Positions 1 to 64,000 of a stretch of 64,000 nt of DNA are shown in pieces. Numbering within the stretch: position 1 is the first letter of the stretch; each line of letters opens with the position of its first letter. A model generated the notes under the pieces. The model ran no database searches. It was not told the DNA's origin and saw only the letters and a program-made list of their open reading frames with translations. A program made the translations under genes and the position numbers. The stretch is taken from contig OZ251500.1 of NCBI GenBank assembly GCA_965242755.1, positions 1,921,339-1,985,338 on the forward strand. Direction: 5' to 3'. Origin of the DNA: Dehalococcoidia bacterium. Its GTDB lineage: Bacteria; Chloroflexota; Dehalococcoidia; Lucifugimonadales; Australimonadaceae.

Positions 1-453
1 GAGGCCGAGGAACGTGTAGACCTTCCCCATCCAAGCGGCGTCGCGCTGGGCGAGGTAATCGTTGACGGTGACGACGTGGACGCCCTCGCGGGACAGCGCG
101 TTGAGGTAGACGGGAAGCGTGGCGACGAGCGTTTTGCCCTCGCCGGTTTTCATCTCCGCGACTTTGCCCTCGTGGAGAACCTTGCCGCCGATGAGTTGGA
201 CGTCGAAGTGGCGGAGGCCGATGGTTCGCCGCGCGGCCTCGCGGACGACGGCGAACGCCTCCGGGAGGAGGCCGTCCGGCGTTTCGCCGTTGGCGATGCG
301 CTCGCGGAACTCGACGGTCTTGGCGGCGAGCGCGCCGTCCGGCAGCGCGGCCATCGCCTCCTCAAGGCGGCCGACGGCGTCCACGAGCCCCCGATAGCGC
401 TTCACCTGCTTCTCGTTGGAGTCGCCGAAGACATTGAGCAGTTTGCCGATCAT
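1..453 (-). CDS. secA: Preprotein translocase ATPase SecA, N-terminal 151 codons (gene continues past the window start)
   Basis: My own reverse-strand translation from ATG (453-451) reads [25 protein letters not shown]...[71 protein letters not shown]. This is the canonical SecA N-terminus including the MKTGEGKT Walker A. It is absent from the ORF track because it runs off the edge. Confidence 0.9.
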
Positions 454-494
454 GGGGCTATTCTATCAGGGCGGAGTGGGGGGCGGCCCGCCCT

Positions 495-960
495 ACCCTA
501 CCCTCTCCCAGAGGGAGACCTTTGCATAACTTCCGGCGGCCAGTAGGTTCCCGCTTTCGCGGGAATGACGGTCGTGGAGGGGTAGGTTCCCGCTTTCGGG
601 GGCGTGGCGCCGGGGGATGGCTTGGGGACGGGGCGCGTGGTGCCCGTCTCATGGCGCTGCGCGGCGGGTGGGTTCGCGGCTGCGCGGTCAGGGCGGTAGG
701 TTATGCAAAGGTCTCCAGAGGGAGAGGGAATCAAACTGAGCGCCTATCGTCCTCTCCTCTGGGAGAGGACGCTGCGAAGCAGCGGGTGAGGGTTCGGGGG
801 ACGGAACCACCCTCATCCTAACCCTCTCCCAGAGGAGACCGTTGCACCCCAATGCCGCCCTGCCCGCGTAGGCGGGAACCCAGTCGGCGCGATAGCGCTT
901 GCCTGACCCCCTCTCCCGCTGGGCGGGAGAGGGATGGGGTGCGGGTGGGAGCCGTGACCC
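495..960. repeat. Intergenic cluster of the window-wide palindromic/MITE-like repeat modules
   Basis: The secA-thiL spacer is built almost wholly from four module types: CCCTCTCCC-N3-GGGAGAGGG hairpins, GGTTCCCGCTTTCGCGGGAA hairpins, CCCGCGTAGGCGGGAA hairpins, and GGAGACCTTTGCATAAC ends. The same modules recur in at least 14 other spacers of this window. Confidence 0.75.
514..716. mobile_element. MITE-like non-autonomous element (203 bp) with perfect 17-bp terminal inverted repeats
   Basis: GGAGACCTTTGCATAAC at 514-530 is the exact reverse complement of GTTATGCAAAGGTCTCC at 700-716. The interior carries the CCCGCTTTCGCGGG hairpin modules. The element has no coding capacity. Confidence 0.5.
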
Positions 961-973
961 GCGAAGCCCCGCC

Positions 974-1966
974 TCACCCAAAGCGCTCCCAGCCCGCCGC
1001 GCGCCATGCGACAGGCTTCCCTTGCGCGTCGAGGAACGCGGCGGCGCCCGGCGCGCCCTCTTCCAACTCGCCGATGAGCGCGCTTCCGGGCAGGGCGGCG
1101 ACCGCCGCATCCGCGATTGACGGCGGCGCCGCGAACAGCAACTCGTAGTCCTCGCCGCCCTCGACCGCCAGCCGGAGCGCGTCGCCGGGGCGCTCCTCCG
1201 CGAGCGCGTCCGCGACGGGAACGCGCGCCGTCTCCACTCGCGCCGCGAGGCCGCTCGCCCGCGCCAGTTTCCGAACGTCCGCCGCCAAGCCGTCGGAGAC
1301 GTCCATCGCGCACCGGACGCCCAGACGCCGCAGCGCGAGCCCCGCGTCCACTCGCGCGGACGGCCTGCGGTGCGCTTGCACCAAACTCCGCCGCGCCTCG
1401 CTGTCCGGCTCCGCGCCGCCCTCCAGCAGCAGCAGGCCGCCCCGCGAGGCGCCGAGCGGCCCCGTCACGCACAGCGCGTCGCCGGCGCGCCCCGCCGACC
1501 GCATGAGCGGAGCGCCGTCGCAGGCGCCCGTCATCGTCACGGACACGAACGCCGTCGGCGAACTCACGACGTCGCCCCCCGCGAGCGCCGTTCCGTAGGC
1601 GGCGCACGCCTCCAGCAGGCCGTCGTAGAGCGCGTCAAGCGCGCGGAGCGGAAGCGACGGCGGCAGCCCTAGCGCGACCAGCCCCGCGACGGGCTCCGCC
1701 CCCATCGCCGCAATGTCGCTCACGTTGGAGACCCACGCCTTCCAGCCGACGTCCGCCCATGAGGAGGTCGAGGCGCGGAAGTGCTCGCCCTCGACCATCG
1801 CGTCGGACGTCACGACCTGCAGGCCGTCCGCGCGCCACGCCGCCGCGTCGTCCCCGATCCCGACGGCGAGGCGCCCGCCGGTCGTCCGGTCCGCTCCGGC
1901 GTCGCGGACGCGCGACGCGATGCGCTCGATCAGCGCGGCCTCTCCCAAATCCGCCAGCGTAGTCAT
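974..1966 (-). CDS. thiL: Thiamine-monophosphate kinase
   Basis: ORF 974..2230, trimmed to the internal ATG at 1966 (MTTLADLGEAALIERI...). It shows AIR-synthase-like ThiL hallmarks: GIGDDAA, VVTSDAMVEGEHF, VSNVSDIAAMGA, GGDVV, DVSDGL, GGEDYELLF. Confidence 0.85.
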   Translation of the reverse strand: MTTLADLGEAALIERIASRVRDAGADRTTGGRLAVGIGDDAAAWRADGLQVVTSDAMVEGEHFRASTSSWADVGWKAWVSNVSDIAAMGAEPVAGLVALGLPPSLPLRALDALYDGLLEACAAYGTALAGGDVVSSPTAFVSVTMTGACDGAPLMRSAGRAGDALCVTGPLGASRGGLLLLEGGAEPDSEARRSLVQAHRRPSARVDAGLALRRLGVRCAMDVSDGLAADVRKLARASGLAARVETARVPVADALAEERPGDALRLAVEGGEDYELLFAAPPSIADAAVAALPGSALIGELEEGAPGAAAFLDAQGKPVAWRAAGWERFG

Positions 1967-2025
1967 TTCCGGTATTATCGCAAACGCGGGCGCGGGCAAA
2001 TCGCGCGCCCCCGAATCGAGGCGCA

Positions 2026-3591
2026 ATGCCGCGACGCTCCTTTGCTCTCTCCGCTCTGGTCGCGCCGGTTCTGATCGCGTCCGCCGTATGGACGGGTTGC
2101 GCCTCCACGGCCTACACGCCGGAGCCCGCGCCGCCGTCCGCCACGGCGACCGTCCCATCGCCGTCAGTGGACGCGCCAACGCTCCCCGCGGTGACAGCGA
2201 CCGCAACCGCCGCGCCAAGCCCCGCCGCATCCCCGGACGCCGCGACTCCTGAAATCGACGCGCCCTACGACGCCAACGACGCGATGTGGCGCACCTACTC
2301 CGGACTCGGCCACGAGCCGGGGACGACGCTGGGCGCTATAGCGGACGCCGTCGCCGCGAACGACGTCTCCCAAGCGCCCGTCATCGTGGAGGTCTTGCGC
2401 TTTTGGGGCGGCGGCGCCGTCAACGAGGCGTACCGCGCCGCCCTCGAGCAGTTCACGGGGCAGGACTTCTGGCTCGACGCCCGCCCGTGGAACGCCGCGA
2501 TGGAATGGCTCGGCCCCCGCCGCGCCGAATTCGCGCCCCCCTCCGAATATCCGCAATGGAAGGCCAACCTCCTCGCGATCATTGACCCGCGAATGGCCGC
2601 CTTCCTCACGTCCGTCCCCGGCTCGGAGCGCATCGACCTTGCGGAAATCGCATGGGGAGGCGTCCGAACCGACGGCATTCCCGACCTGCGGTCGCCCCCG
2701 ACGCTCGCCGCGAGCGAGGCTGATTACCTCGACCCGCGCGACCGCGTGTTCGGCGTCTCGATCAACGGCGAGCATCGCGCCTATCCGCTCCGCATTATGA
2801 ATCCGCACGAAATGGCCAACGATACGCTGGGAGGCGAACCCATCGCGCTCGCCTACTGAACGCTCTGCTTCGCCGGAATCGTGTATTCCGCAAAGATCGA
2901 CGGGGAGCCCACAACGTTCGGCACGTCGGGAATGCTCTACCGCAGCAACAAGTTGATGTACGACCGCGCGACCGAGTCGCTCTGGAATCAGTTCACCGGC
3001 GAGCCCATCGCCGGGCCGCTCGCCGCGAGCGGAATCCGCCTGCAGTTCTTCCCGTCCGTTCTCACGACGTGGGAGGAATGGCTGGCCGAGCATCCCGACG
3101 CGACCGTCTTGGACGTCGAGACGGGCGTCTACCCCTCCGACGTCTACCGCAACGAATGGGAGCCCGACGCGATCTACTACGCCTACTTCAACTCGCCGCA
3201 GACGATGTTCCCCGTCTTCGGACGCAGCGGCGACCTCGCGCAGAAAGAGACGGTCATCGGCGTCCGCATCGGCGGCGAGGCGAAAGCCTACCCCGTGTCC
3301 GCGTTCGCCGAGGAGCCCGTGATCAACGACGCCGTCGGCGGGCGGGCCATTGCGCTCATCGGGCGGAGCGCGTTCGGCGAGGCGCGCGTCTACGAGCGGG
3401 GCGGCGAAACGTTCGCGCCGGCGGACGGCGGCGGAGTCCGCAGCGCGGACGGCGCGCTCTGGACGCCCGGCGAGGACGCGCTGACGGAGGTCGGCGGCCC
3501 GCGAACGCTCCCCCGCATCCCATCGATAACGTCGTTCTGGCACGGCTGGCGCTCGTTCCACCCCGACGCGGCGCTTTATGGGGGCGGCTAA
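2026..3591 (+). CDS. DUF3179-family lipoprotein interrupted by one in-frame TGA (2857-2859). Either a selenoprotein (UxxC) or a pseudogene.
   Basis: ORFs 2026..2859 and 2881..3591 are in the same frame. The N-terminus has a lipobox (AVWTGC). The junction reads GEPIALAY-TGA-TLCFAGIVYS...FGTSGMLYRSNKLMYDRATESLWNQFTGEPIAG, which matches the DUF3179 core (..YCPLCG..SGLLY..L.YDR.T.SLW.Q). The TGA falls where the first Cys of the CxxC lies. Confidence 0.6.
2868..2895 (+). other. SECIS-like stem-loop downstream of the in-frame UGA
   Basis: CGGAAT (2874-2879) pairs with ATTCCG (2885-2890) around the loop CGUGU. The stem is extended by imperfect CUUCG/CAAAG pairing. The apical loop starts 20 nt after the UGA and contains GU. 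Confidence 0.3.
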
Positions 3592-3621
3592 GGCTCGCGG
3601 ACTCAGCCCACCCCTCTCGAC

Positions 3622-4125
3622 CTATTGCCCGGACTGAACGGCCTCCGCCATGCGGTCTGCGATTCGGATGAATCCATCCAACGACGGGAGCATCTCGATG
3701 GGCAAGTGCGTAAAGACTTCCTCTTCTCCGGTCGTCGAGTCGAATAAATGGCAGTGCAGGCCAAGCCAGTGATGGCTCATATCGTACCTAATGAGTTGCC
3801 GGCTCGAGGCGTACAGCCAAGCGTGGTAGGAGTAGCGCGCGCCCTTGACCTCCGGGGCGGCGCGCGAGCGGCGGACGTCCAGCCGCATGTCAACGCTTAT
3901 CGCGAGGTCGAATCGGCAACGCAGTTGGCCAACGATGCGAACCGCGATCAGCCTGCCGCGTTCTCTGCTCTCCCGGACGGACAGCCGGTCTTCGAGGAGA
4001 ATGCCCTCGTTCTCTAGCGCTTTGAGGAGGCGGTAGTGGACGTTCCGGTAGTCGTCGTAGGGATGCCAGTCATACGGCCAGACCGCTCCGCCAGCAACGT
4101 CAGGTCGTGGTAGACGTTCATCCAT
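3622..4125 (-). CDS. Hypothetical protein resembling DUF6516/TumE-type toxin
   Basis: 167-aa ORF in a visibly lower-GC patch. The segment YSYHAWLYASSRQLIRYDMSHHWLGLHCHLF resembles the RYDNaPHH...HKH signature I associate with DUF6516. Family assignment is from memory only. Confidence 0.4.
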   Translation of the reverse strand: MDERLPRPDVAGGAVWPYDWHPYDDYRNVHYRLLKALENEGILLEDRLSVRESRERGRLIAVRIVGQLRCRFDLAISVDMRLDVRRSRAAPEVKGARYSYHAWLYASSRQLIRYDMSHHWLGLHCHLFDSTTGEEEVFTHLPIEMLPSLDGFIRIADRMAEAVQSGQ

Positions 4126-4322
4126 TCGCAGATTTCTCCGGTTTGCGCGGCCCTGCCTTCCCTGACCGCCTCTAGCATGTCTTGCGAACTGCAGCCGTGC
4201 CGCCGCTCGTAAGCCCGCGCTTGCTCGCGGAGTTCGGCCAACTCCTCATCGACGGTTTGCGTGACCGTTCGGCTCCGCCAGTACTCCGCCGCTTCGGCCG
4301 CCTCTTTCCCAGTCGGTTGCAT
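4014..4322 (-). CDS. Small upstream partner ORF (putative antitoxin/adaptor)
   Basis: 102-aa ORF directly upstream of 3622..4125 on the same strand. It is helical and acidic (EELAELREQARAYERRHG). Its Thr-rich tail overlaps the downstream ORF out of frame by 112 nt. Confidence 0.35.
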   Translation of the reverse strand: MQPTGKEAAEAAEYWRSRTVTQTVDEELAELREQARAYERRHGCSSQDMLEAVREGRAAQTGEICEWMNVYHDLTLLAERSGRMTGIPTTTTGTSTTASSKR

Positions 4323-4373
4323 GGAACCCTCCTGCGACGTCGCTTAGTATAGCGCCTGCGCGCCCGGTGCCGT

Positions 4374-4403
4374 TTGACCCCGCAGCCGCAAGCGGCCTAG
4401 ACT
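4374..4403 (+). promoter_or_regulatory. Candidate sigma-70-like promoter for the dehydrogenase/amidase genes
   Basis: TTGACC (4374-4379), an 18-nt spacer, then TAGACT (4398-4403), about 50 nt upstream of ATG 4452. Confidence 0.25.
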
Positions 4404-4451
4404 GCCCCGTAATTGCCTGCGCCCCGCGCCGGGCGCGGGAGAGGAGAGGCT

Positions 4452-5342
4452 ATGCGGATCGGGTTCATCGGGCTGGGCAATATGGGCGGGCCGATGGCGC
4501 GCAACCTGATGCAGGCCGGCCACGACCTCGTCGTCCACGACATCGACGAGGCGAAGACCGCTCCGCACCGCGAGGCGGGAGCGGAATGGGCGGCGTCGCC
4601 GGAGGAGGTCGCCCGCCGCGCCCCCGTCGTGCTGACCTCGCTCCCCGGCCCCGACGAGGTCGAGGCGGTCGCGCTCGGCCCGCAAGGGCTCGCGCAGGGC
4701 CTCGGGCCCGGCTCCGTCTACGTCGACACGTCAACCGGGTCGCCGTCGCGGATTCGGAAGGTCGCGGAGCGCGTCGAGGCGACCGGCGCGCGGATGCTCG
4801 ACGCCCCGGTGAGCGGCGGAACGCTCGGCGCCGAGGCGGGAACGCTCGCCGTGATGGTCGGCGGCGACGAAGAGACGTTCCGCGAACTGCTGCCCGTGTT
4901 CGAGGCGATCGGAAAGGGCATCATCCACGCCGGGCCCATCGGCGCGGGAACCGTCGCCAAACTCGCGCACAACTCCATCTCCCTCACGACGCGGATCGTC
5001 GTGCAGGAGGGCATGGCGCTCGCGGCGAAGGCGGGCGTCAAGCCGGAGGTGATGCTGCAGGCGCTGCGGGAGGCCGCGTTCGGCAAGCAGACGCTGCTCC
5101 TGCAGATACCGAACGTCGTGTTCCTCCGCGACTTCCAAACGCCCCGCTTCACGCTGAACCTCGCGCGGAAGGACTTGCGCCTCGGACAGGAACTCGCGGA
5201 GGAGTCCGGCGCCCCGATGGAACTCGCGGCGATGGCGCTCCGCGTCCAGGATGAGGCCGCCCGCCGCGGCTGGGGCGAGTGGGACAACCTCGCGACCTTC
5301 CTGCTCGCCGAGGAGCGCGCAGGCGTGGAGATGCGGACGTGA
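4452..5342 (+). CDS. NAD(P)-dependent 3-hydroxyisobutyrate dehydrogenase-family oxidoreductase
   Basis: MRIGFIGLGNMGGPMARNL Rossmann N-terminus, plus DAPVSGG and GAGTVAKLAHN motifs. The start is moved to the ATG at 4452, which is preceded by GAGGAGAGG. Confidence 0.85.
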   Translation: MRIGFIGLGNMGGPMARNLMQAGHDLVVHDIDEAKTAPHREAGAEWAASPEEVARRAPVVLTSLPGPDEVEAVALGPQGLAQGLGPGSVYVDTSTGSPSRIRKVAERVEATGARMLDAPVSGGTLGAEAGTLAVMVGGDEETFRELLPVFEAIGKGIIHAGPIGAGTVAKLAHNSISLTTRIVVQEGMALAAKAGVKPEVMLQALREAAFGKQTLLLQIPNVVFLRDFQTPRFTLNLARKDLRLGQELAEESGAPMELAAMALRVQDEAARRGWGEWDNLATFLLAEERAGVEMRT

Positions 5343-5415
5343 CCGGCGGCGAGACGACGACGCTCGCGGCGTCCGCGCTAACGGCGGCGCGGCGCGGGCG
5401 GACGGGAGGCGAAGC

Positions 5416-6843
5416 GTGAACGACCTTGTGAAACTCACGGCCCGGGAAGCCGTAGACCGGCTGGCGGCGCGGGAAATCTCCCCGGTCGAACTGGTGGACG
5501 CGGCGGCGGAGCGCATCGCGGAGACGGACGGCGCAGTGAACGCGCTGCCCACCCTCGCCGTCGAGCGCGCCCGGGCGCATGCGGCGCGCCTCACCGCGGA
5601 CGGGCCGCCCTCCGATCCGCCCCCGGGCTATCTGCACGGCCTGCCCGTCGCCGTGAAAGACCTCAAGGACGTCGCCGGCGTCCGCTCGACGCGAGGCTCG
5701 CTCATCTACAAGGACTACGTCCCCGAGCGGTCGGACTACCTGGTCGAGAACATCGAGGCGATGGGGGGCGTCGTCTTGGCGAAGTCCAACACGCCGGAGT
5801 TCGGCGCCGGCGCCAACACCTTCAACGAGGTGTTCGGCAAGACGCGGAACCCGTGGGACACGCGAATGACGTGCGGGGGCTCGTCGGGCGGCGCGGCGGT
5901 CGCCTTGGCGACGGGGCAGGTTTGGCTCGCCACGGGCAGCGACTTGGGCGGCAGCCTGCGAATCCCCGCCAGTTTCTGCTCGGTCGTCGGCCTGCGCCCA
6001 ACGCCGGGGCGCGTCCCCCACGGGCCGAAGGAACTACCGTTCGCAACGCTCTCCGTCGAGGGCCCGATGGGCCGGACGGTGGGCGATACGGCGTTGTTCC
6101 TGGACACGCAAGCGAGCGGCGCGCAGCCGGTGGATCCGATCAGCCTGCCGCGCCCGGAGCGCCCGTTCCTAGAGGCGGCGGACTCCCCCCGCGCGCCGGG
6201 CCGCGTGGCGTACTCCCCCGACCTCGGCATCGCGCCGGTGGATGCGGAAGTCCGCGAAATCTGCGGGCGCGCCGCCGCGCTGTTTGAGGCGATGGGCGCC
6301 GACGTCGCGGAGGACGCGCCCGATTTGTCGGACGCGGAGCCGATCTTTCAGACGCTCCGGGCGGCGCAATTCGCCGCGCTCTACGGCAAGCACCTGCAAG
6401 ACAACGGCGACCTGATCAAGCCGGAGTTGCGGGGGAACATTGAGCAAGGGCTCGTCTTCTCCGCCGGCGAAGCGAACGCGGCGGAGGCGGCGCGCGGCGC
6501 GCTCTACCACCGCGCCGCCGCCTTCTTCGAGCGCTATGACGTCCTGGCCTGCCCTACCGTGCTCGTTCCGCCGTTCGACGTCAACGAGCGCTACGTCGCG
6601 GAGGCGGGCGGCGTCCGATTCGCCACCTACACGGGCTGGCTGCTGATGTCGTTCGCGCTGACGCTGACCGCCTGCCCGTCCATCTCCGTGCCGTGCGGAT
6701 TCACGCAATCGGGGCTGCCCGTCGGCCTGCAACTGACGGCGCCGCGCGCGGGAGAGGCCGCGCTCCTGTCGGCGGCGGCGGCGTTCGAAGAGGCCGCGGG
6801 CCTCGCCGGCAGCGTTCCGATAGACCCGGTCGTCAGGCATTAG
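5416..6843 (+). CDS. Amidase (amidase-signature family)
   Basis: GLPVAVKDL, the GGSSGGAAVALATG signature, and GSDLGGSLRIPASFC. The start is set to GTG 5416 after the GGGAGG RBS. The ORF-track N-terminal extension is Arg/Ala-rich junk that overlaps the upstream gene. Confidence 0.85.
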   Translation: MNDLVKLTAREAVDRLAAREISPVELVDAAAERIAETDGAVNALPTLAVERARAHAARLTADGPPSDPPPGYLHGLPVAVKDLKDVAGVRSTRGSLIYKDYVPERSDYLVENIEAMGGVVLAKSNTPEFGAGANTFNEVFGKTRNPWDTRMTCGGSSGGAAVALATGQVWLATGSDLGGSLRIPASFCSVVGLRPTPGRVPHGPKELPFATLSVEGPMGRTVGDTALFLDTQASGAQPVDPISLPRPERPFLEAADSPRAPGRVAYSPDLGIAPVDAEVREICGRAAALFEAMGADVAEDAPDLSDAEPIFQTLRAAQFAALYGKHLQDNGDLIKPELRGNIEQGLVFSAGEANAAEAARGALYHRAAAFFERYDVLACPTVLVPPFDVNERYVAEAGGVRFATYTGWLLMSFALTLTACPSISVPCGFTQSGLPVGLQLTAPRAGEAALLSAAAAFEEAAGLAGSVPIDPVVRH

Positions 6844-6911
6844 CCGCCGGACAGGAGCGTTAGCCGTCGGACATGAGCGTTAGCCGACGGACGTTAGGAG
6901 GCGTTAGGGCG

Positions 6912-7127
6912 ATGTGGCGTTTGCAGATCGCGGCGGGGCTCGCCTGGGTCGTCGTAACGACGGCGGTCGCGCTGCTGCTGTTTCGCGGCGCGTCGGCGGC
7001 GTCGGAGGCGGGGCTGATCGCGGAGCCTGCGAGCGGGCAGATGCTCGTCGCCGTCGCATCGGCGGTCGTGTTCGGCCTGCCCGGGGTCGCGCTCGCCGCG
7101 CTCGGCTGGCGGAGCCGTCGGGGGTAG
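6912..7127 (+). CDS. Small two-TM membrane protein (hypothetical)
   Basis: MWRLQIAAGLAWVVVTTAVALLLF...VVFGLPGVALAALGW. The ATG at 6912 follows AGGAGG. The ORF is flanked by short tandem repeats (GCGTTAGCCGnCGGAC x3 upstream, GGGTAGGGC x3 downstream). Confidence 0.35.
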   Translation: MWRLQIAAGLAWVVVTTAVALLLFRGASAASEAGLIAEPASGQMLVAVASAVVFGLPGVALAALGWRSRRG

Positions 7128-7202
7128 GGCGGGTAGGGCGGGTAGGGCGGGCGCGGGCGGCGCAACGGCGCTGGCGCATTCTCGCGGCGTACAATCGCCC
7201 TT

Positions 7203-9707
7203 ATGACGAACTCCCCGGAGGCGCCGCCCGGCGCGGCGGCAGGGCCCGATCTGCGCGAGCGGGCGCTCGACCTGCTCGATTTCCCCAAAGTCCGCGAGGC
7301 GCTGGCGTCCTACGCCGCGACGCCAACGTCCCGCGAGCGCGCACTGGCGCTGACGCCCGCCTACGACGCGGCGGCGGTCGCCGAACTGCAGCGAGAGACC
7401 GGCGAGGCCGCGCTGCTCCTTGACGACGCGCCCGACCTCGCTCTGGAGCGCGACCCGCGCCCTATCCTCCGCCGGGCCGCGATGGGCGCCGCGCTCTCCG
7501 GCCCGGAACTGATCGCCGTCGCCGACGCGCTGGACGCCGTGCGCCGCGCCAAGACGCTCGGCGGAGCGCAAGGGGCGCGGGCGCCGCTGCTGCGAAACAT
7601 CGCCCGCAACATCGCCGACCTCCGCCCGACGGAGCGCGAGATTCGCGCCAAACTCACGCCCGCCGGAGAGTTGCGCGACGACGCAAGCCCGCTCCTCGCG
7701 CGGCTGCGCGCCGAAAGCCGCAACGCCTATCAGCGGGCGGCGAACGCACTGCAGGCGCGCATCGACTCCGGCGAGGCGGCGGACGCGCTGCAGGACAATC
7801 TCTTCACCGTCCGCGGCGAGCGGCTCGTGCTGCCCGTCAAGGCCGACTTCAAGGGCAAGGTGCCCGGCGTCGTGCATGGAGCGTCGGACTCCGGCGCGAC
7901 GTTGTTCATCGAGCCGTTCGCCAACGTCGAGCGCGGCAACCGGTGGCGGGAGGCGGCGGACGCCGAGCAAGAGGAGGCGCGGCGCATTCTGCGAAGTCTC
8001 TCCGCGAGCGTCGGGCGCCGGGCGGGCGAGGCGCTCCACGCGATGGACTCGCTCGCTCGCCTGGATACGGCGTTCGCCAAAGCCCGCTACGCCTATTCCT
8101 ACGACGGCGCCGCCGTTCAGGAGAGCGACGGCGAGGCGCGGCTCATCGCGGCGCGGCACCCGCTGCTGGGAGCGGACGCCGTCCCCGTTTCGCTGAGCGT
8201 CGGGCCGTTCGCGACGATGCTCGTCGTCACGGGCCCCAACACGGGAGGCAAGACGGTCGCGCTCAAGACGCTCGGTCTGCTCGCGCTGATGCGGCAGAGC
8301 GGGCTGCGCCTCCCCTGCGGCGAGGAGAGCGCGATGCCCGTTTTCGACGGCGTGTACGCCGATGTCGGGGATCAGCAGAGCATCGAGCGTTCGGTGTCCA
8401 CGTTCAGTTCGCATCTGACGGCCATTGCGGAGATTCTCGCCCGCGCGACGCCGCGCTCGCTCGTTTTGCTCGACGAACTGGGGGCGGCGACCGATCCGGA
8501 CGAGGGCGCGGCGCTGGGCTGCGCGATTGCGGCGCATCTCGCGGAGCGCGGCGTCCTCTGCGCGGCGACGACGCACCACCGCGCGCTCGCCGCGCTCGCC
8601 GAGGAGCATCCGGCGATGGCGAACGCAAGCGTGGAGTTGGACGCCCGGACGCTGCGCCCCACGTACAAACTCTCGATGGGATTGCCGGGGCGGAGTTACG
8701 CAATGGAGATCGCCGAGCGCGTCGGGTTGGACGCGCGGGTGGTCGCGTCGGCGCGGGAGCGGCTCGGCCCCGTCCACCGCGAAACGGAGGGGCTGCTGGC
8801 GGCGATCCGGCAGGAGCGCGCCGCCGTCCGCGAGAAGTTGGACAAGGCGGAGGCCGCGCGCCGGGAGGCGGCGCAACGCTCCTCCGACCTCGCCGCGCGG
8901 ATCGAGGCGCTGGACGCGGCGCAGGCCGCCGTGGTCGAGCAAACGCGGGCGGAGTTGCGCGAGGAGGCGAGTCGCGCGCGAGCGAAACTGCGGCAAGCGG
9001 AGGCCGCCGTCGAATGGCGCGCATCGGAGGGCGGGCCGCCTCCCGCCCGCGTCGTCAGAGAGGCGTCGGAATCGGTCGAGGATGTCCGCCGCGAGTTGCG
9101 CTCGCGCTCGTGGGGGAAGCGTCCGCCCGCGCCGGGCGAGCGCAAGGCGGGGATCGCGGCGGGCGACGTCGTGGAGATCGCGCCGCTGGGCTTCAGAGGA
9201 ACGGCGCTCGCCGCGCCGGACGGATCGGGGCGCGTCGAGACGCTGGTCGGCTCCGCCCGCGCGCTGCTTGACGCCTCGCGGCTGCGGCGCGTCGGGGACG
9301 ATGCACTCGCGGCATCCACCCTCACCCCATCCCTCTCCCGCCCAGCGGGAGAGGGGGTCGGGCAAGGTCGGGCGGACACTGCCCGCGCGTCATCCTTTTC
9401 CCGCCTAACGGGAGAGGGGGGCGGGCACGGGCATGCGCCTGAGAGCGTCAGCGTTGAGGGGAGCGTTGGGATCGAATTGGACGTTCGGGGGAAGCGGGCG
9501 GACGATGCGGTTGAGGCGTTGGAGACGTACTTGGACGCGGCGCTCGCGCATGGGCTTGCGCGGGTGCGCGTCATCCACGGCAAGGGGACAGGCGCGCTTC
9601 GCAACGCCGTTTGGCGGCGGCTGGCAGCGGGCCGCGAGGCGGCGTCCTACGCGCTCGCGCCCCGCGAACGCGGCGGGGAGGGCGCGACGGAGGTGGAGTT
9701 GGCGTAG
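7203..9707 (+). CDS. mutS2: Endonuclease MutS2 (MutS ATPase core plus C-terminal Smr domain)
   Basis: Walker A VVTGPNTGGKTVALKT, STFSSHL, LVLLDELGAATDPDEGAAL, and a C-terminal Smr domain (IELDVRGKRADDAVEALETYLD...VRVIHGKGTGALR). Confidence 0.9.
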   Translation: MTNSPEAPPGAAAGPDLRERALDLLDFPKVREALASYAATPTSRERALALTPAYDAAAVAELQRETGEAALLLDDAPDLALERDPRPILRRAAMGAALSGPELIAVADALDAVRRAKTLGGAQGARAPLLRNIARNIADLRPTEREIRAKLTPAGELRDDASPLLARLRAESRNAYQRAANALQARIDSGEAADALQDNLFTVRGERLVLPVKADFKGKVPGVVHGASDSGATLFIEPFANVERGNRWREAADAEQEEARRILRSLSASVGRRAGEALHAMDSLARLDTAFAKARYAYSYDGAAVQESDGEARLIAARHPLLGADAVPVSLSVGPFATMLVVTGPNTGGKTVALKTLGLLALMRQSGLRLPCGEESAMPVFDGVYADVGDQQSIERSVSTFSSHLTAIAEILARATPRSLVLLDELGAATDPDEGAALGCAIAAHLAERGVLCAATTHHRALAALAEEHPAMANASVELDARTLRPTYKLSMGLPGRSYAMEIAERVGLDARVVASARERLGPVHRETEGLLAAIRQERAAVREKLDKAEAARREAAQRSSDLAARIEALDAAQAAVVEQTRAELREEASRARAKLRQAEAAVEWRASEGGPPPARVVREASESVEDVRRELRSRSWGKRPPAPGERKAGIAAGDVVEIAPLGFRGTALAAPDGSGRVETLVGSARALLDASRLRRVGDDALAASTLTPSLSRPAGEGVGQGRADTARASSFSRLTGEGGGHGHAPESVSVEGSVGIELDVRGKRADDAVEALETYLDAALAHGLARVRVIHGKGTGALRNAVWRRLAAGREAASYALAPRERGGEGATEVELA
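9316..9419. repeat. Repeat-family modules embedded in-frame in the mutS2 linker
   Basis: 9316-9365 (CCACCCTCACCCCATCCCTCTCCCGCCCAGCGGGAGAGGGGGTCGGGCAA) is nearly identical to the reverse complement of the intergenic copy at about 899-950. A second, degenerate hairpin module lies at about 9394-9419. Confidence 0.7.
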
Positions 9708-9886
9708 CGCGGGGGGATAGCGCAACCCTGCGCGGCGACCGCCCTGACCGCGCAGGCGCGAATCTATGCGGCGCGCAAGCGCCGTTCCTACCTCCCCAAC
9801 GCCCCGACCTGGCCGCGAAAGCGGGAACCTACTGGGCTTAATTAGACACCCTTGAGATACCATATCGGCGAACGGAGGACGACCTT

Positions 9887-10687
9887 ATGGACCTTGGCAT
9901 AGCGGGCAAACGCGCCCTAGTGACCGGCGGGACGCGGGGCATCGGCTACGCGACCGCGTTGGAACTCGCCCGCGAAGGCGTGAGCGTCGCGCTCTGCGCC
10001 CGCGACGGGGACGCGGCGCAGGCGGCGGCGAAGCGGATCGCGGACGAAACCGGCGCGGCGGCGTTCGGCTTCCGCGCCGACACCGGGGTCGCGGACGACG
10101 TTTCGCGCCTCGTCGCGGACGCGGCGGACGCGCTCGGCGGGCTGGACATTCTCGTGAACAACGCCGCCCGCGTCGGGGGAACCGGCGGGCCGGACTCGCT
10201 CGAGGAATTGAACGAGGAGATGCTGCGCGGCGACTTCGACGTGAAGATTATGGGTTACCTGCGCTGCGCCCGCGCCGCCGTACCCTATATGGAGCGCGCC
10301 GGATGGGGGCGCATCGTCAATATGGACGGCATGGCGGCGCGGAACGCGGCGGGCATCAGCGGCGGCATGCGAAACGCGGCGGTGATGAACTTCACCAAAG
10401 TGATGTCCGAGGAACTCGGGCCGAAGGGCGTCACGGTCAACGCCGTCCATCCCGCCGTCAGCCGCACGAGCGCGCTCGTCGAGCGTCTGGAGTCGACGGC
10501 GCGGCGCGAGGGGATTGCGCCGGAGGAGGCCGAGCAGCGCATCGCCAAGAACAACGCGATACGCCGGCTCGTTACCGCCGAGGAGGTCGCGGCCGTCGTC
10601 GTATTCCTCTGTTCGCAACAGGCGGGCTGCATCACGGGCGAGGCGGTCGCGCCCGCCGGCGGCAACTCGCGCTCCGTCTTCTACTAG
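9887..10687 (+). CDS. SDR-family oxidoreductase
   Basis: ALVTGGTRGIGYA glycine-rich motif and NNAA motif, with the 266-aa length typical of classical SDRs. Confidence 0.85.
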   Translation: MDLGIAGKRALVTGGTRGIGYATALELAREGVSVALCARDGDAAQAAAKRIADETGAAAFGFRADTGVADDVSRLVADAADALGGLDILVNNAARVGGTGGPDSLEELNEEMLRGDFDVKIMGYLRCARAAVPYMERAGWGRIVNMDGMAARNAAGISGGMRNAAVMNFTKVMSEELGPKGVTVNAVHPAVSRTSALVERLESTARREGIAPEEAEQRIAKNNAIRRLVTAEEVAAVVVFLCSQQAGCITGEAVAPAGGNSRSVFY

Positions 10688-10689
10688 CG

Positions 10690-11094
10690 ATGCCGCGCGT
10701 CAACATTCCCGGCAACAGCCCGTGGGAGAGCGTCATCGGCTTCTCGCGAGTCGTCCGCGTCGGCGGCGCCGCCTACGTATCGGGAACCGCCGCCACCGGG
10801 GACGACGGCGCGGTCGTGGGGAAGGGCGACGCTTACGCGCAGGCGGCGCAGGCGCTGCGGAACATTGAGGCGGCGCTGGAGCAAGCGGGCGCGGCGCTCG
10901 CCGACGTCGTTCGGACGCGCATCTACGTCACGGACATCGCCGACTGGGAGGCGGTCGCCCGCGCCCACCGCGAGGCGTTCGGGAGCATCCGCCCCGCCTC
11001 GACGCTCGTGGAGGTCAGCCGCCTCGCGGACCCGGAGATGCTGGTCGAGATCGAGGCCGACGCGGTCGTCGCCGCCGACCAGGACGGCCGCTAG
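10690..11094 (+). CDS. RidA/YjgF-family (Rid) protein
   Basis: The in-frame ATG at 10690 gives MPRVNIPGNSPWESVIGFSRVVRVGGAAYVSGTAA...VRTRIYVTDI...STLVEVSRLADPEMLVEIEADA, which is a RidA-like fold signature. Confidence 0.8.
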   Translation: MPRVNIPGNSPWESVIGFSRVVRVGGAAYVSGTAATGDDGAVVGKGDAYAQAAQALRNIEAALEQAGAALADVVRTRIYVTDIADWEAVARAHREAFGSIRPASTLVEVSRLADPEMLVEIEADAVVAADQDGR

Positions 11095-11131
11095 AGCGTC
11101 GCGGCGCCCGCCTCCTGCGCGGCGCGAATCT

Positions 11132-11995
11132 CTATACGCGCCTACCGTTCCGCTCAAGGCGGCGCAAACGCTCTTCCAAGTCCCGCGCCCGGGCGCGCTC
11201 CGCGTCAAGGGCCGCCTGCGTTTCGTGGAGGGCGCCCTGCGAGTCGCGGAGCGCGCCCTGCGTTTCGTGGAGCGCGCCTCGCGCCTCGCGCAATTCGCCC
11301 TGCGAGTCACGGAGCGCGCCTTGCGTTTCGTGTAGGGCGCCCTCCGCTTCCTCCAACGCGGATTGCGTTTCCTCGAAGGTAAGGAGGTACTCCCCCGACG
11401 CGGCGTCGTAGAACACGAGATTCCCCTCGCGAACGCAGAGGCTTAGCCCAATCGTCGGGCTTTCTCCGCAGGCCAAACCGCCCGCGTCGATGCCTAGCGG
11501 AATCTCCTCGTAGGCTCCGCCGACCAGCCGCTCGCCGGCCAGCGCGCGCCCGTAGTGGTCGCCGCCCGTCGGGTCGAACCGCCAGTACTCCGGCACGCCC
11601 ATGCTCGCGTAGAGGTCGCGCTTCTCGGTCAGGTCGCGCCGCGCCGTGCTCTTGGAGCCGATCTCCAACACGAAGTCGGGCGGTTTGCCGACCACCCATA
11701 TCAGGTAGCCGTTCTGCCGGTAGATTTCGGGCGGGTTGACGCCGAACGCGACGTAGCAGTCCGGGAGCACGCGTTTGTTGAGGTCGTAGGGGTCGTAGCA
11801 GACGACGGTGTTGCCCTCGACCAGCGCGCCGGGGTCTTTGCTGAAGCGCGTCTTGAGGGTGGTGACCGCGTCGAAGAAGTAGGGGCTTTGGTACATAGCG
11901 TCGGGCAGCGGCCTCAGGCTTGGGAGGTCTCCGGGGTCAACGGGAGGGTAGGGCCCCCCTGGGGCGGGGCGAGCGATGGGATTGACAGTTGTCAT
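11132..11995 (-). CDS. Uma2-family (DUF820) endonuclease, paralogue A, with a C-terminal heptad-repeat tail
   Basis: PDCYVAFGV...PDFVLEIGSKSTARRDLTEKRDLYASMGVPEYWRFDP is the Uma2 PD-(D/E)xK-like core. The start is set at MTTVNPIA (ATG 11995). Confidence 0.75.
   Translation of the reverse strand: MTTVNPIARPAPGGPYPPVDPGDLPSLRPLPDAMYQSPYFFDAVTTLKTRFSKDPGALVEGNTVVCYDPYDLNKRVLPDCYVAFGVNPPEIYRQNGYLIWVVGKPPDFVLEIGSKSTARRDLTEKRDLYASMGVPEYWRFDPTGGDHYGRALAGERLVGGAYEEIPLGIDAGGLACGESPTIGLSLCVREGNLVFYDAASGEYLLTFEETQSALEEAEGALHETQGALRDSQGELREARGALHETQGALRDSQGALHETQAALDAERARARDLEERLRRLERNGRRV
11216..11362 (-). repeat. Seven tandem 21-bp coding repeats (7-aa units such as GALHETQ and GALRDSQ)
   Basis: CTGCGTTTCGTGGAGGGCGCC-like units recur seven times head to tail inside the 3-prime part of Uma2 paralogue A. 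Confidence 0.85.
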
Positions 11996-12080
11996 AGCGA
12001 ACTCCGCGCCTGCTCGGCGCATTCGTCTGCGGGGGTTAGTGTAGCAGGTTCCGGTCGCGCGTACATCGTCGCGGCTCGCC

Positions 12081-12247
12081 GCGTTCGCGGGGCGCGAGCG
12101 CGTAGGACGTGCGGCGAGGAGGGCGCGACGGAGGCGGAGTTGGCGTAATGGCGAATGGCGATGCAGAGGCGCGCGGCTTCGGATCCGGAGATGCTGGTCG
12201 AGATTGAGGCCGACGCGGTCGTCGCCGATGACCAGGACGGCTGCTAG
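12081..12247 (+). pseudogene. Rearrangement scar: mutS2 3-prime-end fragment followed by ridA 3-prime-end fragment
   Basis: 12081-12109 is the exact reverse complement of mutS2 9643-9671. 12110-12148 is a near-identical direct copy of mutS2 9672-9707 including the stop. 12184-12247 copies the last ~64 nt of ridA (11031-11094) including the stop. Confidence 0.7.
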
Positions 12248-12292
12248 AGCGTCGCGGCGCCTGCCTCCTGCGCGGCGCGAATCTCTACGCGC

Positions 12293-13084
12293 CTACCGTT
12301 CCTGCTGAAGACGACGCAGGCGCTCTTCCAAGTCGCGCGCCCGGGCGCGCTCCGCGTCAAGGGCAGACTGCGAGTCGCGGAGCGCGCCCTGCGTTTCGTG
12401 TAGGGCGCCTTGCGTTTCGTGCAGCGCGCCCTCCGCTTCCTCCAATGCGGACTGCGTTTCCTCAAAGGTCAGGAGGTACTCCCCTGCCGCGGCATCGTAG
12501 AACACGAGATTTCCCCCGCGCACGCAGAGGCTGAGGCCAATCGTCGGGCTTTCTCCGCAGGCCAATCCGCCCGCGTCGATGCCTAGCGGAATCTCCTCGT
12601 AGGCTCCGCCGGCCAGCCGCTCGCCGGCTAGCGCGCGCCCGTAGTGGTCGCCGCCCGTCGGGTCGAACCGCCAGTACTCCGGCACGCCCATGCTCGCGTA
12701 GAGGTCGCGCTTCTCGGTCAGATCGCGCCGCGCCGTGCTCTTGGAGCCGATCTCCAGCACGAAGTCGGGCGGCTTGCCGACGACCCATATCAGGTAGCCG
12801 TTCTGCCGGTAGATTTCGGGCGGATTGACGCCGAACGCGACGTAGCAGTCCGGGAGCACGCGCTTGTTGAGGTCGTAGGGGTCGTAGCAGACGACGGTGT
12901 TGCCCTCGACCAGCGCGCTTGGGTCTTTGCTGAAGCGCGTCTTGAGCGTGCTGACCGCGTCTAGGAAGTAGGGGTTCTGTTGCATAGCGTCGGGCAGCGG
13001 CCTCAGGCTCGGGAGGTCTCCTGGGTCAACGGGAGGGTAGTTGCTCCCTGGGGCGGGGCGAGCGGGCTGTTGGACAGTCGTCAT
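12293..13084 (-). CDS. Uma2-family endonuclease, paralogue B
   Basis: Near-identical to paralogue A over the core. The start is set at MTTVQQPA (ATG 13084), because the longer ORF-track start would overlap the neighbouring lipoprotein gene. Confidence 0.75.
   Translation of the reverse strand: MTTVQQPARPAPGSNYPPVDPGDLPSLRPLPDAMQQNPYFLDAVSTLKTRFSKDPSALVEGNTVVCYDPYDLNKRVLPDCYVAFGVNPPEIYRQNGYLIWVVGKPPDFVLEIGSKSTARRDLTEKRDLYASMGVPEYWRFDPTGGDHYGRALAGERLAGGAYEEIPLGIDAGGLACGESPTIGLSLCVRGGNLVFYDAAAGEYLLTFEETQSALEEAEGALHETQGALHETQGALRDSQSALDAERARARDLEERLRRLQQER
12368..12451 (-). repeat. Four tandem 21-bp coding repeats (same unit as 11216-11362)
   Basis: Same 21-mer family, with 4 units here versus 7 in paralogue A. 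Confidence 0.85.
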
Positions 13085-13238
13085 AGCGAACTCCGCGTCT
13101 GCTCGGCGCATCCGTCTGCGATGGGTAGTGTAGCACAGGCTCCGGAGACATTTGCAAACCTCCCGCCCTGCCCGCTTTCGCAGGAGCGCCACCCCGCCCC
13201 CGCCATCCCCGCTTTCGCGGAAACCCACCGCCCCGCTC

Positions 13239-14156
13239 TCACCCCGCCGCCGCTTGCAGCGCGGCCTCCAACTCCTCAAGGGCCGCGTAGCCCTCGAAAC
13301 GCGCGGCGACGCGGGCGTCCGTTCCGATTACGAACGTCCACGACTCGTTGCGGTAGTGCGGAACCTGGTCTATCCCCCACTCCGCCAGATGCGGCGAGAG
13401 AACGCCTAGCGAAAGGTCGCCCTGAATCTCCTGCGGGTTGTCGTACACCTCGACGTGAATGTAGTCCGCCGCGTCCGGGTTGGCTTGCCGCAGTTCCGAG
13501 ACGGTGTCCACCTGCGGGCCGCAAGTCGCCGTCGTGCAGAACGCGGGCGAGGCGAACACGGCCACCGTCGGCCTGCCGCTGAACAGCGACTCCGCAATGC
13601 TCACCTCGTAGAGCGCAGGGTCGGCGCGGTAGTGCGACGTGATGCTCGTCAAGTCGCCCCCGGCCGACTGCAGCGTCTTCGTGTCGCTGAACGGCGCGAT
13701 CTGCCCGATGTCGCGCACGACGGACGTCTCGTCCACGCGAACCTCCAGCGCCGCCTTGCCGCCGTCCGCATTGACGTCCAGCCGCCACCTGCCCGCTTGC
13801 GGGAACGTAAGCGGCGTCACGTAGGAGCCGCGCGTGCCGAACGGCCATTCGTGGAACGTCGCCGTCGCCGTTTCGCCCTCCGCCTCCCCGTCAAGGAACG
13901 ACGTTCGGACGGTCGCCTGCGGAGCGCGAACGAGCGCCGTGCCCGACGCGAGCAGGAACGCCACGCGCTGCGTCCCCGTCCGCAGGACGGTCGTCGAGAG
14001 GATGGCGATCAACTCGCCGTCTTGCGCGGCGGACGCGGGAATGGGCGTGGGCGTGGGGGTCGTCGCGGCGGTCGGCGACGACGGCGCGGAGCATGCGGCG
14101 GCGAGAACGCAAGCGGCGAGGGCGGCGAGCGCCGTATGCGGAAGCGGGCGCGGCAT
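13239..14156 (-). CDS. Secreted lipoprotein with a C-terminal thioredoxin-like region
   Basis: Signal/lipobox MPRPLPHTALAALAACVLAAAC. The C-terminal part contains VAVFASPAFCTTATCGP, a Cys pair in a thioredoxin-fold-like context. Confidence 0.5.
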   Translation of the reverse strand: MPRPLPHTALAALAACVLAAACSAPSSPTAATTPTPTPIPASAAQDGELIAILSTTVLRTGTQRVAFLLASGTALVRAPQATVRTSFLDGEAEGETATATFHEWPFGTRGSYVTPLTFPQAGRWRLDVNADGGKAALEVRVDETSVVRDIGQIAPFSDTKTLQSAGGDLTSITSHYRADPALYEVSIAESLFSGRPTVAVFASPAFCTTATCGPQVDTVSELRQANPDAADYIHVEVYDNPQEIQGDLSLGVLSPHLAEWGIDQVPHYRNESWTFVIGTDARVAARFEGYAALEELEAALQAAAG

Positions 14157-14169
14157 AGCGAACGCGCTC

Positions 14170-15540
14170 CTAGTAGACCTCGTCGTAGGAGCCGAACGTC
14201 AGCGCGAACAGCGCGAAGTCCGGGGAGTTGGACGCGAACTTGACCTCGGCGGCGGCGAACTCCGGCAGCGCGACGGCGTTGTACAAGTCCGGCTCGTCCA
14301 CGACGAAGTAACTGCGCCCGCCCTCGATGACGATGTGCTCGCCGGCCTCGTCCGCCGTGAGCGGGCGGTAGTCGAGTTCCACGCCCGGATCCGCGTCGGC
14401 GGGCGGCAAATCGGCGATGAAAACGTCCACCTCGAACGGCTCCGTCCCCTCCGGGAAGCCGACGACGATGTTCACCGTGCGCGCGAGGAAGCGCAGCGCG
14501 AGCCAATCCTCAAGGCTTTCGGTCGACCTCGCGTGGATGATGGATTCGTCGCCGGAGCGCCATGAGCCGTTGAGGTACATAAACTGGTTGAGGTGAATCC
14601 CGGGGTCGCGGTAAAACTGGGTAAGCCCTGCGCCGTCGTAGTATTCGGGATGGGCGATGTAGAGGCCCGTCGGCGAGGAGTTGCGGTTCCACCCGCCGTA
14701 GATCTCGCGCGTCTGCCGATCCTCGAGCGAGGACGCCTCATACGCTCTTCGGTCGGCCTCCGGCCCCCGATCCGGGTTCACGGCGATGTCCGACACGTCG
14801 CCGCCGGCCTCTTCGAGCAGTTCGCGGATGAGGCGCTCCGTCTCGTCGTAAGCGCCCTCGCCGAATTTTGTGTAGCGCACCACGCCGTTCGCGTCGATCA
14901 GATACTTGGCGGGCCAGTAGCGGTTGCCGTAGGCGCGCCAAGTGCGGAAATCGTTGTCCTGCGCCACCGGCCAAACGACGCGCTGCTTCTCCGATGCGTT
15001 GATCACGTTCTCCGTGACCTTCTCGTACTCGAACTCCGGCGTGTGCACGCCGATCAGCGAGAGGCCGCGGTCCGCGTACTTCGCGTGCCAGTCGCGCAGG
15101 TACGGCAGCGTGCGGATGCAGTTGACGCACGTGTACGTCCAGAAATCGATGAGGACGACGTTCCCGCGCAATCCTGCCATCGTCAGCGGCTCGCTGTTCA
15201 GCCACCGATTGACGCCGACGAACTCCGGCGCGCGGTCGCCCACCGCCCCGCCCGTGTCCCCGGACTCCGCCACCGGGGTGGACGTCGGATGCGGCGTCTG
15301 CATATCGCCGTCGCCGCCTGCCGACCCCGACCCGGAACCTCCGCCATCGCTCTCCGACTCGGAACCTGCGCCATCGCCGCCTGCCGACCCCGACGCAGAC
15401 TCCGCGACAGGCGCCGCTTCCGGCGCGGCGGACGTCGGATCCGCCTCGTCCGCTCCGCGGCAGCCCGCCGCCAGCAGCAGCAGCGCCACGACGACCGCCG
15501 CGGCAGCGGCGACCGCCAGCGCCAGCGACGCGAACGCCAT
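14170..15540 (-). CDS. Thioredoxin-like (redoxin) lipoprotein with a DipZ-C-terminal-like extension
   Basis: Lipobox LLLLAAGC. The redoxin core reads VVLIDFWTYTCVNCIRTLPYLRDWHAKYADRGLSLIGVHTPEF...NRYWPAKYLID. The start is set to MAFASLAL (ATG 15540), because the upstream part of the ORF runs through repeat modules. Confidence 0.7.
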   Translation of the reverse strand: MAFASLALAVAAAAAVVVALLLLAAGCRGADEADPTSAAPEAAPVAESASGSAGGDGAGSESESDGGGSGSGSAGGDGDMQTPHPTSTPVAESGDTGGAVGDRAPEFVGVNRWLNSEPLTMAGLRGNVVLIDFWTYTCVNCIRTLPYLRDWHAKYADRGLSLIGVHTPEFEYEKVTENVINASEKQRVVWPVAQDNDFRTWRAYGNRYWPAKYLIDANGVVRYTKFGEGAYDETERLIRELLEEAGGDVSDIAVNPDRGPEADRRAYEASSLEDRQTREIYGGWNRNSSPTGLYIAHPEYYDGAGLTQFYRDPGIHLNQFMYLNGSWRSGDESIIHARSTESLEDWLALRFLARTVNIVVGFPEGTEPFEVDVFIADLPPADADPGVELDYRPLTADEAGEHIVIEGGRSYFVVDEPDLYNAVALPEFAAAEVKFASNSPDFALFALTFGSYDEVY

Positions 15541-15784
15541 GCGCCCCCGCGCCCGCCGCTTCCGGTCGTTCTCGTGAAGGCGGGAGCCCTCACCCCGTCC
15601 CTCTCCCGTTTGACGGGAGAGGGGGGCGGATGGCGCCCGCCGCGACGCTCCGCGCTCCCGGTAGTAATCTCTGTCCGCGATGCCCACGGCGCGTTCCTCC
15701 TCCGCGTCGGTTCGCCTCGTTCCGCGCGAGCGAACGCGCATGTCGCTATAGTATCCGATTGCGCCGCTTTGCGCTCCGCCCATA

Positions 15785-15892
15785 GAGACCTTTGCATAAC
15801 CTGTCGCCCTGCCCCGCGTAGGCGGGAATCCATAGCGGAGCGAAGCGCTCCCACGTAAGCGCTCGTCATTCCCGCGTAGGCGGGAATCCAGG
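15785..15892. repeat. Composite repeat-family copy (one TIR-type end plus two CCCGCGTAGGCGGGAATCC hairpins)
   Basis: GAGACCTTTGCATAAC, then CCCGCGTAGGCGGGAATCC, then GCGCTCCCACGTAAGCGC, then CCCGCGTAGGCGGGAATCC. Confidence 0.65.
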
Positions 15893-16080
15893 AACCCGCC
15901 TAGGCTGCCGTAGGCATTCGCCCTTCAGCGCCCCATCGTCGTCTACGCAGTTATGCTCCTCTTCTACGAAGAGGAGGAGGCGCTTGCGCGGCGAGCTGGA
16001 TTCCCGCCTACGCGGGAATGACGGTAGTCCCCGCGCCGCTTGCGGCGCGCGGCGCCGCTGGTGTACGCTTGCGCTCCGCT

Positions 16081-19000
16081 ATGCCCATCGCCAACCTGAA
16101 CGACGCCCGCGAAGTCGACGGCGCCATCGGGCGCGTCTTCCGCGCCAACTCCGCCGACGAGCGCGAGGCCGCCGTCCGCAGCCTCTTCGTCGAGGCGCTG
16201 GACTTCGAGCGCGCGTCCGGCCTAGTCGCCCTGGACATGCGGCATGGGGCGGACGCGCGGCATAGGACGGGCGGCGCGTCCGCGAGCGTTAGGCTCCCCG
16301 AAGACGCCCGGCGCGTCGCCTCGCTCGACGGCGTTCACGTCCTCTACGTTGACCTCGCGGAGGGCGACGCGCCCCCGAACCGCGTCCGCGCGGCGGAGGC
16401 GGCGACGGCGGCGCAACGCATCGCCGAAAGCCTCGGCGAGGATCTGCTGCTCGTCTTCACCTGCGCGGCCTCAAGCGAACGCGCCGGCGGAGTCGGCCCC
16501 GCGTCGAGACCGGGGGCGTCGCAGGCTGGAGCCGGCGCCGCGTCGCAAATCCACGTCGTCCGGCCGGCGTTCCGCGGACGGCGGCCGACGCTTCGCAGGA
16601 TCGTCGTCGAGCGCGGACTGCCGCGGCGCACCGCCGTTCAGCAGGTCGCCAACATCTACGCCGAATGGACGACGACGCGCAACCTCCGCGGCGCCCTCGA
16701 CGCCGCCTTCGACGTGGAGCGCGTCACCAACGCCTTCTTCTCAACCTACCGCGAACTCTTCGAGGGCGCCGCCGCGCTTGTTCAGGGGTTCGCGGACGAC
16801 GAGGGCGACGAGAGGCGCCTGTTCGTCCTCACGCTCTTCAACCGGCTGATGTTCGTCTACTTCCTCTCGCGCAAGGGATGGCTGACGTTCCGCGGCGACA
16901 GGGAGTATCTCGACGCGCTCTGGGCCGACTATCAGGCCAACCGGGGGAGCGTCGGCTTCTACGGGGAGCGGCTGCGCCCCCTCTTCTTCGCCGGCCTCAA
17001 CAACTCCCAATCGCAAGACCTCAACTGGGAGGGCAAGCCGCTCGCCGCGCTCATCGGCAGCGTCCCCTTCCTCAACGGCGGGCTCTTCGCCGAAACGCCC
17101 CTCGACAAGCGCTCCGGCGTCGTCGTCCCCGACGAGGCCGTCAGGCCCGTCCTCAGCGAGTTGTTCGGCAAGTTCAACTTCACCGTGATGGAGTCCACGC
17201 CTTTCGACGTCGAGGTCGCCGTCGACCCGGAGATGCTCGGCAAGGTGTTCGAGGAACTCGTCACGGGCCGGCATTCGTCGGGCGCCTACTACACGCCGCG
17301 GCCCGTCGTCGCCTTTATGTGCCGCGAGGCGCTCAAGGGCTACCTCGCCGACCGCCTGCCCGCGCTGGGGCGGGACGACCTCGCCGCGTTCGTGGACGAC
17401 CGCGCCCTTACGCGGGCGACCGTCGACCATGCGGACGCGCTCCGCGACGCGCTGCGGGGCGCCGCCGTCGTGGACCCCGCCTGCGGCTCCGGCGCCTATC
17501 TGCTCGGCATGCTGCAGGAACTCGTCGAACTCGCGTCCCTGCTCGACGCCGACGCGCTCCGCGCCAGCGCCAACTATATGCACGACCTCAAGCGCCGCGT
17601 CATCGAGCGCAACATCCACGGCGCCGACAAGGACGAATTCGCCGTCAACATCGCGATGCTCCGCCTCTGGCTCTCCCTCGCCATCGAGCACGAAGGCGAC
17701 CGCCCCCAGCCGCTCCCCAACCTCGACTTCAAGATCGTCTGCGGCGACAGCCTCCTCGCCCCGGACCCCAACCCGGCGGACTATCCCGATCTGTTCCGGC
17801 GCGCCGCGCTCGAAAAGGCCGACGCGCTTGACCGCGCCAAAGAGCGCCACTTCGCCGCCGCAGGCTCCGCCAAGCAAGAGGCCGAACTCGACGTTCAGAA
17901 CGCGAAAGCCGCGCTCGCCGAAGCGCTCGAAGCCGCCGCTCCGGAAGGCGCCGTTGATTGGCGCATCGAGTTCGCCGACGTCTTCGCCAAGCGCGGCGGC
18001 TTCGACATCGCCGTCGCCAATCCGCCCTACGTCCGGCAAGAGGAGATCGGCCCCGCCAAAGCGCAATTGGAGCGGCTGTACGCCCCGGCTGCGAGGGGGC
18101 GCTCCGACCTCTATTGCTACTTCTACCTGCGCGCCCTCCAACTGCTCGCGCCCGGCGGCATGCACGTGTTCATCTGCTCCAACTCATGGCTGGACGTCGG
18201 CTACGGCGAGCCGCTGAAAGCGCAACTCCTCGCCGACGCCTCCGTCCGCGCCGTCTACGAAAGCGCCGTCGAACGGCAATTCTCCACCGCCGACGTCAAC
18301 ACCATCATTAGCATCATCCAAAAGACGCCGCCGCGGGGGGCGGCCCAAACGCGGTTCGTCTCCCTGCGGGCGGAGTTCGACTTGGCGCTGGCGGACGCGG
18401 AGAAACGGCGCGAGATTGTCGCAACGAGCGGTTCGGGGGAGACCAAGTCGGCGGATTTGGCGGCGTATCCTACGCCGCCAAATCCGCCGACTTCGCAATT
18501 TTCGGAATTCCGCCTTTCCGCCGCCGACAAGTGGGGAGCGGTCTACCTCCGCGCCCCGGACATTTATCACGCGATCCTCGCCAAAGGCGCGGGCAAACTC
18601 GTCCGCCTCGGCGACGTTGCGAATGTCAAATTCGGCATAAAGACCGGCGCGAACGACTTCTTCTACCTCGACCGCGCCGCCGTCGCCCATTGGGGAATGG
18701 AGGAGCGCTTCCTCGCGCCCGTGATGACCTCCCCGCAAGAGTCGCGCAGCATCCTGGTGGATCCCGCGACGCTCCCCTACCGCCTTTTCCTCTGCAACGA
18801 AGACCGCGAGGCTCTCGCCGGAACCGCCGCGCTCAACTACATCCGCCACGGCGAAGCGCAAGGCTTCCACAAGCGCAGCAGCGTCCGCTCGCGCAAACTC
18901 TGGTATGGGCTGGGGGACAGAGAACCAATTAACTTGGCTATGAACAAACTCGTGAACACGACCGCGCGAACATTCCTTGTCCGTAACGGCATGCTTTTCA

Positions 19001-19377
19001 CCGACAATTTTCAGATATTCGCATCCGACGCCGCTCCTGCCATCATCTGCGCTTTGATGAACTCATCAGTAACGCAACTGGCCGTCAACATCACTGCTCG
19101 AGCGAATTTCGGGCAGGGCGTGCTTGAGATACAAACCTACGAGACCGAAAACTTGCTGATACTCGACCCTTCAACGTATGGAGAGGCCAATGAGGACATC
19201 TTTCGTTCGGCGCAGTGGGACGTATTGGATCCGTCGGCGGAGCGTCGGGAGATAGACGGGGTAGTGTTCGATGCGTTGGGTCTGACGGAGGGGGAGCGGG
19301 CTGGGGTGTACGAGGCGGCGTCGGAGTTGGTGACGCGGCGCATTGAGAAGGCGAGGAGTCTGCGTAAGGGCGGGTAG
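16081..19377 (+). CDS. Large gamma-class N6-adenine DNA methyltransferase (Eco57I/PglX/type IIG-like) with a C-terminal specificity region
   Basis: Helical spacer motif LFVLTLFNRLMFVYFLSRKGWL, GAYYTPRPVV, motif I VVDPACGSGAYLLG, NIHGADKDEFAVNIAMLRLWL, and motif IV DIAVANPPYV. About 400 aa follow as a TaqI-like C-terminal region. The start is moved to ATG 16081 (MPIANLND) because the earlier start lies in a repeat module. Confidence 0.85.
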   Translation: MPIANLNDAREVDGAIGRVFRANSADEREAAVRSLFVEALDFERASGLVALDMRHGADARHRTGGASASVRLPEDARRVASLDGVHVLYVDLAEGDAPPNRVRAAEAATAAQRIAESLGEDLLLVFTCAASSERAGGVGPASRPGASQAGAGAASQIHVVRPAFRGRRPTLRRIVVERGLPRRTAVQQVANIYAEWTTTRNLRGALDAAFDVERVTNAFFSTYRELFEGAAALVQGFADDEGDERRLFVLTLFNRLMFVYFLSRKGWLTFRGDREYLDALWADYQANRGSVGFYGERLRPLFFAGLNNSQSQDLNWEGKPLAALIGSVPFLNGGLFAETPLDKRSGVVVPDEAVRPVLSELFGKFNFTVMESTPFDVEVAVDPEMLGKVFEELVTGRHSSGAYYTPRPVVAFMCREALKGYLADRLPALGRDDLAAFVDDRALTRATVDHADALRDALRGAAVVDPACGSGAYLLGMLQELVELASLLDADALRASANYMHDLKRRVIERNIHGADKDEFAVNIAMLRLWLSLAIEHEGDRPQPLPNLDFKIVCGDSLLAPDPNPADYPDLFRRAALEKADALDRAKERHFAAAGSAKQEAELDVQNAKAALAEALEAAAPEGAVDWRIEFADVFAKRGGFDIAVANPPYVRQEEIGPAKAQLERLYAPAARGRSDLYCYFYLRALQLLAPGGMHVFICSNSWLDVGYGEPLKAQLLADASVRAVYESAVERQFSTADVNTIISIIQKTPPRGAAQTRFVSLRAEFDLALADAEKRREIVATSGSGETKSADLAAYPTPPNPPTSQFSEFRLSAADKWGAVYLRAPDIYHAILAKGAGKLVRLGDVANVKFGIKTGANDFFYLDRAAVAHWGMEERFLAPVMTSPQESRSILVDPATLPYRLFLCNEDREALAGTAALNYIRHGEAQGFHKRSSVRSRKLWYGLGDREPINLAMNKLVNTTARTFLVRNGMLFTDNFQIFASDAAPAIICALMNSSVTQLAVNITARANFGQGVLEIQTYETENLLILDPSTYGEANEDIFRSAQWDVLDPSAERREIDGVVFDALGLTEGERAGVYEAASELVTRRIEKARSLRKGG

Positions 19378-19486
19378 GGGGCGCGCCCCAACTCCCCTCT
19401 CCTTCTGGGAGAGGGGCCGGGGGTGAGGGCGGTTCCGCGCAGGGCGGCGACCCTCACCCGCCGCTACGCGGCTGCCCTCTCCCGGA

Positions 19487-19630
19487 GGAGACCTTTGCAT
19501 AACTCCCGGGCCCCAGTAGGTTCCCGCTTTCGCGGGAACGACGGGGCGCTTACGTAGGAGAGGAGCGGCGCTCCGCGCCGCCTGGATTCCCGCCTACGCG
19601 GGAATGACGGTAGGTTATGCAAAGGTCTCC
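19487..19630. mobile_element. MITE-like element (144 bp) with perfect 17-bp TIRs, followed by a partial second copy up to 19712
   Basis: GGAGACCTTTGCATAAC at 19487-19503 is the reverse complement of GTTATGCAAAGGTCTCC at 19614-19630. The interior is the reverse complement of the units at 51834-51954 and 60027-60140. The right half is repeated at about 19646-19712. Confidence 0.55.
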
Positions 19631-19806
19631 AAAGGGAGAGGGCGGGAGCGGCGCTCCGCGCCGCCTGGATTCCCGCCTACGCGGGAATGACGGTAGGTTA
19701 TGCAAAGGTCTCCCTCTGGGAGAGGACGGCGCGCAAGCGGGTTCGGGGAGCCTGCTCGCGCCCGGCCCTCCCCCAGATTCTGTTAAGATGAGCAGAGGGA
19801 GACGCT

Positions 19807-20448
19807 ATGCCTGTTCCAGCCAACCCGAAGATCTACCACATCGTTCACGTAGACCGCCTGCCGTCCATCGTCGCGGACGGCTTTATTTGGAGCGACGCGG
19901 AGGCTGGTCGGCGCGACGCGCCCGGCACGACGATCGGCGTGGACAAGATCAAGCGGCGGCGGCTGAGCGAGTTGACGTTGGGCAACAGCCATCCGGATTT
20001 GCATGTGGGCGAATGCGCCCCGTTCTACTTCTGCCCGCGCTCCGTGATGCTGTACGTGATCCACATGGCGAACCTCCCTGAACTGACCTATCAGGGCGGG
20101 CAAGGCCCAATCGTTCACTTACAGGCCGACCTGCGCCAATCAGTCGCTTGGGCGGACGCCAACCGCCGCCGCTGGGCGTTCACGACATCCAGCGCCGCCG
20201 CCAAGGAATTTGAGGATTACAACGACTTGGCTCATTTAGACAAGGTCGACTGGGACGCGGTGGAGTCTCAGGATTGGCGAGGACGTCGGGGGAAGCAAGC
20301 AGAATTCTTGATGGAACATTCGTTCCCGTGGAGTCTGGTTGAGCGCATTGGCGCTCACTCGCCCGAAATCTGTGATAGAGTGCGGGTGGCGATGACGGGA
20401 GCGGAACATCAGCCGGTTGTCGAGGCGACCCCGACCTGGTGCTACTAG
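19807..20448 (+). CDS. darT: DarT (DUF4433) DNA ADP-ribosyltransferase toxin
   Basis: KIYHIVHVDRLPSIV, APFYFCPRSVMLYVIH and RRGKQAEFLMEHSFPWSLVERIG match the DarT pattern, including the catalytic Glu context QAEFL. Confidence 0.85.
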   Translation: MPVPANPKIYHIVHVDRLPSIVADGFIWSDAEAGRRDAPGTTIGVDKIKRRRLSELTLGNSHPDLHVGECAPFYFCPRSVMLYVIHMANLPELTYQGGQGPIVHLQADLRQSVAWADANRRRWAFTTSSAAAKEFEDYNDLAHLDKVDWDAVESQDWRGRRGKQAEFLMEHSFPWSLVERIGAHSPEICDRVRVAMTGAEHQPVVEATPTWCY

Positions 20449-20463
20449 CGAGAGGCGGCGGCG

Positions 20464-21495
20464 ATGATCGAGTACAAGACAGGCGACATTACGGGCGAGG
20501 ACGCCGAGGCGCTCGTCAACACGGTCAACTGCGTTGGCGTTATGGGCAAGGGCGTCGCCTTGAGTTTCAAGGAAGCCTTCCCCGACAACGCGCGGGCATA
20601 CGCAAGGGCTTGCGAGCGCAAAGAGGTCGAGCCCGGGCGCATGTTCGTGTTCGAAACGGAGTCGCCCGCCAACCCGCGCTACATCGTCAACTTTCCGACC
20701 AAGCGGCACTGGCGCGGCAAGAGCAAGATGGAGGACATCGAGTCCGGCCTCGCGGCGCTGGGCGAAGAAGTGCGGAGCCGGGGGATACGGTCCATCGCCT
20801 TGCCGCCGTTGGGCAGCGGGCTCGGCGGGCTGGACTGGAGCGCGGTGCGCCCGCGCATCGAGAAAACCATCGGGGCGATGGAAAGCGTCAGAGTCGTTGT
20901 CTTCCAGCCAAGCGGTCAAGCGCAGCCGTTCGTCCCAAGTCCCCTTGCGCCGAAGATGACGGTAGGCAGGGCGGCGCTCGTCGCGCTGATCGACCGCTAC
21001 CTGGCGGGGCTGCTGGACCCGTTCGTAACGTTGTTGGAGACCCAGAAACTCATGTACTTTATGCAAGAGGCGGGCGAACCGTTGAACCTGCGGTTCCAGG
21101 AAGGCCATTACGGCCCCTACGCCGACAACCTGCGCCACGTCCTGAAAGCCATCGAAGGCCACTTCGTGTCGGGCTACGCCAGCCGCGACGCCCCGGATGA
21201 GACGATAGACCTCGTGCCCGGGACGGTTGACGACGCCAACGCTTTCCTGCAAGACCACCCCGAAACCCGAGTGCGCTTTGAGCGCGTGAGCGACCTCGTT
21301 GACGGCTTCGAATCGTCCTTCGGCCTCGAACTGCTGGCGACGACGCATTGGGTCGCATCGCCGTCCGCGCCGCCTGAAGAGGTCATCGCCCGCGTCCACG
21401 CTTGGGGCGAGCGAAAGCGGCGGTTCTCGGAACGGCAAATCCGCCTAGCCCTAGACGCGCTCGGCGAAAAGGGCTGGATCGAGTCCCCTGCGTAG
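20464..21495 (+). CDS. darG: DarG macrodomain antitoxin (DNA ADP-ribosyl glycohydrolase)
   Basis: GDITGEDAEALVNTVNCVGVMGKGVALSFKEAFP...IVNFPTKRHWRGKSKMEDIESGL...IRSIALPPLGSGLGGLDW is the DarG macrodomain signature. A ~190-aa C-terminal domain follows. The gene starts 16 nt after darT. Confidence 0.85.
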   Translation: MIEYKTGDITGEDAEALVNTVNCVGVMGKGVALSFKEAFPDNARAYARACERKEVEPGRMFVFETESPANPRYIVNFPTKRHWRGKSKMEDIESGLAALGEEVRSRGIRSIALPPLGSGLGGLDWSAVRPRIEKTIGAMESVRVVVFQPSGQAQPFVPSPLAPKMTVGRAALVALIDRYLAGLLDPFVTLLETQKLMYFMQEAGEPLNLRFQEGHYGPYADNLRHVLKAIEGHFVSGYASRDAPDETIDLVPGTVDDANAFLQDHPETRVRFERVSDLVDGFESSFGLELLATTHWVASPSAPPEEVIARVHAWGERKRRFSERQIRLALDALGEKGWIESPA

Positions 21496-21511
21496 AAGGC
21501 GGGAGGCGAAT

Positions 21512-22063
21512 ATGATGCTCGCGCCGGTTGACCCAATCGAAAGCCACGCCGCCCACAGCGAACGGCTGCTTGACCACGCGGCGCGGATGATCGAGGAAGG
21601 CGACCGCGTTCAGGCGTGCGAGAAGATTTGGGGCTCGGTGTCGCACCGCCTCCGCGAGATCGCCTACAAGCGCGGCTGGCCGGTCAAGGCGAACGCCGAC
21701 TACCGCGACGTCGCCCGCTACGTCGCGCAGGAGACGGGCGACGAGGAGTTGCAGGGGTTGGGGGCGTTTCAGGCGTATCACGTCAACTTCTACGAAGACA
21801 CGATGGACGAGGCGGACATCCGGGAAGGGCTGGAGAGGGCGCGGCGCGCATGCGAGGAACTGGACGCGGCGGACGCGGCGCTGGACGAGAGTCTCCCTCC
21901 GCCGCATGGCCCGGCGTTCCGCTCCTACGAGCGCCGGCATGGCCTCGTTCCGAACCCGCCGTATTCGGCGGAAGAGTGGGCGGAGCATTGCCGTCGCCAA
22001 GACCGGCTCGCCGAGCGGGCGAAGGCCAACGCCGCGCGCGCCGGATTCCCGCCGTCCGCCTAA
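21512..22063 (+). CDS. PaREP1-like (HEPN-superfamily helical bundle) protein
   Basis: EEGDRVQACEKIWGSVSHRLREIAYKRGWPVKANADYRDVARYV...FQAYHVNFYEDTMD matches the PaREP1 pattern (GD..qA.EK.WGA....lKa.A..rGW....H..l...v......A..LH.NFYE). It starts 16 nt after darG and is preceded by GGGAGG. Confidence 0.5.
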   Translation: MMLAPVDPIESHAAHSERLLDHAARMIEEGDRVQACEKIWGSVSHRLREIAYKRGWPVKANADYRDVARYVAQETGDEELQGLGAFQAYHVNFYEDTMDEADIREGLERARRACEELDAADAALDESLPPPHGPAFRSYERRHGLVPNPPYSAEEWAEHCRRQDRLAERAKANAARAGFPPSA

Positions 22064-22212
22064 CGGACCCCGGCGCCCCCCGCCATGACCGCGTAGGCGG
22101 GGATTCTCCTGGGATGCAGGGAAGGCAAAAGTCGCTTACGGGGAAATGCGGCGCGCGGAGCCGCATATGCTACACTCGGCGGGCCGCGTAGGCCCAACCT
22201 CCTCCCATCGCA

Positions 22213-25200
22213 ATGAACGTTCTGCACGCCCGCACCGATCCGCCTCTGCTTGACCGGCTCAAGGAGATGCTGGCGCATTCCGCGCGGGCGGACTTCGCCG
22301 TCGGCTACTTCTTCATCAGCGGATTCGAGGCGGTCGCGGATAGTCTGGCCGGCGTCCAAAAGGCGCGGATTCTCGTCGGGCATGCGGACAAGCAGGTGAC
22401 GGAGCAGGTCGCCTACGGGCTGCAGCAGGCGGAGGCGATTCGGGCGCGGCAAGAGGCGGACGACTCCCCGCGGCGGCGGGAGCGAGAGGAGTCGGCGCGC
22501 CGCGCCGCCGAGAACGTCGGCAAGGCGGCGTCGCTGATGCCGCAGGACGCCGCGTCGGAGCGCGCCGTCGCCGCGCTGCGCGACCTGATCGCGTCGGGGC
22601 GCGCGGAGGTCCGCTCCTACGCGCGCGGGCCGCTCCACGCCAAGGCGTACCTCTGCTGGTACGAAGGCCACGCCGAGCCGGGGGCGGCGGTGGTGGGGTC
22701 GTCCAACCTGACGCTGGCGGGCTTCACGCGCAACACGGAACTGAACGTGCGCGTGACCGGCGACGCGGAGATGCGGGAGTTGGGCCGCTGGTTCGACGAA
22801 CTGTGGGAGGACTCCGCCGACATCGGGCAGGAGATCGTCGAGGAACTGAACCGCTCATGGGCGCTCGCGCGCACGACGCCCTACGAGGTCTACCTCAAGG
22901 CGCTGTGCGAACTCTACGGGGATGAGGCGGGAGAGCCGCTGCCGCTCGCGCCTGGCCGCTCCGAGGAACTGGCGAACTTCCAACTGGACGCGGCGGCGCG
23001 GGCGCTGCGGATGATTGACGAGCGCGGGGGCTGCTACATCGGGGACGTGGTGGGGCTTGGGAAGACGTTCATCGGGGCGGAGATCCTGCGCCAGTTGCGC
23101 GTGAGTTATCCGAACGACGGGCCGCCGCTCATCCTCTGCCCCGCCGGGCTCGTTCCGATGTGGCGCCGCTTCAACGAGCGATTCGGACTCGGCGCGGAGG
23201 TCGTCTCGCACAGCATAATCGGCGAACCGCCCGGGCAGGAGTACGACGACGAATTAGGGCGCTACGTGGACGCGGACGCGCCCGGCGGCGGGATCATTCT
23301 GCGCGAGGCGTACCCGAACCGCGGCGCCGTGCTGGTGGACGAGGCGCACAACTTCCGCAACGTCAACCGCCGCTCGCGCGGCCTGCGGAACTACCTCGAA
23401 TCGGGCTCCCACAAAGTCGTCCTCCTCAGCGCCACTCCGCAGAACCTCGGCCCGATGGACGTCTACCGGCAGTTGCGCCTCTTCCTCGACGAGACGGCGC
23501 ACGGCCTCGACATCGACCCCGTCAACCTGGAGGAGTACTTCCGCAACGCGCAGCGCTGGCGCGAATTCCGCGCCGACGACGAAAACTACCGCAAGTCCTA
23601 CGAGAAATGGGAGCGCGGCGGGCGAGCCGGCCCCGCCCCAATGAACAAGCCGTCGCCGCCCGGCGTCCCCCGCGCCGACGTCGAGAATGTGCTGCATCCG
23701 GTGTTCATACGCCGCCGCCGGAAGGACATCGTCGAAATCTACGGCGCAAGCGCGGAGGTCAACGGCAAGCCCGTTCGCTTCCCCGAGCCGCGCCTCGACA
23801 ACCTCTCCTACCGCCTGGACGCCGTCTACAAGAAAGCGGGCGCGCTGCCCGACCTGATGGCGGCGCTGGATGCTCATACGGGAGCGCGCTACCGCGCCGC
23901 CGAGTACGTGAAGCCGGAAGCCCGCGACAAGCCGGAGCACCGCGACCTCTTCCGCGCCGGAGACCGCATCGCCGGCCTGATGCGCGTCCAACTGCTCAAG
24001 CGGCTGGAGTCCAGCATCGAGGCGTTCCGCTCCACGCTCAACTCGCTCGCCCAGAGCAACCGCAAATTCGCGCAAGCGCTCAAATCCGGCTATGTCCCCA
24101 TCGGGCGAACCGCCGCCCGGATGCTCGCGGGGCAGGGATTCGGCGCGGACGAACTGCTCGACGTCTTGCGCCAGGAAGAGGAGCGGCGGGGCGGCGCGGG
24201 CGGCGGAAGCCGCGGCAAATTCACGCATGCGGCCGCGGACTTCCGCGTCAAGGACTGGATCGCCGACCTCGACAAGGACCACGCCGCGCTGAGCGGGTTG
24301 CTCGACAGGGTGAAGGACATCGGCCCCGAGGACGACAGCAAACTCGCCGCGCTCCGCGAGTTCCTCAAGCGCCCCGACGTTCAGGCGGGCAAACTCCTCG
24401 TCTTCTCGGAGGCGGAGACCACGATCGACTACCTCTACCGCCAACTGAATCCGGACGGCGCCGACCCGTCCATCGCGCGACTCTCCGGCTCGAACCGCGA
24501 TCAGATTGAGCAGATCACGCGGCGCTTCTCCCCGGGCTCGAACGGCGGCGCGCCAAGCGGCGCGGCGGAAGCGCGCGCGCTCCTCGCGACCGACGTCGTG
24601 TCGGAGGGGCAGAATCTGCAGGATTGCGCCCGCGTGCTCAACTACGACCTCCACTGGAACCCGGTGCGCCTCATTCAACGCTTCGGTCGCGTCGACCGCA
24701 TCGGCTCCGAACACGCCTTCATCCACCTCCACAATATGTGGCCGGACATGGAAGTGGACGCGAGGCTTTCCTTGACCGAGCGCCTCCGTAACCGCGTCCA
24801 GTGGTTCCACGACCTCATTGGGCTGGACACGAAACTCCTCTCGGAAGCGGAGCGGCTGAACGGCGCGGCGATGTACCGCATCTACGAACGCAAAGAGTTG
24901 CCCGATGACGAGGATGACATGGACGAGGCGGCCGCGGGCCAGCGCGGCGTCGCCTTGCTCCAACGGATCAGGGAGAGCGATCCGTCGCTCTGGGAACGGC
25001 TCGCCTCGCTCCCCGACGGGATCCGCTCCGCGCTGCGCGTCAGGTCCGCCCAGGGCTCGGAGCCAGGCGGCGCGCAAGCGGGCGGACGATCGGGCGAGGA
25101 AGGCGGCGGGGCGCAAATTCCGCTCGTGTCGCCGTCGGACCCCGGCGCGCCGCCGTCCGCGTTCGATCCGCCCCGGCCAGGCGAAACGCTTGCGCTTATG

Positions 25201-25689
25201 GCGGCCGGCGGCGTGAGGCAGTGCTACGCGGTCGGGAGCGACTTGCAGCCCCGCGCAGTGAGCCCCGCGCAGTTCGCCGCAGCCGCCGCCTGCGAGCCGG
25301 ACACGCCCGCCGCTCCGCTTCCCGACGATACGAACGAGCGCGTTACGGCCGCGAGCGCCGACTTCCGCCGGAGCCTCGGCAGACGGCTGGGCAGAGCCCG
25401 CCGCCCCCACGACGCGCGCCGACGCTACGTCGAGCGCAGCCTCCGCGACCCGGAGGTCGACGATCCGCGCGCGGACGCCCTGCGCCGCATCTTCACCAAC
25501 GACCTCCCGCATGAAGCGGAGACCGCGCTCAACGACGCCCGCCGCTTGGGGCTGCAAGGCAAAGCCTTGCTCGACCGCCTCCACGCGCTCCGCGAGCGCC
25601 ACCGCCTCAACCCGCCGGAGGCGGCGGACGCGGAAGCCGCGCAGCCGCGGGTCGTCCGCATCGTCTGCTCCGACGGCCTCGCGGAGTAG
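22213..25689 (+). CDS. PLD(HKD)-nuclease domain fused to an SNF2-family helicase/translocase
   Basis: The N-terminus carries a single HKD motif (GPLHAKAYLCW...VVGSSNLTLAGF). SNF2 motifs follow: DVVGLGKTFIG (I), VLVDEAHNFRN (II), LLSATPQNL (III), LLATDVVSEGQNLQD (V), NYDLHWNPVRLIQRFGRVDRIG (VI). Confidence 0.85.
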   Translation: MNVLHARTDPPLLDRLKEMLAHSARADFAVGYFFISGFEAVADSLAGVQKARILVGHADKQVTEQVAYGLQQAEAIRARQEADDSPRRREREESARRAAENVGKAASLMPQDAASERAVAALRDLIASGRAEVRSYARGPLHAKAYLCWYEGHAEPGAAVVGSSNLTLAGFTRNTELNVRVTGDAEMRELGRWFDELWEDSADIGQEIVEELNRSWALARTTPYEVYLKALCELYGDEAGEPLPLAPGRSEELANFQLDAAARALRMIDERGGCYIGDVVGLGKTFIGAEILRQLRVSYPNDGPPLILCPAGLVPMWRRFNERFGLGAEVVSHSIIGEPPGQEYDDELGRYVDADAPGGGIILREAYPNRGAVLVDEAHNFRNVNRRSRGLRNYLESGSHKVVLLSATPQNLGPMDVYRQLRLFLDETAHGLDIDPVNLEEYFRNAQRWREFRADDENYRKSYEKWERGGRAGPAPMNKPSPPGVPRADVENVLHPVFIRRRRKDIVEIYGASAEVNGKPVRFPEPRLDNLSYRLDAVYKKAGALPDLMAALDAHTGARYRAAEYVKPEARDKPEHRDLFRAGDRIAGLMRVQLLKRLESSIEAFRSTLNSLAQSNRKFAQALKSGYVPIGRTAARMLAGQGFGADELLDVLRQEEERRGGAGGGSRGKFTHAAADFRVKDWIADLDKDHAALSGLLDRVKDIGPEDDSKLAALREFLKRPDVQAGKLLVFSEAETTIDYLYRQLNPDGADPSIARLSGSNRDQIEQITRRFSPGSNGGAPSGAAEARALLATDVVSEGQNLQDCARVLNYDLHWNPVRLIQRFGRVDRIGSEHAFIHLHNMWPDMEVDARLSLTERLRNRVQWFHDLIGLDTKLLSEAERLNGAAMYRIYERKELPDDEDDMDEAAAGQRGVALLQRIRESDPSLWERLASLPDGIRSALRVRSAQGSEPGGAQAGGRSGEEGGGAQIPLVSPSDPGAPPSAFDPPRPGETLALMAAGGVRQCYAVGSDLQPRAVSPAQFAAAAACEPDTPAAPLPDDTNERVTAASADFRRSLGRRLGRARRPHDARRRYVERSLRDPEVDDPRADALRRIFTNDLPHEAETALNDARRLGLQGKALLDRLHALRERHRLNPPEAADAEAAQPRVVRIVCSDGLAE

Positions 25690-25698
25690 TCGGCGCTC

Positions 25699-26820
25699 TT
25701 ACGCGCGGTTGGGAATGAACTCCCCCATGCGGGACTTGAGGCCGCGCTTGGCGAGTTCCGCCTCGAAGAGGTCGTGGATGCGCGGGTCCTCGTCTTCGTA
25801 CTCGATCTGCATGCCGCCGGCCTTCTCCGACTTGTCCATGTTCTCGTAGTTCCACATTTTGGACTCGAGCACGGGGTAGCGCGCGCCGCCGAAGTCGAAC
25901 ACGAGGTAGCGCGACTGGCCGGGCGAGACGTTGAAGTGCTGGTGGTAGGTCGGGCCGTCGGGCGGCGCGTAGAGCGTGCCCGGCTTCCAGTCGACGCGGA
26001 CGGTGTCCACGGGGTTTTCGCCCTCCTTCCAGAGGAGGGAGTAGCCCTCGCCGGTGACGCAGAAGATGTGGGCGCCGGCGTTGTGGGCGTGCGCCTTCTT
26101 GTAGGTGCCCTCAAAAAACTGGGAGATGTGGCAGTGCATCGAGGAGTCGCCGAGCAGGAACTGGATGTTGTTGCCGGCGGCGCCTCGCGCGACCCACGGG
26201 GGGAGTTCGAAGTTGACGAGTTCCGGCACGAAGTTCGTCTCCCACTGGTGGCGTCCGGGCTTGACCTGGCGGAACTCGCCCTCGCCTTCGAAGTACTTCT
26301 CGGCGGCCATGCGCTCCGGGAATTGGAAGGCGTTGTCGTAGATGAAGTCGGCGTTGCGGAAGACGTTGAAGATGATGGGGAGGTCGGTGACGGCGGCGAG
26401 GCGGGCGGGCTCCGTTCCCGACCCGTTGAAGATCTGGTGCTTGGCGTTGAGGGGGATGGCGAAGATGGCGCTGGGGCCCCACTCGAAGGAGTACTTGCGC
26501 TCGTCGGGGCGCTCGATGACGGTCGACCCGCGCCCGGAGACGACGTGGATCAGTTCGTCGTGCATGTGCCGCTCGGGCTTCAGTTCGCCGCCCGGGGGGA
26601 TCTCGACGACGTAGGCGGAGAGGTAGTCGCTCTTGCCCGCGACGTGGACGTACGTTCCGAGCCCGCCGAGGCGCTCCCACGGCTCGACCGGGACGGTATG
26701 GCAGTCCACGGCGTAGCCCTCGAAAACGGGGACGCCCTCCTCTTTGAGGAAGTCGCGGTAGGGGAAGACCCCGTAATAGGGGTTGAACTCAACGTCGTCG
26801 CCCATAGCATGCTCCGGCAC
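25699..26820 (-). CDS. Bicupin protein (gentisate 1,2-dioxygenase-like fold), paralogue 1
   Basis: Two cupin cores are present (VVEIPPGGELKPERHMHDELIHVVSGRG and GTYKKAHAHNAGAHIFCVTGEGYS). It is collinear with 60172..61302 along its full length. Confidence 0.7.
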   Translation of the reverse strand: MPEHAMGDDVEFNPYYGVFPYRDFLKEEGVPVFEGYAVDCHTVPVEPWERLGGLGTYVHVAGKSDYLSAYVVEIPPGGELKPERHMHDELIHVVSGRGSTVIERPDERKYSFEWGPSAIFAIPLNAKHQIFNGSGTEPARLAAVTDLPIIFNVFRNADFIYDNAFQFPERMAAEKYFEGEGEFRQVKPGRHQWETNFVPELVNFELPPWVARGAAGNNIQFLLGDSSMHCHISQFFEGTYKKAHAHNAGAHIFCVTGEGYSLLWKEGENPVDTVRVDWKPGTLYAPPDGPTYHQHFNVSPGQSRYLVFDFGGARYPVLESKMWNYENMDKSEKAGGMQIEYEDEDPRIHDLFEAELAKRGLKSRMGEFIPNRA

Positions 26821-26870
26821 GGGTCAGGATTGGCGCGCAGGTTACACCATCGGGCGGCGGGGCGCTAGCA

Positions 26871-29366
26871 TTGGGGACGCGGACGGGCAAGCCGCGCGGG
26901 GAGGCCAACTCATTGCCTGAAGCATATCGTCAAGCGCGGAGGGCGGGTCGCGCCTCTCGTTTTTGGCTGCCGGCCGCCGCGCTTGGCCTCGCGGCGATAG
27001 CCGCCGCCGCGTGCTCCGGGTCTGCGCCGTCGCCTACGCCTTCGGCGTCCGCCGCGCCCGCCCCAACGCCTGCGATCAGGATCGTCGAGTCGCTCGCCGC
27101 GCCCTCCGGGGTCGCCGTGGACGCCGCCGACAGGCGCCTCGCCGTTTCGTGGAGCCCGGTCGACGGCGCGACGGGCTACAAGGTCGCCGCCAGGCTGAAG
27201 AACGGCGTCGAACCCTTCGAGTGGAGCGAATACGCGGCGGACTCGTCGCCCTACGTCGTTCCTGACAGGTGGGCGGCGATGAGCGGGCTAGAGTATGAAG
27301 TCCGGACCGCCTCGGTCAACGCGGAAGGGCAATCCGTTTGGTCCGCCTCCGTTGCGGTGACGGCCCCCGAACTTCCCCGGGCGCCCGCCGGGGCCCTTGA
27401 AACTGAGACCTCCGGCCCGTATGCGGTGGGGGATCTGATGCGCGCGAGCCTGAGGAGCCAGAGGCCGATCGACCGCAAGTCGCTGTTCGTTTGGTCGGTA
27501 TGCGATCCGGAGGGGCAAGAGTGCGAACTGTTGCCCATCGTTGAACCGTCTTCCTATCTCTACCTTGTTCCTTGGGCCGCGCGAGGAAAGCGCGTGCAGG
27601 TTCAGACAGACTACGACAAAGACGGCTTGTCGTACACCGCAACGATTGCTCTTGGGGTCGTCAGTCTCACAGGATCGACTTTTCCTCAAGTGGATATGCC
27701 TCCGGGATGCGAGAGAGCGGCCCCTTCCGCGAGCGTGAACGCATTTACCCCGGAACCTCCTCTGTCTACGCTTTTGCACTACGTGGGATCGGAATCGGTT
27801 CAAATCGATTGGGACGGCGTAGGCGGCGGGGCTAGCGAGCCGCTCTGCAACGACCTGCTGGTCGCGACGCCTTGGGGGAGGATGGCCTTGGTGCGCGCGA
27901 ATGGAAAGGTGGAGCAACTCGAAGGGCAAGTTCCGATGAATTTAGAGGGGTTGCGCGAGCATCCGGACAGCTCCACCTTCGCTCCCAGCAGGTTTCGAGT
28001 CGCCGATATCCTGCTGAAGCAGCGCTCCAATTATCTATGGGATCTGTTCGTCACTCATCATTACTTCACTGGAGATTGCACTCGGTTTCGCTTGTCGTCC
28101 ACGATGGTTGCGATGGAAAACGGCAACCCTATAGTGTCCCCTTCATGGAGAACATTGTTCGATGCTGATCCATGCTTGGACTCGCCGGCGCATAGCGGAT
28201 ATCACTCGGGCGGGAAAATGTTAACTGACGGGGCGGAGCATCTGTTGGTCGTGATTGGCGACCATGGCTGGCTAAATACGGGCGGGGACACGCCGGGCGG
28301 ACGCGCTCTCTGGGCTCCTCAAGATCCCGGATCCCATTTAGGCAAACTGGTCCGCGTCGAAATCGCCTCCGGCGAGACGGAGATCCTGGCGTTTGGCCTT
28401 CGCAATCCGCAAGGGTTTGCGCGGGATGCGGAAGGCAATCTCTGGGAAACCGAGCACGGGCCGCAGGGCGGCGACGAACTCAACCTGCTCGAACCCGGTC
28501 TCAATTACGGCTGGCCTTCGGCAAGTTACGGAATTCCGTACGGCGGATACGTCATGGCTTCAGAAGTAGACGCTGTGGGCGAGCACGAAGGCTTTGTCAA
28601 ACCCAGATTCGCATGGGCCACCGCCATCGGCGTATCCGCCATGGTCGTGAATGACAAACGATGGTTTCCTCTGTGGAGAGACGACCTGCTGATCGGTTCG
28701 CTGGGATCCGATGAAACCGGGCGCTCGCTCTTCCGCGTCCGGCTCGACGGGACCCGCGCGCAGTATGTGGAGCGGATACCTGTCGGCGGGCGAGTGCGAG
28801 ACATCGCCCAGATGCCGGACGGACGCATAGCGCTGCTTATCGACGGGGGAACAGTCCGCTTCCTAAGCCGATCATCAGAACCCTGCGCCGACCGGACGGA
28901 GGAGCGACTGCGGCAGCGACTGCCGGTCTACGCGATTGGCTGCGACGCTTTGGCCGCGTTCGAAGCGAACCAAGCGGATTCGACGGACGAGAACGCGGGA
29001 GGGGCATACATCAGCCAAGACCCGTCGAGTTTAGCGAACGGCGCAAACTCAGCGGAAGGCAAGCCCGCCAGTGGAGCGCAACTCTACATGACGAACTGTG
29101 AAATCTGCCATAGCCTTGTCGCCAACCAGCACGGAATCGGTCCGCATCTTGCGAATCTCGTTGGGCGACGCATCGGGGAAGTGGACGGATGGAATTCGTC
29201 AGGGGCGCTCCGCTCGCTCGACGGCGTATGGACGCGGGACAGCCTCGCGCGGTTCCTCGCGGATCCGCAGGCGTTCGCGCCGGGGACGACGATGGGGTCG
29301 CAGGGGCTCTCCGAGTCGGAGGCCAGGGCTATCGCGGACTATGTCGCCGGACTGCGGGGCGAGTAG
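26871..29366 (+). CDS. Secreted lipoprotein: FN3-like module, PQQ-dependent sugar dehydrogenase beta-propeller and C-terminal cytochrome c domain (paralogue 1)
   Basis: Lipobox AIAAAACSG. FN3-like WSPVDGATGYKVAARLKNG. The SGDH signature reads FGLRNPQGFARDAEGNLWETEHGPQGGDELNLLEPGLNYGWP. Heme c site CEICH. It has a TTG start. Confidence 0.8.
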   Translation: MGTRTGKPRGEANSLPEAYRQARRAGRASRFWLPAAALGLAAIAAAACSGSAPSPTPSASAAPAPTPAIRIVESLAAPSGVAVDAADRRLAVSWSPVDGATGYKVAARLKNGVEPFEWSEYAADSSPYVVPDRWAAMSGLEYEVRTASVNAEGQSVWSASVAVTAPELPRAPAGALETETSGPYAVGDLMRASLRSQRPIDRKSLFVWSVCDPEGQECELLPIVEPSSYLYLVPWAARGKRVQVQTDYDKDGLSYTATIALGVVSLTGSTFPQVDMPPGCERAAPSASVNAFTPEPPLSTLLHYVGSESVQIDWDGVGGGASEPLCNDLLVATPWGRMALVRANGKVEQLEGQVPMNLEGLREHPDSSTFAPSRFRVADILLKQRSNYLWDLFVTHHYFTGDCTRFRLSSTMVAMENGNPIVSPSWRTLFDADPCLDSPAHSGYHSGGKMLTDGAEHLLVVIGDHGWLNTGGDTPGGRALWAPQDPGSHLGKLVRVEIASGETEILAFGLRNPQGFARDAEGNLWETEHGPQGGDELNLLEPGLNYGWPSASYGIPYGGYVMASEVDAVGEHEGFVKPRFAWATAIGVSAMVVNDKRWFPLWRDDLLIGSLGSDETGRSLFRVRLDGTRAQYVERIPVGGRVRDIAQMPDGRIALLIDGGTVRFLSRSSEPCADRTEERLRQRLPVYAIGCDALAAFEANQADSTDENAGGAYISQDPSSLANGANSAEGKPASGAQLYMTNCEICHSLVANQHGIGPHLANLVGRRIGEVDGWNSSGALRSLDGVWTRDSLARFLADPQAFAPGTTMGSQGLSESEARAIADYVAGLRGE

Positions 29367-29367
29367 G

Positions 29368-29428
29368 CTACGCCTCCAAGCGGCGGCAGCGCCGAGCGGC
29401 GGCGCTGAGGACGGCGATGAGCGCGAAG
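29368..29428 (-). pseudogene. Remnant of the 3-prime end of the MFS transporter gene, carried along by the tandem duplication
   Basis: CTACGCCTCCAAGCGGCGGCAGCGCCGAGCGGCGGCGCTGAGGACGGCGATGAGCGCGA matches 32135-32195 (the real MFS gene end) with a few substitutions. Confidence 0.6.
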
Positions 29429-29674
29429 GCGCGACCAACGCCGCAATGGAGCGCGCCCGGCAACGGCAAACCCGCTTCGGTCTGTGGCATACTCAACAAG
29501 CGGGCTGGAAGAGAAGCAACAAACCTGCTCCTCAGGCAAGAGGCGGCCGCGCCGCTGAAGCGGCTAAACGCGCGTCGATGTCGATGCGCTCGCCGCCCCG
29601 GGGCGTTGATCGCGAAATCGGAGTCCTGCCTACGCGCGCCGCCCCGCGCGCCGGCGGCGCGCGGGGCGCTAGCA

Positions 29675-32101
29675 TTGGAGAAGCGAATAGGCAAGCTGCG
29701 GGAGGCCAACTCGTTGCCTGGAACAGATCGTCATCAAGCGCGGAGAACGGGACGCTTGTTTCATTGGGCGGCGTCGGCGCTTGGCTTCGCGGCGATAGCC
29801 GCCGCCGCGTGCTCCGGGTCTGCGCCGTCGCCTGCGCCATCGGCGTCCGTCGCGCCCACCCTTACGCCTACCCCTAGAATCATCGCATCGCTAGCCGCTC
29901 CCTCCCGCGTCACGGCGTCCGCCGCCGACAGGCGGCTCGCCGTTTCGTGGAGCCCGGTCGATGGCGCGACAGGCTATAAGGTCGCCGCCAGGCTGAAGAA
30001 CGGCGTCGAACCCTTCGAGTGGAGCGAACATGAGGCAAACTCGCCGCCCTACGTCATTGCGGAGCGGTGGGCGGCGATGAGCGGGCTGGAGTACGAGATT
30101 CGGACCGCCTCGGTCAACAACGACGGTCAATCCGCATGGTCCCCCCCCGTTGCGGTGACGGCTCCTGAACTTCGATCAGCATCCCCCGATGCGGTCGGAA
30201 TCCTGTCCTCGCCTCCTTACAGGGCGGGAGACCTTATGCAGGTCCAATTATCCAGTCAACGTCCGTTCGCCCGCAGGTCGCTGTGGGTTTGGTCGGTATG
30301 CGATTCAGACGGGCAAGAATGTGAACTATTGGATCTCGATGAGGAGAGGTCTTACGATAAATTAGTCCCAGCAGCGGCGCGAGGGAAGCGCATGCAAATT
30401 CAGGTGGACTACGACAAGGATGGCTTGTCCTACACGGCGACGGCGGCGGTGGGGGTTGTCGGCCTTGAAGACGGTTGGGGGCCGACCCTCCCTAGCCCGA
30501 CGCTCCCGCCGGGTTGCGAGGGAGCGGCTCTTCCGTCGGGCGGAGGCGCATTCGCGTCGGACGGCGCTCTGGCTACGCTCTTGCATCATATAGAGTCTCA
30601 GTCGGTCGCTGTAGATTGGGACAACGCAACCGGAGGAGCGATCGAACCGCTCTGCAACAACGCGCTCGTCGTAACGCCATGGGGCCGGATAGCGCTGGCG
30701 CGTCCGAACGGAGCCGTGGACTATCTGGATGGCCGCGTTCCGATGAATCTGGAAGGACTTCTGTCTCATCAGGACAGCGCGACCTTCTACCCTGACGTCT
30801 TTCGAGTCACCGACGTTTTGCTGAGGCAGCAGTCGGAAGACCTCTGGGAGATGTTCGTTACGCATCATTATTTCACAGGAGAATGCAATCGGTTCCGCTT
30901 GTCTGCCGCAACGATTCTTTGGCAAGCGGGGGCGGCTTCAGTCTCGCCTGATTGGAGGACGATATTCGACGCCGATCCTTGCATGCCTCCTCAGGGGGTT
31001 TGGGGGAGGCACGCGGGCGGGAAAATGTTGACGGATGGGCCCGATCATCTCCTCGTTGTCGTCGGAGATCACAACTATAAGTGGACGCCACAGAATCCCG
31101 AATCTCATATGGGCAAATTGGTTCGGATTGCGATTGATTCGGGAGAAGCGGAGTTTCTGGCTTTCGGTCTTCGGAATCCGCAAGGATTCGCCCGTGACGC
31201 GGAGGGCAATCTCTGGGAGACGGAGCACGGGCCGCTAGGCGGCGATGAACTCAATATCCTCGAGCCCGGCTCCAATTACGGGTGGCCTTCGGCGAGTTAC
31301 GGAATCGACTACACCAGGCGAGTTAGCTTACGGGAGTGGGAGACTGCAGGCAAGCACGAAGGCTTCGTAAAACCCCGCTTCGCTTGGGTTCCCTCGATCG
31401 GCATCTCCGCCGTTATTGTGAACGATGAGCAATGGTTTCCGTTGTGGAGAGACGACCTTTTGGTCGCTTCGCTAGCGGGCGCCCAGGGAAGCGGCAAAGC
31501 GCTCTTCCGGGTCCGTCGCGACGGGACGGATGTCCGGTATGTCGAACGCATCGAGGTCGGCTACCGCATGCGCGACCTGACGCAGATGCCGGACGGGCGC
31601 ATAGCCGTGCTTGCCGACGGCGGCAGCGTCCACTTCCTCAGCCTCTCCCCGCACTGCGATGAGGAGTCGCGGCGTCAGCAACTCGTCTACGTCATCGGCT
31701 GCGGCCCCTTGGGCGACGGAGCGGCAGACGCGCCTGGATCGGGCGGCCCACCGTCTACTACTCCTCCCGTCGTCGTCGGGGACGCGGACGAGGCCGCCGC
31801 AGCGTCAGGCGCTCGGTTATACGCGGTGAACTGCGCCGCCTGCCATAGCCTTGTCGCCAATCAGCACGGAATAGGCCCGCACCTCGTCGGCCTCATCGGG
31901 CGGCGCATCGGGGAAGTGGACGGATGGAATTCGTCAGAGGCGCTCCGCTCGCTCGGCGGCGTATGGACGCGGGACAGCCTCGCGCAGTTCCTCGCGGATC
32001 CGCAGGCGTTCGCGCCGGGGACGACGATGGGCGCGCAAGGGCTCTCCGAGCCGGAGGCCATGGCTATCGCGGACTACATCGCCGGACTGCGGGGCGAGTA
32101 G
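29675..32101 (+). CDS. FN3-like, PQQ sugar dehydrogenase and cytochrome c lipoprotein (paralogue 2)
   Basis: Same architecture as 26871..29366. The start is set to the in-frame TTG at 29675, because the GCGCTAGCATTGG start context and the signal peptide align with paralogue 1. Signatures: FGLRNPQGFARDAEGNLWETEHGPLGGDELNILEPGSNYGWP and CAACH. Confidence 0.75.
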   Translation: MEKRIGKLREANSLPGTDRHQARRTGRLFHWAASALGFAAIAAAACSGSAPSPAPSASVAPTLTPTPRIIASLAAPSRVTASAADRRLAVSWSPVDGATGYKVAARLKNGVEPFEWSEHEANSPPYVIAERWAAMSGLEYEIRTASVNNDGQSAWSPPVAVTAPELRSASPDAVGILSSPPYRAGDLMQVQLSSQRPFARRSLWVWSVCDSDGQECELLDLDEERSYDKLVPAAARGKRMQIQVDYDKDGLSYTATAAVGVVGLEDGWGPTLPSPTLPPGCEGAALPSGGGAFASDGALATLLHHIESQSVAVDWDNATGGAIEPLCNNALVVTPWGRIALARPNGAVDYLDGRVPMNLEGLLSHQDSATFYPDVFRVTDVLLRQQSEDLWEMFVTHHYFTGECNRFRLSAATILWQAGAASVSPDWRTIFDADPCMPPQGVWGRHAGGKMLTDGPDHLLVVVGDHNYKWTPQNPESHMGKLVRIAIDSGEAEFLAFGLRNPQGFARDAEGNLWETEHGPLGGDELNILEPGSNYGWPSASYGIDYTRRVSLREWETAGKHEGFVKPRFAWVPSIGISAVIVNDEQWFPLWRDDLLVASLAGAQGSGKALFRVRRDGTDVRYVERIEVGYRMRDLTQMPDGRIAVLADGGSVHFLSLSPHCDEESRRQQLVYVIGCGPLGDGAADAPGSGGPPSTTPPVVVGDADEAAAASGARLYAVNCAACHSLVANQHGIGPHLVGLIGRRIGEVDGWNSSEALRSLGGVWTRDSLAQFLADPQAFAPGTTMGAQGLSEPEAMAIADYIAGLRGE

Positions 32102-32134
32102 CAGGAAAGCGTTGCGCGGGGGCTTCGGCTCTGC

Positions 32135-33397
32135 CTACGCCTCCAAGCGGCGGTAGCGCGGAGCCGCGGCGCTGAGGACGGCGATGAGCGCGAGAGCGGC
32201 TATCCCGCCGATGAGAAAGGCGTTGTCCACGCCGTAGACGCGCGAGAGCGCCCCCGCGATCAATCCCCCGAACGGCATCATGCCGATCTCCATCTGATAG
32301 ACGCCGATCACGCGCCCGCGCAGCGCGTCCGGCGTGATCGTGTGCACGATGGTCATATTCGTCGTCATCACCACCTGCACGAACATCTGCTGCAGGAGCA
32401 GGACGCCGACGGCGAGCCAGAGGGACGCGATTTGCGAAAGCGCGACGACGCTGACGGCGGCCAGCGCGAACGCGCCCGAGGCGAGCAGCCCCTTCCGCCG
32501 CGCCGACGAAAACGCGGCCAGCAGCGCCGTCCCCAGGAATCCGCCTATGCCCATCGCCATCAGCAGAAACCCCAGGTAGGTCCCGTCCTCGTTCCGCAGA
32601 ATCTCGGCGGCGTACACGGGCAGTTGGTTGAACACCATCGCCAGCATCGTGAACGAGAGGCCGAACGTCACGCCCGCCGTAAGCAGGGTGACGGGCTCGT
32701 TGATGACGTGGCGGAAGCCGTCGGCGAGGTTCCGCAGCGGCGAACGCTCCTTCGCCATGGCGCGGTCGGCGGTGTAGTAGGGCGTCCGCAAGCGCGCGAG
32801 CATCACGAGCGCCGCAAGGAAGAGCGCGCCTTGAATGAAAAAGTTGACGTCGGGCCCGAACCACGCGATGACGACCCCGCCGACGGCCGGGCCGAGCGCG
32901 CGCATCAGGTTGAAGGCCATCGAGATCATCGCGGTGGCGTTCATCAGCGCCTCGCGGGGCACGGTGTTGGCCGTCAGCACCTGCCGCACGGGATTGTTCG
33001 CCGCCCAGAGCAGCCCGAACGTCAGCGCGAAAGCGTAGAGATGCCAAACGCGCTGCAGGTCGAGCCTGAGGAGCAGCGCGAATCCGAACACGAGCGCCGT
33101 GACGAGCGCCTGGTCCACGAACAGCAACTTTCGCCGGTCGACGCGGTCGGCGATGACGCCGGTGATGGGGGAGAGCAGCAGGGGGAGCGTCCGCGAGCCG
33201 ACGACGCCGGCGACGTGCAAGGGGTCGCGGGTGAGGTCGTAGGCGAGCCAGCCGAGCGTGACCTGCTGGAACCAGACGCCGCCCGCGACGAGCCCGGTCG
33301 TGATCCAGAGGATGCGGAAGTCGGGGTAGCGGAGCGCCTGCGCGGACACGGGGCGCTCCGGCGCGGGCGCGGCGAGCTGCGGGTTGGTCGTTTCCAT
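32135..33397 (-). CDS. MFS transporter
   Basis: 420 aa with about 12 hydrophobic segments, and an MFS-type loop ITGVIADRVDRRKLL between TM2 and TM3. Confidence 0.8.
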   Translation of the reverse strand: METTNPQLAAPAPERPVSAQALRYPDFRILWITTGLVAGGVWFQQVTLGWLAYDLTRDPLHVAGVVGSRTLPLLLSPITGVIADRVDRRKLLFVDQALVTALVFGFALLLRLDLQRVWHLYAFALTFGLLWAANNPVRQVLTANTVPREALMNATAMISMAFNLMRALGPAVGGVVIAWFGPDVNFFIQGALFLAALVMLARLRTPYYTADRAMAKERSPLRNLADGFRHVINEPVTLLTAGVTFGLSFTMLAMVFNQLPVYAAEILRNEDGTYLGFLLMAMGIGGFLGTALLAAFSSARRKGLLASGAFALAAVSVVALSQIASLWLAVGVLLLQQMFVQVVMTTNMTIVHTITPDALRGRVIGVYQMEIGMMPFGGLIAGALSRVYGVDNAFLIGGIAALALIAVLSAAAPRYRRLEA

Positions 33398-33681
33398 TGG
33401 GTCGGCGGCTCCACTATACGCCGCGAGCGCTGCAATAGCGCGGTATCGGCGCCGCTCCTCTCTTATGCAGAGCCCCGCGTCCCGCGCGCCGCATCACGCG
33501 CCGACCGCGTATGCGCCCGCCCTGCCCGCGCAGGCGCGAACCCACCCCATGACCGTCATTCCCAACGCAGCTGCGAACCCACCCGGCGCGCAAGCGCCGC
33601 CCACGCCCTCTCCCGATGGCGGGAGAGGGCAGCCGCGTAGCGGCGGGTGAGGGTTGCGCCGCAAAGCGGCGCACATGCCCC

Positions 33682-35367
33682 CTACCGCTCCGGCAACTGC
33701 CACAACTCCCGAATGCCCGGCTTCATCATCGACTCCTCCGCCATCCGCTCCGCATCACGCTCACGGTACAGCAACTCCACCTGCAACTGATTCAGCAGCC
33801 GACCCGTCGCCCGCGTGATCTTCCACAACTCCGGCATCGTCCTCGTCTTCCCTTTCGCGCGATTGCAGGGAGGGCAGAGGAGTTGCAAATTCACCATGAT
33901 GTCGGGGCCGCTCTTGACCAACGGAACCACATGGTCAACCTCCATCTGGCGCAAGTCCATCCGGACGCCGCAGCCGAGGCATAAGCCCTCCTGCCGGCCG
34001 TACAGGTCGCGCCGCTCCGCGAGCGTCCGCGGGCGGCGGCGCGCCTCCGCGGCGGCCTCCTCCTCCGAAACAGGGCGAATCGGCTCGTCCGTCTGCCCAG
34101 GCAGTTCCGCGACCCGATGGACCTTCTTGCCGTCGGGGAGGCCGGCGGTGGCACCCTCGACCTCCATTTCAGGGAAGGTGCCGCGCAGCCGTTTGACGAC
34201 CTGGCGATACGCCTCGACGCCCATGTCCATGCCGATCCATCGCCGCCCCAACTGCTCCGCCGCGACGCACGCCGTCGCGCACCCGCAGAACGGATCCAGC
34301 ACAACGTCGCCCGGATTACTGGACGCCTCAATGATGCGGTTCAACAACGCAAGCGGCTTCTGCGTCGGGTATTTTGTCGCCTCTTTATGCCATGAGCGCA
34401 CGGCCTGAACGTCCGCCCAGATGTCCTGAAGCGACATCCCCTTTGCCTCGTCAAGATACCTCTTCAGGCGAGGGAACCCGTTCCTCGTAATGAATACTCG
34501 CCCCTCCGCCTTCAAGCGCTCCAACCCGTCGCGGTCCAAAGCCCATCCGCGCCCCTTCGCCGGCGTGACGCCGAGCCACGCGAATTGCCTGTGCGCCGCA
34601 GCGGACGGAACAGTCAAATCCCCCGACTGGAAACGCCGCCCCTCTTCGTCCGTGTAGCGGTAGTAATCCTCAATGTACGAGGGGTCATACGCTTGATGAA
34701 CGTCGTTGTTCCAAACGGCGCTGTCCGTCTTGGAGTAGTACAGAAGCGTGTCGTGAATAGCGCCGCACTTATTGGCGTTGGAGTGCGCCGATGTGCGCCG
34801 CCAAACGATTTCGTTGCGGAAGTTCGCCGCGCCGAACACGGAGTCCATGATGCTCTTGAGGTAATGGCTCGCCGTCGGATCGCAATGCAGATAGATCGAG
34901 CCGGTCGGCTTGAGAATGCGCTGCATCTCCACGAGGCGCACCGCCATAAACGTGAGGTACCCCTGCATCGAGGGCGAATGCGCCCGACCCGCGCCCTCCA
35001 AAATCGGCGGCAGCGCGGGAATGACATGCCCAATCTCCGCGACCCACTCCACCTTCCAGTTCGGGTCGTCCGGCTCCATCGTGAACACGTCCACGAACCC
35101 GACGAGCCGATCCTGAACCGCCGCGAGAGGGTCGGGCCGCTCCTGCGGAGCGGGCAGGCGAATATCCTGCAGCAGGCCGCGCTCCTCCTGCTCCGCGAGC
35201 CCGATGGGGTTGAGGTAGGCCTTCCCGCTGTTGAACGGAGGGTCGAGGTAGATGAGGTCGACGCAGGCGTCGGGCAGCGCCCGCAGCGCGGGAAGGTTGT
35301 CGTTGACGACGATCGTCCGGTTCTCGATCCCGGGCAATATCGGCGCGTTGAGGTTGGTCTCCGTCAC
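33682..35367 (-). CDS. Beta-class N4/N6 DNA methyltransferase fused to a C-terminal HNH endonuclease domain
   Basis: Motif IV comes first (VDLIYLDPPFNSG) and motif I comes late (VVLDPFCGCATACVAAEQLGRRWIGMD). The C-terminal HNH reads CLGCGVRMDLRQMEVDHVVPLVKSGPDIMVNLQLLCPPCNRAKG. Confidence 0.8.
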   Translation of the reverse strand: MTETNLNAPILPGIENRTIVVNDNLPALRALPDACVDLIYLDPPFNSGKAYLNPIGLAEQEERGLLQDIRLPAPQERPDPLAAVQDRLVGFVDVFTMEPDDPNWKVEWVAEIGHVIPALPPILEGAGRAHSPSMQGYLTFMAVRLVEMQRILKPTGSIYLHCDPTASHYLKSIMDSVFGAANFRNEIVWRRTSAHSNANKCGAIHDTLLYYSKTDSAVWNNDVHQAYDPSYIEDYYRYTDEEGRRFQSGDLTVPSAAAHRQFAWLGVTPAKGRGWALDRDGLERLKAEGRVFITRNGFPRLKRYLDEAKGMSLQDIWADVQAVRSWHKEATKYPTQKPLALLNRIIEASSNPGDVVLDPFCGCATACVAAEQLGRRWIGMDMGVEAYRQVVKRLRGTFPEMEVEGATAGLPDGKKVHRVAELPGQTDEPIRPVSEEEAAAEARRRPRTLAERRDLYGRQEGLCLGCGVRMDLRQMEVDHVVPLVKSGPDIMVNLQLLCPPCNRAKGKTRTMPELWKITRATGRLLNQLQVELLYRERDAERMAEESMMKPGIRELWQLPER

Positions 35368-35823
35368 GGCGTCTCCGCAGGGGGGCGTTGGCCTAATCCT
35401 AGCCTAAGATGCGCCGAGCGGGGGCGCAATGTCAACGGGGGCGTGTCCGCATTCGGCGGCGCAAGGCACCGCCCTCTCTTGCCGCCCTGCCCGCGCAGCC
35501 GCGAACCCACCCGCCACGCAAACGCCACGAGACAGGGCGCAACGCGCCCCATCCCCAAGCCATCCCCGCCAACCACTCCCTCCCCGCGAAATCGGGAACC
35601 TACTGGCCACTCCGGCGCGCAAGCGCCGCCCCCCCCCTCTCCCTCTGGGAGAGGGCAGCCGCGCAGCGGCGGGTGAGGGTTGCCCACGCGCGCGGTTGCC
35701 CCCAATGCCGCAACTGTGACATCCGCCCCTTGCGCCGTCCCCTTGCCCATCCCTACGATGGGGCAATGACAATCCCAAGCCCAACCCGGCAAGCGCGGCG
35801 CCGAACGAGAGGCGCGGCGGGCA

Positions 35824-35900
35824 ACCGCTCAAAACCGCTCATTAAGGGCTCATTCGGGGCTCATTAAGGGCTCAAAATGGCTCATCTGGGGTTCAAAACG
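35824..35900. repeat. Seven head-to-tail 11-bp repeats (core GGCTCAT/GCTCAAA), iteron-like
   Basis: The units are ACCGCTCAAAA, CCGCTCATTAA, GGGCTCATTCG, GGGCTCATTAA, GGGCTCAAAAT, GGCTCATCTGG and GGTTCAAAACG. The period is exactly 11 nt. The array lies in a locally AT-richer patch with further A-tracts up to about 35990. Confidence 0.7.
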
Positions 35901-36054
35901 GCCCGCCCCAAAATGTCCCAAAACACGGCCAACACGGAAAAAGGAGTCTCCCGATGACCGAAAATGACCCAATCCCCGGGGCGAAAATTGCAGCAAGCCC
36001 TCAACATGACCGTAACGAGGCCATACGATGAACCACCCTCCCCGTGAGCGCCCC

Positions 36055-36312
36055 CTAGCCGTCGCCGCGCTCGCGGAGCGCGGCGCGCAACTCCTCGACC
36101 TCCCGGCGCAACTCCCGGTTCTTTCGCCCTATGTAGACCGCGTAGGCGAAGAAGCCGGCCCAGGTGAGCAGCGTTCCGGCGAGCAGATAGCCGAGATTGC
36201 TCTCGCCCGGCGCGCTCTGCGCGGACGCGGCGGCCATCGCGGGGGGCGCGGCGAGCGCGACGAACGCGCCGGCGGAGAGGAGAACGGAGAGGAGGCGGAT
36301 CATTCGCGGCAT
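36055..36312 (-). CDS. Small membrane protein, CcmD-like (last gene of the ccm cluster)
   Basis: 85 aa with a signal-like N-terminus, one TM (LLAGTLLTWAGFFAYAVYIGRK) and a charged helical tail. It sits immediately downstream of ccmC. Confidence 0.4.
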   Translation of the reverse strand: MPRMIRLLSVLLSAGAFVALAAPPAMAAASAQSAPGESNLGYLLAGTLLTWAGFFAYAVYIGRKNRELRREVEELRAALRERGDG

Positions 36313-36354
36313 AACGTTCCTTGTTTGCTGCGCCTGCGCGTCGGGCGGCGCGGG

Positions 36355-37080
36355 TTAGGCGGCGGCGCGCCGCAACTCCTCAAGCGCGTCTTCGTCGCGC
36401 CGGAGGGCAGTCCGCTCGGCGACGAGCGCAATGAAGAGAACGATGAACGCGACGAACGAGAAGAGGAGCGTGAGCAGCATTTCGCGCTCCAGCGAGCCTT
36501 GCGCGCCGGGGCCGGTCACGCGCTCCGGATGCAGCCCGCCCCACCAGTCCGCCGCCATATAGAGAAAAGGCACGGTGGCCGCGCCGATGACGGCGACCAC
36601 GGCCGACCAGCGCGCTCCGCGCTCCGCGTCGGGGGCGTAGGCGCGCGTCATCAAGCAGCCGATGAAAATCAGCCAGAGGACGAACGTGAGCGTTCCGTTC
36701 GCGTCCCACACCCACCAAACGCCCCAAACCGGCCGCGCCCATACCGCTCCCGTGAGGATCGCCGTCGTGAAAAAGACCACGCCGACCTCCGTCGATGCGT
36801 AGGCGATCCTGTCCCACTTCCGCGAGCGCCGCGCGAGATAGGCGACGCCGGCGGCGGCGGCGAGAACGAACGAGAGGAAACTCGTGAGGATGACCGGCAC
36901 GTGGAAGTAGAAGAGGCGCTGCACGATCCCCATCACCCGCTCCGTGGGGGCGTACTGGAAGATGAGATAGAGGTCAATGAGGACGAGCGCTCCGGCGGCG
37001 AGCAGGAGCCACTGCCTCCACGCGCCCGACGAATGGGCGCGCGAGGACGGGCGGGCGGGGGATGTCGCGTTGGGGGTCAT
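36355..37080 (-). CDS. ccmC: Heme exporter protein C
   Basis: WGVWWVWD tryptophan-rich motif in a multi-TM protein. The ATG at 37080 overlaps the ccmB stop (ATGA), so the ORF-track N-terminal extension is rejected. Confidence 0.8.
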   Translation of the reverse strand: MTPNATSPARPSSRAHSSGAWRQWLLLAAGALVLIDLYLIFQYAPTERVMGIVQRLFYFHVPVILTSFLSFVLAAAAGVAYLARRSRKWDRIAYASTEVGVVFFTTAILTGAVWARPVWGVWWVWDANGTLTFVLWLIFIGCLMTRAYAPDAERGARWSAVVAVIGAATVPFLYMAADWWGGLHPERVTGPGAQGSLEREMLLTLLFSFVAFIVLFIALVAERTALRRDEDALEELRRAAA

Positions 37081-37751
37081 TCTTCCAGCGTGAACTCGAA
37101 CGCCCATAATGATACCACAAGGAGCGCGGCGTCGAACGCGAGGATGAGTTGCAGCCAGCGCCCCGCGCCGCTCCAGCCTTCGCCGTCCAAAGCCGCCGCC
37201 GTTCCGGACGCCGCGCCGATAAGGAGCGGCAGCGACAGCGGAATGAAGAGCAGCGGCAGCAGCGCCTCCCGCGCCCGGGCGTTCGCCGCGATTGCGGAGA
37301 GGAGCGCGCCGACGGCGGCGATCCCGATGGTCGCGGCGAACGCCACGGCGGCGAACCAAACGTTCAGCAGCGAGAGGCCGTAGAGAACGAGAAAGACGGG
37401 CGCCAACAGCGCCTCCGCCGCCGTCAGGAGCGTGAGCAAGCCGAGGAACTTGCCGAAGTAGACCGCCTCCGGCGGCGCGGGCGCAAGCCGCAGGCCGTCC
37501 AGCGTTCCGCGCTCGACCTCCAAGAGGAACGTCCGATTCATTCCCAGCATCGCCGTGAAGATATACGCGACCCAGACGATGCCGGGGCCGACGATGGCGA
37601 GCGTTCGCGGCGACGGATCGAACGCGAACGTGAAGATGAACGCCGCGACGAACGCGAAGGCGAGCGTCGCCCCAAGCGTCTCCCGCGTGCGCGCCTCGAT
37701 GCGGACGTCCTTGGCGTAGACGGCGAGCGCCGCGCGCAGCCCCGCGCGCAT
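37077..37751 (-). CDS. ccmB: Heme exporter protein B
   Basis: 224-aa six-TM protein with FLLEVERGTLDGL. The ATG at 37751 overlaps the ccmA stop (TAATG). Confidence 0.8.
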   Translation of the reverse strand: MRAGLRAALAVYAKDVRIEARTRETLGATLAFAFVAAFIFTFAFDPSPRTLAIVGPGIVWVAYIFTAMLGMNRTFLLEVERGTLDGLRLAPAPPEAVYFGKFLGLLTLLTAAEALLAPVFLVLYGLSLLNVWFAAVAFAATIGIAAVGALLSAIAANARAREALLPLLFIPLSLPLLIGAASGTAAALDGEGWSGAGRWLQLILAFDAALLVVSLWAFEFTLEE

Positions 37752-38491
37752 TACGCCCCGCTCTCCGGCGCCGCCGCGAGCGCGACCGCGGCGGGGTCCG
37801 CGTCCGCCGCGCTCCCCTCGGCGGCCACGCGCCCGCCCCGGAGGACGGCGTATCGGTCGGCGGCGGCCAGTCCGCGCTCGACGTCGTGCGTTGCGAACAC
37901 GACGGCGCCCCCGCCCTCCGCGACGGCGCGAACGACGCCCTCGAGGAACGCCTTGCCCTGCGCGTCGAGCCCGGCGTCGGGCTCGTCGAGCAGCAGAAGC
38001 GCGGGGCGGTGGAGCAGCGCGCGGGCCACGGCGACCCGCTTCTGCATGCCGTTCGAGAGCGCGCGGACGCGGCGGCCCGCCCATCGCTCCGCCCCGGCGT
38101 CGCGCAGCACGTCGTCGGCGCGCCGCTCGCCGTCGGACAGTCCGTAGAGGCGGGCGTAGAAGCGCAGATTCTCCTGCGGCGTCAGATCGGGGTAGAGCAT
38201 ATTGCGGTGGCCGACGTAGCCGGTGGCGGCGCGGGCGTTGGCGGCTTGCGCGGGCAGAGCGAAGCCCGCCGCGACGGCCTCCCCCGCGCCGGGCTTGACG
38301 AGCGCGGCCGCGACGCGCAGGAGCGTGCTCTTGCCCGCCCCGTTGTGCCCGAACAGCGCAAGCGCGCCTCCCCACGGCGCGGCGAGGTCAACCGACCGCA
38401 GCGCGTAGGCCGCGCCGTAGGCTTTGGAGACGCCGCGCAACTCCAGCCCATAGCCGGAGCGCGCGGCGAGTTTCGGGGATTGGCCGTCCAT
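37751..38491 (-). CDS. ccmA: Heme ABC exporter ATP-binding protein
   Basis: Walker A GHNGAGKSTLL, signature LSNGMQKRVAVA and Walker B LLLLDEP. The start is set to ATG 38491 (MDGQSPK). Confidence 0.85.
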   Translation of the reverse strand: MDGQSPKLAARSGYGLELRGVSKAYGAAYALRSVDLAAPWGGALALFGHNGAGKSTLLRVAAALVKPGAGEAVAAGFALPAQAANARAATGYVGHRNMLYPDLTPQENLRFYARLYGLSDGERRADDVLRDAGAERWAGRRVRALSNGMQKRVAVARALLHRPALLLLDEPDAGLDAQGKAFLEGVVRAVAEGGGAVVFATHDVERGLAAADRYAVLRGGRVAAEGSAADADPAAVALAAAPESGA

Positions 38492-38594
38492 AGGAGAGGG
38501 TGCAATGTTACATTGGCCGGCGTCGGCGGGGCGGCTGCGCGGCGAGGCGGACGTGGAGTTCCTCGATGCAACGAATCGCCGAATCAGCGGCGCG

Positions 38595-40262
38595 TCACCC
38601 CGGCTTGCGCGCGATGAGAACCGTCCCGTCCGCAAGGTCCGCCGCCGTTTCCGCGTCCAACGCGGCCCGGATCTCGTCGGGCGTCGCGCACGCCGCCTCT
38701 CGGTCCGACCAGATGATGTAGAGGTCTTGGCCGTCGCCGTGCATCCATCGCGCCAGGCCGAGGAGCCCCTCCGCGTCGCAAGGGATCTCGTGGTGCGTGA
38801 CGGGCAGTCCGACCAGCAAATAGACCTGCCCGCGAATGTTGCTCGCGAGTTCGTAGTCGCCCTGATGCGGGTTCGCTCGCAGATACTGGATGAGTTCGGA
38901 CTCCTCCCACGATCGGGACGTTATGCCCAGCCCTTCGTTCAAGTGCCGTTGGAAGCGATCGGCGTAGAGACTCGCTTGCGGCAAGAGCCAGAGCGTAAGC
39001 GCCGCCGCGACGGCGATAGCGGCCGCGTTGCGCGCGAACGCCGCCCTGAGCCCCGCGCCGTCGTCCCCCGCCGCGGTCCGGCGGTTGCGCCTGGCCGTGA
39101 GAAACCGGTCGAGCAGGAGCGCCGCAAGGAGGAGCATGGGGATATGAATCGGGGCGTAGTACCTGAGGCCGAAACTCTCGACGCCGCGGTACGAGATCAT
39201 CGCAACGACGGAGACGGCGTAGACAACGACGAAAAGCGCTAGGACGAATGCGGGATCGGATCGGCGCGGACGCCGCCGCGCATTGGGTTTGGCGACTCGC
39301 GCAAAGAGGAAGAGCGCCGCCAAAACGCCAATCGCAAACAGCGCGCCCGCGCCAATCAGCGTTGCGGTCGTCCCTGCGCCGTCGGCGTAGTCGGTCAGCC
39401 GGAAGTAGGCGGCGCGCCCTAGCCGCGACCATCCGGATAACGCCTCCGCGAACCGGAGCATCAGCGCTGACAGGTTTTCCGTGAATGAAAACGCAGGCGG
39501 AATGTCGGCGTGATTGCTGAGCCTGCCGATCTGCAGGAGGTTCCGCGCAAGCCATAAGCAGATCGGCGTCATCGCAATCGCCATGTAGAGCAGAATGTTC
39601 GCGGCGCGTTGGCGAAGCGCCGCGTCGCGCTGGAACAGCAGCAGAAGCGCGCCCGTCAGCGCAAGCGGCGCGCCGAACCAGCGCGTCAGGAGCGCCAACG
39701 CGGCGAAGACGGCCGATGCAATGAGCAGGGAACGCTTCGGCTTCCCCTCGGTGTAAGCAATGAGCGCTAGAAGCCCCATTAGCGTAAGCGGGATAAAGAC
39801 CGCCTCCGCTTTCGCCATCGACCCTACGTAGACCAGCGGAGGCGCGACGACGAGCGCGACGGTCGCCCACGCAACGAGGAGCGCCGATTGAACCCTCCGC
39901 CGGAGCCATACGGACGCGATGAAAACGGCGGCCCCGAACGCGGCGGCGTTGAGCCAGCCCGCAGCCCGCAGCGGGTCCGCGCCGAGCAGGTCGGCGAGCG
40001 CGAGCAGTCCGGGAAAGAGCGGCGGGTAGTTGACGTAATGGCTTTGGTCGTGGAGAACGACGAATCCGTTCCCGTCCGCGGCGTTCCTCGCGGCGGAGAT
40101 ATAGGCCACCGAGTCAAGCGTCGTCCCGACGCCGTAGTTAACTTCCCGGGCGAGAATCAGCCCCGCGCCGATAAGGGAGGCCGTAGCCAAAATCAACGTT
40201 GCCCTGTCGGGGCGGAGCCGGGCGGCGCGGCCTATCGCGGCGCCTAGGTTCGGGGCTTGCAT
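38595..40262 (-). CDS. Polytopic membrane protein, GT39/ArnT-like glycosyltransferase
   Basis: 555 aa with many TM segments. The N-terminal loop DSVAYISAARNAADGNGFV...NYPPLFPGLLAL is typical of PMT/ArnT-type enzymes. This is a family-level call only. Confidence 0.5.
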   Translation of the reverse strand: MQAPNLGAAIGRAARLRPDRATLILATASLIGAGLILAREVNYGVGTTLDSVAYISAARNAADGNGFVVLHDQSHYVNYPPLFPGLLALADLLGADPLRAAGWLNAAAFGAAVFIASVWLRRRVQSALLVAWATVALVVAPPLVYVGSMAKAEAVFIPLTLMGLLALIAYTEGKPKRSLLIASAVFAALALLTRWFGAPLALTGALLLLFQRDAALRQRAANILLYMAIAMTPICLWLARNLLQIGRLSNHADIPPAFSFTENLSALMLRFAEALSGWSRLGRAAYFRLTDYADGAGTTATLIGAGALFAIGVLAALFLFARVAKPNARRRPRRSDPAFVLALFVVVYAVSVVAMISYRGVESFGLRYYAPIHIPMLLLAALLLDRFLTARRNRRTAAGDDGAGLRAAFARNAAAIAVAAALTLWLLPQASLYADRFQRHLNEGLGITSRSWEESELIQYLRANPHQGDYELASNIRGQVYLLVGLPVTHHEIPCDAEGLLGLARWMHGDGQDLYIIWSDREAACATPDEIRAALDAETAADLADGTVLIARKPG

Positions 40263-40432
40263 AGAACGATCCTTCGCCGGGGGGAACTAGGAACAAGGAT
40301 AGCGCCCGGCGGCGCGGGGCCGATTCCGCGGAATCTGATCGCGCGCCACCGCGCGTCCGCTTGGGCGGCCGGCGTTGCGATTCCTGCCCAATGCGGGTAT
40401 GTTGCGCCTAACACTCCAACGGAGAAGCGCAG

Positions 40433-41524
40433 ATGAAAATCGAGAATGTCCGCGCAACCACCTACAACGTTCCCGTGCCGGTTCCGCTGCTCGACGAGCC
40501 GGTGATGCGCCCGTTCGTCCTGTGCGCGGTCGAGACGGACGCGGGCGTGACGGGCTACGGCATCACGGGGCCCATCCAGCGGAAGGCCGTCCGCGAGCAT
40601 CTGAACGCGGAGTTGGGGCCGCTCGTCCGGGGCATGAATCCGTTCGAGACGGAGCGCGTCTGGCATACCTGCTACGAGGAGCACAACCCGCGCTCGCAGA
40701 CGGGCGCGTGGTCGTCGGCGGTGAGCGCGTTGGACGTCGCGCTGTGGGACGTCAAGGGGAAGGCGCTGGATATGCCGGTGTGGCGGCTGCTCGGCGGCGC
40801 CCAAGCGCAGGTTCCGGCGTACATCACGTTCGGGCTGCCGGAGTACACGGAGGCGCAACTCGTTCAGGTCGCGCGGGATTTCGTCGCGCGGGGCGAGGAC
40901 AAACTGAAGATGGTGGTCGGCGTGGCGGGCGGCCACCAGGGCTGGCGCGAGGACGCGGCGCGCGTTCGGGCGGTGCGGGAGGCGGTGGGGCCGGACATCC
41001 AGTTGGCGATGGACGCGAACTATATGTTCCAGTTCAACAACGCGCTCAACCTGGCGAAATCGGTTGAGGATTGCGGGGTCGAGTGGTTCGAGGAGCCGGT
41101 GTGGGGCAACGACGCGGCGCTGCTGCGCGATCTGCGGATGCGGACGAGCATTCCGATTTCGGCGGGGCAGAACGAAGGGCATCGCTTCCGCGCGCGGGAA
41201 CTGCTGACGCATGGCGCGGTGGACATTCTGCAGCCGAACGTCGTCTACTGCGGCGGCTACACGGAGGGCATGAAGATCGCCGCGCTCGCGCAGGCGTTCA
41301 ATCTCCCAATCGCCAACGGCGGGGGCTGGCCGCACCACAACATGCACCTGCAGGCCGCCGTCCCCAACGGCTGGCGCGTCGAGTACCACTACGTGATGTG
41401 GAAGTGCGGGGAGATGGCGTTCGACGGCTGCGTCGGCCCGGAGCGCGGGATAACGACGATGCCGGAGACGCCAGGGCTCGGCCTGTCGCCGAGGTGGGAC
41501 GCGCTGCGCGATTGGGAGGAGTGA
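40433..41524 (+). CDS. Enolase-superfamily enzyme (mandelate racemase/muconate lactonizing family)
   Basis: N-terminal capping domain followed by a barrel with LKMVVG, LAMDANYMF, VEWFEEPV and DILQPNVVYCGG. Confidence 0.8.
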   Translation: MKIENVRATTYNVPVPVPLLDEPVMRPFVLCAVETDAGVTGYGITGPIQRKAVREHLNAELGPLVRGMNPFETERVWHTCYEEHNPRSQTGAWSSAVSALDVALWDVKGKALDMPVWRLLGGAQAQVPAYITFGLPEYTEAQLVQVARDFVARGEDKLKMVVGVAGGHQGWREDAARVRAVREAVGPDIQLAMDANYMFQFNNALNLAKSVEDCGVEWFEEPVWGNDAALLRDLRMRTSIPISAGQNEGHRFRARELLTHGAVDILQPNVVYCGGYTEGMKIAALAQAFNLPIANGGGWPHHNMHLQAAVPNGWRVEYHYVMWKCGEMAFDGCVGPERGITTMPETPGLGLSPRWDALRDWEE

Positions 41525-41572
41525 GCGGGGCGGGCGCCCGGCTCGGCGCGAGCCGGGCGCCGCTTTGCGTCG

Positions 41573-41932
41573 CTAGACGGCGGACTCGCCGCGCTCGCCG
41601 GTGCGGACGCGGACGACCTCCGCGATCGGCGCGACGAAGATCTTGCCGTCGCCGATCTCGCCGTTGTCGCCGGTGCGCGCGGCCTCAATGATGGCGGCGA
41701 TGACCGCCTCCTGCATGTTGTCGGTGATGACGGTGCGGACGAGCGTCTTGGGGACGGAGTGCCGGCTCGCCATCGCGCCGCCGCGCCCCACGAACACCTC
41801 GACGCCGCGCTGGCGCCCCTCGCCGGTGACGTTGCAGTAGTAGAACCCCTGGCAGCCGACGGACTCCAGCGCCTCCGTGACGTGGTGGATGCGCTCGGGC
41901 CGGATGACCGCCTCTATGCTCAGCATTGCCAT
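41573..41932 (-). CDS. glnK: P-II nitrogen regulatory protein
   Basis: IEAVIRPERIHHVTEALESVG...ARTGDNGEIGDGKIFVAPIAEVVRVRTGERGESA. It lies directly downstream of the ammonium transporter. Confidence 0.85.
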   Translation of the reverse strand: MAMLSIEAVIRPERIHHVTEALESVGCQGFYYCNVTGEGRQRGVEVFVGRGGAMASRHSVPKTLVRTVITDNMQEAVIAAIIEAARTGDNGEIGDGKIFVAPIAEVVRVRTGERGESAV

Positions 41933-42002
41933 GTCGTGCCTCCTAATTGTCCGGGGGCGGCGGCGAACCGCGCGCCCCCGGTGCGCTATGCGCGCGCGTA
42001 TG

Positions 42003-43196
42003 CTAGTCGGCCCCGTCGCTCACGTAGGCGCGCTCGCCGTGCGCCGCGACGTCCAGTCCGACGTCCTCGTCGCGGGCGTTCACCCGCAGGCCCAACCCCG
42101 GAATGAGGTCGAGAACCTTAAGGATGATGAAGGAGACGATGAACGAGTAGGCGATCGTGGCGATCACGCCCACCGCCTGAACGCCCAACTGCCTGGCTTC
42201 GCCTTCGATCAGGCCGGCGACGCCCGCGAACGCCGACACGGTGAAGACGCCGGTGGCGAGCGCGCCCCATATCCCGCCGACGCCGTGCACGGCGAAGACG
42301 TCGAGCGAGTCGTCGAAGCCCATCTTCGGGCGGAGGAGGACGGCGGCGTAGCAGAAGATGCCCGCGCCGAGCCCGACGCCAAGCGCGCCCATCACGCCGA
42401 CCGCGCCCGCCGCCGGAGTGATGGCGACGAGTCCGCCGACGGCGCCGGTGGCGACGCCCGCCGCGCTCATCTTCTTGTTTTGGATCTGCGAGAGGATGCC
42501 CCACGTGAGGGCGGCGGTCGCGGCGGCGATGTTGGTCACCAGGAAGGCGTTGACCGCGACGCCATCGGCTGCGAGGCCGGATCCTGCGTTGAATCCGAAC
42601 CATCCGAACCAGAGCAGCGCCGCGCCGATGACGACGTAGGGCACGTTGCCGGGCTCGAGGCCGGGGTCGCGCCGCTTGCCGACGAGGATGGCGGCCGCGA
42701 CGGCGGCGACGGCGGCGTTGATGTGGACGACGGTGCCGCCCGCGAAGTCGAGCGCGCCCATCTCAAAGAGCCAGCCGTTCTCCGCCCAGACCCAGTGCGC
42801 GATGGGGGCGTAGACGACCGTGATCCAGATCACGAGGAACACGAGGTAGGTGGTGAACTTGAAACGCTCGACGATCGCGCCCGTGATCAGCGCGGGGGTG
42901 ATGATGGCGAACATCATCTGAAACACGGCGAACAGCATATCGTCGCCGGGCTCGATCCCCGACAGCCCGAGCAGCGTAAGGTCGCCCACCAAGGCGTTGC
43001 CGTCGCCGAACGCGACGCTGTAGCCCCAAAGGACCCAGACGACGCTCACGACGGCCATGCTCATAAACGAGAGCATTATCGTGCTGATGACGTTCCGGCT
43101 GCGGACGAGGCCTCCGTAGAAGAAGGCGAGGCCCGGCGTCATCAGCAACACCAGGGCCGAAGCCGTCAGCAACCATGCGGTATTCCCACTGTCCAT
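42003..43196 (-). CDS. amtB: Ammonium transporter
   Basis: MDSGNTAWLLTASALVLLMTPGLAFFYGGLVR, DFAGGTVVHINAAVAA and LDVFAVHGVGGIWG are classic Amt signatures. Confidence 0.9.
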   Translation of the reverse strand: MDSGNTAWLLTASALVLLMTPGLAFFYGGLVRSRNVISTIMLSFMSMAVVSVVWVLWGYSVAFGDGNALVGDLTLLGLSGIEPGDDMLFAVFQMMFAIITPALITGAIVERFKFTTYLVFLVIWITVVYAPIAHWVWAENGWLFEMGALDFAGGTVVHINAAVAAVAAAILVGKRRDPGLEPGNVPYVVIGAALLWFGWFGFNAGSGLAADGVAVNAFLVTNIAAATAALTWGILSQIQNKKMSAAGVATGAVGGLVAITPAAGAVGVMGALGVGLGAGIFCYAAVLLRPKMGFDDSLDVFAVHGVGGIWGALATGVFTVSAFAGVAGLIEGEARQLGVQAVGVIATIAYSFIVSFIILKVLDLIPGLGLRVNARDEDVGLDVAAHGERAYVSDGAD

Positions 43197-43258
43197 ATGC
43201 GGCGCTCCTCCCGTGTGGAATGTGCGTCTAATTTATCACGCGCCGCCGCGCAGGGTTC

Positions 43259-43296
43259 GTTGCCGATCCGTTACGCATCGGTTACGAATCTGTTAC
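43259..43296 (-). promoter_or_regulatory. Four phased GTnAC/GnAAC boxes upstream of amtB-glnK (GlnR-type operator candidate)
   Basis: In the gene direction the site reads GTAAC-agattc-GTAAC-cgatgc-GTAAC-ggatcg-GCAAC, with 6-nt spacers throughout. It lies 63-100 nt upstream of the amtB ATG (43196). Confidence 0.45.
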
Positions 43297-43692
43297 GGGC
43301 GCGGGGCAACCCTCGCCCCTGCCCTCTCCCAGAGGGAGAGGGAGTCGCGGCGGCTGGGAGAGGGAGTCGGAATTGGTTTGGTTCCCTCTCCTTCTAGGAG
43401 AGGGCTAGGGTGAGGGCGGTTCCTTCTCCCCAATGGGGGGGCGTGGCGCGCCCGTCGCGGCGCTGTCGCGCCGCCTGGATTCCCGCCTACGCGGGAATGA
43501 CGGGACCGAGGGGGTGGGTTCCCGCCTACGCGGTCAGGGCGGCGGCAATGTCTCCCGGGCGTGGCGGGCGGGGCGCAGGGAGGGCGCGGGGCGCGGGCCC
43601 GCCGGGTATGAGAAAGCCCCCGCCGATGTCGGCGGGGGCTTTCGTTGCGTCCGTATGGGGCGAGACGCGGAGGCTAAGGACGCGCGGGGGGG

Positions 43693-46581
43693 CTAGGGGA
43701 CGAGCGTGCCGGGGGAGGTGGCCCAGACCCAGTAGCCTTTGCCGTTCTTGATGGCGTCGTTGGCGGAGTCGGTCTTCGGCAGGATGCGCGTCCAGTCGTT
43801 CTGGCGCGTGTCGTAGGAGTAGGCGACGCTCCAGCTCAGGTTGGAGAAGTAGTTGTCGGCGTCGGGGCCGCCGCTGGGGTTCTTGCCGGCGCTCGCCTGT
43901 TCGACATCCACGACGCCGAGCAGGTTCCAGCCCGCCGTCACTCTCGCGGTCGGGAGGACGGACGAGGTGTCCGTTTCAGGGATCCGCGCCGAGACCTTCT
44001 CGAAGGCGGTGGTTTGGATCCAGTAGCCGTAGCCGCCGACGATGTCGGTCAGCGTGCCTTGCCAGCCGCCGCCGTCAACGCGGACCGCCGTCACCCATTC
44101 GTCGTTCTGGTAGGACAGCACGATCTTAGACTGCGGCGCGCCGCCGAGCACGGACGCGACGGATGAGTCGGTCGGCGTGCCCGGGATCGACACGAGATTC
44201 CAGCCGGGCGTCAGGCTCACCTCATAGGCGCGACGGGCCGCGACGGTGAAGTTGAAGGTGTCCGTCCTCGCGTTGCCCGCGTCGTCCACGCCGGTGATCT
44301 TCAGCGCGCGGCTGCCGACCGCGAGGCCGCTGGTCGTCAGCGTGTACTTGCGGGAGTTAATCGCTGCGAGGTCGCCGGACACGTCTTCGCCGTCCAGCGT
44401 GGCGAGCGTGATCCGCACGCCCTCGTGCGAGTCCAACTTGATGTCGTCGCCGTCTTCGGAGAGGCGAACCTTGGTGATGTTCTCGCCTTCATCGGCGTCC
44501 GTGGCGCCGACGTCGTAGACCGCCTCGTTCGCCTCGGCGAATTCGATGGTGATGAACGGGCGGGAACTTTCCGTGACCTTCTCGTCGTTGTCGCGGTAGG
44601 GCGCGAGCGAGAATTCCGGCTTGGCGATGTCGTCGTCCACCTCGATGAGGAGGGCGCCGGCCATAAGGTCTTCCAAGTCCAGCCCGTCGCCTTGGGTGGG
44701 AATGCCGTCGTCGCCGAGCGTCACCCCGCCGGAGGATCCGGTGTTGCCCGGGGCGTCGTCGCCGGTGACGATCACCGCGACAAGGCCGTCCAAGCCGGAA
44801 AGGCCGGTTGCGTTGGCGCGGTAGACACGCTCCCACGTGTTGTCAGCGGACTGGGCGGTGATGCTCGGGCCCGGCCTGGTGACTAGAATCTCCAGATCGG
44901 CGTCGTTCTGCTCTCCCGTGTTCGTGAGGGTTGCGAACCAGACCGCCGGCCTGCGCCGCAGTTCCTCATCGGAGACCACGCGCACGATGATCTGGCCGGA
45001 CTTCCGGATGACCGGGCGTCCGGAGGCTTCGGAGCCGGGGTTGATCGTCACCGTGAGCCCCGGGGCGATCATGTCCCTCGCCTTAATCTTGCCGGGGTCG
45101 TTGGAGTTGCCCGCGAGGTCAACGACGGCGCCGCCGAGCACTTCCACTTCGGGCGTTTCGTCGGGTTCGAGTTCGTCGGCGAGTTGGAGGTAGACGCGCG
45201 CCTTCGGCTTCTCAATGCAGGCGCCGCCCAACTCAAGCGGCTCGCGCTCGCTCGCTACCGTGTTGCCGCAGTCGGCTTTGACGGTGATCAGGCTGGCGCC
45301 CGTGACCGCGTGGCCGGTGACGCGGAAATCGGTGTGGTCCACGGCGCTCAGGTCGTCGTCGCCGCCGGCGTCTCCGTTCTTGAGCGTGACCGCGACGGAC
45401 GAGCGGTCCACCACTTCCTTCTTCTTGCTTGCGCTGAAGGCGATGCCCGTCCGCGCGAGCGAGAGCGTCGGCTTGCCGGTGTCCACCGTGATCGTGTAGT
45501 TGTCCTTGCCGTCCTTGCTTGAGTCGGCGTCGGAGATCGTTTGGTTCCCGACGCGGTCGCGCGCGTCCAATTGCCAATTGTTGGCAAGTTCGTTCAATTG
45601 GAGGCTCACGTCCATCGAGTACGACCTGCCGACGGCGATCGCGCGCCAGCGGTTCGTGCCCAGGTAAATCTGGTCGTCGGCGTTCAGCGTGAGGCTAATG
45701 TCCGCGGAGTCGCCAATCTTCTCGCCGGCGTCGGCGTCGGCCACCGAGAGCGGCTCGCCGCCGCGAATTCCGTCGTTGTCCTTGTCCACGTTCTCGGCGT
45801 CTTCATCGCCCAAGTCGAAGGTGAACTCGCCGTCGTGGCGGAGGCCCGCGCCTTCGTCCGTGACCGTGAACTGGAATCTGGCGGAGGTGGAACTGCTGTA
45901 GGACTTGTGCGCGGGGGCGACATTGGAGAATTCGGGCCCCTCGCCGTCAACGGTCAGTTCGTGCGAGAAGAAGGCGCCCTTTGCGGTGAGGCGGAGCGTG
46001 TCGCCGTCTCGCGCCGATATCTGCGCCGCAGCCTTCTTGGGGGCTCGGGTGGCGTCCGCGGCTAGGTCGTCTTCGGAGCCGCTCCAGCAGCCGTTCGCAT
46101 TCGAGTTCTCCTGGCCATAGGGGATGACCTCGACGAATGTGAACGTATCGCCGCTTTGCGGGACATAGGCTGTGACCTTCTGCCCGCTGCGCCGATTGTC
46201 CACCGTCACCTTGTAGCAGTTAACGAAGACATCGTCATTCTCATCGGCGGTGTCGGCGCCTTCGCTTTGCAGGCGCTCGTCCGTCCCCTCGGTGACCGTC
46301 ACCTTGAGCAGGTTGGCGACTTCGTCGAGGTCGGCCGCCGCGTCCGCGTTATCCGCGAGGACGCGATTGACGCCTCTGGAGTTAGAGACGTACAGGACGC
46401 CGTTGAAGTAGGTCGACGCGGGGTTGGCGTCGGCAGCCGTCTTGAGCGTCTCCACCTGGAAGGAGCTGTCTTTCCCGAGGATGCCTCGGGTGTCGTTCTG
46501 CGCGAGCGCAGGCAAGACAGCCAGCAGCGAGAGCGCGCCTGCCGCCAGTATGGCTATCAGCGGAACCTTCGTGAATCTCAC
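43693..46581 (-). CDS. Large secreted cell-surface (S-layer-like) protein, paralogue 1
   Basis: GTG start at 46581 (VRFTKVPLIAILAAGALSLLAVLPALAQ) after an AAGGGGGG RBS. The body is acidic and Thr/Asp-rich with Ig-like segments. The last ~190 aa are shared with 46723..50124. Confidence 0.6.
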   Translation of the reverse strand: MRFTKVPLIAILAAGALSLLAVLPALAQNDTRGILGKDSSFQVETLKTAADANPASTYFNGVLYVSNSRGVNRVLADNADAAADLDEVANLLKVTVTEGTDERLQSEGADTADENDDVFVNCYKVTVDNRRSGQKVTAYVPQSGDTFTFVEVIPYGQENSNANGCWSGSEDDLAADATRAPKKAAAQISARDGDTLRLTAKGAFFSHELTVDGEGPEFSNVAPAHKSYSSSTSARFQFTVTDEGAGLRHDGEFTFDLGDEDAENVDKDNDGIRGGEPLSVADADAGEKIGDSADISLTLNADDQIYLGTNRWRAIAVGRSYSMDVSLQLNELANNWQLDARDRVGNQTISDADSSKDGKDNYTITVDTGKPTLSLARTGIAFSASKKKEVVDRSSVAVTLKNGDAGGDDDLSAVDHTDFRVTGHAVTGASLITVKADCGNTVASEREPLELGGACIEKPKARVYLQLADELEPDETPEVEVLGGAVVDLAGNSNDPGKIKARDMIAPGLTVTINPGSEASGRPVIRKSGQIIVRVVSDEELRRRPAVWFATLTNTGEQNDADLEILVTRPGPSITAQSADNTWERVYRANATGLSGLDGLVAVIVTGDDAPGNTGSSGGVTLGDDGIPTQGDGLDLEDLMAGALLIEVDDDIAKPEFSLAPYRDNDEKVTESSRPFITIEFAEANEAVYDVGATDADEGENITKVRLSEDGDDIKLDSHEGVRITLATLDGEDVSGDLAAINSRKYTLTTSGLAVGSRALKITGVDDAGNARTDTFNFTVAARRAYEVSLTPGWNLVSIPGTPTDSSVASVLGGAPQSKIVLSYQNDEWVTAVRVDGGGWQGTLTDIVGGYGYWIQTTAFEKVSARIPETDTSSVLPTARVTAGWNLLGVVDVEQASAGKNPSGGPDADNYFSNLSWSVAYSYDTRQNDWTRILPKTDSANDAIKNGKGYWVWATSPGTLVP

Positions 46582-46665
46582 TTCTACCCCCCTTGATGGA
46601 GCTGTAGGCTCTAAGTTTTGGCGCTCTCGGGTATGAGAGCCTGTCGTTGGCGCTCTGCGCTTCCC

Positions 46666-46699
46666 GCGCCCCCTCTCCCTGTTCGGGGAGAGGGGGCGC
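46666..46699 (-). terminator. Perfect 14-bp stem hairpin between the two surface-protein genes (no U-tract)
   Basis: GCGCCCCCTCTCCC-tgttcg-GGGAGAGGGGGCGC lies 24 nt downstream of the stop of 46723..50124. It is a member of the CCCTCTCCC hairpin family. Confidence 0.35.
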
Positions 46700-46722
46700 A
46701 TTGCCGTCTTCCTACGCCGGTC

Positions 46723-49700
46723 TTACGGGACCAGCACGCCGGGCTCCGTGCTCCAGAGCCAGTAGCCCGACCCGTTCCTGATCGCGGTGTTGTTCGTTCC
46801 GTCGTCCGTGCCCGAAGGCTTGGGCAGGATCTTCACCCATTGGCTGCCCTGTGTTGCGAACCCGTAGGCGACCCGCCAACTCACGTTGACGAAGTACTTG
46901 TCCGGGTCCTGCGCGGCGTTGGCCGCGGTGGTCGCGCGCTGCGCGGCGTCTATCACGCCGACGAGGTTCCAGCCGGAGGTGATCGGCACGGTGGGGAGCA
47001 CCTGATTCGGGAGCGTCGGCGGGATCACCGTGGTGATCGTCTCCGCCGCCGTCGTCTGCACCCAGTAGCCGTAGCCGCCGACGATCTGCTCGAGCGTGCC
47101 CTGCCACTCGCCGCCGTCCGGGCGGATGGCGCTCAGCCACTCGCCCTCCTGGTACGACAGCACGGTGTTCGCTTCCATCCCGTCAAGCACCGCGGACACC
47201 GCCGGGTTCTCCGGGGTTCCGGGGAAGGAGATCAGGTTCCAGCCCGGCCGGAGGCTCACTTTGTAGCCCGCGCGGGAGCGGATGGTGAAGGAGAATTCCC
47301 CTTCCCTGTCGCCCGCCGAGTTCGCCGGGAGTTCGTTGCCGATGTCGTCCGTCGCGGCGTAGACAACGTCGTGCTTGCCGATGGACAAGCCCTCGACGAA
47401 CGCGATGATGAAACTGCCCTTGCTGGAGCCGACCCGCCGGACATCCTCCAAGCGGTCGACGCCGTCCACCGTCAGTTTCGTGAGTTCGATGCCCTCGTGC
47501 GAGTCGGTCTTGATCGCGTCCTCGTCCTCGCCGGCGTCGGCTTTGTAGAAGGTCGACGGGGCATCGTCGGCGTCGTCGCGGTTGTCGATCCCGTACTCGT
47601 TCGCCTCGGTGTTGCTGGCGTCCTCGTGGTTGAAGTTCAACTGCACGTAGGGCGTGAGGCTCTCCGTGATCCGCGTTTCGCCTTCGGCCGGCGGCTGAAC
47701 GCTCACGGTCGGCGCGGACACATCGTCCCTGTCGACCTCGATCAGGAAGCCGCCGTCGTCCAACTTCTTGAAGTCCAACCTGGTCCTCGGCCGCTCGTCC
47801 GTGTCGTCGTCGCTGTCGTGGTCGTATGTGCCTGGGACCGGCTCGCCGGAGCCGCCCGTTTGGGCGAGCGTCCAGCCGTCGCTGTTCCCCGCGTTGCCGT
47901 TCTCGTCCTCGGCGCGCACCAACACTGCGACGAGGCGCGAGCCGGAGCCGGGGAACTCGTCCTTGTCAACCGTGGTCTCCCAGACGTTGCGCTCCAACTC
48001 GCGGGGCGTGTCGCTATCAAGCGCGGCCACTCCGAGCATGGTTCCGACCGCCGCGTCGGCGCCGCTGTCGCCGAGCGCGACTCCGTCGATCGTGGCGAAC
48101 CAGACCTTGGGGAAACTCCGCAGGTCTTCGTCCGAGGTCACGCGGATGGTGAACTCGCCGTCGTCGTTCGTCGCGGCGCGGTTCGTCGCCTCGCCGGTCG
48201 CCGTGACGGTGACCGTGACGCCGGGGTCGATTCTGTCCTTGACCTGATCGCTGCTGCCGCTCAGCGACTCGACTTTGTTGTTGTTGCCCGCGACGTCTTG
48301 GAACACGCCGCCAAGCGTCTGCACCGTCGGCGTCTCGTCCGCCTCCAGCGGCGCCGACAACTGCAGATAGATGCGCGCGCGAGGGTCGAAGTCCATGCAC
48401 TCGCCGTCGATGTCCTTGACGTTGTCCTTGGTCTCGTCGGCGGTCGTATCCGGGTCGTCGTCCTCGCACTTCTTCTTGGTCGTCGGAACGACGGCATCCA
48501 CGACCGTGGCGCCGGAGACCGTGAAGTCGGACGCCTGCACGGACGAGCGGTCAACGCGGTCATCGCCGCCGTCATCCTCGTTCACAATGCTGAGCGCGAT
48601 CCAAGAGCGGTCAGCCTTCTCTCTGGGCGGGCTGCTGCTCGAGTCGAACTTCACGCCCGTCCGCACCTCTCTGATCACCGGGTCTTCGTTGTCGAGGGAG
48701 AAGGTGAACGGCTGCTCGTCATCCTCGTCGTCGTCGCCGTCGGTCGTGACGGCGTTGCCCACGCGGTCTTTGGCCACGACCTGCCATTCGTACTTGTTGA
48801 ACGACTGGCTGTTCAAGACCATCGCGAGGCGGTAGGTCCGCCCGAGCGCGACCTCCGTCCAGCCGCTGGTGCCGTAGAAGGAGAACTCCTGGCTCGGATT
48901 GAATTGGAAGCCGTCTTCGCCCATGTCGCCGTCGGTCAGCGATCCGGGGTTGTAGTAGATCTGGATGTCCTCGGTCGCGCCGGTGCCCGGCGCGCCTTGC
49001 GTGCCCGACGTGAGGGGCTCGTTGTAGCGCTGGTCGCCGTCGCCGTTGGCGGGGCTGGAGTCGCCGTCGCCGCTCAGGCCATCCTCGGCGTCGAAGCGCA
49101 TGCCTGCGCCGTCGTCGCTCACCGTGAAGCCGAGCGTCACGCGCGAACTGTTCGTCGTGCCGCCGTTCTCCGGCGTCAAGCCGGTCAGCGTGGGCTCGTC
49201 GCCGTCAACCGTCAGCGTCAGCCGCCCCCGAACGCCGGCGACCGTGATCTCAATCGTGTCGCCGTCGCGGGAAGAGAGGATCGCCGCAGGCTGGTTGTTG
49301 GTGGTGTCTGTGACGCTCCACGGCGTCTCCCCGTCGGGAACGGATTCGAGCAGGACAGGGTCTGCGAAGGGGAGGTTGGTGCACGGGGCGTTGCGGTCTT
49401 CAACGCGGTCCGTCCCTCTGTCCCAGACCGTCAGAACGCCCTGGTAGACATGCCCCGAGTTGATCGTCCCGTCGCCTATGCCGCCGACGGCCAAGAGCGC
49501 GACGTCGACCTCTTTGCCCGACCGCGAGTTCTTGGCCTTCGCGATCGCGCAGTCAGCGACATCCGCGCTGTTGTACGTCAGGAGGGCGTTCCAGCCGTCG
49601 TCGATGGTTTCGTCCGCGGGCGTGTTGACGTCGTCCGCGCGGTTTGTCCTCGACTCCAAGGAACTCGCGCCGCCGGGAACCTGGGCGGTGATGAGGACCG

Positions 49701-50124
49701 TGTTGTACGCATCGTCGTCGTTGGAAACGTACAGACGCCCGTTGAAGTAGGTGTTGCGGGGGTCGGGAACGCGTGAGAAGTCGAACGCGTCGTCGCCGCT
49801 GGAGTCCTTTAGGCCAAGCGCCTGGTCGCCGCGGGCGATGGTGTCCGTGGTCGCGCCCTCAGGCGCGCCTCGTCCGGTGGCGTCCTGGTTATTGCCCGTC
49901 GCGGCGTCCATCGTAATGCTGGAGTCGGCGTCGGCGGCGGCGATGCCTCGCGCTCGGATGTCGGCGATGTTCTGGTACACCTGGACTTCGAGCGCGCCGC
50001 CCACGCTCTGCCTGCCGTCGGTTTCGACGCCCTGCGTGCTCTGGGCAATCGCAGGCAAAACGACGAGCAGCGAGAGCGCCCCTGCCAGCAGTGTCGCTAT
50101 GAGCGGAATCCTCGTGAATCTCAC
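46723..50124 (-). CDS. Large secreted cell-surface (S-layer-like) protein, paralogue 2
   Basis: GTG start with the same GTGAGATTCAC context and RBS as paralogue 1 (MRFTRIPLIATLLAGALSLLVVLPAIAQ). The C-terminus is shared (YKVSLRPGWNLISFPGTP...GYWLWSTEPGVLVP). Confidence 0.6.
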   Translation of the reverse strand: MRFTRIPLIATLLAGALSLLVVLPAIAQSTQGVETDGRQSVGGALEVQVYQNIADIRARGIAAADADSSITMDAATGNNQDATGRGAPEGATTDTIARGDQALGLKDSSGDDAFDFSRVPDPRNTYFNGRLYVSNDDDAYNTVLITAQVPGGASSLESRTNRADDVNTPADETIDDGWNALLTYNSADVADCAIAKAKNSRSGKEVDVALLAVGGIGDGTINSGHVYQGVLTVWDRGTDRVEDRNAPCTNLPFADPVLLESVPDGETPWSVTDTTNNQPAAILSSRDGDTIEITVAGVRGRLTLTVDGDEPTLTGLTPENGGTTNSSRVTLGFTVSDDGAGMRFDAEDGLSGDGDSSPANGDGDQRYNEPLTSGTQGAPGTGATEDIQIYYNPGSLTDGDMGEDGFQFNPSQEFSFYGTSGWTEVALGRTYRLAMVLNSQSFNKYEWQVVAKDRVGNAVTTDGDDDEDDEQPFTFSLDNEDPVIREVRTGVKFDSSSSPPREKADRSWIALSIVNEDDGGDDRVDRSSVQASDFTVSGATVVDAVVPTTKKKCEDDDPDTTADETKDNVKDIDGECMDFDPRARIYLQLSAPLEADETPTVQTLGGVFQDVAGNNNKVESLSGSSDQVKDRIDPGVTVTVTATGEATNRAATNDDGEFTIRVTSDEDLRSFPKVWFATIDGVALGDSGADAAVGTMLGVAALDSDTPRELERNVWETTVDKDEFPGSGSRLVAVLVRAEDENGNAGNSDGWTLAQTGGSGEPVPGTYDHDSDDDTDERPRTRLDFKKLDDGGFLIEVDRDDVSAPTVSVQPPAEGETRITESLTPYVQLNFNHEDASNTEANEYGIDNRDDADDAPSTFYKADAGEDEDAIKTDSHEGIELTKLTVDGVDRLEDVRRVGSSKGSFIIAFVEGLSIGKHDVVYAATDDIGNELPANSAGDREGEFSFTIRSRAGYKVSLRPGWNLISFPGTPENPAVSAVLDGMEANTVLSYQEGEWLSAIRPDGGEWQGTLEQIVGGYGYWVQTTAAETITTVIPPTLPNQVLPTVPITSGWNLVGVIDAAQRATTAANAAQDPDKYFVNVSWRVAYGFATQGSQWVKILPKPSGTDDGTNNTAIRNGSGYWLWSTEPGVLVP

Positions 50125-50190
50125 TTCTACCCCCCTTATGGAGCCGTAGTCTCTATGGGTTCGGCGCTCTCACCGAGAGCCGGCGTCTAT

Positions 50191-50276
50191 CTTATCGTTT
50201 CCGCGCCCGGCTCGCCCGGACGCCTCGCTAACGCTTATCGTTTCCGCGCCCGGCTCGCCCGGACGCCTCGCTAACG
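50191..50276. repeat. Two perfect tandem copies of a 43-bp unit in the leader/upstream region of the surface-protein gene
   Basis: CTTATCGTTTCCGCGCCCGGCTCGCCCGGACGCCTCGCTAACG occurs at 50191-50233 and again at 50234-50276. Confidence 0.9.
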
Positions 50277-50641
50277 CTGTCCTGCGCCCCTGATCCCGGG
50301 GCTCGCTTGCCTAACTATACCACGCCGCCGCCCGCAACGCATAGGGCGCAAGACGCGGCAGGAGGCGCTATTGTCCACCCTGCGCCCCGCATTATGCAAT
50401 AGGATGCGATGGGCAGTTCCGGCCAAACCTCGCTCTCCCCGCGCAAACGCGCAACTCCCTTTCTATCAGCGCGGCGCGGCGTTGTCAACGCCGCAGGCGC
50501 GCAACCTTCCCGCCAATCCTAACACGCCGCGCAGTCTAGCGCCAACTCCGAACCCGCGCGGCTGCCTTTCCCGCCATTCCTAACCCGCGCGGCTGCCCTC
50601 TCCCGCCATTCCTAACCCTCACCCTGCCCTCTCCCAGAGGG

Positions 50642-50716
50642 AGAGGGAATCGGGCGCGGCCCTCTCCGCCAGAGGGAATCGGGCGCGGCCCTCTCCGCCA
50701 GAGGGAATCGGGCGCG
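50642..50716. repeat. 29-bp tandem repeat, about 2.6 copies
   Basis: AGAGGGAATCGGGCGCGGCCCTCTCCGCC occurs at 50642-50670 and 50671-50699, with a partial third copy. Confidence 0.85.
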
Positions 50717-50735
50717 CATGCGCCTGATCCGCGCA

Positions 50736-51506
50736 TTATCCGACGCTCCAGCCGCCGTCCACGAGGAGATGGTGCCCGGTGACGGCGCCGGCCTCGAGGC
50801 TCGCTAGGAAGACGACGGCGCCCGCGACCTCGTCCGGCTGCAGGCGCCTGCCGATGGGCGAGCGGCTGAGGAACGCCGCCTCGTCGCGGTTCGGGTCGGC
50901 GCTTTGCGTCATCGGCGTGTCCACCGGCCCCGGGCCGACGGCGTTCACCGTCACGCCGCGCTCCGCCCACTCCAGCGCCAGCGACTTCGTGAGGGCGACG
51001 ACGCCGCCCTTCGCCGCTACGTAGGCGGCGCGGTTCGGCGCGGCGGTCACCGCGAGTTGCGACGCGACGTTGACGATGCGCCCGTAGCCGGCCGGAGCCA
51101 TCCGCCGGGCCGCGGCCTGCGCCGCGAAAAACACGCCCTTGAGATTCACGCTCTGCACCGCGTCCCAATGCGCCTCCGACACGTCGAGCGCGGCGGCCCG
51201 CGAGGACACGCCCGCGTTGTTCACGAGGATATGCGGCCCGCCGAGGTCGTCGGCGATTGCGGCGAACGCGCGCCCGATGCTCGGAACGTCCGCAACGTCC
51301 AGATCGTAGCCCCGCGCCGCGCCTCCCGCGTCCGCGATCTCGAGGACGAAGGCATCGACGTCGGCGCGCTTGCCGGGGAGATTCGTCACCGCGACGGTCG
51401 CCCCGGCCTGCGCGAGCGCGAGGCTAACGGCTTTGCCGATGCCCTGGCTTCCGCCGGTCACCACCGCGACCTGGCCGTCCAATCGGAAAGGGGAGTTCGT
51501 CGTCAT
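50736..51506 (-). CDS. SDR-family oxidoreductase (FabG-like)
   Basis: VAVVTGGSQGIGKA, NNAG, and the Y-x3-K region AAYVAAKGG. Confidence 0.85.
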   Translation of the reverse strand: MTTNSPFRLDGQVAVVTGGSQGIGKAVSLALAQAGATVAVTNLPGKRADVDAFVLEIADAGGAARGYDLDVADVPSIGRAFAAIADDLGGPHILVNNAGVSSRAAALDVSEAHWDAVQSVNLKGVFFAAQAAARRMAPAGYGRIVNVASQLAVTAAPNRAAYVAAKGGVVALTKSLALEWAERGVTVNAVGPGPVDTPMTQSADPNRDEAAFLSRSPIGRRLQPDEVAGAVVFLASLEAGAVTGHHLLVDGGWSVG

Positions 51507-51542
51507 CGCGGCGCTGAAGTCGCGTGAGCCTCGCGGCTCGCG

Positions 51543-51755
51543 CTAGACGATCGCGAGCCCGTCGGGGAGGGATGCATGCCCCTCGCCGTGGCTCTTCTCC
51601 TTGGGGACGGGGTTCCGCAACTCCTCGCGCGTGACGTAGTTGTAGGAGATGTAGCCGATGACCGACCCCGCGACGGCGGCGGCGAGGACGCCCAGGATGA
51701 TGAGCGCGAGGTAGACGGCGCGGGCGTTGGGCGGCGCTGCGCTGATGACGGACAT
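51543..51755 (-). CDS. Small single-TM membrane protein (hypothetical)
   Basis: MSVISAAPPNARAVYLALIILGVLAAAVAGSVIGYISYNYV.... The start is set to ATG 51755, because the longer ORF start runs into a repeat element. Confidence 0.35.
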   Translation of the reverse strand: MSVISAAPPNARAVYLALIILGVLAAAVAGSVIGYISYNYVTREELRNPVPKEKSHGEGHASLPDGLAIV

Positions 51756-51833
51756 TGCGTTGGCGAGCCTCCGGGTAGAGGATGTCAAGCGGACGCGCCC
51801 TATCCTACCGCAACGCGCGCCGCGCCGCAACCG

Positions 51834-51954
51834 GGAGAACTTTTGCATAACCCGCCGCCCTGCCCGCGTAGGCGGGAATCCACAGGCGGCGCGGAGCGCC
51901 GCTCCTCTCCTACGCCTGCGCCTCGCCCTGCCCGCGAAAGCGGGAACCTACTGG
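51834..51954. repeat. Composite repeat-family copy (degenerate TIR end plus internal modules)
   Basis: GGAGAACTTTTGCATAAC, then CCCGCGTAGGCGGGAATCC, then GGCGGCGCGGAGCGCCGCTCCTCTCCTAC, then CCCGCGAAAGCGGGAACCTACTGG. It is collinear with 60027-60140 and 61318-61419. Confidence 0.7.
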
Positions 51955-51985
51955 GCGCGGCGCGGACGGGGTATGATTATTCCTG

Positions 51986-53200
51986 ATGAACGCTCCAGCG
52001 CCGCCGCTTGCCCTCTACGTCCATATTCCCTTTTGCGAATCCAAGTGCCCCTACTGCGACTTCAACGCCTACGCGGGCGCCGAGTCGCTGATGACGGCCT
52101 ACTCCGACGCCCTCGCCCTCGAGATTGAACGATGGGGCGCATGGCTCGGCGCTCCGCCGCTCGCCAGCGTCTTCTTCGGAGGCGGCACCCCGTCGTATCT
52201 CCCAACCCGCGACCTCGACCGCCTGACCCAGGCCGTCCGCCGCGCCTTCCGCCTGCCGGAAGAAGCCGAATCCACCATAGAGGCCAACCCCGGGGATTGC
52301 TCCCTCGAGCGGTTGGCCTCTATGCGCCGCGCCGGATTCAACCGCGTCTCCATCGGCGCGCAATCGTTCGACGACGCCGAATTGCGCTTCCTCGGACGCC
52401 GCCACGACGCTCGGGGCGCCGCCCAAGCCGTCGGCGACGCCCGCTCCGCCGGATTCGCCCGCGTCAGCCTCGACTTGATGTTCGGCTTGCCGGATCAGCG
52501 CTCCGCCGACTGGGAGCGCTCTCTAGAGCATGCCGTCGCGCTTCAGCCCGACCACGTCTCCGCCTACGCGCTCACCCTAGAGCCCGGGACGCCGATGGAG
52601 GCCGCCGTCCGCCTCGGGCAAACGTCGGCGCCCGACCCCGACCTCGCCGCCGAAATGTACCTTCTCGCTCAGCGAACGCTCGGCGGCGCCGGCTTCGTCC
52701 AGTACGAGATCTCCAATTGGGCGCGGCCCGGGCGCGAAAGCGCCCACAATCTCGCCTACTGGCGCTGCCTTCCCTACCTCGGCGTCGGGCCCGGCGCCCA
52801 TAGTTATCTCTACGGCGGCGACGCGCTTGGCCCGTTCGGCGTTCGTTTCGCGAACGCGAAGCCTCCCCGCGCCTACGTTGAGCGCGTCAACGCTTGGTCT
52901 CCGCGCGGCGCCGTCGCCCCCGCGTCCCTGGCCTCCGCGGGCGCCGTGGACTCTTGCCTGCCCGTCGCTCGCCGCGACGCGATGGCGGAGACGATGATGA
53001 TGGGGCTGCGCCTCAACTCCGGCGTTCCCGACTCCGCATTCCGAGCCCGCTTCGGCGAAAGCATCGAGGAAGCCTTCCCCGGCCCCGTCGCCGAATGCGC
53101 CGACCTCGGCCTCCTCGAATGGGCGGACGGCTCCCTCCGCCTCACGGAGCAAGGCCGACTCCTGGGCAACGAAGCGTTCGCGCGTTTCGTCGCCGCGTGA
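51986..53200 (+). CDS. hemW: Radical SAM heme chaperone HemW (HemN-like, oxygen-independent coproporphyrinogen oxidase family)
   Basis: LYVHIPFCESKCPYCDFNAY (CxxxCxxC), GGGTPS, and a 404-aa length with the HemN C-terminal domain. Confidence 0.85.
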   Translation: MNAPAPPLALYVHIPFCESKCPYCDFNAYAGAESLMTAYSDALALEIERWGAWLGAPPLASVFFGGGTPSYLPTRDLDRLTQAVRRAFRLPEEAESTIEANPGDCSLERLASMRRAGFNRVSIGAQSFDDAELRFLGRRHDARGAAQAVGDARSAGFARVSLDLMFGLPDQRSADWERSLEHAVALQPDHVSAYALTLEPGTPMEAAVRLGQTSAPDPDLAAEMYLLAQRTLGGAGFVQYEISNWARPGRESAHNLAYWRCLPYLGVGPGAHSYLYGGDALGPFGVRFANAKPPRAYVERVNAWSPRGAVAPASLASAGAVDSCLPVARRDAMAETMMMGLRLNSGVPDSAFRARFGESIEEAFPGPVAECADLGLLEWADGSLRLTEQGRLLGNEAFARFVAA

Positions 53201-53240
53201 CGGGCGGGCAACGCCCGCCCGCGCCCCCCGCTCGCGTACA

Positions 53241-53960
53241 ATGCCCCTTATGCCCGGCGCCGACCGCTTCTCCGTCCACAACACGCGCATCCGCAGGCGA
53301 ATCGTCAACGGCGCGCCGTTCGTCGAGAAAACGATACGCCCCAACGCGCCCCTGCCCCTCTCCTCCGCGGAACTGATGCTGGAGATGGACGCCTATTGCG
53401 CGGCGCTGTCCGTCGCGGGCGTTCCAATGCCCTACGTCGCCGACCGCTGGGAGGACGGCGCAGGCGGCGTCGTCTTCCTTTGCGAGGACGGCGGGCAGAA
53501 TCTCGTCGAGCGCTACGCCGCCCCGGACCCAAGCGCGCCCGACCAGGCGGATGCGCTCGATGGCGCCGCCTCGATCATTGAGCGCGCCGTCAACGCAAGG
53601 CTGTCCTTGGACCCGCACATCAAGAACTTCGTCGGCGAAGGCGGTCGCCTGCAGTACGTGGACTTCTCGCCGCCGCTGACGGACGTCTACGTCGAGGCGC
53701 GCTGCTCCGTCGCGCAAGGCGAGGAGCGGCGCATCCTGCGCGAGAACTTCGCGTACTTCGGCCCGGAGTTCCTGCCCTACCACTTCGCGGGCGACTTCCT
53801 CAACGTCGATCCGTCGGCGGAGCGGCTCTTTCCCGCCTTGCACTCGATGCTCGCCGAGGCTGGGCTCGTCGACGTTTCGCTCGCCGATTTCGCCGCGCAG
53901 GCTCGCGCCATCCGCGCGCTGGAAGACCTGCGCCTGCGCGAAGGCGTCTACCTTATCTAG
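53241..53960 (+). CDS. Hypothetical protein with kinase-like motifs
   Basis: LSLDPHIKNFV...LQYVDFSPP resembles the HxDxxxxN...D catalytic/Mg-binding pair of protein-kinase-like phosphotransferases. Support is weak. Confidence 0.4.
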   Translation: MPLMPGADRFSVHNTRIRRRIVNGAPFVEKTIRPNAPLPLSSAELMLEMDAYCAALSVAGVPMPYVADRWEDGAGGVVFLCEDGGQNLVERYAAPDPSAPDQADALDGAASIIERAVNARLSLDPHIKNFVGEGGRLQYVDFSPPLTDVYVEARCSVAQGEERRILRENFAYFGPEFLPYHFAGDFLNVDPSAERLFPALHSMLAEAGLVDVSLADFAAQARAIRALEDLRLREGVYLI

Positions 53961-54053
53961 GCGGCGCCGATCAACGCGGCGGAGGGCATCTTCTGGGGCG
54001 GCGCGGGGCTGCTCTCGTGGGGCGTCGCCGACTACCTCGCGCGGACCGTCTCC

Positions 54054-54842
54054 GTGCGCGCCGGCAGCCTCAGCGCCGCCTTTCTGATCCAAACGCTTGG
54101 CCTCGCGCTGCCTCTCCCGTTCGTTCTCGCCAACGCCGCGGGCGGCGGCCTCGACGCCGATTGGGGAGCGGCGGCGCTCTGGGGCGCGCTGAGCGCGGCC
54201 TTCCTCAGCGCGGGCTACCTCTGCTACTACACCGGACTGCGGCGCGGATCGGTCTCCGTCGTAACGAGTTCGGCGTCGGCGTGGCTGGCGGTGACGGTCG
54301 CCGCGGCGGTCGTGTTGTTCGGCGAGCGCGTGTCGGCTTGGCAGGCCGCGCTGATGGCGGGCGCGCTCGCCGGCATCCTGATGCTCTCCGCGCAGCCGAC
54401 CACGCGCTCCGGCGGCGCCGCGGGGCTGCAGTGGGGGCTAGGCGCGATGGCGGGACTCGGACTCGCGCTCGCGTTGCTCGACCGCGTGACGGAGGCGTCG
54501 GAGCCGATGCTTGCCGTGCTCATCGTCCGCGCGCTTTCGGCGATTCCGACGTTCCTGCTGATCCGCTCGCGCGGGGAGTCCGTCCGCCTGCCCGGCGGGC
54601 CGCGAGGCCGAACGCTGCTGCTCGCGGCGGCGGCGCTGGACGCGGGGGGCTACGCCGCCTACAACCTCGGCGTGGACGCCGCGCCCGTCGCCCTCGTCGC
54701 CCCCATCGCGGCGGCGCACCCCGTCGTGACCGTCGCGCTCGCCGTCGCCATTCTGCGCGAGCGCCCCCGTCCGTTGCAATGGGCGGGCGCATGCGTCACC
54801 GTCGCGGCGGTCATCGGCCTCAGCGCGTTCACAAGCGCATGA
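54054..54842 (+). CDS. EamA/DMT-family transporter (N-terminus unresolved)
   Basis: Multi-TM protein with EamA-like repeats. The GTG at 54054 is the first canonical start. EamA-like TM1 sequence (GIFWGGAGLLSWGVADYLAR) is encoded in-frame upstream of it (see findings). Confidence 0.65.
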   Translation: MRAGSLSAAFLIQTLGLALPLPFVLANAAGGGLDADWGAAALWGALSAAFLSAGYLCYYTGLRRGSVSVVTSSASAWLAVTVAAAVVLFGERVSAWQAALMAGALAGILMLSAQPTTRSGGAAGLQWGLGAMAGLGLALALLDRVTEASEPMLAVLIVRALSAIPTFLLIRSRGESVRLPGGPRGRTLLLAAAALDAGGYAAYNLGVDAAPVALVAPIAAAHPVVTVALAVAILRERPRPLQWAGACVTVAAVIGLSAFTSA

Positions 54843-54889
54843 GGAACGGAGTAGAATCGCCGCGATTCCAACGCAACGGAGGCGGAGCG

Positions 54890-55204
54890 ATGCTCGTTCT
54901 CGTGGTGAGTCTAAAAGTGAAGCCCGGACGCGCCGACGACTTCATCGCGGCGGCGCAGGCCGACGGCGAGGGCACGACGGCGCACGAGGAGGGCAACTTC
55001 CAATTCTCCGTCGTCCGCGACCAGGCCGACCCCGACCGCTTCTTCCTGTTCGAGGTCTACCAGGACGAGGCCGCTCTGGAGGCGCACCGCGCAACGCCCC
55101 ACTTCCTGCGCTACCGCGAGGCCACGGCGGACATCTACGCCGAGGAGCCCGTCCGCCATGTCTGCGCCAACGTCTTCCCCGCCGACTCGTGGTGGGCGCG
55201 CTAG
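54890..55204 (+). CDS. ABM-domain (antibiotic biosynthesis monooxygenase-like) protein
   Basis: MLVLVVSLKVKPGRADDFIAAAQ...RFFLFEVYQDEAALEAHRATPHF. The ATG at 54890 follows GGAGGCGGAG. Confidence 0.7.
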   Translation: MLVLVVSLKVKPGRADDFIAAAQADGEGTTAHEEGNFQFSVVRDQADPDRFFLFEVYQDEAALEAHRATPHFLRYREATADIYAEEPVRHVCANVFPADSWWAR

Positions 55205-55331
55205 CCGCCCCGCCTCCGCGCCGCTCCCTCCTAACGTAAGCGCCCCGCCCTGCCCGCGTAAGCGCGAACCCCCTTCTTGCCGTCATTCCCGCGTAGGCGG
55301 GAATCCACTTGGGGCTTTGACTGGACGCCCG

Positions 55332-55958
55332 CTAAAGGTCGTGGATTTTGTTGCGGAGGAGGCGGTGCGTCGCGCTCATCAGCAGGACTCCTATGACGAC
55401 GAACGCCATCCAGTCCCACGCGAAGCCGTGAACGACGAAGGCGAGCGCGGTTCCCGCCGCCGGCGGATGCTCCGTCCCTATGAGCGCCATCAGCAGAATC
55501 GCGACGCCCACCGCCGTCGCCGCGTAGAACCCGAACAGCAGCGGCGCGCCCTCGAGGAACCCGCCGCCCGCCACGGTGTGGGCGAACGTGGCTAGCGGAG
55601 AGGCCACGGCGATGGCGACGGCGTGGCCGCCGATGACGTGGCGAGGGTCGGCATGCGTGGAGTGCGGATAGATGAACAGCACGAACGCGGTCGAGGCCAT
55701 CGCGCTGATGAGCACGGCCTCGGCGACGTCGAGGCGCGGGAGCAGTTCCGCCGCCAAGAGCGTGAACATCAGCGCGGCGGCGGCGAGCCCCACCTGAAAG
55801 ACGTAGGCGCGGAAGTAGGGGCCCCGCCGCGCCGAGTCGGAAATCTTCGGATTGAGAACCCTGCGCCTCGCGTACTGCAGAGTCCAGGAGGAACTCCGCC
55901 GGGCGGCGCGGCGGACGGAGGCGGGCCGCCTTATGCGGGAAAAGCGGATCCTTCCCAT
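55332..55958 (-). CDS. HPP-family membrane protein
   Basis: MASTAFVLFIYPHSTHADPRHVIGGHAVAIAVA resembles the HPP-family core. The ATG overlaps the upstream stop (ATGA at 55956-55960). Confidence 0.55.
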   Translation of the reverse strand: MGRIRFSRIRRPASVRRAARRSSSWTLQYARRRVLNPKISDSARRGPYFRAYVFQVGLAAAALMFTLLAAELLPRLDVAEAVLISAMASTAFVLFIYPHSTHADPRHVIGGHAVAIAVASPLATFAHTVAGGGFLEGAPLLFGFYAATAVGVAILLMALIGTEHPPAAGTALAFVVHGFAWDWMAFVVIGVLLMSATHRLLRNKIHDL

Positions 55959-56665
55959 CAGCGGAACAGGCTGAAGAAGCGGTCTTGGTATTCGTGGAAC
56001 AGGTCCCAGCGCTCTATCTCACGGTGAGCATCCCGGGGGTCGCGCTGCCCATTCCGCGCCTCCTCCAGCATCCGCTCGATCCGCACCCGCGCGTCCATCG
56101 GAACGCCCCCGTCCGTCCGCAGCAAGCCGTTCGCGTGCATCTCCGTCGCGTTCGTCCGCACCGAGCGGCTCGTGAATTCGTAGATGAACTTCATCAGCGA
56201 CAGGTCCCAGAGGTCGTCGGAGCCGGTGATCACCGCCTCCAGCGCCTTGTCCTCTTTGTCCAGACGCTCCACGATCTTGCGCGTAACCTCCTCCACGCCG
56301 CCGGACACCACTGACGTCTCCCCGCCCTCGTTCTTGTAGCGGTACATCAGCCCCGGGTGGTCCTGCCCCACCTCTTGCGCGAGCCGCTGCAGATGCAGGT
56401 AGCGCTCCGCGTTGTCGCCGAAGCCCTCGTTGCGGAGGAGGTAGAAGGGCGTCACGACCTGCGGACGCTCGGCGCGCACGACGCCCTCCCGCACGACGGA
56501 CTCCTCGCGGCCGTCTCCCGGGACATCGAGGCTCCGGTACGACGGCTCCGTGACGAGGTAGTAGCGGACGGACGTCGACCCGAACGTGGCCAGCCCCTGC
56601 CGCGGCTGCCGCACCACGTGGGTGTTCTCCATCGCCTCCATAAAACGCGCGTCTTGCTCGTCCAT
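55958..56665 (-). CDS. Conserved-looking hypothetical protein
   Basis: 235-aa ORF with non-repetitive, balanced composition, translationally coupled to the HPP gene. I recognise no family. Confidence 0.5.
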   Translation of the reverse strand: MDEQDARFMEAMENTHVVRQPRQGLATFGSTSVRYYLVTEPSYRSLDVPGDGREESVVREGVVRAERPQVVTPFYLLRNEGFGDNAERYLHLQRLAQEVGQDHPGLMYRYKNEGGETSVVSGGVEEVTRKIVERLDKEDKALEAVITGSDDLWDLSLMKFIYEFTSRSVRTNATEMHANGLLRTDGGVPMDARVRIERMLEEARNGQRDPRDAHREIERWDLFHEYQDRFFSLFR

Positions 56666-56731
56666 AGCCTCTAGTATAACCGCTCTCCGCCCTCCGCGCC
56701 ATACTCATAACGCATTTGAGCGCGCAACCCC

Positions 56732-56760
56732 TTGCCGAGCCGGCGCCGCTGTGCTACGCT
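56732..56760 (+). promoter_or_regulatory. Candidate promoter of tRNA-Pro
   Basis: TTGCCG (56732-56737), a 17-nt spacer, then TACGCT (56755-56760), which ends 11 nt before the tRNA 5-prime end. Confidence 0.3.
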
Positions 56761-56771
56761 GTACGCAGTGT

Positions 56772-56848
56772 CGGGGTGTGGCGCAGCCCGGAAGCGCACC
56801 TGCATGGGGTGCAGGGGGTCGTTGGTTCAAATCCAATCACCCCGACCA
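56772..56848 (+). tRNA. tRNA-Pro (anticodon GGG), CCA encoded
   Basis: Hand-folded cloverleaf: acceptor CGGGGTG/CACCCCG, D stem GCGC/GCGC, anticodon stem CCTGC/GCAGG with loop ATGGGGT, T stem GTTGG/CCAAT with loop TTCAAAT, then the discriminator A and CCA. Confidence 0.9.
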
Positions 56849-56909
56849 GTTCCCTCATTGCATACTCATTCCGCAAACTTGATTAGGCCATTCCGGCTAG
56901 GAGCGGCGA

Positions 56910-57335
56910 ATGACGACCTCGGGCGGAGCGCGCCCCTGGGTGCGGGAGCATCTGGAGCGCTACGTTGAGACGGACGGCGCGGACGGCCACATCTGGCGCG
57001 GCGTTCCCACGCTCCTGCTCACGACGATAGGCCGCAAGTCGGGCAATCCCGCGACGACGCCCCTCATCTACGGCGAGGACGCGGGCCGCTACGTGGTGGT
57101 CGCGTCGCGCGGCGGGGCGCCCGTCCATCCGCAGTGGTTCCTGAACCTCGAGGCGAATCCGTCCGTGGGCGCGCAGGTCGCCGCCGATAAGTTCCGGGCG
57201 ACGGCGCGGGTCGCCTCCCCCGACGAGAAGCCGGCGCTCTGGCGGCTGATGACGAGCATCTACCCGCCCTACGACGAATACCAGGCGGCCACCCAGCGCG
57301 AGATTCCCGTCGTCATTCTGGAGCGCGCGGAGTAG
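56910..57335 (+). CDS. Deazaflavin (F420)-dependent nitroreductase-family protein (DDN/DUF385)
   Basis: GRKSGNPATTPLIYGEDAGRYVVVASRGGAPVHPQWFLNLEANP...YDEYQAATQREIPVVILE matches the DDN family pattern. Confidence 0.8.
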   Translation: MTTSGGARPWVREHLERYVETDGADGHIWRGVPTLLLTTIGRKSGNPATTPLIYGEDAGRYVVVASRGGAPVHPQWFLNLEANPSVGAQVAADKFRATARVASPDEKPALWRLMTSIYPPYDEYQAATQREIPVVILERAE

Positions 57336-57407
57336 CCGAAGCGTCCGGTCGGCGGCTCGTCGGCGCCGCCCCTTGTCGGCGCGCCCCAAGTATTGCGCCA
57401 CGCGAAA

Positions 57408-57438
57408 GAGGCCGGGCTCCGAGCCCGGCCTCTTCTTT
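57408..57438. terminator. Bidirectional rho-independent terminator between convergent genes
   Basis: Perfect 11-bp stem GAGGCCGGGCT-ccg-AGCCCGGCCTC (57408-57432), flanked by AAA upstream and TTCTTT downstream. Confidence 0.6.
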
Positions 57439-57485
57439 CCTGTCGCTCGCGCTGCCTGCGCTGCTGTCCGGCGCGGCCTGGAGGA

Positions 57486-57803
57486 TTAGGCCGCTTGCGC
57501 CGCCGGGGCGAGCCCCGTCCTGCGGAGCGCGCGGTGCACGGTCCGCACGCTGATGCCGAGGCGGTCCGCCACCTCGAACACGTGCAGCCCCTCCTCGCGG
57601 AAGGCGTCGGCGACCTCCTGGTCCCGCTCACGCCTCTTGTGCGCCTGGTACCAAGCGGGGTCGTCGAACTTGCACATCGGCAGCGGGCACATCAGGCAGG
57701 ACAAGGACGCCTCGCAGCCCGTGTCGGCGTAGTGCATCTGCTCCGGCAGGCCGTCCGGCATTGGGGCGTACCGCCCCCGGGTCGTCTTCGCGCGTTTGCT
57801 CAT
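57486..57803 (-). CDS. Small Cys4-containing protein with a C-terminal helix-turn-helix
   Basis: The ATG at 57803 follows AAGGAG. The Cys cluster is GCEASLSCLMCPLPMC. The C-terminal part LHVFEVADRLGISVRTVHRALRR is a sigma-70 region-4/resolvase-type HTH. Confidence 0.5.
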   Translation of the reverse strand: MSKRAKTTRGRYAPMPDGLPEQMHYADTGCEASLSCLMCPLPMCKFDDPAWYQAHKRRERDQEVADAFREEGLHVFEVADRLGISVRTVHRALRRTGLAPAAQAA

Positions 57804-57882
57804 CTCTTTCTCCTTGTACGGCTTCGTCCGTCTCATAACGGCTGTCCATTCGTTCTCGTCGGGTCCGTTCAGGCAGCGCGAA

Positions 57883-59199
57883 TCAGGACGCGAGCGCGGC
57901 GGGCGAGCCGGCGAGCGTCCGCCCCTCGCGCTCCGCGTCCTCTCCAACCAGCATCGAAAGCCCCTCCATAAAGCCCTCGTCGGGCCCGTCTATCGCCAGC
58001 GCGACTCCGCCCTCCGTTCCCGGGCGCAGCGACGCGCTTTCCATTTCGCGCCGCAGCGCGCGGTATTCCGGCGAGCCGTCCGTCGCGTAGAGCCCTAGCC
58101 GGCCCGTGAGCGCGGCGGCGATCAGGGCGGACGCCTCGCGTTCGCGCCGCCCCGCCGCGTTCGGCGACCACCGCGCGAGGCGCGTCCCAAGAGCGTCGTC
58201 CAGCGCCCGCCGCGCCTCCTCGGAGCGCTCCATCCGGGAGCGGACGACCACGCGCTCGCACGGCCACGTCTTCCGCGTGAAACGCGCGATGCAGCGCGCG
58301 AGCGACGGCGCGTCGGCGGCCTCCGCCCACTTGTGATCCAGAACGCGCAACTCGCGCCCGCGGCGCGACGCCACCGTCGCGACCGCCGTCGCCGACGCGC
58401 TCCGCAGCGCGCCGCCCCCGTCGTCCGGCAGCCGAGTAATGACGACCGACGCCGTGAGTTCGCCGGCGACGGCGAGGCGGCGCGGCCCGCCGCTTGCGAT
58501 GAGTTCGCTCAGGCGGCTCGCAGGGAAGGCGGGCGCGCCGACGGGAACGGGGCGCAGCGCGTAGTCGGTCTCGAACTCCGGGTGCGCCTCGCCCAGTTCC
58601 TCCCGCGCATCCGCGACTTGCGCCGCGTAGCCGGGCAGTTCCGCCTGCGCCCGCTCCAACGAAACGCGGAAGTGCCGGCGCCCCGCCGACGCCTCCGACT
58701 CCCGGTTGGCGAGTTTGACCCGCTCGAAAGGCGTCGTCCCGTCGCGGGGACGGCCGTAGAGGACGACCGTCGCGCCCGCGTCCGCCATGCCCTGCAAGCG
58801 CTCCACCGCATCCGCGCTCAGCCGGTGCGCGTCAAGCGCCTGCGCCATCTCGAACCGCCCCTCCAACCCCTCCAACTGCTCCGGCGCCGCGTACACCGCC
58901 CGCGCCCTCCCCAGCCGCGCGTCCGCCTCTCCGACCGACCACAACCCGCGAGGCGCGCCCTCCCGAAGGCTCGCCGCCAGCCGCTCCTTGACCGTCGGCG
59001 CGTCCGCATGGACGACGCGCAGCAGCGAGCCGCCCGCCTGCGCGTTGACGCTCAGCGTCAGCATCTCCAACTGCGACGCCAATTCGCGGACGCCCGCCCC
59101 GAGCGGCGCCTCCACCGTGAAGACGGACCCGCGCCCGCGCAGCAAGTCCCCCGCGACCGCCGCCGCGATCTCCCGCTGATAAGCCGTTGGCGTTTTCAT
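57883..59199 (-). CDS. Hypothetical 438-aa protein (remote, degenerate terminase-large-subunit-like pattern)
   Basis: The ATG at 59199 (MKTPTAYQREIAAAV) follows GGAGGGGG. The longer ORF-track start would lie on the promoter. The N-terminus resembles a terminase ATPase layout, but the Walker A Lys (PLGAGVRE) and the Walker B Glu (ALDAH) are missing. Confidence 0.5.
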   Translation of the reverse strand: MKTPTAYQREIAAAVAGDLLRGRGSVFTVEAPLGAGVRELASQLEMLTLSVNAQAGGSLLRVVHADAPTVKERLAASLREGAPRGLWSVGEADARLGRARAVYAAPEQLEGLEGRFEMAQALDAHRLSADAVERLQGMADAGATVVLYGRPRDGTTPFERVKLANRESEASAGRRHFRVSLERAQAELPGYAAQVADAREELGEAHPEFETDYALRPVPVGAPAFPASRLSELIASGGPRRLAVAGELTASVVITRLPDDGGGALRSASATAVATVASRRGRELRVLDHKWAEAADAPSLARCIARFTRKTWPCERVVVRSRMERSEEARRALDDALGTRLARWSPNAAGRREREASALIAAALTGRLGLYATDGSPEYRALRREMESASLRPGTEGGVALAIDGPDEGFMEGLSMLVGEDAEREGRTLAGSPAALAS

Positions 59200-59230
59200 C
59201 GCAACCCCCTCCATAGGAGTGATTGCAGGC

Positions 59231-59259
59231 ATAATAGAATGTTTGTTCGGTATTGTCAA
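59231..59259 (-). promoter_or_regulatory. Near-consensus sigma-70 promoter
   Basis: On the minus strand: TTGACA (59259-59254), a 17-nt spacer, then TATTAT (59236-59231), about 32 nt upstream of the ATG at 59199. It stands out as an AT-rich island in GC-rich DNA. Confidence 0.55.
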
Positions 59260-59311
59260 CGCAAATTAGAACGAATGTCTAGCGAATTCCGGGGACCCGC
59301 TGGGCAACGAA

Positions 59312-59337
59312 ACGCCCCGCGAGATTTCGCGGGGCGT
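59312..59337 (-). terminator. Hairpin terminator candidate downstream of hsp20
   Basis: Perfect 11-bp stem ACGCCCCGCGA-gatt-TCGCGGGGCGT, followed in the gene direction by TTCGTT. Confidence 0.4.
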
Positions 59338-59370
59338 CCGGCGTCAGCCCTCGTCCGCTGTCCGCATGGG

Positions 59371-59844
59371 CTAGGCGGTCGCGGCGGCCTCCTCGCGCGC
59401 CGGGGCTTCCCCGGCGACGTCGAGCGTGAGGCGCCGCGCCTTCCTGCCCTCCGCCCTCGGCAGGCGAACGGTGACCACCCCATGCGCGTAGGACGAGGCG
59501 GCGTTGTCCGCGTCCACGTCCTCCGGCAGGCGGAGCGCCCGGCGGAAGGCGCCCGAGCGCCGCTCGCGCAGCAGGTAGCCGCCCTCCTCGCGCTCCCCGT
59601 CGGAGTCCGCGCGGCCCTCGATGGTCAGCACCCCGTCCTCGATCGTCACCTCGATGTCGGACGGGGCGACGCCGGGGAGCGCGCCGCTGACGACGACCTC
59701 GTCGCCCTCGCGGCGGACGTCGAGCGGGATCGCCCAGCGGTCGGGGCGGATGCGCGCGTAGGGCGCGCCGAAGGAATGCCGCGCCCCGAAGGGCCCGCTC
59801 AGGGCATGCAGGTCGCGGAACGGATGCCAGCGTTCGATAGCCAT
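59371..59844 (-). CDS. Hsp20/alpha-crystallin small heat-shock protein
   Basis: MAIERWHPFRDL..., the alpha-crystallin core IPLDVRREGDEVVVSGALPGVAPSDIEVTIEDGVLTIEG, and SYAHGVVTVRLP. The ATG at 59844 follows AAGGAGG. Confidence 0.85.
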   Translation of the reverse strand: MAIERWHPFRDLHALSGPFGARHSFGAPYARIRPDRWAIPLDVRREGDEVVVSGALPGVAPSDIEVTIEDGVLTIEGRADSDGEREEGGYLLRERRSGAFRRALRLPEDVDADNAASSYAHGVVTVRLPRAEGRKARRLTLDVAGEAPAREEAAATA

Positions 59845-59897
59845 AGTCTCGCCTCCTTGCTGCAAGAGCCGCTTTGTCCGTCGCGGCTCGCTTGACT

Positions 59898-59934
59898 TGA
59901 TACGCATCGTATCATAGCAAGGCGGGCGTGTCAA
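59898..59934 (-). promoter_or_regulatory. hsp20 promoter candidate with an overlapping 7-3-7 palindrome (operator candidate)
   Basis: On the minus strand: TTGACA (59934-59929), 17 nt, then TACGAT (59911-59906). The palindrome TGATACG-cat-CGTATCA (59898-59914) covers the -10. An extra TGATACG half-site lies at 59941-59947. Confidence 0.35.
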
Positions 59935-60026
59935 TAGGTCTGATACGGATTATGTCAATTTGCGCCGAAGACCCGCAGGAAGACGTGGCCGGGCTTGCCC
60001 GCGCAGGAGAAACCGCGCTCGCCCTC

Positions 60027-60140
60027 AGGAGACCTTGCATAGCCTGCCGCCCTACCGCGAGCGGGAATCCAAGCGGCGCTCCGCGCCGCTCCTCTCCTCG
60101 TAAGCGCTATCGTCATTCCCGCGAAAGCGGGAACCTACTA
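60027..60140. repeat. Composite repeat-family copy
   Basis: GGAGACCTTGCATAG, then CGCGAGCGGGAATCC, then AGCGGCGCTCCGCGCCGCTCCTCTCC, then CCCGCGAAAGCGGGAACCTACTAG. Confidence 0.7.
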
Positions 60141-60171
60141 GCGCAGGAGAGGCCGCGCGCGCCCTCCGGCG

Positions 60172-61302
60172 TCACCCGACGCGAAGGCGCGGGATGAACT
60201 CCGCCATGCGCGACTCCGCGCCCGACTTGGCGAGCGTCTCGGCGAACGTCTCATGAATCACCGGATCCTCGTCCTCATACTCGATCTGCGCCCCGCCCGA
60301 CTTCACGTCAACGTCCGTGTCCCCCTCCACCGCGGAGCCGAGCGAGAAGTAGTACTTCTGGCTGTTCCATCGGAACGCGAGGTAGCGGGCGGGCATCGCG
60401 CCGCCGTTGAAATGCTGATGAAACCACCCGTTGGGCGGAACGACCATCGAGCCGGGCCTCCAGTCAACGCGCTCCATCCCGTCGCGAGGGCCGCCGCTCG
60501 ACGGCCACAGCAGCGAGTAGCCCTCGCCCTTGATGATGATGACGTGCGCCCCCGGGCCGTGCCGGTGCGCCTTCTTGTACGTGCCGACGGGGAACTCGGA
60601 GACATGCGCGGTCTGCGTCTGCTCGGCGAGTTCGAGTTTGATGTGCGCGCCGCCCGCGCCCCGCTCCTTCCACGCGAACGTCGTGAACGTCTCGATGTCG
60701 GGCACGAAGTTCGTCTCCCATGCGTTCGTGCGCCCGGTGGTCGCCGTCCACATTCGCCCCTCGCCCTGAAAGCGCTTGGGGTCGCCGATGCGATCCTCAA
60801 AGACGTAGGGGTTGTCGAAGATGAAGCCCTCGTTGTGAAAGAGGTTCATCGTGATCGGCGCGGTCGTCACGGCGACGAACCGCGCCGGCTCCGCCCCGCT
60901 GCCGTTCAGATGCTGATGCCGGACGTTGATCGGCACGGAGAAGACGCTGCCGCGCTTCCACTCGAAACTGACCCGGCTGTTGGGGTCGTCGCCGACGAGC
61001 GTCGCGCCGCGTCCGTCGAGCACGTAGATGTTCTTCTCGAAGATGTGGCGCTCCGGGGCCATCTTGCCGCCGGGCGGGATCTCCGCGACGTAGGCGTCGT
61101 TCGTGTCGCCCGCGCCGTCGAGGTTAACGTAGGCGCCGAGGCAGTCGAGGCGCGCCCACGGCTGCAGTTCGAGCGCGCGGAGGTCGTCCACCGCGAAGCC
61201 GGTGACGACGGGAATGCCCTCTTTCGCCTGAAACGCGCGGTAGGCGTCATGCCGAACGATGCGCTCCTGTTCGGGGCGCGCTTGCGGCGTTGGCGTAGCC
61301 AT
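60172..61302 (-). CDS. Bicupin protein, paralogue 2 of 25699..26820
   Basis: Collinear with paralogue 1 (YVAEIPPGGKMAPERHIFEKNIYVLDGRG, GTYKKAHRHGPGAHVIIIKGEGYSLLW, GGAQIEYEDEDPVIHETF). Confidence 0.7.
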   Translation of the reverse strand: MATPTPQARPEQERIVRHDAYRAFQAKEGIPVVTGFAVDDLRALELQPWARLDCLGAYVNLDGAGDTNDAYVAEIPPGGKMAPERHIFEKNIYVLDGRGATLVGDDPNSRVSFEWKRGSVFSVPINVRHQHLNGSGAEPARFVAVTTAPITMNLFHNEGFIFDNPYVFEDRIGDPKRFQGEGRMWTATTGRTNAWETNFVPDIETFTTFAWKERGAGGAHIKLELAEQTQTAHVSEFPVGTYKKAHRHGPGAHVIIIKGEGYSLLWPSSGGPRDGMERVDWRPGSMVVPPNGWFHQHFNGGAMPARYLAFRWNSQKYYFSLGSAVEGDTDVDVKSGGAQIEYEDEDPVIHETFAETLAKSGAESRMAEFIPRLRVG

Positions 61303-61317
61303 AGGATTCTCCTAATC

Positions 61318-61419
61318 TGCCCGCCCTGCCCGCGTAGGCGGGAATCCATAGCGGCGCGCAGCGCCGCTCCTCTCCTACCTGAGCGCATCGCCCTGCCCGC
61401 GAAAGCGGGAACCTACTGG
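61318..61419. repeat. Composite repeat-family copy lacking the TIR end
   Basis: CCCGCGTAGGCGGGAATCC, then AGCGGCGCGCAGCGCCGCTCCTCTCCTAC, then CCCGCGAAAGCGGGAACCTACTGG. Confidence 0.7.
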
Positions 61420-61441
61420 ACTGAGCGAGACGATAAACGGC

Positions 61442-61516
61442 TGGAGCGGGCGATGGGATTCGAACCCACGACCCTCTGCTTGGGAAGCAGATGCTCTACC
61501 CCTGAGCTACGCCCGC
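61442..61516 (-). tRNA. tRNA-Gly (anticodon CCC), CCA encoded
   Basis: The reverse complement folds as acceptor GCGGGCG/CGCCCGC, D stem GCTC/GAGC, anticodon stem TCTGC/GCAGA with loop TTCCCAA, T stem GTGGG/CCCAT with loop TTCGAAT, then the discriminator T and CCA. Confidence 0.9.
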
Positions 61517-61634
61517 GCCGTTAGGGGGCATTGTAGCGCAAGTCGGGGCGCCGCGCGCAAGCGCCCCGACCCTACCCCCGAACCGCTCCGCGAGCCGCCT
61601 CTCCGGCGGCGCCGCCAAGCGCGAGGCCGCCGGC

Positions 61635-62021
61635 ATGGACGGCGGCGCCGACGGCGCCAACGCCTACGTCGTCGTCCACCCCGGCGACCCGGAGCGCGAG
61701 GAGCGCTATCCCGGCATCGCCTCCAACAGGTCGGGCTCGCCGTGCCCAGGGCGCAGCGAGCGCGAGGAGCGCTATCCCGGCATCGCATCCAACATCGGCC
61801 TCAAGCCCGGCGAGTCGTTCAGCATCGAGACGGGCGGCGGCGGCGGCGTCCTCCCTCCCGCCGACCGCGACCGCGACCTCGTCAAGGGCGACCTGCAGGA
61901 CGGCCTGCTAACCCCCCGCAAAGCCCGCGAGGTCTACGGCCTCACGAGGAGGATGTCGCGGCGGCGCTGGGGTAAGGGGGAGCTCCGTGCCAACCCCTTG
62001 TTGACAAATTCGGCGGCGTAG
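61635..62021 (+). pseudogene. C-terminal fragment of a hydantoinase B/oxoprolinase (HyuB)-like gene with an internal 66-bp duplication
   Basis: LKPGESFSIETGGGGGVLPPADRDRDLVKGDLQDGLLTPRKAREVYGL resembles the HyuB C-terminus (..pGD...i.t.GGGGyG.P..Rd...V..Dv..G.vs...A...YGV). No N-terminal ~450 aa is present. GAGCGCGAGGAGCGCTATCCCGGCATCGC is duplicated at 61692 and 61758. Confidence 0.45.
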
Positions 62022-62035
62022 GCAATGCTAGGGGC

Positions 62036-63442
62036 ATGATCTCGGCGACGAGCAAGGTGGCAGGGCTCGCGGCGCGCCCATTAGCGGACGCGGCGCTGGT
62101 GGACGCTGGCGGAAGGGGCGCGGCTGCAATTGCGCCCCGCCCCAATGGCTCCGCCAACAAGGTGGCCGATGACGACCGCGCGGTCCACGGCTGGTATCGG
62201 TTTGTGCTCTCGTTCCCTCCGCATTTGGTCGCGGATTACCTCTCCTCGTTCAACGTTGGCCCGGATATGACCGTGCTCGACCCGTTTTGCGGGACGGGAA
62301 CGACGCTCGTAGAGGCGAAAAAGCAAGGCGTTCCCAGCATCGGGATAGAGGCTAACCCGTTCGCGGTTTTCGCGTCGGAGGTGAAGACCGATTGGCAAGT
62401 TAGCCCTGCGGGCTTGCTTCGGAACGCGGAAGAGATCGCGGCGGAAGCCGACCGTGCGCTGCGGGCGATGGGGATTGACGACGAAGCCGATTGCTCCGAC
62501 CTGTGCAGCGGCCCGTTCATACGCAAACTTGCGCCGGACCAGAATCGGCTCCTGCTGACGAACTCCGTCAGCGTTATGCCTCTCCACAAGGCGATCGTGC
62601 TTGGCGAAACGATCGGCAAATTCCCGGCATTGCAGCATCACTGCAAGTTGGCCTTCGCCGACGCGCTGGTTGGATCGATAAGCAACCTCGAGTTCGGCCC
62701 CGAGGTGGGAGTAGGCAGTCTGAAAAAGGATGTTCCTGTCATACGGAAGTGGCTCGAGCGGGTCAGGAGAATGGCCGCCGATATCGAGTCTGTTCGCCGC
62801 AACGCATCGGCGTCAAGCAGAGTCCACGCCGCCGATGCGCGAAATGCCCAAAGCGTTCTTGGTAAAGAGACGATCGACGCGGTGATTACCTCTCCGCCGT
62901 ATCCCAATGAGAAAGACTACACGCGGACAACTAGGCTGGAGTCGGTTCTATTGGGGTTTATCCATAACAAAATTGGACTGCGGGAACTGAAGGGCTCTCT
63001 GGTCAGGTCGAATACACGAAACGTCTACAAGAAAGACGACGACGACCGCTGGGTTTCGGATAACCGGAAGGTGCAAGAAATAGCCAATTGCATCGAGGAT
63101 CGGCGTTTGGAATTGGGGAAGACGTCAGGCTTTGAAAGAATGTACCCTCGCGTCGTCACGCTCTACTTCGGTGGAATGACGCGGCATCTGGCAAGCCTGA
63201 GGGAGGCGCTCCGTCCGGGAGCGAAACTCGCCTATATCGTAGGCGACCAGGCGTCCTACCTTCGCGTTATGATTCGGACGGGAACCTTGCTTGCGGAGAT
63301 CGCGGAGAGTCTGGGCTATCAGGTCCGTGGGCTTGAACTGTTTCGCACGCGCCTGGCGACTGCGACGAGAGAGCAGTTGCGGGAAGAAGCGTTGCTGTTG
63401 GAATGGAACGGAGGGTCAAATGGCCGCGCTTACCCAGTATGA
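62036..63442 (+). CDS. DNA methyltransferase (motif I then SPPY; candidate N4-cytosine or N6-adenine type II methylase)
   Basis: VLDPFCGTGTTLVEAKKQG (motif I) and IDAVITSPPYPNEKDY (motif IV). GC content is visibly lower than the surroundings. Confidence 0.8.
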   Translation: MISATSKVAGLAARPLADAALVDAGGRGAAAIAPRPNGSANKVADDDRAVHGWYRFVLSFPPHLVADYLSSFNVGPDMTVLDPFCGTGTTLVEAKKQGVPSIGIEANPFAVFASEVKTDWQVSPAGLLRNAEEIAAEADRALRAMGIDDEADCSDLCSGPFIRKLAPDQNRLLLTNSVSVMPLHKAIVLGETIGKFPALQHHCKLAFADALVGSISNLEFGPEVGVGSLKKDVPVIRKWLERVRRMAADIESVRRNASASSRVHAADARNAQSVLGKETIDAVITSPPYPNEKDYTRTTRLESVLLGFIHNKIGLRELKGSLVRSNTRNVYKKDDDDRWVSDNRKVQEIANCIEDRRLELGKTSGFERMYPRVVTLYFGGMTRHLASLREALRPGAKLAYIVGDQASYLRVMIRTGTLLAEIAESLGYQVRGLELFRTRLATATREQLREEALLLEWNGGSNGRAYPV

Positions 63443-64000
63443 CCGCATCGTCGAACTCGTTTTCGCGCAACGCTTCTCCGACGGGTCGGAGCAAGTGGAA
63501 TTTGCGCGAGACGACCTGGTGGTGGCGGCGGAGAGCCTTGGCCTCCAGCGTCCCAAGAACCTGGGAGACATCCCGTACAGCTTTCGGTACCGCAAGGATT
63601 TGCCCCAGTCCATAGCGGATACGGCTCCGCTAGGCTACGAATGGGTCATCAGGGGCGCGGGAACGGGGTTGTACCGGTTTGACTTGGCCCGCGCCTTGGA
63701 TCTCAGCCCCAACGCCTCGCTCGCTGTTACGAAGATTCCCGACGCGACGCCGGGCATCATATCACGCTACGCTCAGACCGACGAGCAAGCGTTGCTGGCC
63801 GTCATCAGGTACAACCGCCTCATCGACACGTTCGTCGGCGTCACTTGCTACTCCTTGCAAAATCACATGGCGACTTCCATCCCTAACGTCGGGGCGGTGG
63901 AGGTGGACGAAGTGTATGTTGGGCTCGACAAGAGAGGCGCGCATTACGTGTTCCCGGTTGAAGCGAAAGGAGCGAAAGACCGGCTGGGAAGGGTGCAGAT
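63420..64000 (+). CDS. Putative cognate type II restriction endonuclease (3-prime partial; runs off the window)
   Basis: My own translation from ATG 63420, which overlaps the methylase end by 23 nt: MAALTQYDRIVELVFAQRF...VGAVEVDEVYVGLDKRGAHYVFPVEAKGAKDRLGRVQ. The D...E-A-K spacing is compatible with a PD-(D/E)xK core. Confidence 0.45.
   Translation, partial: MAALTQYDRIVELVFAQRFSDGSEQVEFARDDLVVAAESLGLQRPKNLGDIPYSFRYRKDLPQSIADTAPLGYEWVIRGAGTGLYRFDLARALDLSPNASLAVTKIPDATPGIISRYAQTDEQALLAVIRYNRLIDTFVGVTCYSLQNHMATSIPNVGAVEVDEVYVGLDKRGAHYVFPVEAKGAKDRLGRVQ

Follow-up and report, generated by a model that had tools for sequence, protein, structure and literature searches.

The repeats of the 64-kb window of Dehalococcoidia DNA analysed here (64,000 nucleotides, the whole stretch) are best explained, with a probability of roughly 85%, as three nested and already-described element systems rather than as a single family: a 144-bp MITE of the IS5 type, NTS/SRM hairpins that form its cargo, and a BoxC/PIT triplex hairpin that forms its insertion target (Table 1). 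The host genome measures 3.16 Mb, with an estimated ~4% missing. An earlier sequence-only reading of the same DNA had described a high-copy, modular, MITE-like family with units at 514-716 and 19487-19630 bordered by GGAGACCTTTGCATAAC and its reverse complement. These borders were recovered, and the family extends genome-wide, with 166 exact matches to the 17-mer end and 346 at ≤2 mismatches. The same reading had not recognised the family from any described REP, BIME, Correia or MITE family. With respect to IS family and to the type of end, it belongs largely to catalogued elements, because GAGACCTTTGCA is the published end motif of ISNme1, ISPg1 and the BrickBuilt MITE (PMC4596501); the internal modules are NTS/dRS3 or Ssn-related motifs, and the CCCTCTCCC hairpin is of the BoxC/PIT type. 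A literal text search of the literature for the end sequence gave no match.

Repeat copies within the window

The end motif has six matches in the window, compared with 0.01 expected from shuffled sequences, and the copies found with a profile of the 144-bp unit are collected in Table 1. The list of additional copies proposed earlier is for the most part matched by this profile; several of its "single modules" (~33600, 35636, 43323, 43385, 46675 and 50628) correspond instead to CCCTCTCC-N5-GGAGAGGG hairpins. The interior of the units is not the fixed string of modules previously envisaged: the variant at 514-716, 203 bp in length, contains a longer spacer, and its second hairpin has decayed; the middle module GGCGCTCCGCGCCGCTCCTCTCC has only one exact occurrence in the genome. 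The statement that the family fills the intergenic DNA was too strong as well. Using a crude gene map, it accounts for ~11% of the non-coding DNA, in the window and the genome alike, and for 2.7% of the genome. The LCKGL and MQRSP peptides, previously flagged as marks of spurious open reading frames, are translations of the element ends and occur 264 and 193 times, respectively, in a six-frame translation of the genome. An Rfam scan of the window returned nothing at the gathering score besides two tRNAs.

Table 1. Repeat elements and target hairpins in the 64-kb window, with exact 17-mer ends and matches to the 144-bp-unit profile.
Positions	Strand	Feature	Exact 17-mer ends	Profile matches
501-513		Left arm of target hairpin CCCTCTCC (501-508) and left duplication CAGAG (509-513)		
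515-715	+	Variant MITE, 201 bp (the earlier 514-716 adds one target base per end): 16-bp end, modC-type NTS-like hairpin (543-570, -), degenerate second modC, long spacer, decayed modA, 16-bp end	514-530 (+), 700-716 (-)	515-571, 582-716
716-728		Right duplication CAGAG (716-720) and right arm GGAGAGGG (721-728)		
751-768		Empty BoxC-type hairpin CCTCTCCTCTGGGAGAGG, third block downstream		
834-898	-	Decayed one-ended copy: degenerate end GGAGACCGTTGCA and modA-type hairpin, preceded by triplex-motif arm CCCTCATCCTAACCCTCTCCCAGAG		834-898
9738-9845	-	Doublet core without IS ends (profile positions 17-125)		9738-9845
15785-15892	-	One-ended copy: one-mismatch end AGAGACCTTTGCATAAC (15784-15800, +) and hairpin core; SRM-pattern NTS at 15864-15891		15785-15892
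15964-16027	+	Solo modA (NTS) hairpin and partial spacer; SRM-pattern match 15996-16023 (-)		15964-16027
19396-19414		Empty BoxC-type hairpin, third block GGGTGAGGG downstream		
19488-19629	+	Canonical MITE, 142 bp with 16-bp ends (144 bp by the earlier count), 97% identity to genome consensus: end, modC hairpin, GC hairpin, modA hairpin (NTS 19582-19609, -), end	19487-19503 (+), 19614-19630 (-)	19488-19630
19645-19712	+	Half copy (profile positions 76-144): GC hairpin, modA, right end, then CTCTG-GGAGAGG	19697-19713 (-)	19645-19713
35636-35654		Empty BoxC-type hairpin (earlier "single module")		
43323-43403		Two empty BoxC-type hairpins with third blocks (43323-43341, 43385-43403)		
43457-43504	+	Solo modA (NTS) hairpin; SRM-pattern match 43475-43502 (-)		43457-43504
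50628-50646		Empty BoxC-type hairpin, third block upstream, followed by a short tandem array of hairpin-derived units		
51838-51956	-	Old copy: degenerate end GGGAGAACTTTTGCATAAC and complete doublet core		51838-51956
55218-55313	-	Decayed doublet; SRM-pattern match 55281-55308 (+)		55218-55313
60029-60150	-	Old copy: degenerate end AGGAGACCTTGCATAGC and doublet core; SRM-pattern match 60111-60138 (+)		60029-60150
61311-61424	-	Doublet core without IS ends, adjoining a tRNA gene (61445-61516, -)		61311-61424

The MITE and its proposed IS5-family partner

The end-bounded MITE is small, has no coding capacity and is present at ~65-95 full copies in this genome, mostly of 144 bp. Among end pairs less than 400 bp apart, 63 of 69 span 143-145 bp, and identity to the consensus ranges from 83 to 99%. 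As noted earlier, the window contains no transposase gene. The genome-wide search that had been proposed for an insertion sequence (IS) with the same ends identified 17 copies of an IS5-family element, all outside the window. These are end pairs of 1212-1217 bp that carry the 16-bp ends of the MITE and encode a 325-aa transposase, which scores 302 bits against the IS5-family model NF033581 (cut-off 140) and also matches PF01609 and PF05598. The reading frame is intact in at least 11 of the 17 copies, and five copies are ~100% identical to one another; this 1.21-kb IS looks recently active. It is proposed that the transposase, encoded elsewhere in the genome, would mobilise the non-autonomous MITE in trans. 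This putative partnership does not make the MITE an internal deletion derivative of the 1214-bp IS, an origin that was ruled out because the sequence common to the two is limited to ~17-22 bp at each end.

An empty site orthologous to a filled one would record movement directly, and none was found among the nearest relatives compared, which are ~81% identical and non-syntenic. In the closest of these (G004, 81% identity), the two flanks of the 19487 copy are found at separate locations, and the joined flanks of the 514 copy have no exact match in metagenome contigs. The case for recent mobility therefore rests on the target duplications, the identical IS copies and paralogous empty sites. One such pair lies within a tandem duplication, in which the site at 1435020 is filled and the one at 1435925 is empty. 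Copy numbers that vary from lineage to lineage are a further observation that bears on mobility.

A second IS is nested in the same units. End-bounded units of 1184 bp, which share 110 and 39 bp with the MITE at their two ends, were considered as the parent IS and rejected: their inner 1036 bp are an IS30-family element (NF033563, 223 bits) inserted in a hairpin of the MITE. All 22 copies of this IS30-family element occupy one and the same position in an NTS hairpin.

Insertion into hairpin loops with a 5-bp target duplication

In 78 of 98 cases, an end-bounded element lies between both arms of CCCTCTCC-N5-GGAGAGGG. The adjacency of the ends to the CCCTCTCCC hairpin had been recognised previously; this hairpin is the insertion target and lies outside the element. 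When the boundaries are set at GAGACC...GGTCTC, the 5-bp flanks that result are identical in 54 of the 98 elements (IS and MITE pooled), so that the target-site duplications sought earlier are present. Within the duplication, the outer positions vary together (Fisher p = 4e-5 and 7e-7), and duplications are also seen at the non-canonical sites CATCG, CAGCG, AACTC, TGCTG and CGCAG. With a duplication of 5 bp, the seventeenth base of the perfect 17-bp terminal inverted repeat described earlier is therefore target sequence: the exact 17-mer is present, and 16 bp of it (GAGACCTTTGCATAAC) form the actual inverted repeat. Models with 17-bp ends and a duplication of 3 or 4 bp were also considered. 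The 3-bp version fits 60 of 98 elements, but leaves unexplained both the co-variation of base 17 with the opposite flank and the non-canonical sites, and the 5-bp version is preferred. Elements of the IS5 group usually duplicate 4 bp, and a 5-bp duplication is unusual; the boundaries of some related IS elements are compatible with 4 bp. The target is itself a repeat, which accounts for the identity of many flanks; some apparently independent insertions could be duplicated copies of one.

The two complete units in the window illustrate this arrangement. Removal of the 515-715 element and one CAGAG restores an intact CCCTCTCC-CAGAG-GGAGAGGG hairpin. The canonical MITE at 19488-19629 is flanked by CCCTCTCC-CGGAG and CAAAG-GGAGAGGG, a degraded duplication. 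Genome-wide, 188 exact empty hairpins were counted (~470 with a relaxed pattern), and the loops CAGAG, CTCTG, TTCTG and CAGAA that are found in empty hairpins are also the commonest duplications. A third block, GGGTGAGGG, lies within 25 nt in 175 of the 188. Judged by their sequence, the target hairpins are thus assigned to the BoxC/PIT-type intrastrand-triplex motifs. Based on these data, the transposase would insert into the loop or centre of a palindrome, here overwhelmingly the CCCTCTCC-CNNNG-GGAGAGGG loop, and would duplicate the five loop bases. Named Dehalococcoidia MAGs contain related IS elements (60-63% identity) whose end core is the same and which likewise occupy hairpin loops. The use of other palindromes by these relatives suggests that structure is what is recognised, and structure-guided target choice is put forward as a putative property of this transposase.

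NTS/SRM hairpin cargo and GIY-YIG genes

In the interior of the MITE, a GC hairpin is enclosed by two NTS/SRM hairpins. The modA hairpin, CGTCATTCCCGCGTAGGCGGGAATCCAG, differs from the Neisseria NTS consensus by one mismatch. Using the search pattern from PMC11893778, 775 SRM matches were found in the genome, compared with 27-51 in five simulated genomes (~35 expected), and 403 NTS matches at ≤1 mismatch, compared with none in the simulated genomes. NTS/SRM repeats are the cut sites of Ssn-family GIY-YIG single-strand nucleases (PMC11893778). Three genes for proteins of ~103 aa with a GIY-YIG domain (PF01541, 60 bits) are encoded in the genome, each with NTS-like hairpins both upstream and downstream. 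The 103-aa protein is 70-75% identical to thousands of ~95-aa single-domain GIY-YIG proteins, and its best relatives in the PDB are UPF0213 proteins, with a weak match (E = 3.5e-4). This putative nuclease of the Ssn family (cd10448) would cut the NTS/SRM hairpins.

The hairpin pair also occurs without IS ends, as a doublet. The GC hairpin, GGCGGCGCG..GCGCCGC, is found in addition 3' of the stop codon of ssn copy 3, and it can be proposed with moderate confidence that the doublet is by origin a gene-less cassette. A more specific derivation, of the doublet spacer from the ssn 3' trailer, was rejected, the best alignment being merely the hairpin and the next GC hairpin. A search for strand bias of the hairpins relative to replication was uninformative because the GC skew is too irregular to place the origin and the orientations are balanced (418 vs 436).

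Distribution in relatives and alternative explanations

The hairpins and the IS ends have separate histories. Every one of the 18 species sampled from the genus carries the hairpins, as do all 22 genomes sampled from the class. The occurrence of the IS ends is patchy, with 0-306 copies per genome within the genus and a presence in 17 of 201 genomes of the class. This distribution bears on the closest rival to the three-system reading, which is that only one family exists and that the doublets without ends and the solo hairpins are decayed remnants of the IS5-type MITE. Intermediates of the kind it expects do exist, both as one-ended or degenerate-ended copies in the window (834-898, 51838-51956 and 60029-60150) and as genome-wide profile matches with modA and the right end (95 copies), both hairpins and the right end (67) or the left end and both hairpins (39). 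Decay is, however, difficult to reconcile with the profile counts after removal of overlaps, in which 93 full copies are outnumbered by 224 doublets without IS ends and by 383 solo hairpins (270 modA and 113 modC), or with the sharp boundaries of the end-less copies at CCAGTAGG and GAATGACGG. In addition, four genomes of the same genus with no IS ends at all (G005, G011, G013 and G017) retain 66-165 hairpins and doublet-length matches, and hairpins flank the GIY-YIG genes. A single decaying family is accordingly considered improbable.

A second possibility is that the GIY-YIG (Ssn-type) system moves all of the units and that the IS5-like ends are passengers or chance neighbours. The hairpin-gene-hairpin layout is IS-like, as discussed in PMC11893778, two ssn copies have an IS end fused to their 3' hairpin, and junctions between hairpin and end recur in nine genomes. 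The end-bounded units nevertheless share the 5-bp duplications and the hairpin-loop target with the full IS, whereas the doublets without ends are absent from the hairpin-loop context. We also know of no transposition activity of Ssn, and movement of all units by this system appears very improbable.

The units could instead be immobile functional sites, such as terminators or protein-binding or recombination sites, that are kept by selection or gene conversion. The very stable single-strand fold of the 144-bp unit (-53 kcal/mol, z = -9) and the location of ~85% of unit bases in non-coding DNA, by the same gene map, would be consistent with such a role. Against it stand the duplications at non-repeat sites, the identical IS copies at different loci and the range of 0-306 copies within one genus. 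The hairpins are moreover not canonical intrinsic terminators because no T-run follows them, and we regard this explanation as having only the slightest chance of being correct. Finally, a REP/BIME or REPIN origin, in which a RAYT (Y1 transposase, one of the candidate genes named earlier) would spread the units, looks refuted: modC is REP-like, with GTAGG followed by the palindrome TTCCCGC-N4-GCGGGAA as in the GTAG-plus-palindrome units of classical REPs, and the doublets resemble BIMEs or REPINs, but a search with PF01797 (Y1_Tnp) at E ≤ 0.01 gave no match in the genome, in contrast to 6 of 14 control genomes, and the units instead agree with the NTS/SRM pattern of the literature and lie beside GIY-YIG genes.

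Possible coupling of the MITE and the Ssn system

A further question is whether IS5-type MITEs and Ssn-target hairpins are functionally coupled in Dehalococcoidia and not merely chance neighbours. In 9 of the 18 genomes with this end type (four genera, three families), an SRM hairpin is located 0-30 nt inward of the end, and a control with the reversed pattern gave none. The junction sequences and the variants of the hairpin stem differ between genomes, which suggests either repeated independent capture or insertion of the hairpin at a preferred site beside the end. Coupling is offered here as a tentative and on balance unlikely proposal. If it were true, the MITEs would act as a vehicle for the dispersal of Ssn cut sites or, alternatively, the hairpin or an Ssn nick would aid movement of the MITE. 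Three "orphan" classes (SRM, BoxC triplex and MITE) would then form, with the IS30-family element, one interacting network of mobile elements, and the IS clade in that network would recognise DNA structure rather than sequence.

The three-system reading changes no concept; it provides a well-resolved case of known elements that are nested in one another. The nesting itself, in which a MITE carries Ssn hairpins and an IS targets triplex loops, was found undescribed in the literature consulted. As MITE cargo, the Ssn hairpins would have a route of spread that does not depend on the nuclease gene. More than 750 SRM motifs and three putative ssn genes in this genome would extend the Ssn system to Chloroflexota, a natural setting in which to ask what the nuclease does outside naturally transformable pathogens. 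Together, the three repeat classes and two IS make up ~3% of the genome and generate hundreds of spurious open frames, and gene calling in Dehalococcoidia MAGs would benefit if the repeats were masked.

Comparison with known systems

The closest counterparts of the MITE are ATR of Neisseria meningitidis, whose parent is ISNme1, and BrickBuilt/MITEPgRS of Porphyromonas gingivalis (PMC4596501). Over its first 12 bases, the end described here is the same as that of ISNme1 (GAGACCTTTGCAAAA). As in ATR and BrickBuilt, no relationship exists between the interior and the parent IS (a "type II" MITE), the copies are intergenic and number in the tens, and the host genome also contains a full-length IS5-family element whose ends match. 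Unlike these elements, the MITE resides in a Chloroflexota/Dehalococcoidia host, is GC-rich, contains a pair of Ssn-target hairpins and inserts strictly in the hairpin loop of a triplex motif with a 5-bp duplication. Its presumed transposase is also ≤45% identical to annotated plasmid-borne relatives.

Insertion into abundant palindromes is known for the REP-targeting elements IS1397, ISKpn1, ISPpu9/10, ISRm22 and ISNm1106, and IS5 is one of five families reported to target REPs (Tobes and Pareja 2006, PMC1525189; PMC12288879). The elements described here likewise occupy a fixed position in an abundant intergenic palindrome (78 of 98 for the IS5 type, 22 of 22 for the IS30 family). They differ in that the target of the IS5-type elements is a BoxC/PIT triplex-type hairpin and not a RAYT-type REP, that a derived MITE has the same specificity and that relatives in other Dehalococcoidia use other palindromes.

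The hairpin cargo corresponds to the NTS/dRS3 repeats and SsnA family described by Chenal et al. 2025 (PMC11893778), and its 775 SRM hits place the genome in that paper's class of >300 SRMs. Small single-domain GIY-YIG genes with the motif on both sides are common to both, and the ~103 aa found here fall within the size expected of such a protein (about 94 aa, below 150 aa). The main text of that paper mentions neither Chloroflexota, MITEs nor IS5. In contrast to the published system, the hairpins here are also cargo of an IS5-type MITE and the exclusive target of an IS30-family element (22 of 22 copies), and the nuclease is a putative one, known from its genes.

The three-block motif CCCTCTCCC-loop-GGGAGAGGG-N3-GGGTGAGGG differs very little from E. 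coli motif no. 1 (CCCTCTCCCTGTGGGAGAGGGCCGGGGTGAGGGC) of the BoxC/PIT/TMECO class (Holder et al. 2015, PMC4666352). Triplex formation was shown for the E. coli motif (PMC4666352) and is predicted from sequence for the motif described here. No association of triplex motifs with a transposon or transposase, or other link to mobile elements, was reported in that work, whereas here an IS5-family IS and a MITE are aimed at the loop, and 78 motifs hold one of them between blocks 1 and 2. The copy numbers are 188 (exact) and ~470 (relaxed) vs 23 in E. coli. Finally, as in the BIMEs of enterobacteria and the NIMEs of Neisseria, different small intergenic repeats are combined in a modular mosaic; unlike in those systems, the mosaic lacks a RAYT and arises in part from nested, site-specific insertions.

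Extent of the repeats in the window and the genome

The repeats noticed in the sequence-only reading are real: the 17-bp end GGAGACCTTTGCATAAC has six matches in the window, against 0.01 expected. The genome is a single 3,162,299-bp contig with 67.5% G+C, of which the window is positions 1921339-1985338. As that reading proposed, the family is spread over the whole genome. A profile of the 144-bp units matches the genome at 968 non-overlapping places, equal to 86 kb or 2.7% of the sequence. Its raw matches include 16 in the window, which coincide with or lie close to most places where copies had been reported. The claim that the family fills the intergenic DNA is overstated, as it makes up ~11% of the non-coding DNA on a crude, self-made gene map. 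Doublets, in which the NTS/SRM-like hairpins modA and modC are paired without IS ends, have sharp borders (CCAGTAGG and GAATGACGG). One doublet in the window lies ~20 bp off the end of a tRNA gene. The cumulative GC skew of the whole genome climbs almost throughout, interrupted by local reversals, and does not form two clear arms, so the origin and terminus are not placeable from skew in this assembly.

Positions and copy numbers of the repeats and associated genes. Counts are genome-wide; those for full units, doublets, solo modules and one-ended forms are profile matches after overlap removal.
Feature	Position	Copies
17-bp end, exact	window 514(+), 700(-), 19487(+), 19614(-), 19697(-)	166
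17-bp end, one mismatch	window 15784(+)	
17-bp end, up to 2 mismatches		346
First module of the sequence-only reading		519 exact; 879 with up to 2 mismatches
Third module of the sequence-only reading		186 exact; 343 with up to 2 mismatches
Full units		93
Doublets without IS ends	window 61311-61424 (one copy)	224
Solo modA		270
Solo modC		113
One-ended forms		~240
tRNA genes	window 56772-56845, 61445-61516	
1036-bp IS30-family IS, example copies	contig 1638084-1639119, 616367-617402, 1508946-1509981	22 full copies
Tandem arrays of BoxC-derived units	window 50560-50720; contig 101075-101165	
GIY-YIG genes	contig 773 kb (one), 1434-1436 kb (tandem pair)	3
Duplicated putative ssn cassette	contig 1433980-1435950	
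Arrays of modA and right IS end	congener G004, C1:669409-669978 and other sites	

A MITE and its parent IS5-family element

When each forward end in the genome was taken with the next reverse end, the pairs fell into three groups: 63 were 143-145 bp long, six were variants of 139-388 bp, and 21 measured 1184-1217 bp, 17 of these 1212-1217 bp. These 17 encode a 325-aa protein that matches the IS5-family transposase model NF033581 of NCBIfam (302 bits, cut-off 140) as well as PF01609 and PF05598, and the whole reading frame is kept in at least 11 copies. Five copies are ~100% identical to one another and a further two form an identical pair, which argues that this IS moved recently. The transposase is 59-63% identical to multicopy genes of Dehalococcoidia bacterium MAGs; no close annotated relative was found, with at most 45% identity to plasmid-borne IS5-family genes. 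The four 1184-bp units were rejected as the parent IS, as they are MITEs with an inserted 1036-bp IS30-family element. Only 17-22 bp at each end are common to the 144-bp units and the 1212-1217-bp IS. The units are a MITE of the type that shares no interior sequence with its parent. A single strand of the unit is predicted to fold (-53 kcal/mol, z = -9) into a stem from both ends and three internal hairpins. The hairpins are not followed by a T-run in the sequence, so a classical terminator role of the units is not supported at this level.

Insertion into a triplex-type hairpin

Nearly all copies carry CCCTCTCC on the left flank and GGAGAGGG on the right; of 98 end-bounded elements, 78 have both arms. 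If the element runs from GAGACC to GGTCTC, the pentamers directly outside its two ends match in 54 of the 98, most frequently CTCTG, CAGAG, CAGAA or TTCTG, and the outermost positions of the duplication co-vary between sides (Fisher p = 4e-5 and 7e-7). Outside the canonical hairpin, clean 5-bp repeats are observed (e.g., CATCG, CAGCG, AACTC, TGCTG and CGCAG), often flanked by short inverted sequences. Together, these results show that the seventeenth base assigned to the terminal inverted repeat in the earlier reading is instead the final position of a C-NNN-G target. Empty hairpins of the form CCCTCTCC-N5-GGAGAGGG number 188 in the genome; relaxing the arms raises this to ~470. The loops hold the same four pentamers as the commonest duplications, and in 175 of the 188 exact cases a third block, GGGTGAGGG, lies within 25 nt. 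In a tandem duplication at 1434-1436 kb, a filled and an empty paralog share the same loop position. Related IS in other Dehalococcoidia retain the core of the end and lie between short inverted sequences that are not always the same, which suggests that a palindrome or hairpin, not a fixed sequence, is recognized at insertion. BoxC-derived units also occur in short tandem arrays with periods of ~31-35 bp (e.g., ccctctccgccagagggaatcgggcgcgg repeated), and triplex-type hairpins thus also amplify locally.

Interior hairpins and GIY-YIG genes

The sequence of modA, CGTCATTCCCGCGTAGGCGGGAATCCAG, differs from the Neisseria Transformation Sequence (NTS), CGTCATTCCCGCGMAVGCGGGAATCYRG (PMC11893778), at one position, and modC differs at two. 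With the search patterns of PMC11893778, the genome contains 775 SRM matches (27-51 in simulated genomes), 403 NTS matches with up to one mismatch (0 in simulated genomes) and 988 dRS3 matches over both strands, or ~494 sites (0-2 in simulated genomes). The hairpins are themselves a target: all 22 copies of the IS30-family element, which encodes a 336-aa transposase (NF033563, 223 bits), lie at exactly one NTS/SRM hairpin position (…GCGGGAA / IS / GGAAYC…), and the right end of this IS (…GAATCCAG) mimics the 3' tail of the hairpin. None of these copies is in the window.

No Y1/RAYT gene was found in this genome. It has three small GIY-YIG genes (~103 aa; PF01541, 60 bits), each with NTS/SRM hairpins both upstream and downstream. 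Thousands of ~95-aa single-domain GIY-YIG proteins share 70-75% identity with the encoded protein, and the labelling of some of these as proteobacterial (Rhodocyclaceae) suggests inter-phylum transfer. The putative ssn cassette occurs twice in tandem, at a period of ~1035 bp. Upstream of each copy lie 3-5 modC hairpins in an array, and the hairpin downstream is fused to a single IS5-type end. At the end of one repeat is an empty BoxC hairpin; in the other, that hairpin is filled.

Distribution in relatives

Every one of the 18 species sampled in the genus has SRM-type hairpins, as do 22 of 22 genomes tested across the class, and the hairpin stems change by compensatory pairs between Dehalococcoidia genomes (CCCGCG/GCGGG, CCTGCG/GCAGG, CCAGCG/GCTGG). 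The IS end has 306 copies in this genome, 234 in one congener and none in four other sampled congeners; of 201 genomes sampled in the class, 17 carry it. This distribution indicates that the hairpins are old residents and that the IS and MITE represent a lineage-specific expansion, which would have picked up a resident hairpin doublet. In congener G004, modA and the right IS end form head-to-tail arrays with a period of ~83 bp; none was seen in the window's own genome.

In four other Dehalococcoidia genomes, MITE-sized end pairs carry another variant of the SRM-type hairpin just inside one end. The pattern GAATGAC-N0-30-end occurs in 9 of the 18 genomes carrying the end, with differing junctions, and its reversed control has no matches. 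These recurring junctions are the basis for a proposed coupling of MITEs with putative Ssn-target hairpins, and their recurrence could be an effect of sheer hairpin abundance.

Comparison with known systems

The repeats are known kinds of element, nested in an instructive way. The sequence-only reading is partly right: the units are a MITE, of a kind already described, with ISNme1-type ends and the parent IS in the genome. Modules and target both belong to published repeat classes. Over its first 12 bases, GAGACCTTTGCA, the end is identical to the published end of ISNme1, an IS5-family element from which the Neisseria ATR MITE is proposed to derive. With small changes, the same motif forms the ends of ISPg1 and of the Porphyromonas gingivalis MITE BrickBuilt (PMC4596501). 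The three-block layout of the target is a near base-for-base match to the BoxC/PIT/'TMECO' intrastrand-triplex motif of E. coli (PMC4666352, Table 1), and the arrangement around the putative Ssn-type GIY-YIG genes is the hairpin-gene-hairpin layout published for ssnA.

Follow-up and report, generated by a model that had tools for sequence, protein, structure and literature searches.

Within a 64,000-nucleotide stretch of a Dehalococcoidia genome (hereafter the window), five consecutive genes encode a large methyltransferase (MT), the toxin DarT, the antitoxin DarG, a PaREP1-like protein and a fusion of a PLD nuclease domain to an SNF2 motor (PLD-SNF2). The original prediction took all five genes for an undescribed composite defence system. 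This raises the question of which of these genes belong together as a unit, and how that unit relates to the defence systems that have already been defined.

Gene content of the locus

Domain searches were performed with Pfam, NCBIfam and PADLOC, the last used as HMM scans. Five intact ORFs were called on the same strand (Table 1), and the matches obtained agree with the domains predicted for each. The methyltransferase gene was recovered as described, except that its product is 1098 aa when started at 16081, as in the deposited protein P0121, rather than 1099 aa. The gaps from MT through DarT, DarG and PaREP1 to PLD-SNF2 measure 429, 15, 16 and 149 nt, which confirms the 16 nt given previously between DarG and PaREP1 and corrects the other three from 430, 16 and 150 nt. 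Scans of the locus yielded 0 promoters, and no terminators above the background rate.

Table 1. Features of the locus, in coordinates of the window.
Feature	Position	Strand	Description
REP-like palindromic repeat, dispersed	15864..16024		Two inverted copies just upstream of MT
MT, Eco57I/PglX-like N6-adenine methyltransferase	16081-19377	+	1098 aa; spurious upstream ATG at 16018; core gene 1 of pair
TRD-coding 3' part of MT gene	18391..19377	+	Specificity domain, hypervariable
MT-darT spacer with REP-like repeats	19378..19806		Two direct copies and inverted arms
Strain-specific cassette	19489..21544		Repeat copies, darT and darG; no homology to L097
DarT	19807-20448	+	213 aa, DNA ADP-ribosyltransferase toxin
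DarG	20464-21495	+	343 aa, antitoxin, DarTG2 type
PaREP1-like	21512-22063	+	183 aa, small helical protein, PaREP1 family
Degenerate REP-like repeat copy	22080..22104		PaREP1 to PLD-SNF2 spacer
PLD(HKD)-SNF2 nuclease-translocase	22213-25689	+	1158 aa; core gene 2 of pair

The spacer between MT and darT had been described as filled with MITEs. It is indeed filled with repeats, including two direct copies of 69 nt each (19562-19630 and 19645-19713), but the repeat is a dispersed palindromic REP-like element, the 24-nt core of which occurs in 12 copies in the 64-kb window against 0 expected. One copy upstream of MT (15996-16024) contains the ATG at 16018, which is a spurious MT start.

DarT matched PF14487 (3.5e-55) and scored 206.9 bits with the NCBIfam toxin_DarT model (cut-off 150), and its catalytic glutamate is present, aligned with the E160A position of PDB 7OMV. 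DarG contains a Macro domain and scored 435.6 bits with antitoxin_DarG (cut-off 250); the macrodomain matched 5M31 at 3.5e-48 and retains the lysine of FPTKRHW (the FPTK motif), while the C-terminal part matched 7YK3_B, the DarT-binding domain. The module was assigned to DarTG2 because DarG has a macrodomain, not NADAR, together with the DarT-binding domain, and because this DarG lies directly downstream of a DarT with the catalytic glutamate, across the 15-nt gap. The PaREP1-like protein scored 37.8 bits with PF05942 (cut-off 24.4), and had no relative in the PDB and no match in PADLOC or NCBIfam.

Two of the genes form a conserved pair

For comparison with relatives, all ORFs were clustered from 81 Chloroflexota loci (Dehalococcoidia and other Chloroflexota MAGs). 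Only two ORF families were recurrent, PLD-SNF2 and MT, and a conserved third gene was ruled out since every other cluster was present in at most 19 of 82 loci. MT was found at 70 of the 81 PLD-SNF2 loci, on the same strand and upstream in 68 of these 70. Three of the 11 loci without MT are short contigs and two retain a TRD fragment; some relatives have PLD-SNF2 without any MT within 10 kb. A reverse search that started from MT homologues identified PLD-SNF2 downstream in 3/3 cases. Sequence identities of PLD-SNF2 tracked those of the MT core (Spearman 0.58), a level reached by 0 of 2000 permutations in a Mantel test, and showed no correlation with those of the TRD (0.06).

In cyanobacteria, actinobacteria, Thermus, Desulfuromonadales and archaea, more distant versions of the pair are carried by plasmids. 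A "helicase-related protein" of about 30% identity adjoins an Eco57I-type MTase at all seven plasmid loci examined, from Picosynechococcus, Thermococcus, Rhodococcus, Thermus, Pelobacter, Halorubrum and Pseudarthrobacter (7 genera, 2 of them archaeal), and at two of the seven, VapC or AbiEii genes stand between the two. Within the Chloroflexota alone, at least 448 loci with the pair were present among the GTDB species representatives. Across the Chloroflexota the pair is thus conserved and inherited together, and further phyla of bacteria and archaea have it as well. Co-occurrence far beyond chance, the lack of which would have counted against the original prediction, holds from either gene, an Eco57I-type MTase being next to an HKD-SNF2 protein at 70/81 Chloroflexota, 7/7 plasmid and 3/3 reciprocal loci.

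Exchange of genes in the gap between the pair

The space between MT and PLD-SNF2 ranges from 0.3 to 7 kb in the relatives and is hypervariable in content. Counted from the cargo ORF clusters that recur across loci, it contains an AF2212-like antitoxin with a PIN protein (VapBC-like), ParE, DUF4365/PDC-M02A+B, an AAA_15 PD-T4-4_A-like ATPase, Abi_alpha, or TaqI_C cassettes with a tyrosine recombinase. The gap is a hotspot at which further genes for defence or toxin-antitoxin functions insert. DarTG was located in this slot at 1 of the 71 loci having MT, namely in the window; the only other DarTG among the loci, at L073, is encoded on the opposite strand, 7 kb downstream.

A comparison with a closely related strain (locus L097) is informative about the origin of this cargo. 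PLD-SNF2 is 99% and MT 90% identical between the two, and the flanking DNA is 93% identical upstream and 98% downstream. MT, PaREP1 and PLD-SNF2 are all kept in L097, but the site of the cassette is occupied by 2.9 kb with three other, unrelated genes, the left breakpoint of the swap falling at ~19488/19489. The GC3 values of DarT (0.757) and DarG (0.831) are lower than those of the core genes (0.89-0.90). Since such a near-identical strain has unrelated genes at this position, DarTG appears to be interchangeable cargo that was recently swapped into the slot in this genome.

A gene for PaREP1 is kept at the slot position in the three closest strains; of the 9 homologues found, those with 85-86% identity stand alone among housekeeping genes elsewhere. 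Judging from this distribution, PaREP1 is a small stand-alone gene that occurs independently of the pair. The five genes as one conserved unit were accordingly not recovered, with DarTG in the slot only here, replaced in L097, and PaREP1 distributed on its own. The original prediction had also pointed out that DarTG modules nest in type I R-M operons, and this agrees with published descriptions of such nesting for toxin-antitoxin and Abi modules, DarTG included (PMC5179494, PMC12255303).

Domain architecture of the two core proteins

MT is a gamma-class N6A DNA methyltransferase in which the NPPY motif is followed by a C-terminal TRD in a single chain, with Pfam matches to Eco57I (2e-31), M_Eco57I_C, N6_Mtase and MmeI_Mtase. 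The AF2 model (pLDDT 85) consists of an N-terminal alpha/beta domain (aa 1-180), a helical domain (183-460), an MTase core (463 to ~780) with the motifs DPACGSG and NPPY, both invariant, and a TRD of the TaqI_C/M_Eco57I_C type (~810-1093). Foldseek aligned the model to BrxX/PglX over its full length (1030-1070 columns), with further matches to MmeI, CamA, M.BseCI, BpuSI and DrdV. The mean identity among relatives is 28% for the TRD versus 58% for the core, and the GC3 of the TRD part (0.745) is below that of the core genes. At two loci, L030 and L072, inverted repeats of ~170-280 nt join the 3' end of MT to an inverted downstream cassette, and the specificity domain is thus invertible in some relatives.

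PLD-SNF2 matched PLDc_2 (aa 114-198), Helicase_C and, weakly, SNF2-rel_dom in Pfam. It is composed of one HxK...GSSN PLD domain (aa ~12-200), an SNF2 ATPase with GLGKT (281-285), DEAH (376-379) and Helicase_C (710-831), and a C-terminal domain (881-1158) that is specific to the family; HxK/GSSN, GLGKT and DEAH are invariant across the family. Its AF2 model was of low confidence (pLDDT 62, pTM 0.37), and the Foldseek matches of this model to SWR1, RapA, ZorD and SauUSI (TM 0.1-0.25) would support no more than an SNF2 motor plus PLD. The HKD+Snf2 protein corresponds to PADLOC/Shah-2018 cluster C3a139. The PADLOC model for HmaA matched the helicase C lobe only (aa 709-842, 2e-20), and the score with the NCBIfam model for DrmD was 150.9 against a cut-off of 610.

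It might be argued that MT is a self-contained type IIG/IIL R-M enzyme with an N-terminal nuclease, and that PLD-SNF2 is a separate SauUSI-like type IV enzyme or an accessory motor. Enzymes of the IIG/IIL (MmeI-like) type do combine a gamma-class N6A MTase (NPPY) with a C-terminal TRD in one chain, and the best PADLOC matches of MT were REase_MTase_IIG models (1e-62), but these alignments start at ~aa 226 and omit the N-terminal domain. Although MmeI, BpuSI and DrdV are among the structural matches and the first 180 aa have a PD-(D/E)xK-like topology in the AF2 model, D41 is the sole invariant polar residue of this segment across 80 homologues, and no conserved D...(D/E)xK or acidic/lysine triad is present there. 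The full-length likeness to BrxX/PglX and the lack of a conserved N-terminal triad suggest that MT is probably a methylase only rather than the carrier of a divergent N-terminal nuclease. SauUSI, a type IV enzyme with PLD, an SF2 helicase and an SRA-like reader, resembles PLD-SNF2 in having an ATP-dependent motor with a single-HKD nuclease at its N-terminus, and it is among the structural matches. However, SauUSI is modification-dependent and acts without a partner methylase, whereas the motor here is SNF2 and Pfam gave no reader domain of the SRA/DUF3427 type for PLD-SNF2. A type IV enzyme would also clash with the linked adenine methylase unless it spared that methylase's mark, and the tight linkage, co-inheritance and cross-domain recurrence of the pair speak against two separate systems. 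We therefore consider this explanation unlikely.

Comparison with known systems

In line with the original prediction, neither library (PADLOC HMMs, NCBIfam) placed the locus as a whole in any named system. The neighbouring ORFs that were tested gave no match to hsdR/S, DUF1998/drmA/B, pglZ/brxC or DUF499, and the claim that the locus falls outside type I, DISARM and BREX as defined stands, their defining partners being absent.

Type I R-M was ruled out by the absence of an HsdS or HsdR family match for all ORFs between 11 and 33 kb. The resemblance to type I and Res-type R-M is that specificity lies in the methylase while a separate ATP-dependent motor-nuclease would restrict; the differences are that HsdS, HsdR and Res are missing here, the motor belongs to the SNF2 family, the nuclease is HKD/PLD rather than PD-(D/E)xK, and MT is a single chain with its own TRD. 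DISARM class 1 (DrmA, DrmB, DrmC-PLD, DrmD-SNF2, DrmMI) is built from similar parts, its helicase being of the SNF2 type, its nuclease of the PLD type and its N6A methylase Eco57I-like, and the PADLOC models for DrmD, DrmC and DrmMI gave partial matches at the locus. DISARM was nevertheless ruled out, as its core of DrmA and DrmB (DUF1998) is absent from the neighbours in the window and from the conserved clusters of the 81 loci; moreover, PLD and SNF2 are here fused in one protein.

Another R-M-like system with an N6-adenine methyltransferase and a Swi2/Snf2 helicase is Hma/Type-2 BR, in which the HmaA helicase, the HmaB MTase and the HmaC DUF499 ATPase are joined in type 2 by DUF3780, the type 2 helicase being itself an HKD-Snf2 effector (PMC12839542), and the operon of which is a documented hotspot for inserted defence genes (PMC12839542, PMC11232893). 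Common to both is a Swi2/Snf2 helicase that carries an HKD nuclease at its N-terminus, a likeness at the level of architecture only. This system was ruled out since there is no DUF499 (HmaC) ORF within ~10 kb, no DUF1156 and no DUF3780; the only proteins >800 aa near the pair (~10 kb) are MutS2 and GSDH-cytochrome c proteins. DUF499 and DUF3780 are not conserved neighbours in the 81 loci either, and MT is of the Eco57I/PglX type whereas theirs is of the DUF1156/PglXI type.

In BREX, PglX/BrxX acts as both methylase and specificity factor, and MT matches it in the overall order of folds. The NCBIfam PglX models scored 23-60 bits on MT against cut-offs of 400-900, and BREX was ruled out by these scores (60 versus 900 and 50.7 versus 400 for the PglX equivalogs) and by the absence of PglZ and BrxC, to which BrxA, BrxB and BrxL can be added. 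A BREX-like exclusion without cleavage, or an epigenetic regulation, could still be envisaged, in which MT would phase-vary methylation, SNF2 would remodel unmodified DNA or block its replication, and PLD would be non-nucleolytic. In its favour, MT shares the BrxX/PglX architecture, no cleavage is detectable when BREX type 1 restricts (PMC12707154), and the invertible TRDs resemble phasevarions, with programmed inversions known also for PglX genes (PMC9881135). We regard this as quite unlikely given that the invariant HxK and GSSN of the PLD domain argue for catalysis, that PglZ, BrxC, BrxA and BrxB were not found, and that the pair travels on plasmids and with defence-type cargo.

A pairing of this kind has been listed before. 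Table 3 of Milman et al. 2023 contains a Cj0031-like type II R-M CDS that adjoins a PLD (cd09178) + SNF helicase CDS at sites of programmed inversions (PMC9881135). As here, two genes in this arrangement are combined with a phase-variable TRD, but the pairing is given as a genomic context of inversions only, with no system defined or named and no cargo slot described. The literature thus mentions the pair in passing only, and it is unnamed. What remains of the proposed undescribed composite system is a core that the libraries leave unassigned; the five-gene unit does not stand, and the core pair itself had been listed.

A probable two-gene module with exchangeable cargo

Taken together, the locus is probably a two-gene R-M-like defence module, composed of a PglX/Eco57I-type MT and an HKD-nuclease/SNF2-motor protein, with a hotspot gap that holds a swapped-in DarTG2 and a stand-alone PaREP1; restriction is suggested by the domains and the context. 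The TRD of MT would recognise a short asymmetric motif, and MT would methylate host adenines. On unmethylated incoming DNA, MT would probably recruit or license PLD-SNF2, in the way that Mod licenses Res in type III and the methylase core licenses HsdR in type I systems. PLD-SNF2 would then hydrolyse ATP, translocate along the DNA and cut via its single-HKD domain, two copies presumably being needed per active site. DarTG would work independently as an abortive-infection layer: infection would disturb DarG, DarT would ADP-ribosylate thymidines in ssDNA, and replication would stall.

A more far-reaching version is conceivable but in our opinion doubtful. Here, Eco57I/PglX-type MTs with HKD-SNF2 proteins would represent a distinct cross-domain class of ATP-dependent R-M, with MT as the specificity subunit for the SNF2 nuclease, and the cargo bay would be under selection for loading co-transcribed second-line Abi modules (DarTG here; VapBC, PD-T4-4, PDC-M02 or AbiE elsewhere), perhaps triggered by phage anti-restriction factors. 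It is very improbable that MT, DarT, DarG, PaREP1 and PLD-SNF2 all cooperate, for example by crosstalk between ADP-ribosylation and methylation or by an action of PLD-SNF2 on ADP-ribosylated DNA, since the shared strand, the 15-16 nt gaps across darT, darG and PaREP1 and the methylation crosstalk speculated for DarTG within type I R-M operons (PMC5179494) are countered by the near-unique placement of DarTG, its replacement in L097 and the solitary PaREP1 homologues, comparative data that would seem largely to refute such a composite.

The locus reveals no new principle. The swap between the window strain and L097 gives a clean example of cassette exchange within a defence operon. Because the two proteins are annotated simply as "DNA methyltransferase" and "helicase-related protein", the pair is probably missed by defence inventories. 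The slot between MT and PLD-SNF2 is a natural place to seek new small defence genes. Provided that the proposed mechanism is correct, the ATP-dependent R-M-like systems (type I, III, ISP, BREX, DISARM, Hma) would gain a simple architecture of two genes.

Gene content of the locus

The original prediction was of a composite defence system of five genes, encoding an Eco57I/PglX-like N6-adenine methyltransferase (MT), DarT, DarG, a PaREP1-like protein and a PLD(HKD)-SNF2 nuclease-translocase (PLD-SNF2). All five open reading frames are present on the forward strand, separated in order by 429, 15, 16 and 149 nt, and each of the domain calls is backed by family scans. The MT start used here is that of the deposited protein P0121; an alternative ATG at position 16018 lies inside a repeat copy. 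The top PADLOC match of PLD-SNF2 was C3a139 'HKD+Snf2' (8e-51), which Shah et al. (2018) listed among candidate type III CRISPR-locus accessories, while DrmD, HmaA, BrxH and DpdE matched only partially.

Coordinates of features in the window and in related Chloroflexota loci (L-numbers)
Feature	Position	Strand	Details
MT	16081-19377	+	1098 aa; Eco57I, M_Eco57I_C, N6_Mtase and MmeI_Mtase matches
DarT	19807-20448	+	NCBIfam equivalog, 206.9 (cut-off 150)
DarG	20464-21495	+	NCBIfam equivalog, 435.6 (cut-off 250)
PaREP1-like	21512-22063	+	PaREP1, 37.8 (gathering score 24.4)
PLD-SNF2	22213-25689	+	PLDc_2 and Helicase_C domains
Uma2 (DUF820) genes	11132-12022; 12293-13279	-	'putative restriction endonuclease'
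GSDH tandem paralogues	26871-29366; 29189-32101	+	fn3 and cytochrome c domains
Acidic tandem paralogues	43693-46701; 46723-50124	-	1002 and 1133 aa
Palindromic repeat (examples out of 12)	548; 15863; 16001; 19587; 19670; 43480; 55280		intergenic spacers
Cassette replacing darT-darG	L097:6444-9332		2.9 kb
Inverted-repeat region	L030:7331-8841		beside tyrosine recombinase
Inverted-repeat region	L072:6634-8187		beside tyrosine recombinase
Luciferase-like monooxygenase gene	L082:1157-2212		between PaREP1 and PLD-SNF2

The five genes are flanked by genes for a thioredoxin-like protein, two Uma2 proteins, MutS2, a cupin, two GSDH-cytochrome c proteins and an MFS transporter, none of which is a defence partner. 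MT is preceded by the Uma2 genes at a distance of a few kb, and one of them matches PADLOC PDC-S03 weakly. The two mechanical ORFs of the GSDH (glucose/sorbosone dehydrogenase) paralogues overlap, and the second therefore probably starts later than listed. Further downstream, two very acidic paralogues with signal peptides (35% identical) gave no match in Pfam and PADLOC scans. Both probably belong to the cell surface or are S-layer-like, and the strong AT skew over 45-50 kb is due to them.

A REP-like palindromic repeat with the 24-nt core TTCCCGCCTACGCGGGAATGACGG occurs in 12 copies in the window versus 0 expected. Copies are located in the MT-darT spacer, including two 69-nt direct copies, as well as upstream of MT and, in degenerate form, ahead of PLD-SNF2, and they bracket MT and the DarTG cassette.

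Conservation of the MT and PLD-SNF2 pair

The large and strikingly conserved PLD-SNF2 family has more than 4,200 database matches, the best 120 of which are 60-100% identical over their full length, and a genome scan located 448 loci among GTDB species representatives. We fetched 80 of these, all from Chloroflexota (Dehalococcoidia, SAR202, Tepidiformaceae and Caldilineaceae), and examined the recurrence of genes in the related loci by tblastn and all-against-all clustering of ORFs. Only two recurrent families were obtained, PLD-SNF2 and MT, and the clustering yielded no conserved third gene in more than 19 of 82 loci. MT was found in 70 of 81 loci, on the same strand and upstream of PLD-SNF2 in all but two (68/70), and three of the 11 loci without MT were on short contigs while two kept a fragment of its 3' specificity domain (TRD). 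Since PLD-SNF2 was also found downstream in all three reverse look-ups from MT homologues, the expectation that the two genes co-occur in other genomes is borne out from both sides.

Pairwise identities of PLD-SNF2 correlated with those of the MT core (Spearman 0.58; none of 2000 Mantel permutations reached the observed value), whereas there was no tracking of the TRD (0.06), for which the mean identity among relatives was 28% compared to 58% for the MT core. A restriction subunit inherited together with a methylase that has its specificity domain shuffled would be expected to show this pattern.

Six PLD-SNF2 genes had no Eco57I-type MT within 10 kb (L025, L053, L055, L066, L068 and L074); upstream of two of these were genes for a 1075-aa DEAD/Helicase_C protein (L025) and a GAP1-N1 protein (L066). 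Such homologues could be orphans or have taken on another partner. Two PLD-SNF2 loci were present in several of the genomes.

The pairing extends past a single phylum. A tblastn search of plasmids with PLD-SNF2 recovered proteins annotated as 'helicase-related protein' and about 30% identical across the PLD and SNF2 regions, and in all seven plasmid loci inspected (Picosynechococcus, Thermococcus profundus, Rhodococcus ruber, Thermus oshimai, Pelobacter propionicus, Halorubrum lacusprofundi and Pseudarthrobacter chlorophenolicus) an Eco57I/MmeI_Mtase-family methylase was adjacent. Two of the seven carried a toxin-antitoxin module (VapC or AbiEii) between the pair.

Features of the two core proteins

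The AF2 model of MT was good (pLDDT 85.4, pTM 0.86) and predicts an alpha/beta domain at the N-terminus (aa 1-180) and a helical domain (aa 183-460), followed by the MTase core and the TRD. Among solved structures, Foldseek matched CamA and M.BseCI to the MTase plus TRD and BrxX/PglX to almost the whole protein (TMq 0.44-0.47; 1030-1070 alignment columns), with MmeI, BpuSI and DrdV ranking thereafter. Among 80 homologues, the DPACGSG and NPPY motifs were invariant, D41 was the only invariant polar residue of the N-terminal domain, and no D...(D/E)xK signature was found in this domain, from which we infer that MT is probably a methylase-only protein.

Invariant residues in PLD-SNF2 included HxK and GSSN of a single HKD motif, GLGKT, DEAH and motif VI. 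Single-HKD nucleases such as Nuc, BfiI and SauUSI build one active site from two copies, and two copies of PLD-SNF2 would thus be required per active site. The C-terminal 278 aa are family-specific, with matches in only 161 clusters at 50% identity, mostly fragments; full-length matches were about 1060-1175 aa in size and aligned at their C-terminus. Structural matches to SWR1, RapA, ZorD and SauUSI provide weak support because the AF2 model was poor (pLDDT 62).

A variable cargo slot

The gap between MT and PLD-SNF2, here referred to as the slot, is about 0.3-7 kb long in the Chloroflexota loci and its contents are highly variable. Recurrent cargo included an AF2212-like antitoxin with a PIN toxin, a ParE toxin, an XRE-type HTH protein, DUF4365 with a partner (PADLOC PDC-M02A, 3e-46, and PDC-M02B, 3e-82), an AAA_15 ATPase (top PADLOC match PD-T4-4_A), Abi_alpha/DUF2806, DUF6338, a GNAT fusion protein, and TaqI_C specificity-domain fragments, often inverted and beside a tyrosine recombinase. 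The slot also takes non-defence genes, as indicated by the luciferase-like gene in L082, which is flanked by REP-like repeats and located at a locus with a PLD-SNF2 89% identical to that of the window.

Of the related loci, 16 have TRD cassettes and nine have a recombinase. Inverted repeats of some 170-280 nt, with 84-93% complementarity, join the 3' TRD part of MT to an inverted downstream TRD cassette in L030 and L072. These look like invertible, phase-variable specificity shufflons, and match the one literature record of the pair architecture, in which programmed inversions were described in a Cj0031-like R-M CDS next to one encoding a PLD+SNF helicase (Milman et al. 2023, PMC9881135).

Among the 81 loci, DarTG occupied the slot in the window only; the sole other DarTG was located 7 kb downstream and on the opposite strand (L073). 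The closely related L097 is fully syntenic, with 99% identity in PLD-SNF2 and 90% in MT, and aligned to positions 13043-19488 and 21545-34371 at 93% and 98% nucleotide identity, respectively. The intervening segment (19489-21544), which contains repeat copies, darT and darG, had no counterpart in L097, where it is replaced by genes for a 209-aa protein, an XRE HTH protein of 96 aa and a 222-aa protein with a faint DUF7310 match. With breakpoints in the repeat-rich spacer on the left and at the PaREP1 5' end on the right, one cassette has been cleanly swapped for another between strains that are near-identical. The GC3 values of DarT (0.757), DarG (0.831) and the TRD (0.745) are lower than those of the MT core (0.90) and PLD-SNF2 (0.89). 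Judging from its sequence, the module is of the DarTG2 type and looks functional: DarT contains the catalytic Glu, aligned to the E160A position of 7OMV, and DarG contains both the lysine motif of the macrodomain and the C-terminal DarT-binding domain.

All three of the closest strains (the window, L082 and L097) retain PaREP1 just ahead of PLD-SNF2; it was not found in relatives of 79-82% identity. Its homologues (85-86% identical) occur either singly, with housekeeping genes on both sides, or in tandem pairs, and PaREP1 is linked neither to DarTG nor to MT/PLD-SNF2. DarTG and PaREP1 are thus slot cargo, and the data do not support one composite system of five genes.

Relationship to known systems and proposed mechanism

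Type-2 BR is the closest in effector, the HKD-Snf2 helicase being common to both, but its methylases are of the DUF1156 type (PMC12839542) whereas MT is of the Eco57I type; DUF499 and DUF3780, sought for Hma/Type-2 BR, are absent. Hma resembles the locus in having an insertion hotspot inside the operon (PMC11232893). For DISARM, DrmA and DrmB are absent and the DrmD score of PLD-SNF2 was 150.9 against a cut-off of 610; for BREX, PglZ and BrxC are absent and PglX models scored far under the cut-offs. Type I systems may likewise have DarTG nested inside (PMC5179494, PMC12255303), but HsdS and HsdR are absent here. The two-gene architecture is not described in the passages on PLD, translocases, Type IIG and helicase-nucleases of a recent comprehensive R-M review.

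The sequence comparisons show a conserved, co-inherited pair of a putative methylase and nuclease-motor, with intact catalytic motifs and a TRD that diversifies and is sometimes invertible; the pair is carried on plasmids and has a defence-rich cargo slot. We lean moderately towards a mechanism in which MT would methylate a TRD-defined motif in host DNA, and incoming DNA with unmethylated sites would license PLD-SNF2, probably via contact with MT, for ATP-driven translocation followed by cleavage. DarTG would act as an independent abortive-infection layer on top of the pair. The core of the locus is a widespread, unnamed, putative two-gene R-M-like module with a cargo slot, which in the window carries PaREP1 along with a DarTG2 cassette that was exchanged recently.

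Follow-up and report, generated by a model that had tools for sequence, protein, structure and literature searches.

Gene content of the locus

The window (the whole 64,000-nt stretch of Dehalococcoidia bacterium contig OZ251500.1 that was analysed) contained a gene for an Eco57I/type IIG-like gamma-class N6-adenine DNA methyltransferase on the forward strand at 16081..19377 (1098 aa), the predicted modification/specificity subunit, and a gene for a fusion of an HKD (PLD) nuclease with an SNF2 motor on the same strand at 22213..25689 (1158 aa, ATG start), the predicted translocase-nuclease (restriction) subunit. The two genes are not adjacent; genes for DarT, DarG and a PaREP1/HEPN protein lie in between. 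An earlier reading of the locus, made from the DNA letters and hereafter called the sequence-only reading, was silent on these three genes.

The HKD-SNF2 protein

The PLD-SNF2 fusion proposed in the sequence-only reading was recovered with the ORF exactly as given. The GC content of this ORF was 0.89 at the third codon position and 0.48 at the second position which, together with the Pfam domains and the homologues, indicated a genuine coding sequence rather than an ORF arisen by chance in GC-rich DNA. Homologues at E ≤1e-10 numbered more than 4,200, and the 120 matches listed showed 60-100% identity with a query coverage of 98-100% and a length of about 1145-1180 aa. The best PADLOC model was PDLC01075 "C3a139 HKD+Snf2" (8.4e-51, aa 12-863).

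The core of the PLD/HKD nuclease domain was identified at 22552..22806 on the forward strand, with Pfam matches to PLDc_2 (aa 114-198, 1.8e-9) and to the PLD family RE_NgoFVII (aa 135-202, 3e-5). Each chain carries one HKD motif, composed of H142-A-K144, G162SSNLT (162-167) and E176LN (176-178), in agreement with the single N-terminal motif reported earlier. Nuc/BfiI-type nucleases with a single HKD motif need to form a dimer and, by analogy, an active site would need two HKD-SNF2 chains.

The SNF2 ATPase lobe 1 (22969..23508, forward strand) contains motif I (GLGKT, aa 281-285, 23053..23067), motif II (DEAH, aa 376-379, 23338..23349) and motif III (SAT, aa 406-408), and its PDB sequence matches (aa 253-427) were CHD1L, ISWI and RAD26, while the Pfam match to SNF2-rel_dom was sub-threshold. 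Lobe 2 (24340..24705, forward strand) matched Pfam Helicase_C (aa 710-831, 1.3e-13) and contains motif V (aa 792-804) and motif VI (QRFGRVDRIG, aa 822-831), with RapA as the best solved relative (aa 787-844). All five motifs had also been named in the sequence-only reading and, like the HKD motif, they are kept in homologues of just ~30% identity. A helical insertion of ~270 aa (23500..24330), which had no Pfam match at E ≤1, separates the two lobes.

A low-complexity linker (~aa 944-985) precedes a family-specific C-terminal domain (aa 979-1158, 25147..25686, forward strand) in which a three-stranded sheet leads into a helical bundle, with a conserved RIVCSDGL at the end. The AlphaFold model of the C-terminal region had a pLDDT of 85-96 at model residues 130-290 (ordered, ~aa 979-1139). 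The C-terminal extension of ~300 aa had been left without assignment in the sequence-only reading, and likewise showed no Pfam match even at E ≤1 and no fold match for its ordered part (~aa 979-1139) in a Foldseek search of the PDB. A profile of the domain searched against 1.84 billion representatives produced 243 matches; the long matches listed (~1060-1175 aa, the size of the HKD-SNF2 protein) always had the domain at the extreme C-terminus, and most other matches were short fragments. A docking or regulatory role for this domain would be only a guess. No recognisable sequence-reading domain was found in the HKD-SNF2 protein, and no modified-base reader (SRA/DUF3427, EVE, YTH and similar) was detected by Pfam and PDB fold searches.

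The methyltransferase

Alignment with 12 homologues placed the start of the methyltransferase at M22 of a longer ORF, which corresponds to coordinate 16081 and supports the start assumed earlier. The Pfam matches were Eco57I (2e-31), M_Eco57I_C (1.5e-10), MmeI_Mtase and N6_Mtase, and the PADLOC REase_MTase_IIG matches did not start before aa 226 of the longer ORF. The protein begins with a clade-specific alpha/beta domain (~16081..16620, forward strand), followed by a helical spacer, a catalytic core with motif I DPACGSG (17473..17493) and the NPPY motif (18019..18030), and a C-terminal target-recognition domain (~18400..19377), all on the forward strand.

The homologue alignment showed no conserved D...(D/E)xK in the N-terminal ~200 aa, and the predicted model of the N-terminal domain, which was confident (pLDDT 84, pTM 0.82), had no nuclease-like or other fold match in the PDB; the sequence-only reading had likewise seen no PD-(D/E)xK motif there. 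Since the N-terminal domain, judged from alignment and model, is not a nuclease, the methyltransferase would be unable to cut, and cleavage would depend on the PLD-SNF2 partner.

The stretch encoding the recognition domain is poorer in GC (0.60), with an in-frame GC3 of 0.74 vs 0.90, and the recognition domain is the part that varies among otherwise similar methyltransferase homologues. In two related loci (L004 and L005) it is arranged for recombinase-driven inversion. Such variation and invertibility would be expected if diversifying selection acts on a specificity subunit.

The stretch between the two genes

DarT, a ssDNA thymidine ADP-ribosyltransferase toxin, was identified at 19807..20448 (NCBIfam toxin_DarT, 206.9 bits with a cut-off of 150; Pfam 3.5e-55), followed after 15 bp by DarG, a macrodomain DNA ADP-ribosyl glycohydrolase antitoxin, at 20464..21495 (NCBIfam antitoxin_DarG, 435.6 bits with a cut-off of 250; PADLOC 2.7e-131; Pfam Macro 1.3e-23), and after another 16 bp by a 183-aa PaREP1-family (HEPN-T clade) protein at 21512..22063 (Pfam PaREP1, 1.9e-9), all on the forward strand. 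PaREP1 is classed among the HEPN families (PMC3710099). The PaREP1/HEPN gene is probably the third member of an inserted DarT-DarG cassette; in locus L025 a PaREP1 gene was located two genes upstream of an 89%-identical PLD-SNF2 homologue.

A 69-nt REP-like palindromic element (19562..19713; repeat families D1-D3, inverted pairs I2-I4) occurs twice in tandem in the 430-bp spacer from the methyltransferase to DarT, and related copies were found upstream of the methyltransferase (15810-16044) and upstream of the PLD-SNF2 gene (22032-22107). The REP-like core ATTCCCGCCTACGCGGGAAT had 19 strand-matches at 13 distinct sites in the window, with 0.02 expected by chance. DarT is also lower in GC, and this, with the REP-like elements bracketing the cassette, fits a recent insertion. 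Because 2.8 kb of cargo and REP-like elements lie between them, co-transcription of the methyltransferase and HKD-SNF2 genes is not assured, a point against their encoding one two-subunit enzyme.

The content of the gap is variable. Other loci carry VapBC, AbiEii, a DUF3644 HEPN gene, a recombinase together with a spare, inverted recognition domain, unknown ORFs, a luciferase-like oxidoreductase or nothing, and none of the retrieved Dehalococcoidia loci covering the region upstream of the PLD-SNF2 gene contained DarTG.

Conservation of the pairing

The sequence-only reading had made its pairing of the two proteins hinge on their being neighbours elsewhere, and the loci compared spoke for it. 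Of the 15 related Dehalococcoidia loci whose upstream flank was 5 kb or longer, 13 had a homologous methyltransferase upstream, on the same strand. For distant HKD-SNF2 homologues (~30% identity) on plasmids, an adjoining methyltransferase was present at nine of ten loci (Picosynechococcus, Thermococcus, Rhodococcus, Thermus, Pelobacter, Halorubrum, Pseudarthrobacter, Euzebya and Prevotella), in either gene order and often with reading frames that overlap or abut. Overall, the pair spans Chloroflexota, Cyanobacteriota, Actinomycetota, Deinococcota, Thermodesulfobacteriota, Bacteroidota and two archaeal classes, and the class of the partner is constant, namely a nuclease-less methyltransferase of Eco57I or MmeI type that has a recognition domain. 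The MmeI-type partners start with the MmeI helicase-spacer domain and had no N-terminal nuclease match.

Loci L011 and L013 have an intact HKD-SNF2 gene with no methyltransferase within 10 kb, the gene in L013 adjoining a GmrSD type IV gene, and the HKD-SNF2 homologue of a Dolichospermum plasmid has no adjacent methyltransferase. A cell could tolerate such genes if the motor-nuclease does nothing in the absence of its specificity partner, like type I HsdR.

The obvious candidates for an interaction surface, the methyltransferase N-terminal domain and the HKD-SNF2 C-terminal domain, are both restricted to the clade of the present pair and so cannot be the universal interface, which also counts against a two-subunit enzyme.

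Proposed function and alternative explanations

The locus is a restriction-modification-like defence pair of a nuclease-less methyltransferase and a nuclease-motor fusion. The two genes rather probably encode a two-subunit, ATP-dependent restriction-modification enzyme, as suggested by the architecture and intact catalytic motifs of both proteins, the nuclease-less N-terminal domain of the methyltransferase, the linkage in close and distant relatives and the varying recognition domains. A like inference has been made by others for such pairs (PMC6098607, PMC9881135) and for HKD-helicase effectors generally (PMC12839542). The methyltransferase would recognise a short DNA sequence through its own C-terminal recognition domain and N6-methylate adenine at the site, which would mark host DNA. 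At unmethylated sites it would recruit or license the HKD-SNF2 protein, which would then translocate along double-stranded DNA with its SNF2 motor and cut when the single HKD half-sites of two chains join, either within a pre-formed dimer or on the encounter of two enzymes. The stretch between the genes may be a landing pad for toxin-antitoxin and abortive-infection cargo, and the DarT-DarG-HEPN cassette is most likely an independent second defence layer.

Three other explanations were weighed. The methyltransferase could mark self while the HKD-SNF2 protein blocks or degrades unmethylated incoming DNA without methyltransferase-guided recruitment to sites, as in a DISARM- or BREX-like system; it might, for instance, load at DNA ends or at intermediates of replication or injection. 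The nearest named defence relatives are indeed those of class 1 DISARM, with matches to DrmD (9e-35 with PADLOC, 4.9e-44 with NCBIfam), DrmC (5.9e-6) and DrmMI (2.3e-27), and the similarity to DISARM was also pointed out in PMC6098607. This explanation is nevertheless unlikely, as neither of the core proteins DrmA and DrmB was found at the locus or among the large ORFs of the window and the DrmD score of 151 bits was far under the family cut-off of 610. The varying, invertible recognition domain also points to a central role for site recognition, but the same holds for DISARM and BREX methylases. It is a little more doubtful that the HKD-SNF2 protein is an autonomous defence nuclease, acting as a type IV, modification-dependent enzyme of the SauUSI kind or, like HmaA or ZorD, as a helicase-nuclease on its own, and that the methyltransferase is an unrelated orphan or degenerate type IIG gene sharing the defence island. 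A constant partner class across phyla and in both gene orders is not expected of chance island neighbours, and no known modified-base reader was detected, although the C-terminal domain could read modified DNA. The methyltransferase-less genes of L011, L013 (with its GmrSD neighbour) and Dolichospermum favour autonomy, and they count against the two-subunit enzyme. The HKD-SNF2 gene also clusters with other defence genes, and the related model C3a139 was derived from type III CRISPR neighbourhoods (PMC6546367). SNF2 proteins in other defence systems work without simple sequence-specific restriction, HmaA protecting against T4 by itself via nicking (PMC11232893), and this likewise counts against the two-subunit enzyme.

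The explanation given the least weight is that the five genes form one integrated system in which DarT-DarG-HEPN is restrained by, or senses, the methyltransferase/HKD-SNF2 complex and fires once restriction has been knocked out by a phage, in the manner of PrrC with EcoprrI. The five genes share one strand and the cassette, with its 15-16 bp spacing, lies exactly between the restriction-modification-like genes; moreover, DarTG is reported to be often encoded with restriction-modification systems (PMC8385414), and HEPN genes occur inside restriction-modification operons, some with ART and Macro genes (PMC3710099). However, the cargo is different in almost every relative, DarTG showed no conserved partnership with the pair in the fetched Dehalococcoidia loci, and the bracketing repeats and the GC of DarT fit a recent insertion. 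No experimental (biochemical) evidence for a PLD-SNF2/methyltransferase pair was found in the literature searched.

Comparison with known systems

Class 1 DISARM likewise draws on DrmD as SNF2 helicase, DrmC as PLD nuclease and DrmMI as a large Eco57I-like N6-adenine methylase, but at the present locus PLD and SNF2 are on one chain and the scores are far under the family cut-offs. Membership was rejected on the absence of DrmA and DrmB, and the "DISARM-like" label of the sequence-only reading stands as an analogy only.

Type ISP enzymes combine a nuclease, a dsDNA translocase, a gamma-class adenine methyltransferase and a single recognition domain, and their logic is one-strand methylation with cleavage after translocation. 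These enzymes, LlaGI and LlaBIII among them, consist of one polypeptide in which the nuclease is of the Mrr-like PD-(D/E)xK type and the motor is related to HsdR. The functional parts list of the present pair is equal and its logic is expected to be equal, but it consists of two polypeptides with a PLD nuclease and an SNF2 motor. Membership was rejected on these differences, and "split type-ISP-like" also holds only as an analogy.

SauUSI and BfiI/Nuc/NgoAVII likewise carry a single-HKD PLD nuclease at the N-terminus, two copies of which are needed for one active site. According to work cited in PMC12839542, SauUSI couples a PLD nuclease to an SF2 ATPase. SauUSI carries a modified-cytosine reader at its C-terminus and lacks a cognate methyltransferase, and BfiI is without a motor, whereas the present locus has an SNF2-type motor, no detectable reader and a cognate-looking methyltransferase conserved alongside.

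Type-2 BREX-related/Hma systems contain a DUF499 ATPase, a COG1743/DUF1156 methyltransferase, an HKD-SNF2 helicase and DUF3780 (PMC12839542). Their effector similarly joins an HKD endonuclease, at the N-terminus, to a Swi2/Snf2 helicase and is coupled to an N6-methyltransferase, but the present methyltransferase is Eco57I-like and not DUF1156, and the HmaA model matched the C-lobe of the HKD-SNF2 helicase only (2e-20, aa 709-842). Membership of the DUF499 "Hma/BR" group was rejected, as the DUF499 ATPase and DUF3780 were lacking and the methyltransferase is of another family. A separate, true DUF499 system is present in locus L020.

The novelty implied by the sequence-only reading was overstated. 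HKD-SWI2/SNF2 fusions in restriction-modification systems have been known since 2006, according to work cited in PMC3417536. In Lactococcus lactis pLd8 orf33/orf34, the PLD-SNF2 protein was inferred to supply restriction in 2018 (PMC6098607), and loci with a "Cj0031-homologue with adjacent PLD (cd09178) + SNF CDS" were listed in 2023 (PMC9881135). Compared by published description, these pairs have the domain content of both proteins, including a methyltransferase with a recognition domain and without a restriction domain, in adjacent genes, and the recombinase and inverted recognition-domain arrangement of PMC9881135 is shared by L004 and L005. The pairing has therefore already been described from genome annotation, and the present locus adds an example of modest novelty, which differs from the published pairs in its GC-rich Dehalococcoidia chromosome, in the clade-specific N-terminal domain of the methyltransferase and C-terminal domain of the HKD-SNF2 protein, and in the DarT-DarG-HEPN cassette inserted between the two genes.

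HKD-SNF2 nuclease-motor protein

The GC content of the window was approximately 68% and the third-position GC readily separated genes from chance ORFs. The ORF at 22213..25689 (+), previously proposed as a nuclease-motor fusion (HKD-SNF2), showed GC values of 0.73/0.48/0.89 by codon position and is a real gene with a translated product of 1158 aa. Pfam search of this protein showed hits with PLDc_2 (aa 114-198, 1.8e-9), the PLD domain of the NgoFVII restriction endonuclease (RE_NgoFVII, 3e-5) and Helicase_C (aa 710-831), and a match with the SNF2-related N-lobe that was below threshold. The top model in the PADLOC defence library was PDLC01075 "C3a139 HKD+Snf2" (8.4e-51, aa 12-863) followed by the DISARM DrmD models (up to 9e-35). 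The C3a139 label goes back to a survey of the gene neighbourhoods of type III CRISPR loci (PMC6546367).

All the motifs named in the sequence-only reading, a single HKD motif and SNF2 motifs I, II, III, V and VI, were located. Exactly one HKD motif was present (H142-x-K144, G162SSNLT, E176LN), together with GLGKT (281-285), DEAH (376-379), SAT (406-408), motif V (792-804) and QRFGRVDRIG (822-831), and all of these were kept in homologues of approximately 30% identity from a cyanobacterium, an archaeon, an actinobacterium and Thermus. Homologues of the full-length protein numbered more than 4,000 at E≤1e-10. No solved structure of a close relative was found, the nearest by sequence being RapA and eukaryotic remodellers; the nearest solved or profile relatives of the motor were the SNF2 proteins RapA, CHD1L, ISWI and DrmD.

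Partner methyltransferase

A methyltransferase gene (MTase, 16081..19377, +, 1098 aa) was located 2.8 kb upstream of the HKD-SNF2 gene on the same strand. The longest ORF begins at 16018. The start was placed at 16081, as initially read, because all 12 homologues have their first residue at the position matching M22 (MPIxN...) and because a repeat element overlaps the additional codons. Pfam matches were Eco57I (2e-31), MmeI_Mtase, N6_Mtase and the recognition domain M_Eco57I_C (1.5e-10), with DPACGSG as motif I and NPPY as motif IV. In PADLOC, the protein matched REase_MTase_IIG (1.2e-62). No type IIG profile aligned before residue 226 of the longer ORF, which leaves the nuclease-bearing part of those enzymes uncovered.

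The N-terminal 240 aa were aligned across 13 translated loci and, separately, across 28 database proteins. The invariant positions were hydrophobic residues, Gly, Pro, Arg, Thr, His and Gln, and a conserved acid-...-acid/x/lysine triad on predicted strands was absent from both alignments. This N-domain had no match in Pfam even at E≤1. Its AlphaFold model (pLDDT 84, pTM 0.82) gave a best E of 5e-3 with a TM of 0.14 in a Foldseek search against the PDB, and no restriction-endonuclease fold was found. The proposed lack of a PD-(D/E)xK motif in this region was thus borne out by the alignments and the fold search, and the case for an MTase without its own nuclease is as strong as sequence and fold prediction can make it.

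Clade-specific domains of the two proteins

The C-terminal region of HKD-SNF2, an extension of approximately 300 aa that had been left unassigned, was likewise without a match here: Pfam gave none for aa 850-1158 even at E≤1, and Foldseek with the C-terminal model gave none in the PDB at E<1e-3 (TM≤0.25). AlphaFold modelled a disordered low-complexity linker, an ordered unit at approximately aa 979-1139 and a kept tail, RIVCSDGL. The ordered unit consists of three short strands, a helix and a four-helix bundle, with a core pLDDT of about 90. A profile built from this domain produced only 243 matches at E≤1e-3 among 1.84 billion cluster representatives. In every long match listed (approximately 1060-1175 aa, the size of HKD-SNF2) the domain was at the extreme C-terminus, and the other matches were mostly short fragments. 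The profile did not detect the C-termini of the plasmid homologues. From these distributions, the domain is a clade-specific appendage, and the search for it in wider contexts was uninformative on its function.

Protein searches with the isolated MTase N-domain and HKD-SNF2 C-terminal region, made for deeper alignments, returned fragments from the same clade only. It is tempting to regard the two domains as a matched interface; as both are confined to the Dehalococcoidia clade, their co-occurrence has no power to test this. Both proteins also contain low-complexity insertions rich in Gly/Ala/Ser/Pro, at aa ~131-160 of the MTase (window 16470-16570) and aa ~944-985 of HKD-SNF2 (25040-25170), which were predicted to be disordered and were absent or shorter in most homologues.

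Conservation of the gene pair

A scan of close relatives with one genome per species produced 19 loci, all from Dehalococcoidia/Chloroflexota MAGs, and exact-protein look-ups added two more. A homologous MTase was found upstream on the same strand in 13 of the 15 close loci whose upstream sequence reached 5 kb or more, at a distance of approximately 0.5 to 4 kb. The two exceptions, L011 and L013 (10001-13500), have intact HKD-SNF2 genes with no detectable methyltransferase within 10 kb. Upstream of the gene in L013 there is a duplicated segment, whose ORFs 1721-2356 and 6059-6694 do not differ in length or codon-position GC; downstream, the gene is followed by a GmrSD type IV gene.

For distant relatives, tblastn against 72,556 plasmids gave 168 records at <60% identity, of which ten loci were opened. 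An Eco57I/MmeI-type methyltransferase was beside the HKD-SNF2 gene in nine. The adjoining partner was Eco57I-type in Picosynechococcus and Pelobacter propionicus, and MmeI-type in Rhodococcus ruber and Pseudarthrobacter chlorophenolicus. Partners homologous to the MTase of the window were found in Thermococcus profundus (32% identity, blastp) and Thermus oshimai (34% identity), the latter with its recognition domain as a separate ORF. Halorubrum lacusprofundi and Euzebya pacifica had Eco57I proteins of 1375 aa and 1363 aa, respectively, Prevotella an unannotated ORF matching the methyltransferase profile, and Dolichospermum no adjoining methyltransferase. Gene order varied among the distant pairs and the frames abutted or overlapped in several, the Pelobacter and Pseudarthrobacter pairs being among those that abut. 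The MmeI-type partners open with the MmeI helicase-spacer domain and showed no N-terminal nuclease match.

The sequence-only reading had staked its proposal on the two genes being neighbours elsewhere, and they were found to be so in both sets of loci. Judged from gene neighbourhoods, chance co-location in defence islands cannot account for a link to one methyltransferase class that recurs in six bacterial phyla and two archaeal classes.

Region between the two genes

The 2.8-kb gap between the MTase and HKD-SNF2 genes holds three genes. DarT (19807..20448) scored 206.9 bits with the NCBIfam equivalog toxin_DarT (cut-off 150) and DarG (20464..21495) scored 435.6 bits with antitoxin_DarG (cut-off 250), so that both models of the DarTG toxin-antitoxin system were above threshold in adjoining genes. 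The third gene (21512..22063) encodes a 183-aa protein of the Pfam family PaREP1, a member of the HEPN-T clade (PMC3710099). The three genes are separated by 15-16 bp (15 bp between DarT and DarG), and the cassette is 430 bp from the MTase gene and 149 bp from the HKD-SNF2 gene. A further ORF at 19617..20081 (154 aa) overlaps the REP-like repeats described below and the start of DarT, had no family match and was judged spurious. The defence locus is bounded by a thioredoxin/AhpC gene and by a cupin gene on the other strand.

A REP-like palindrome with the core ATTCCCGCCTACGCGGGAAT was found at 13 intergenic sites in the window compared to 0.02 expected by chance. Copies were located upstream of the MTase (15810-16044) and in both spacers (19562-19713 and 22032-22107), two of them perfect 69-nt copies in tandem (19562 and 19645), and six sites bracket the three modules of the locus. 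Further sites were at 547, 860, 43479, 51860, 55285, 60115 and 61326. The GC content was 0.61 for DarT and 0.60 for the recognition-domain segment of the MTase compared to 0.68-0.73 for the rest of the locus, and the in-frame GC3 was 0.74 for the recognition domain compared to 0.90 for the remaining MTase. The low GC of DarT and of the recognition domain, together with the REP copies, fits a putative insertion of the cassette into a pre-existing pair and an exchange of the recognition domain. A recognition-domain shufflon within the window was rejected since a recombinase, an inverted spare recognition domain and long inverted repeats at the 3' end of the MTase were all absent.

The gap was occupied by different genes in the relatives. 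VapBC-like pairs (PIN protein and AF2212-like antitoxin) were found in L004 and L006, a VapC family toxin in Picosynechococcus, an AbiEii toxin in Thermococcus, and a DUF3644 protein in L019; DUF3644 is another HEPN family seen in R-M operons (PMC3710099). L026 had opposite-strand ORFs without known family. In L025, whose HKD-SNF2 homologue is 89% identical, the gap holds a PaREP1 gene two genes upstream of the homologue and a luciferase-like oxidoreductase immediately upstream of it; the contig ends just beyond, which leaves L025 out of the comparison for DarTG. In L004 (6650-9198) and L005 (6634-9198), a tyrosine recombinase and an inverted ORF with a TaqI_C recognition domain were located just downstream of the MTase, flanked by inverted repeats (174 nt and 169 nt, 80-84% complementary) that extend into the MTase 3' end. 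Recognition-domain shufflons of this type are catalogued in PMC9881135, and the arrangement predicts phase-variable specificity. A similar shufflon is probably also present in L019. By its gene content across these loci, the stretch between the MTase and HKD-SNF2 genes is a predicted cargo site.

Among these loci, DarTG was found in the window only. Since DarTG is reported to be often encoded with R-M systems (PMC8385414), its insertion here is typical rather than special, and no evidence for a dedicated partnership was found among these loci. The HEPN (PaREP1) protein may be a third component of DarTG.

Other genes in the window

Other ORFs of the window were also annotated. Upstream of the locus, a MutS2-type protein with MutS_V and Smr domains (7203-9707, +) and a putative endonuclease of the Uma2 family (11132-12022, -) were identified and are context only. 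Downstream, ORFs 26871-29366 (+) and 29189-32101 (+) are tandem paralogues, each with an fn3-like region, a glucose/sorbosone dehydrogenase beta-propeller and a C-terminal cytochrome c domain; since the ORFs as called overlap by approximately 180 nt, translation of the second probably begins further downstream. Another methyltransferase-nuclease gene, unrelated to the pair, is found 8 kb downstream (33682-35367, -); its 561-aa product joins an N6_N4 DNA methylase domain (1e-43) to a C-terminal HNH endonuclease domain (2e-10). Finally, two adjoining ORFs of 1002 aa (43693-46701, -) and 1133 aa (46723-50124, -) had gene-like codon bias and no match in Pfam or PADLOC, and are found in the stretch of strongest AT skew in the window (about -0.2).

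Proposed mechanism

The MTase has its own recognition domain, of a type that is diversifying, and no nuclease, while HKD-SNF2 combines a motor with one half of a PLD active site and has no recognisable reader of DNA sequence, and the two are tightly linked in evolution. Single-HKD nucleases such as Nuc, BfiI and SauUSI function as dimers, SNF2 proteins are translocases of duplex DNA, and enzymes of the MmeI/Eco57I type have asymmetric recognition sites of which one adenine is methylated. The MTase would then be the specificity and modification subunit, which would recruit HKD-SNF2 as the restriction subunit at unmethylated sites; ATP-driven translocation would follow and paired HKD domains would cut, without a need for metal as expected of a PLD nuclease. 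Overall, we consider it somewhat probable that the MTase and HKD-SNF2 form a two-subunit R-M system that jointly restricts unmethylated DNA.

The rival explanation, in which HKD-SNF2 would act as an autonomous nuclease, is kept alive by the two intact solo genes of L011 and L013. These solo genes nevertheless fit more easily with a subunit that, like HsdR, is inactive alone. The C-terminal region may also be a modified-base reader that was not recognised here. A wider form of the two-subunit reading describes a biochemically uncharacterised R-M class in which a motor similar to SNF2 remodellers is recruited by a separate MmeI/Eco57I-like MTase, cutting would occur only when collision of two enzymes pairs the single-HKD half-sites, and the kept slot between the genes would couple toxin modules (here DarTG and HEPN) to the condition of the restriction complex, so that disabling of the complex by a phage would set them off. 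Taken as a whole, this wider form is improbable.

The HKD-SNF2 family is large and occurs in bacteria and archaea and on plasmids of dairy, clinical and environmental organisms, yet it has neither a name nor a defence-finder rule of its own. Characterisation of the family would show how a motor of the SNF2 remodeller type is used in restriction and how a single-HKD nuclease is licensed. If the two-subunit reading is true, MmeI/Eco57I-type methyltransferases that lack a nuclease, often labelled "type IIG" or orphans, would be subunits of two-protein enzymes and their annotation would change.

Comparison with known systems

The sequence-only reading described the module as DISARM-like or as a split type-ISP-like system, and neither label held. 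Class 1 DISARM was rejected because DrmA (YprA-like helicase) and DrmB (DUF1998) were absent from the locus and, by PADLOC, from the other large ORFs of the window; a weak DrmA match on HKD-SNF2 covered the generic helicase C-lobe only, and the NCBIfam DrmD equivalog scores were far under the cut-offs (150.9 bits against 610 for NF038317 DISARM_DrmD and 74.9 against 950 for NF038318). Type ISP enzymes are single polypeptides with an Mrr-like PD-(D/E)xK nuclease and an HsdR-related SF2 motor, whereas here two ORFs (16081..19377 and 22213..25689) with three genes between them encode a PLD/HKD nuclease with an SNF2 motor and the MTase. The MTase resembles type IIG enzymes (Eco57I/MmeI) as a gamma-class N6-adenine methyltransferase fused to a recognition domain, but without their N-terminal PD-(D/E)xK endonuclease domain in the same chain.

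Hma, a DUF499-centred defence system related to type-2 BREX, has an effector that is likewise an HKD-SNF2 fusion (PMC12839542), but the MTase is from a different family, the Eco57I type. The DUF499 AAA+ ATPase, DUF1156/COG1743 methyltransferase and DUF3780 of such systems were absent from the locus and the large ORFs of the window, and the HmaA tested experimentally is a PD-(D/E)xK variant (PMC11232893). A separate, genuine DUF499-centred system with a DUF499 ATPase, a DUF1156 methyltransferase and an SNF2 helicase was found in another Dehalococcoidia genome (L020, 321-12043). The same locus has a 53-aa fragment (14795-14947) with 62% identity to the HKD domain of the window, possibly a remnant of an HKD-SNF2 gene. 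A SauUSI-like type IV enzyme was rejected as its C-terminal reader (DUF3427/SRA-like) was absent by Pfam at E≤1 and by fold search, and a methyltransferase partner, which such enzymes lack, is kept.

In a literature search (7.7 million PMC papers, bioRxiv), no system with this set of components was found under a name or with functional work. PMC3417536 credits Iyer et al. 2006 with the observation of fusions between HKD domains and SWI2/SNF2 ATPases in R-M systems, and Milman et al. (2023) listed Cj0031-like type II R-M genes with an adjoining PLD(cd09178)+SNF CDS among the targets of inversion (PMC9881135). Closest to the pair of the window is one that was noted, without a name, in the annotation of the L. 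lactis plasmid pLd8, orf33/orf34. In the description by van Mastrigt et al. (2018), orf34 is a methyltransferase, "type IIG" in REBASE, that has a recognition but no restriction domain, and orf33 comprises PLD, SNF2 and helicase-C domains and most likely supplies the restriction; the resemblance to class 1 DISARM was also noted (PMC6098607). The window has the same composition, with a single N-terminal HKD/PLD domain followed by a full SNF2 ATPase core, beside an Eco57I/MmeI-type N6-adenine methyltransferase that has a recognition domain and no restriction domain. The structural reasoning of the earlier reading and its expectation of conserved neighbours stood and its novelty did not, as the same hypothesis has been in the literature since 2018. 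Without adding a new principle, the pair in the window is a further example of the kind predicted there, and a clean one, with DarTG and a HEPN gene between its subunits.
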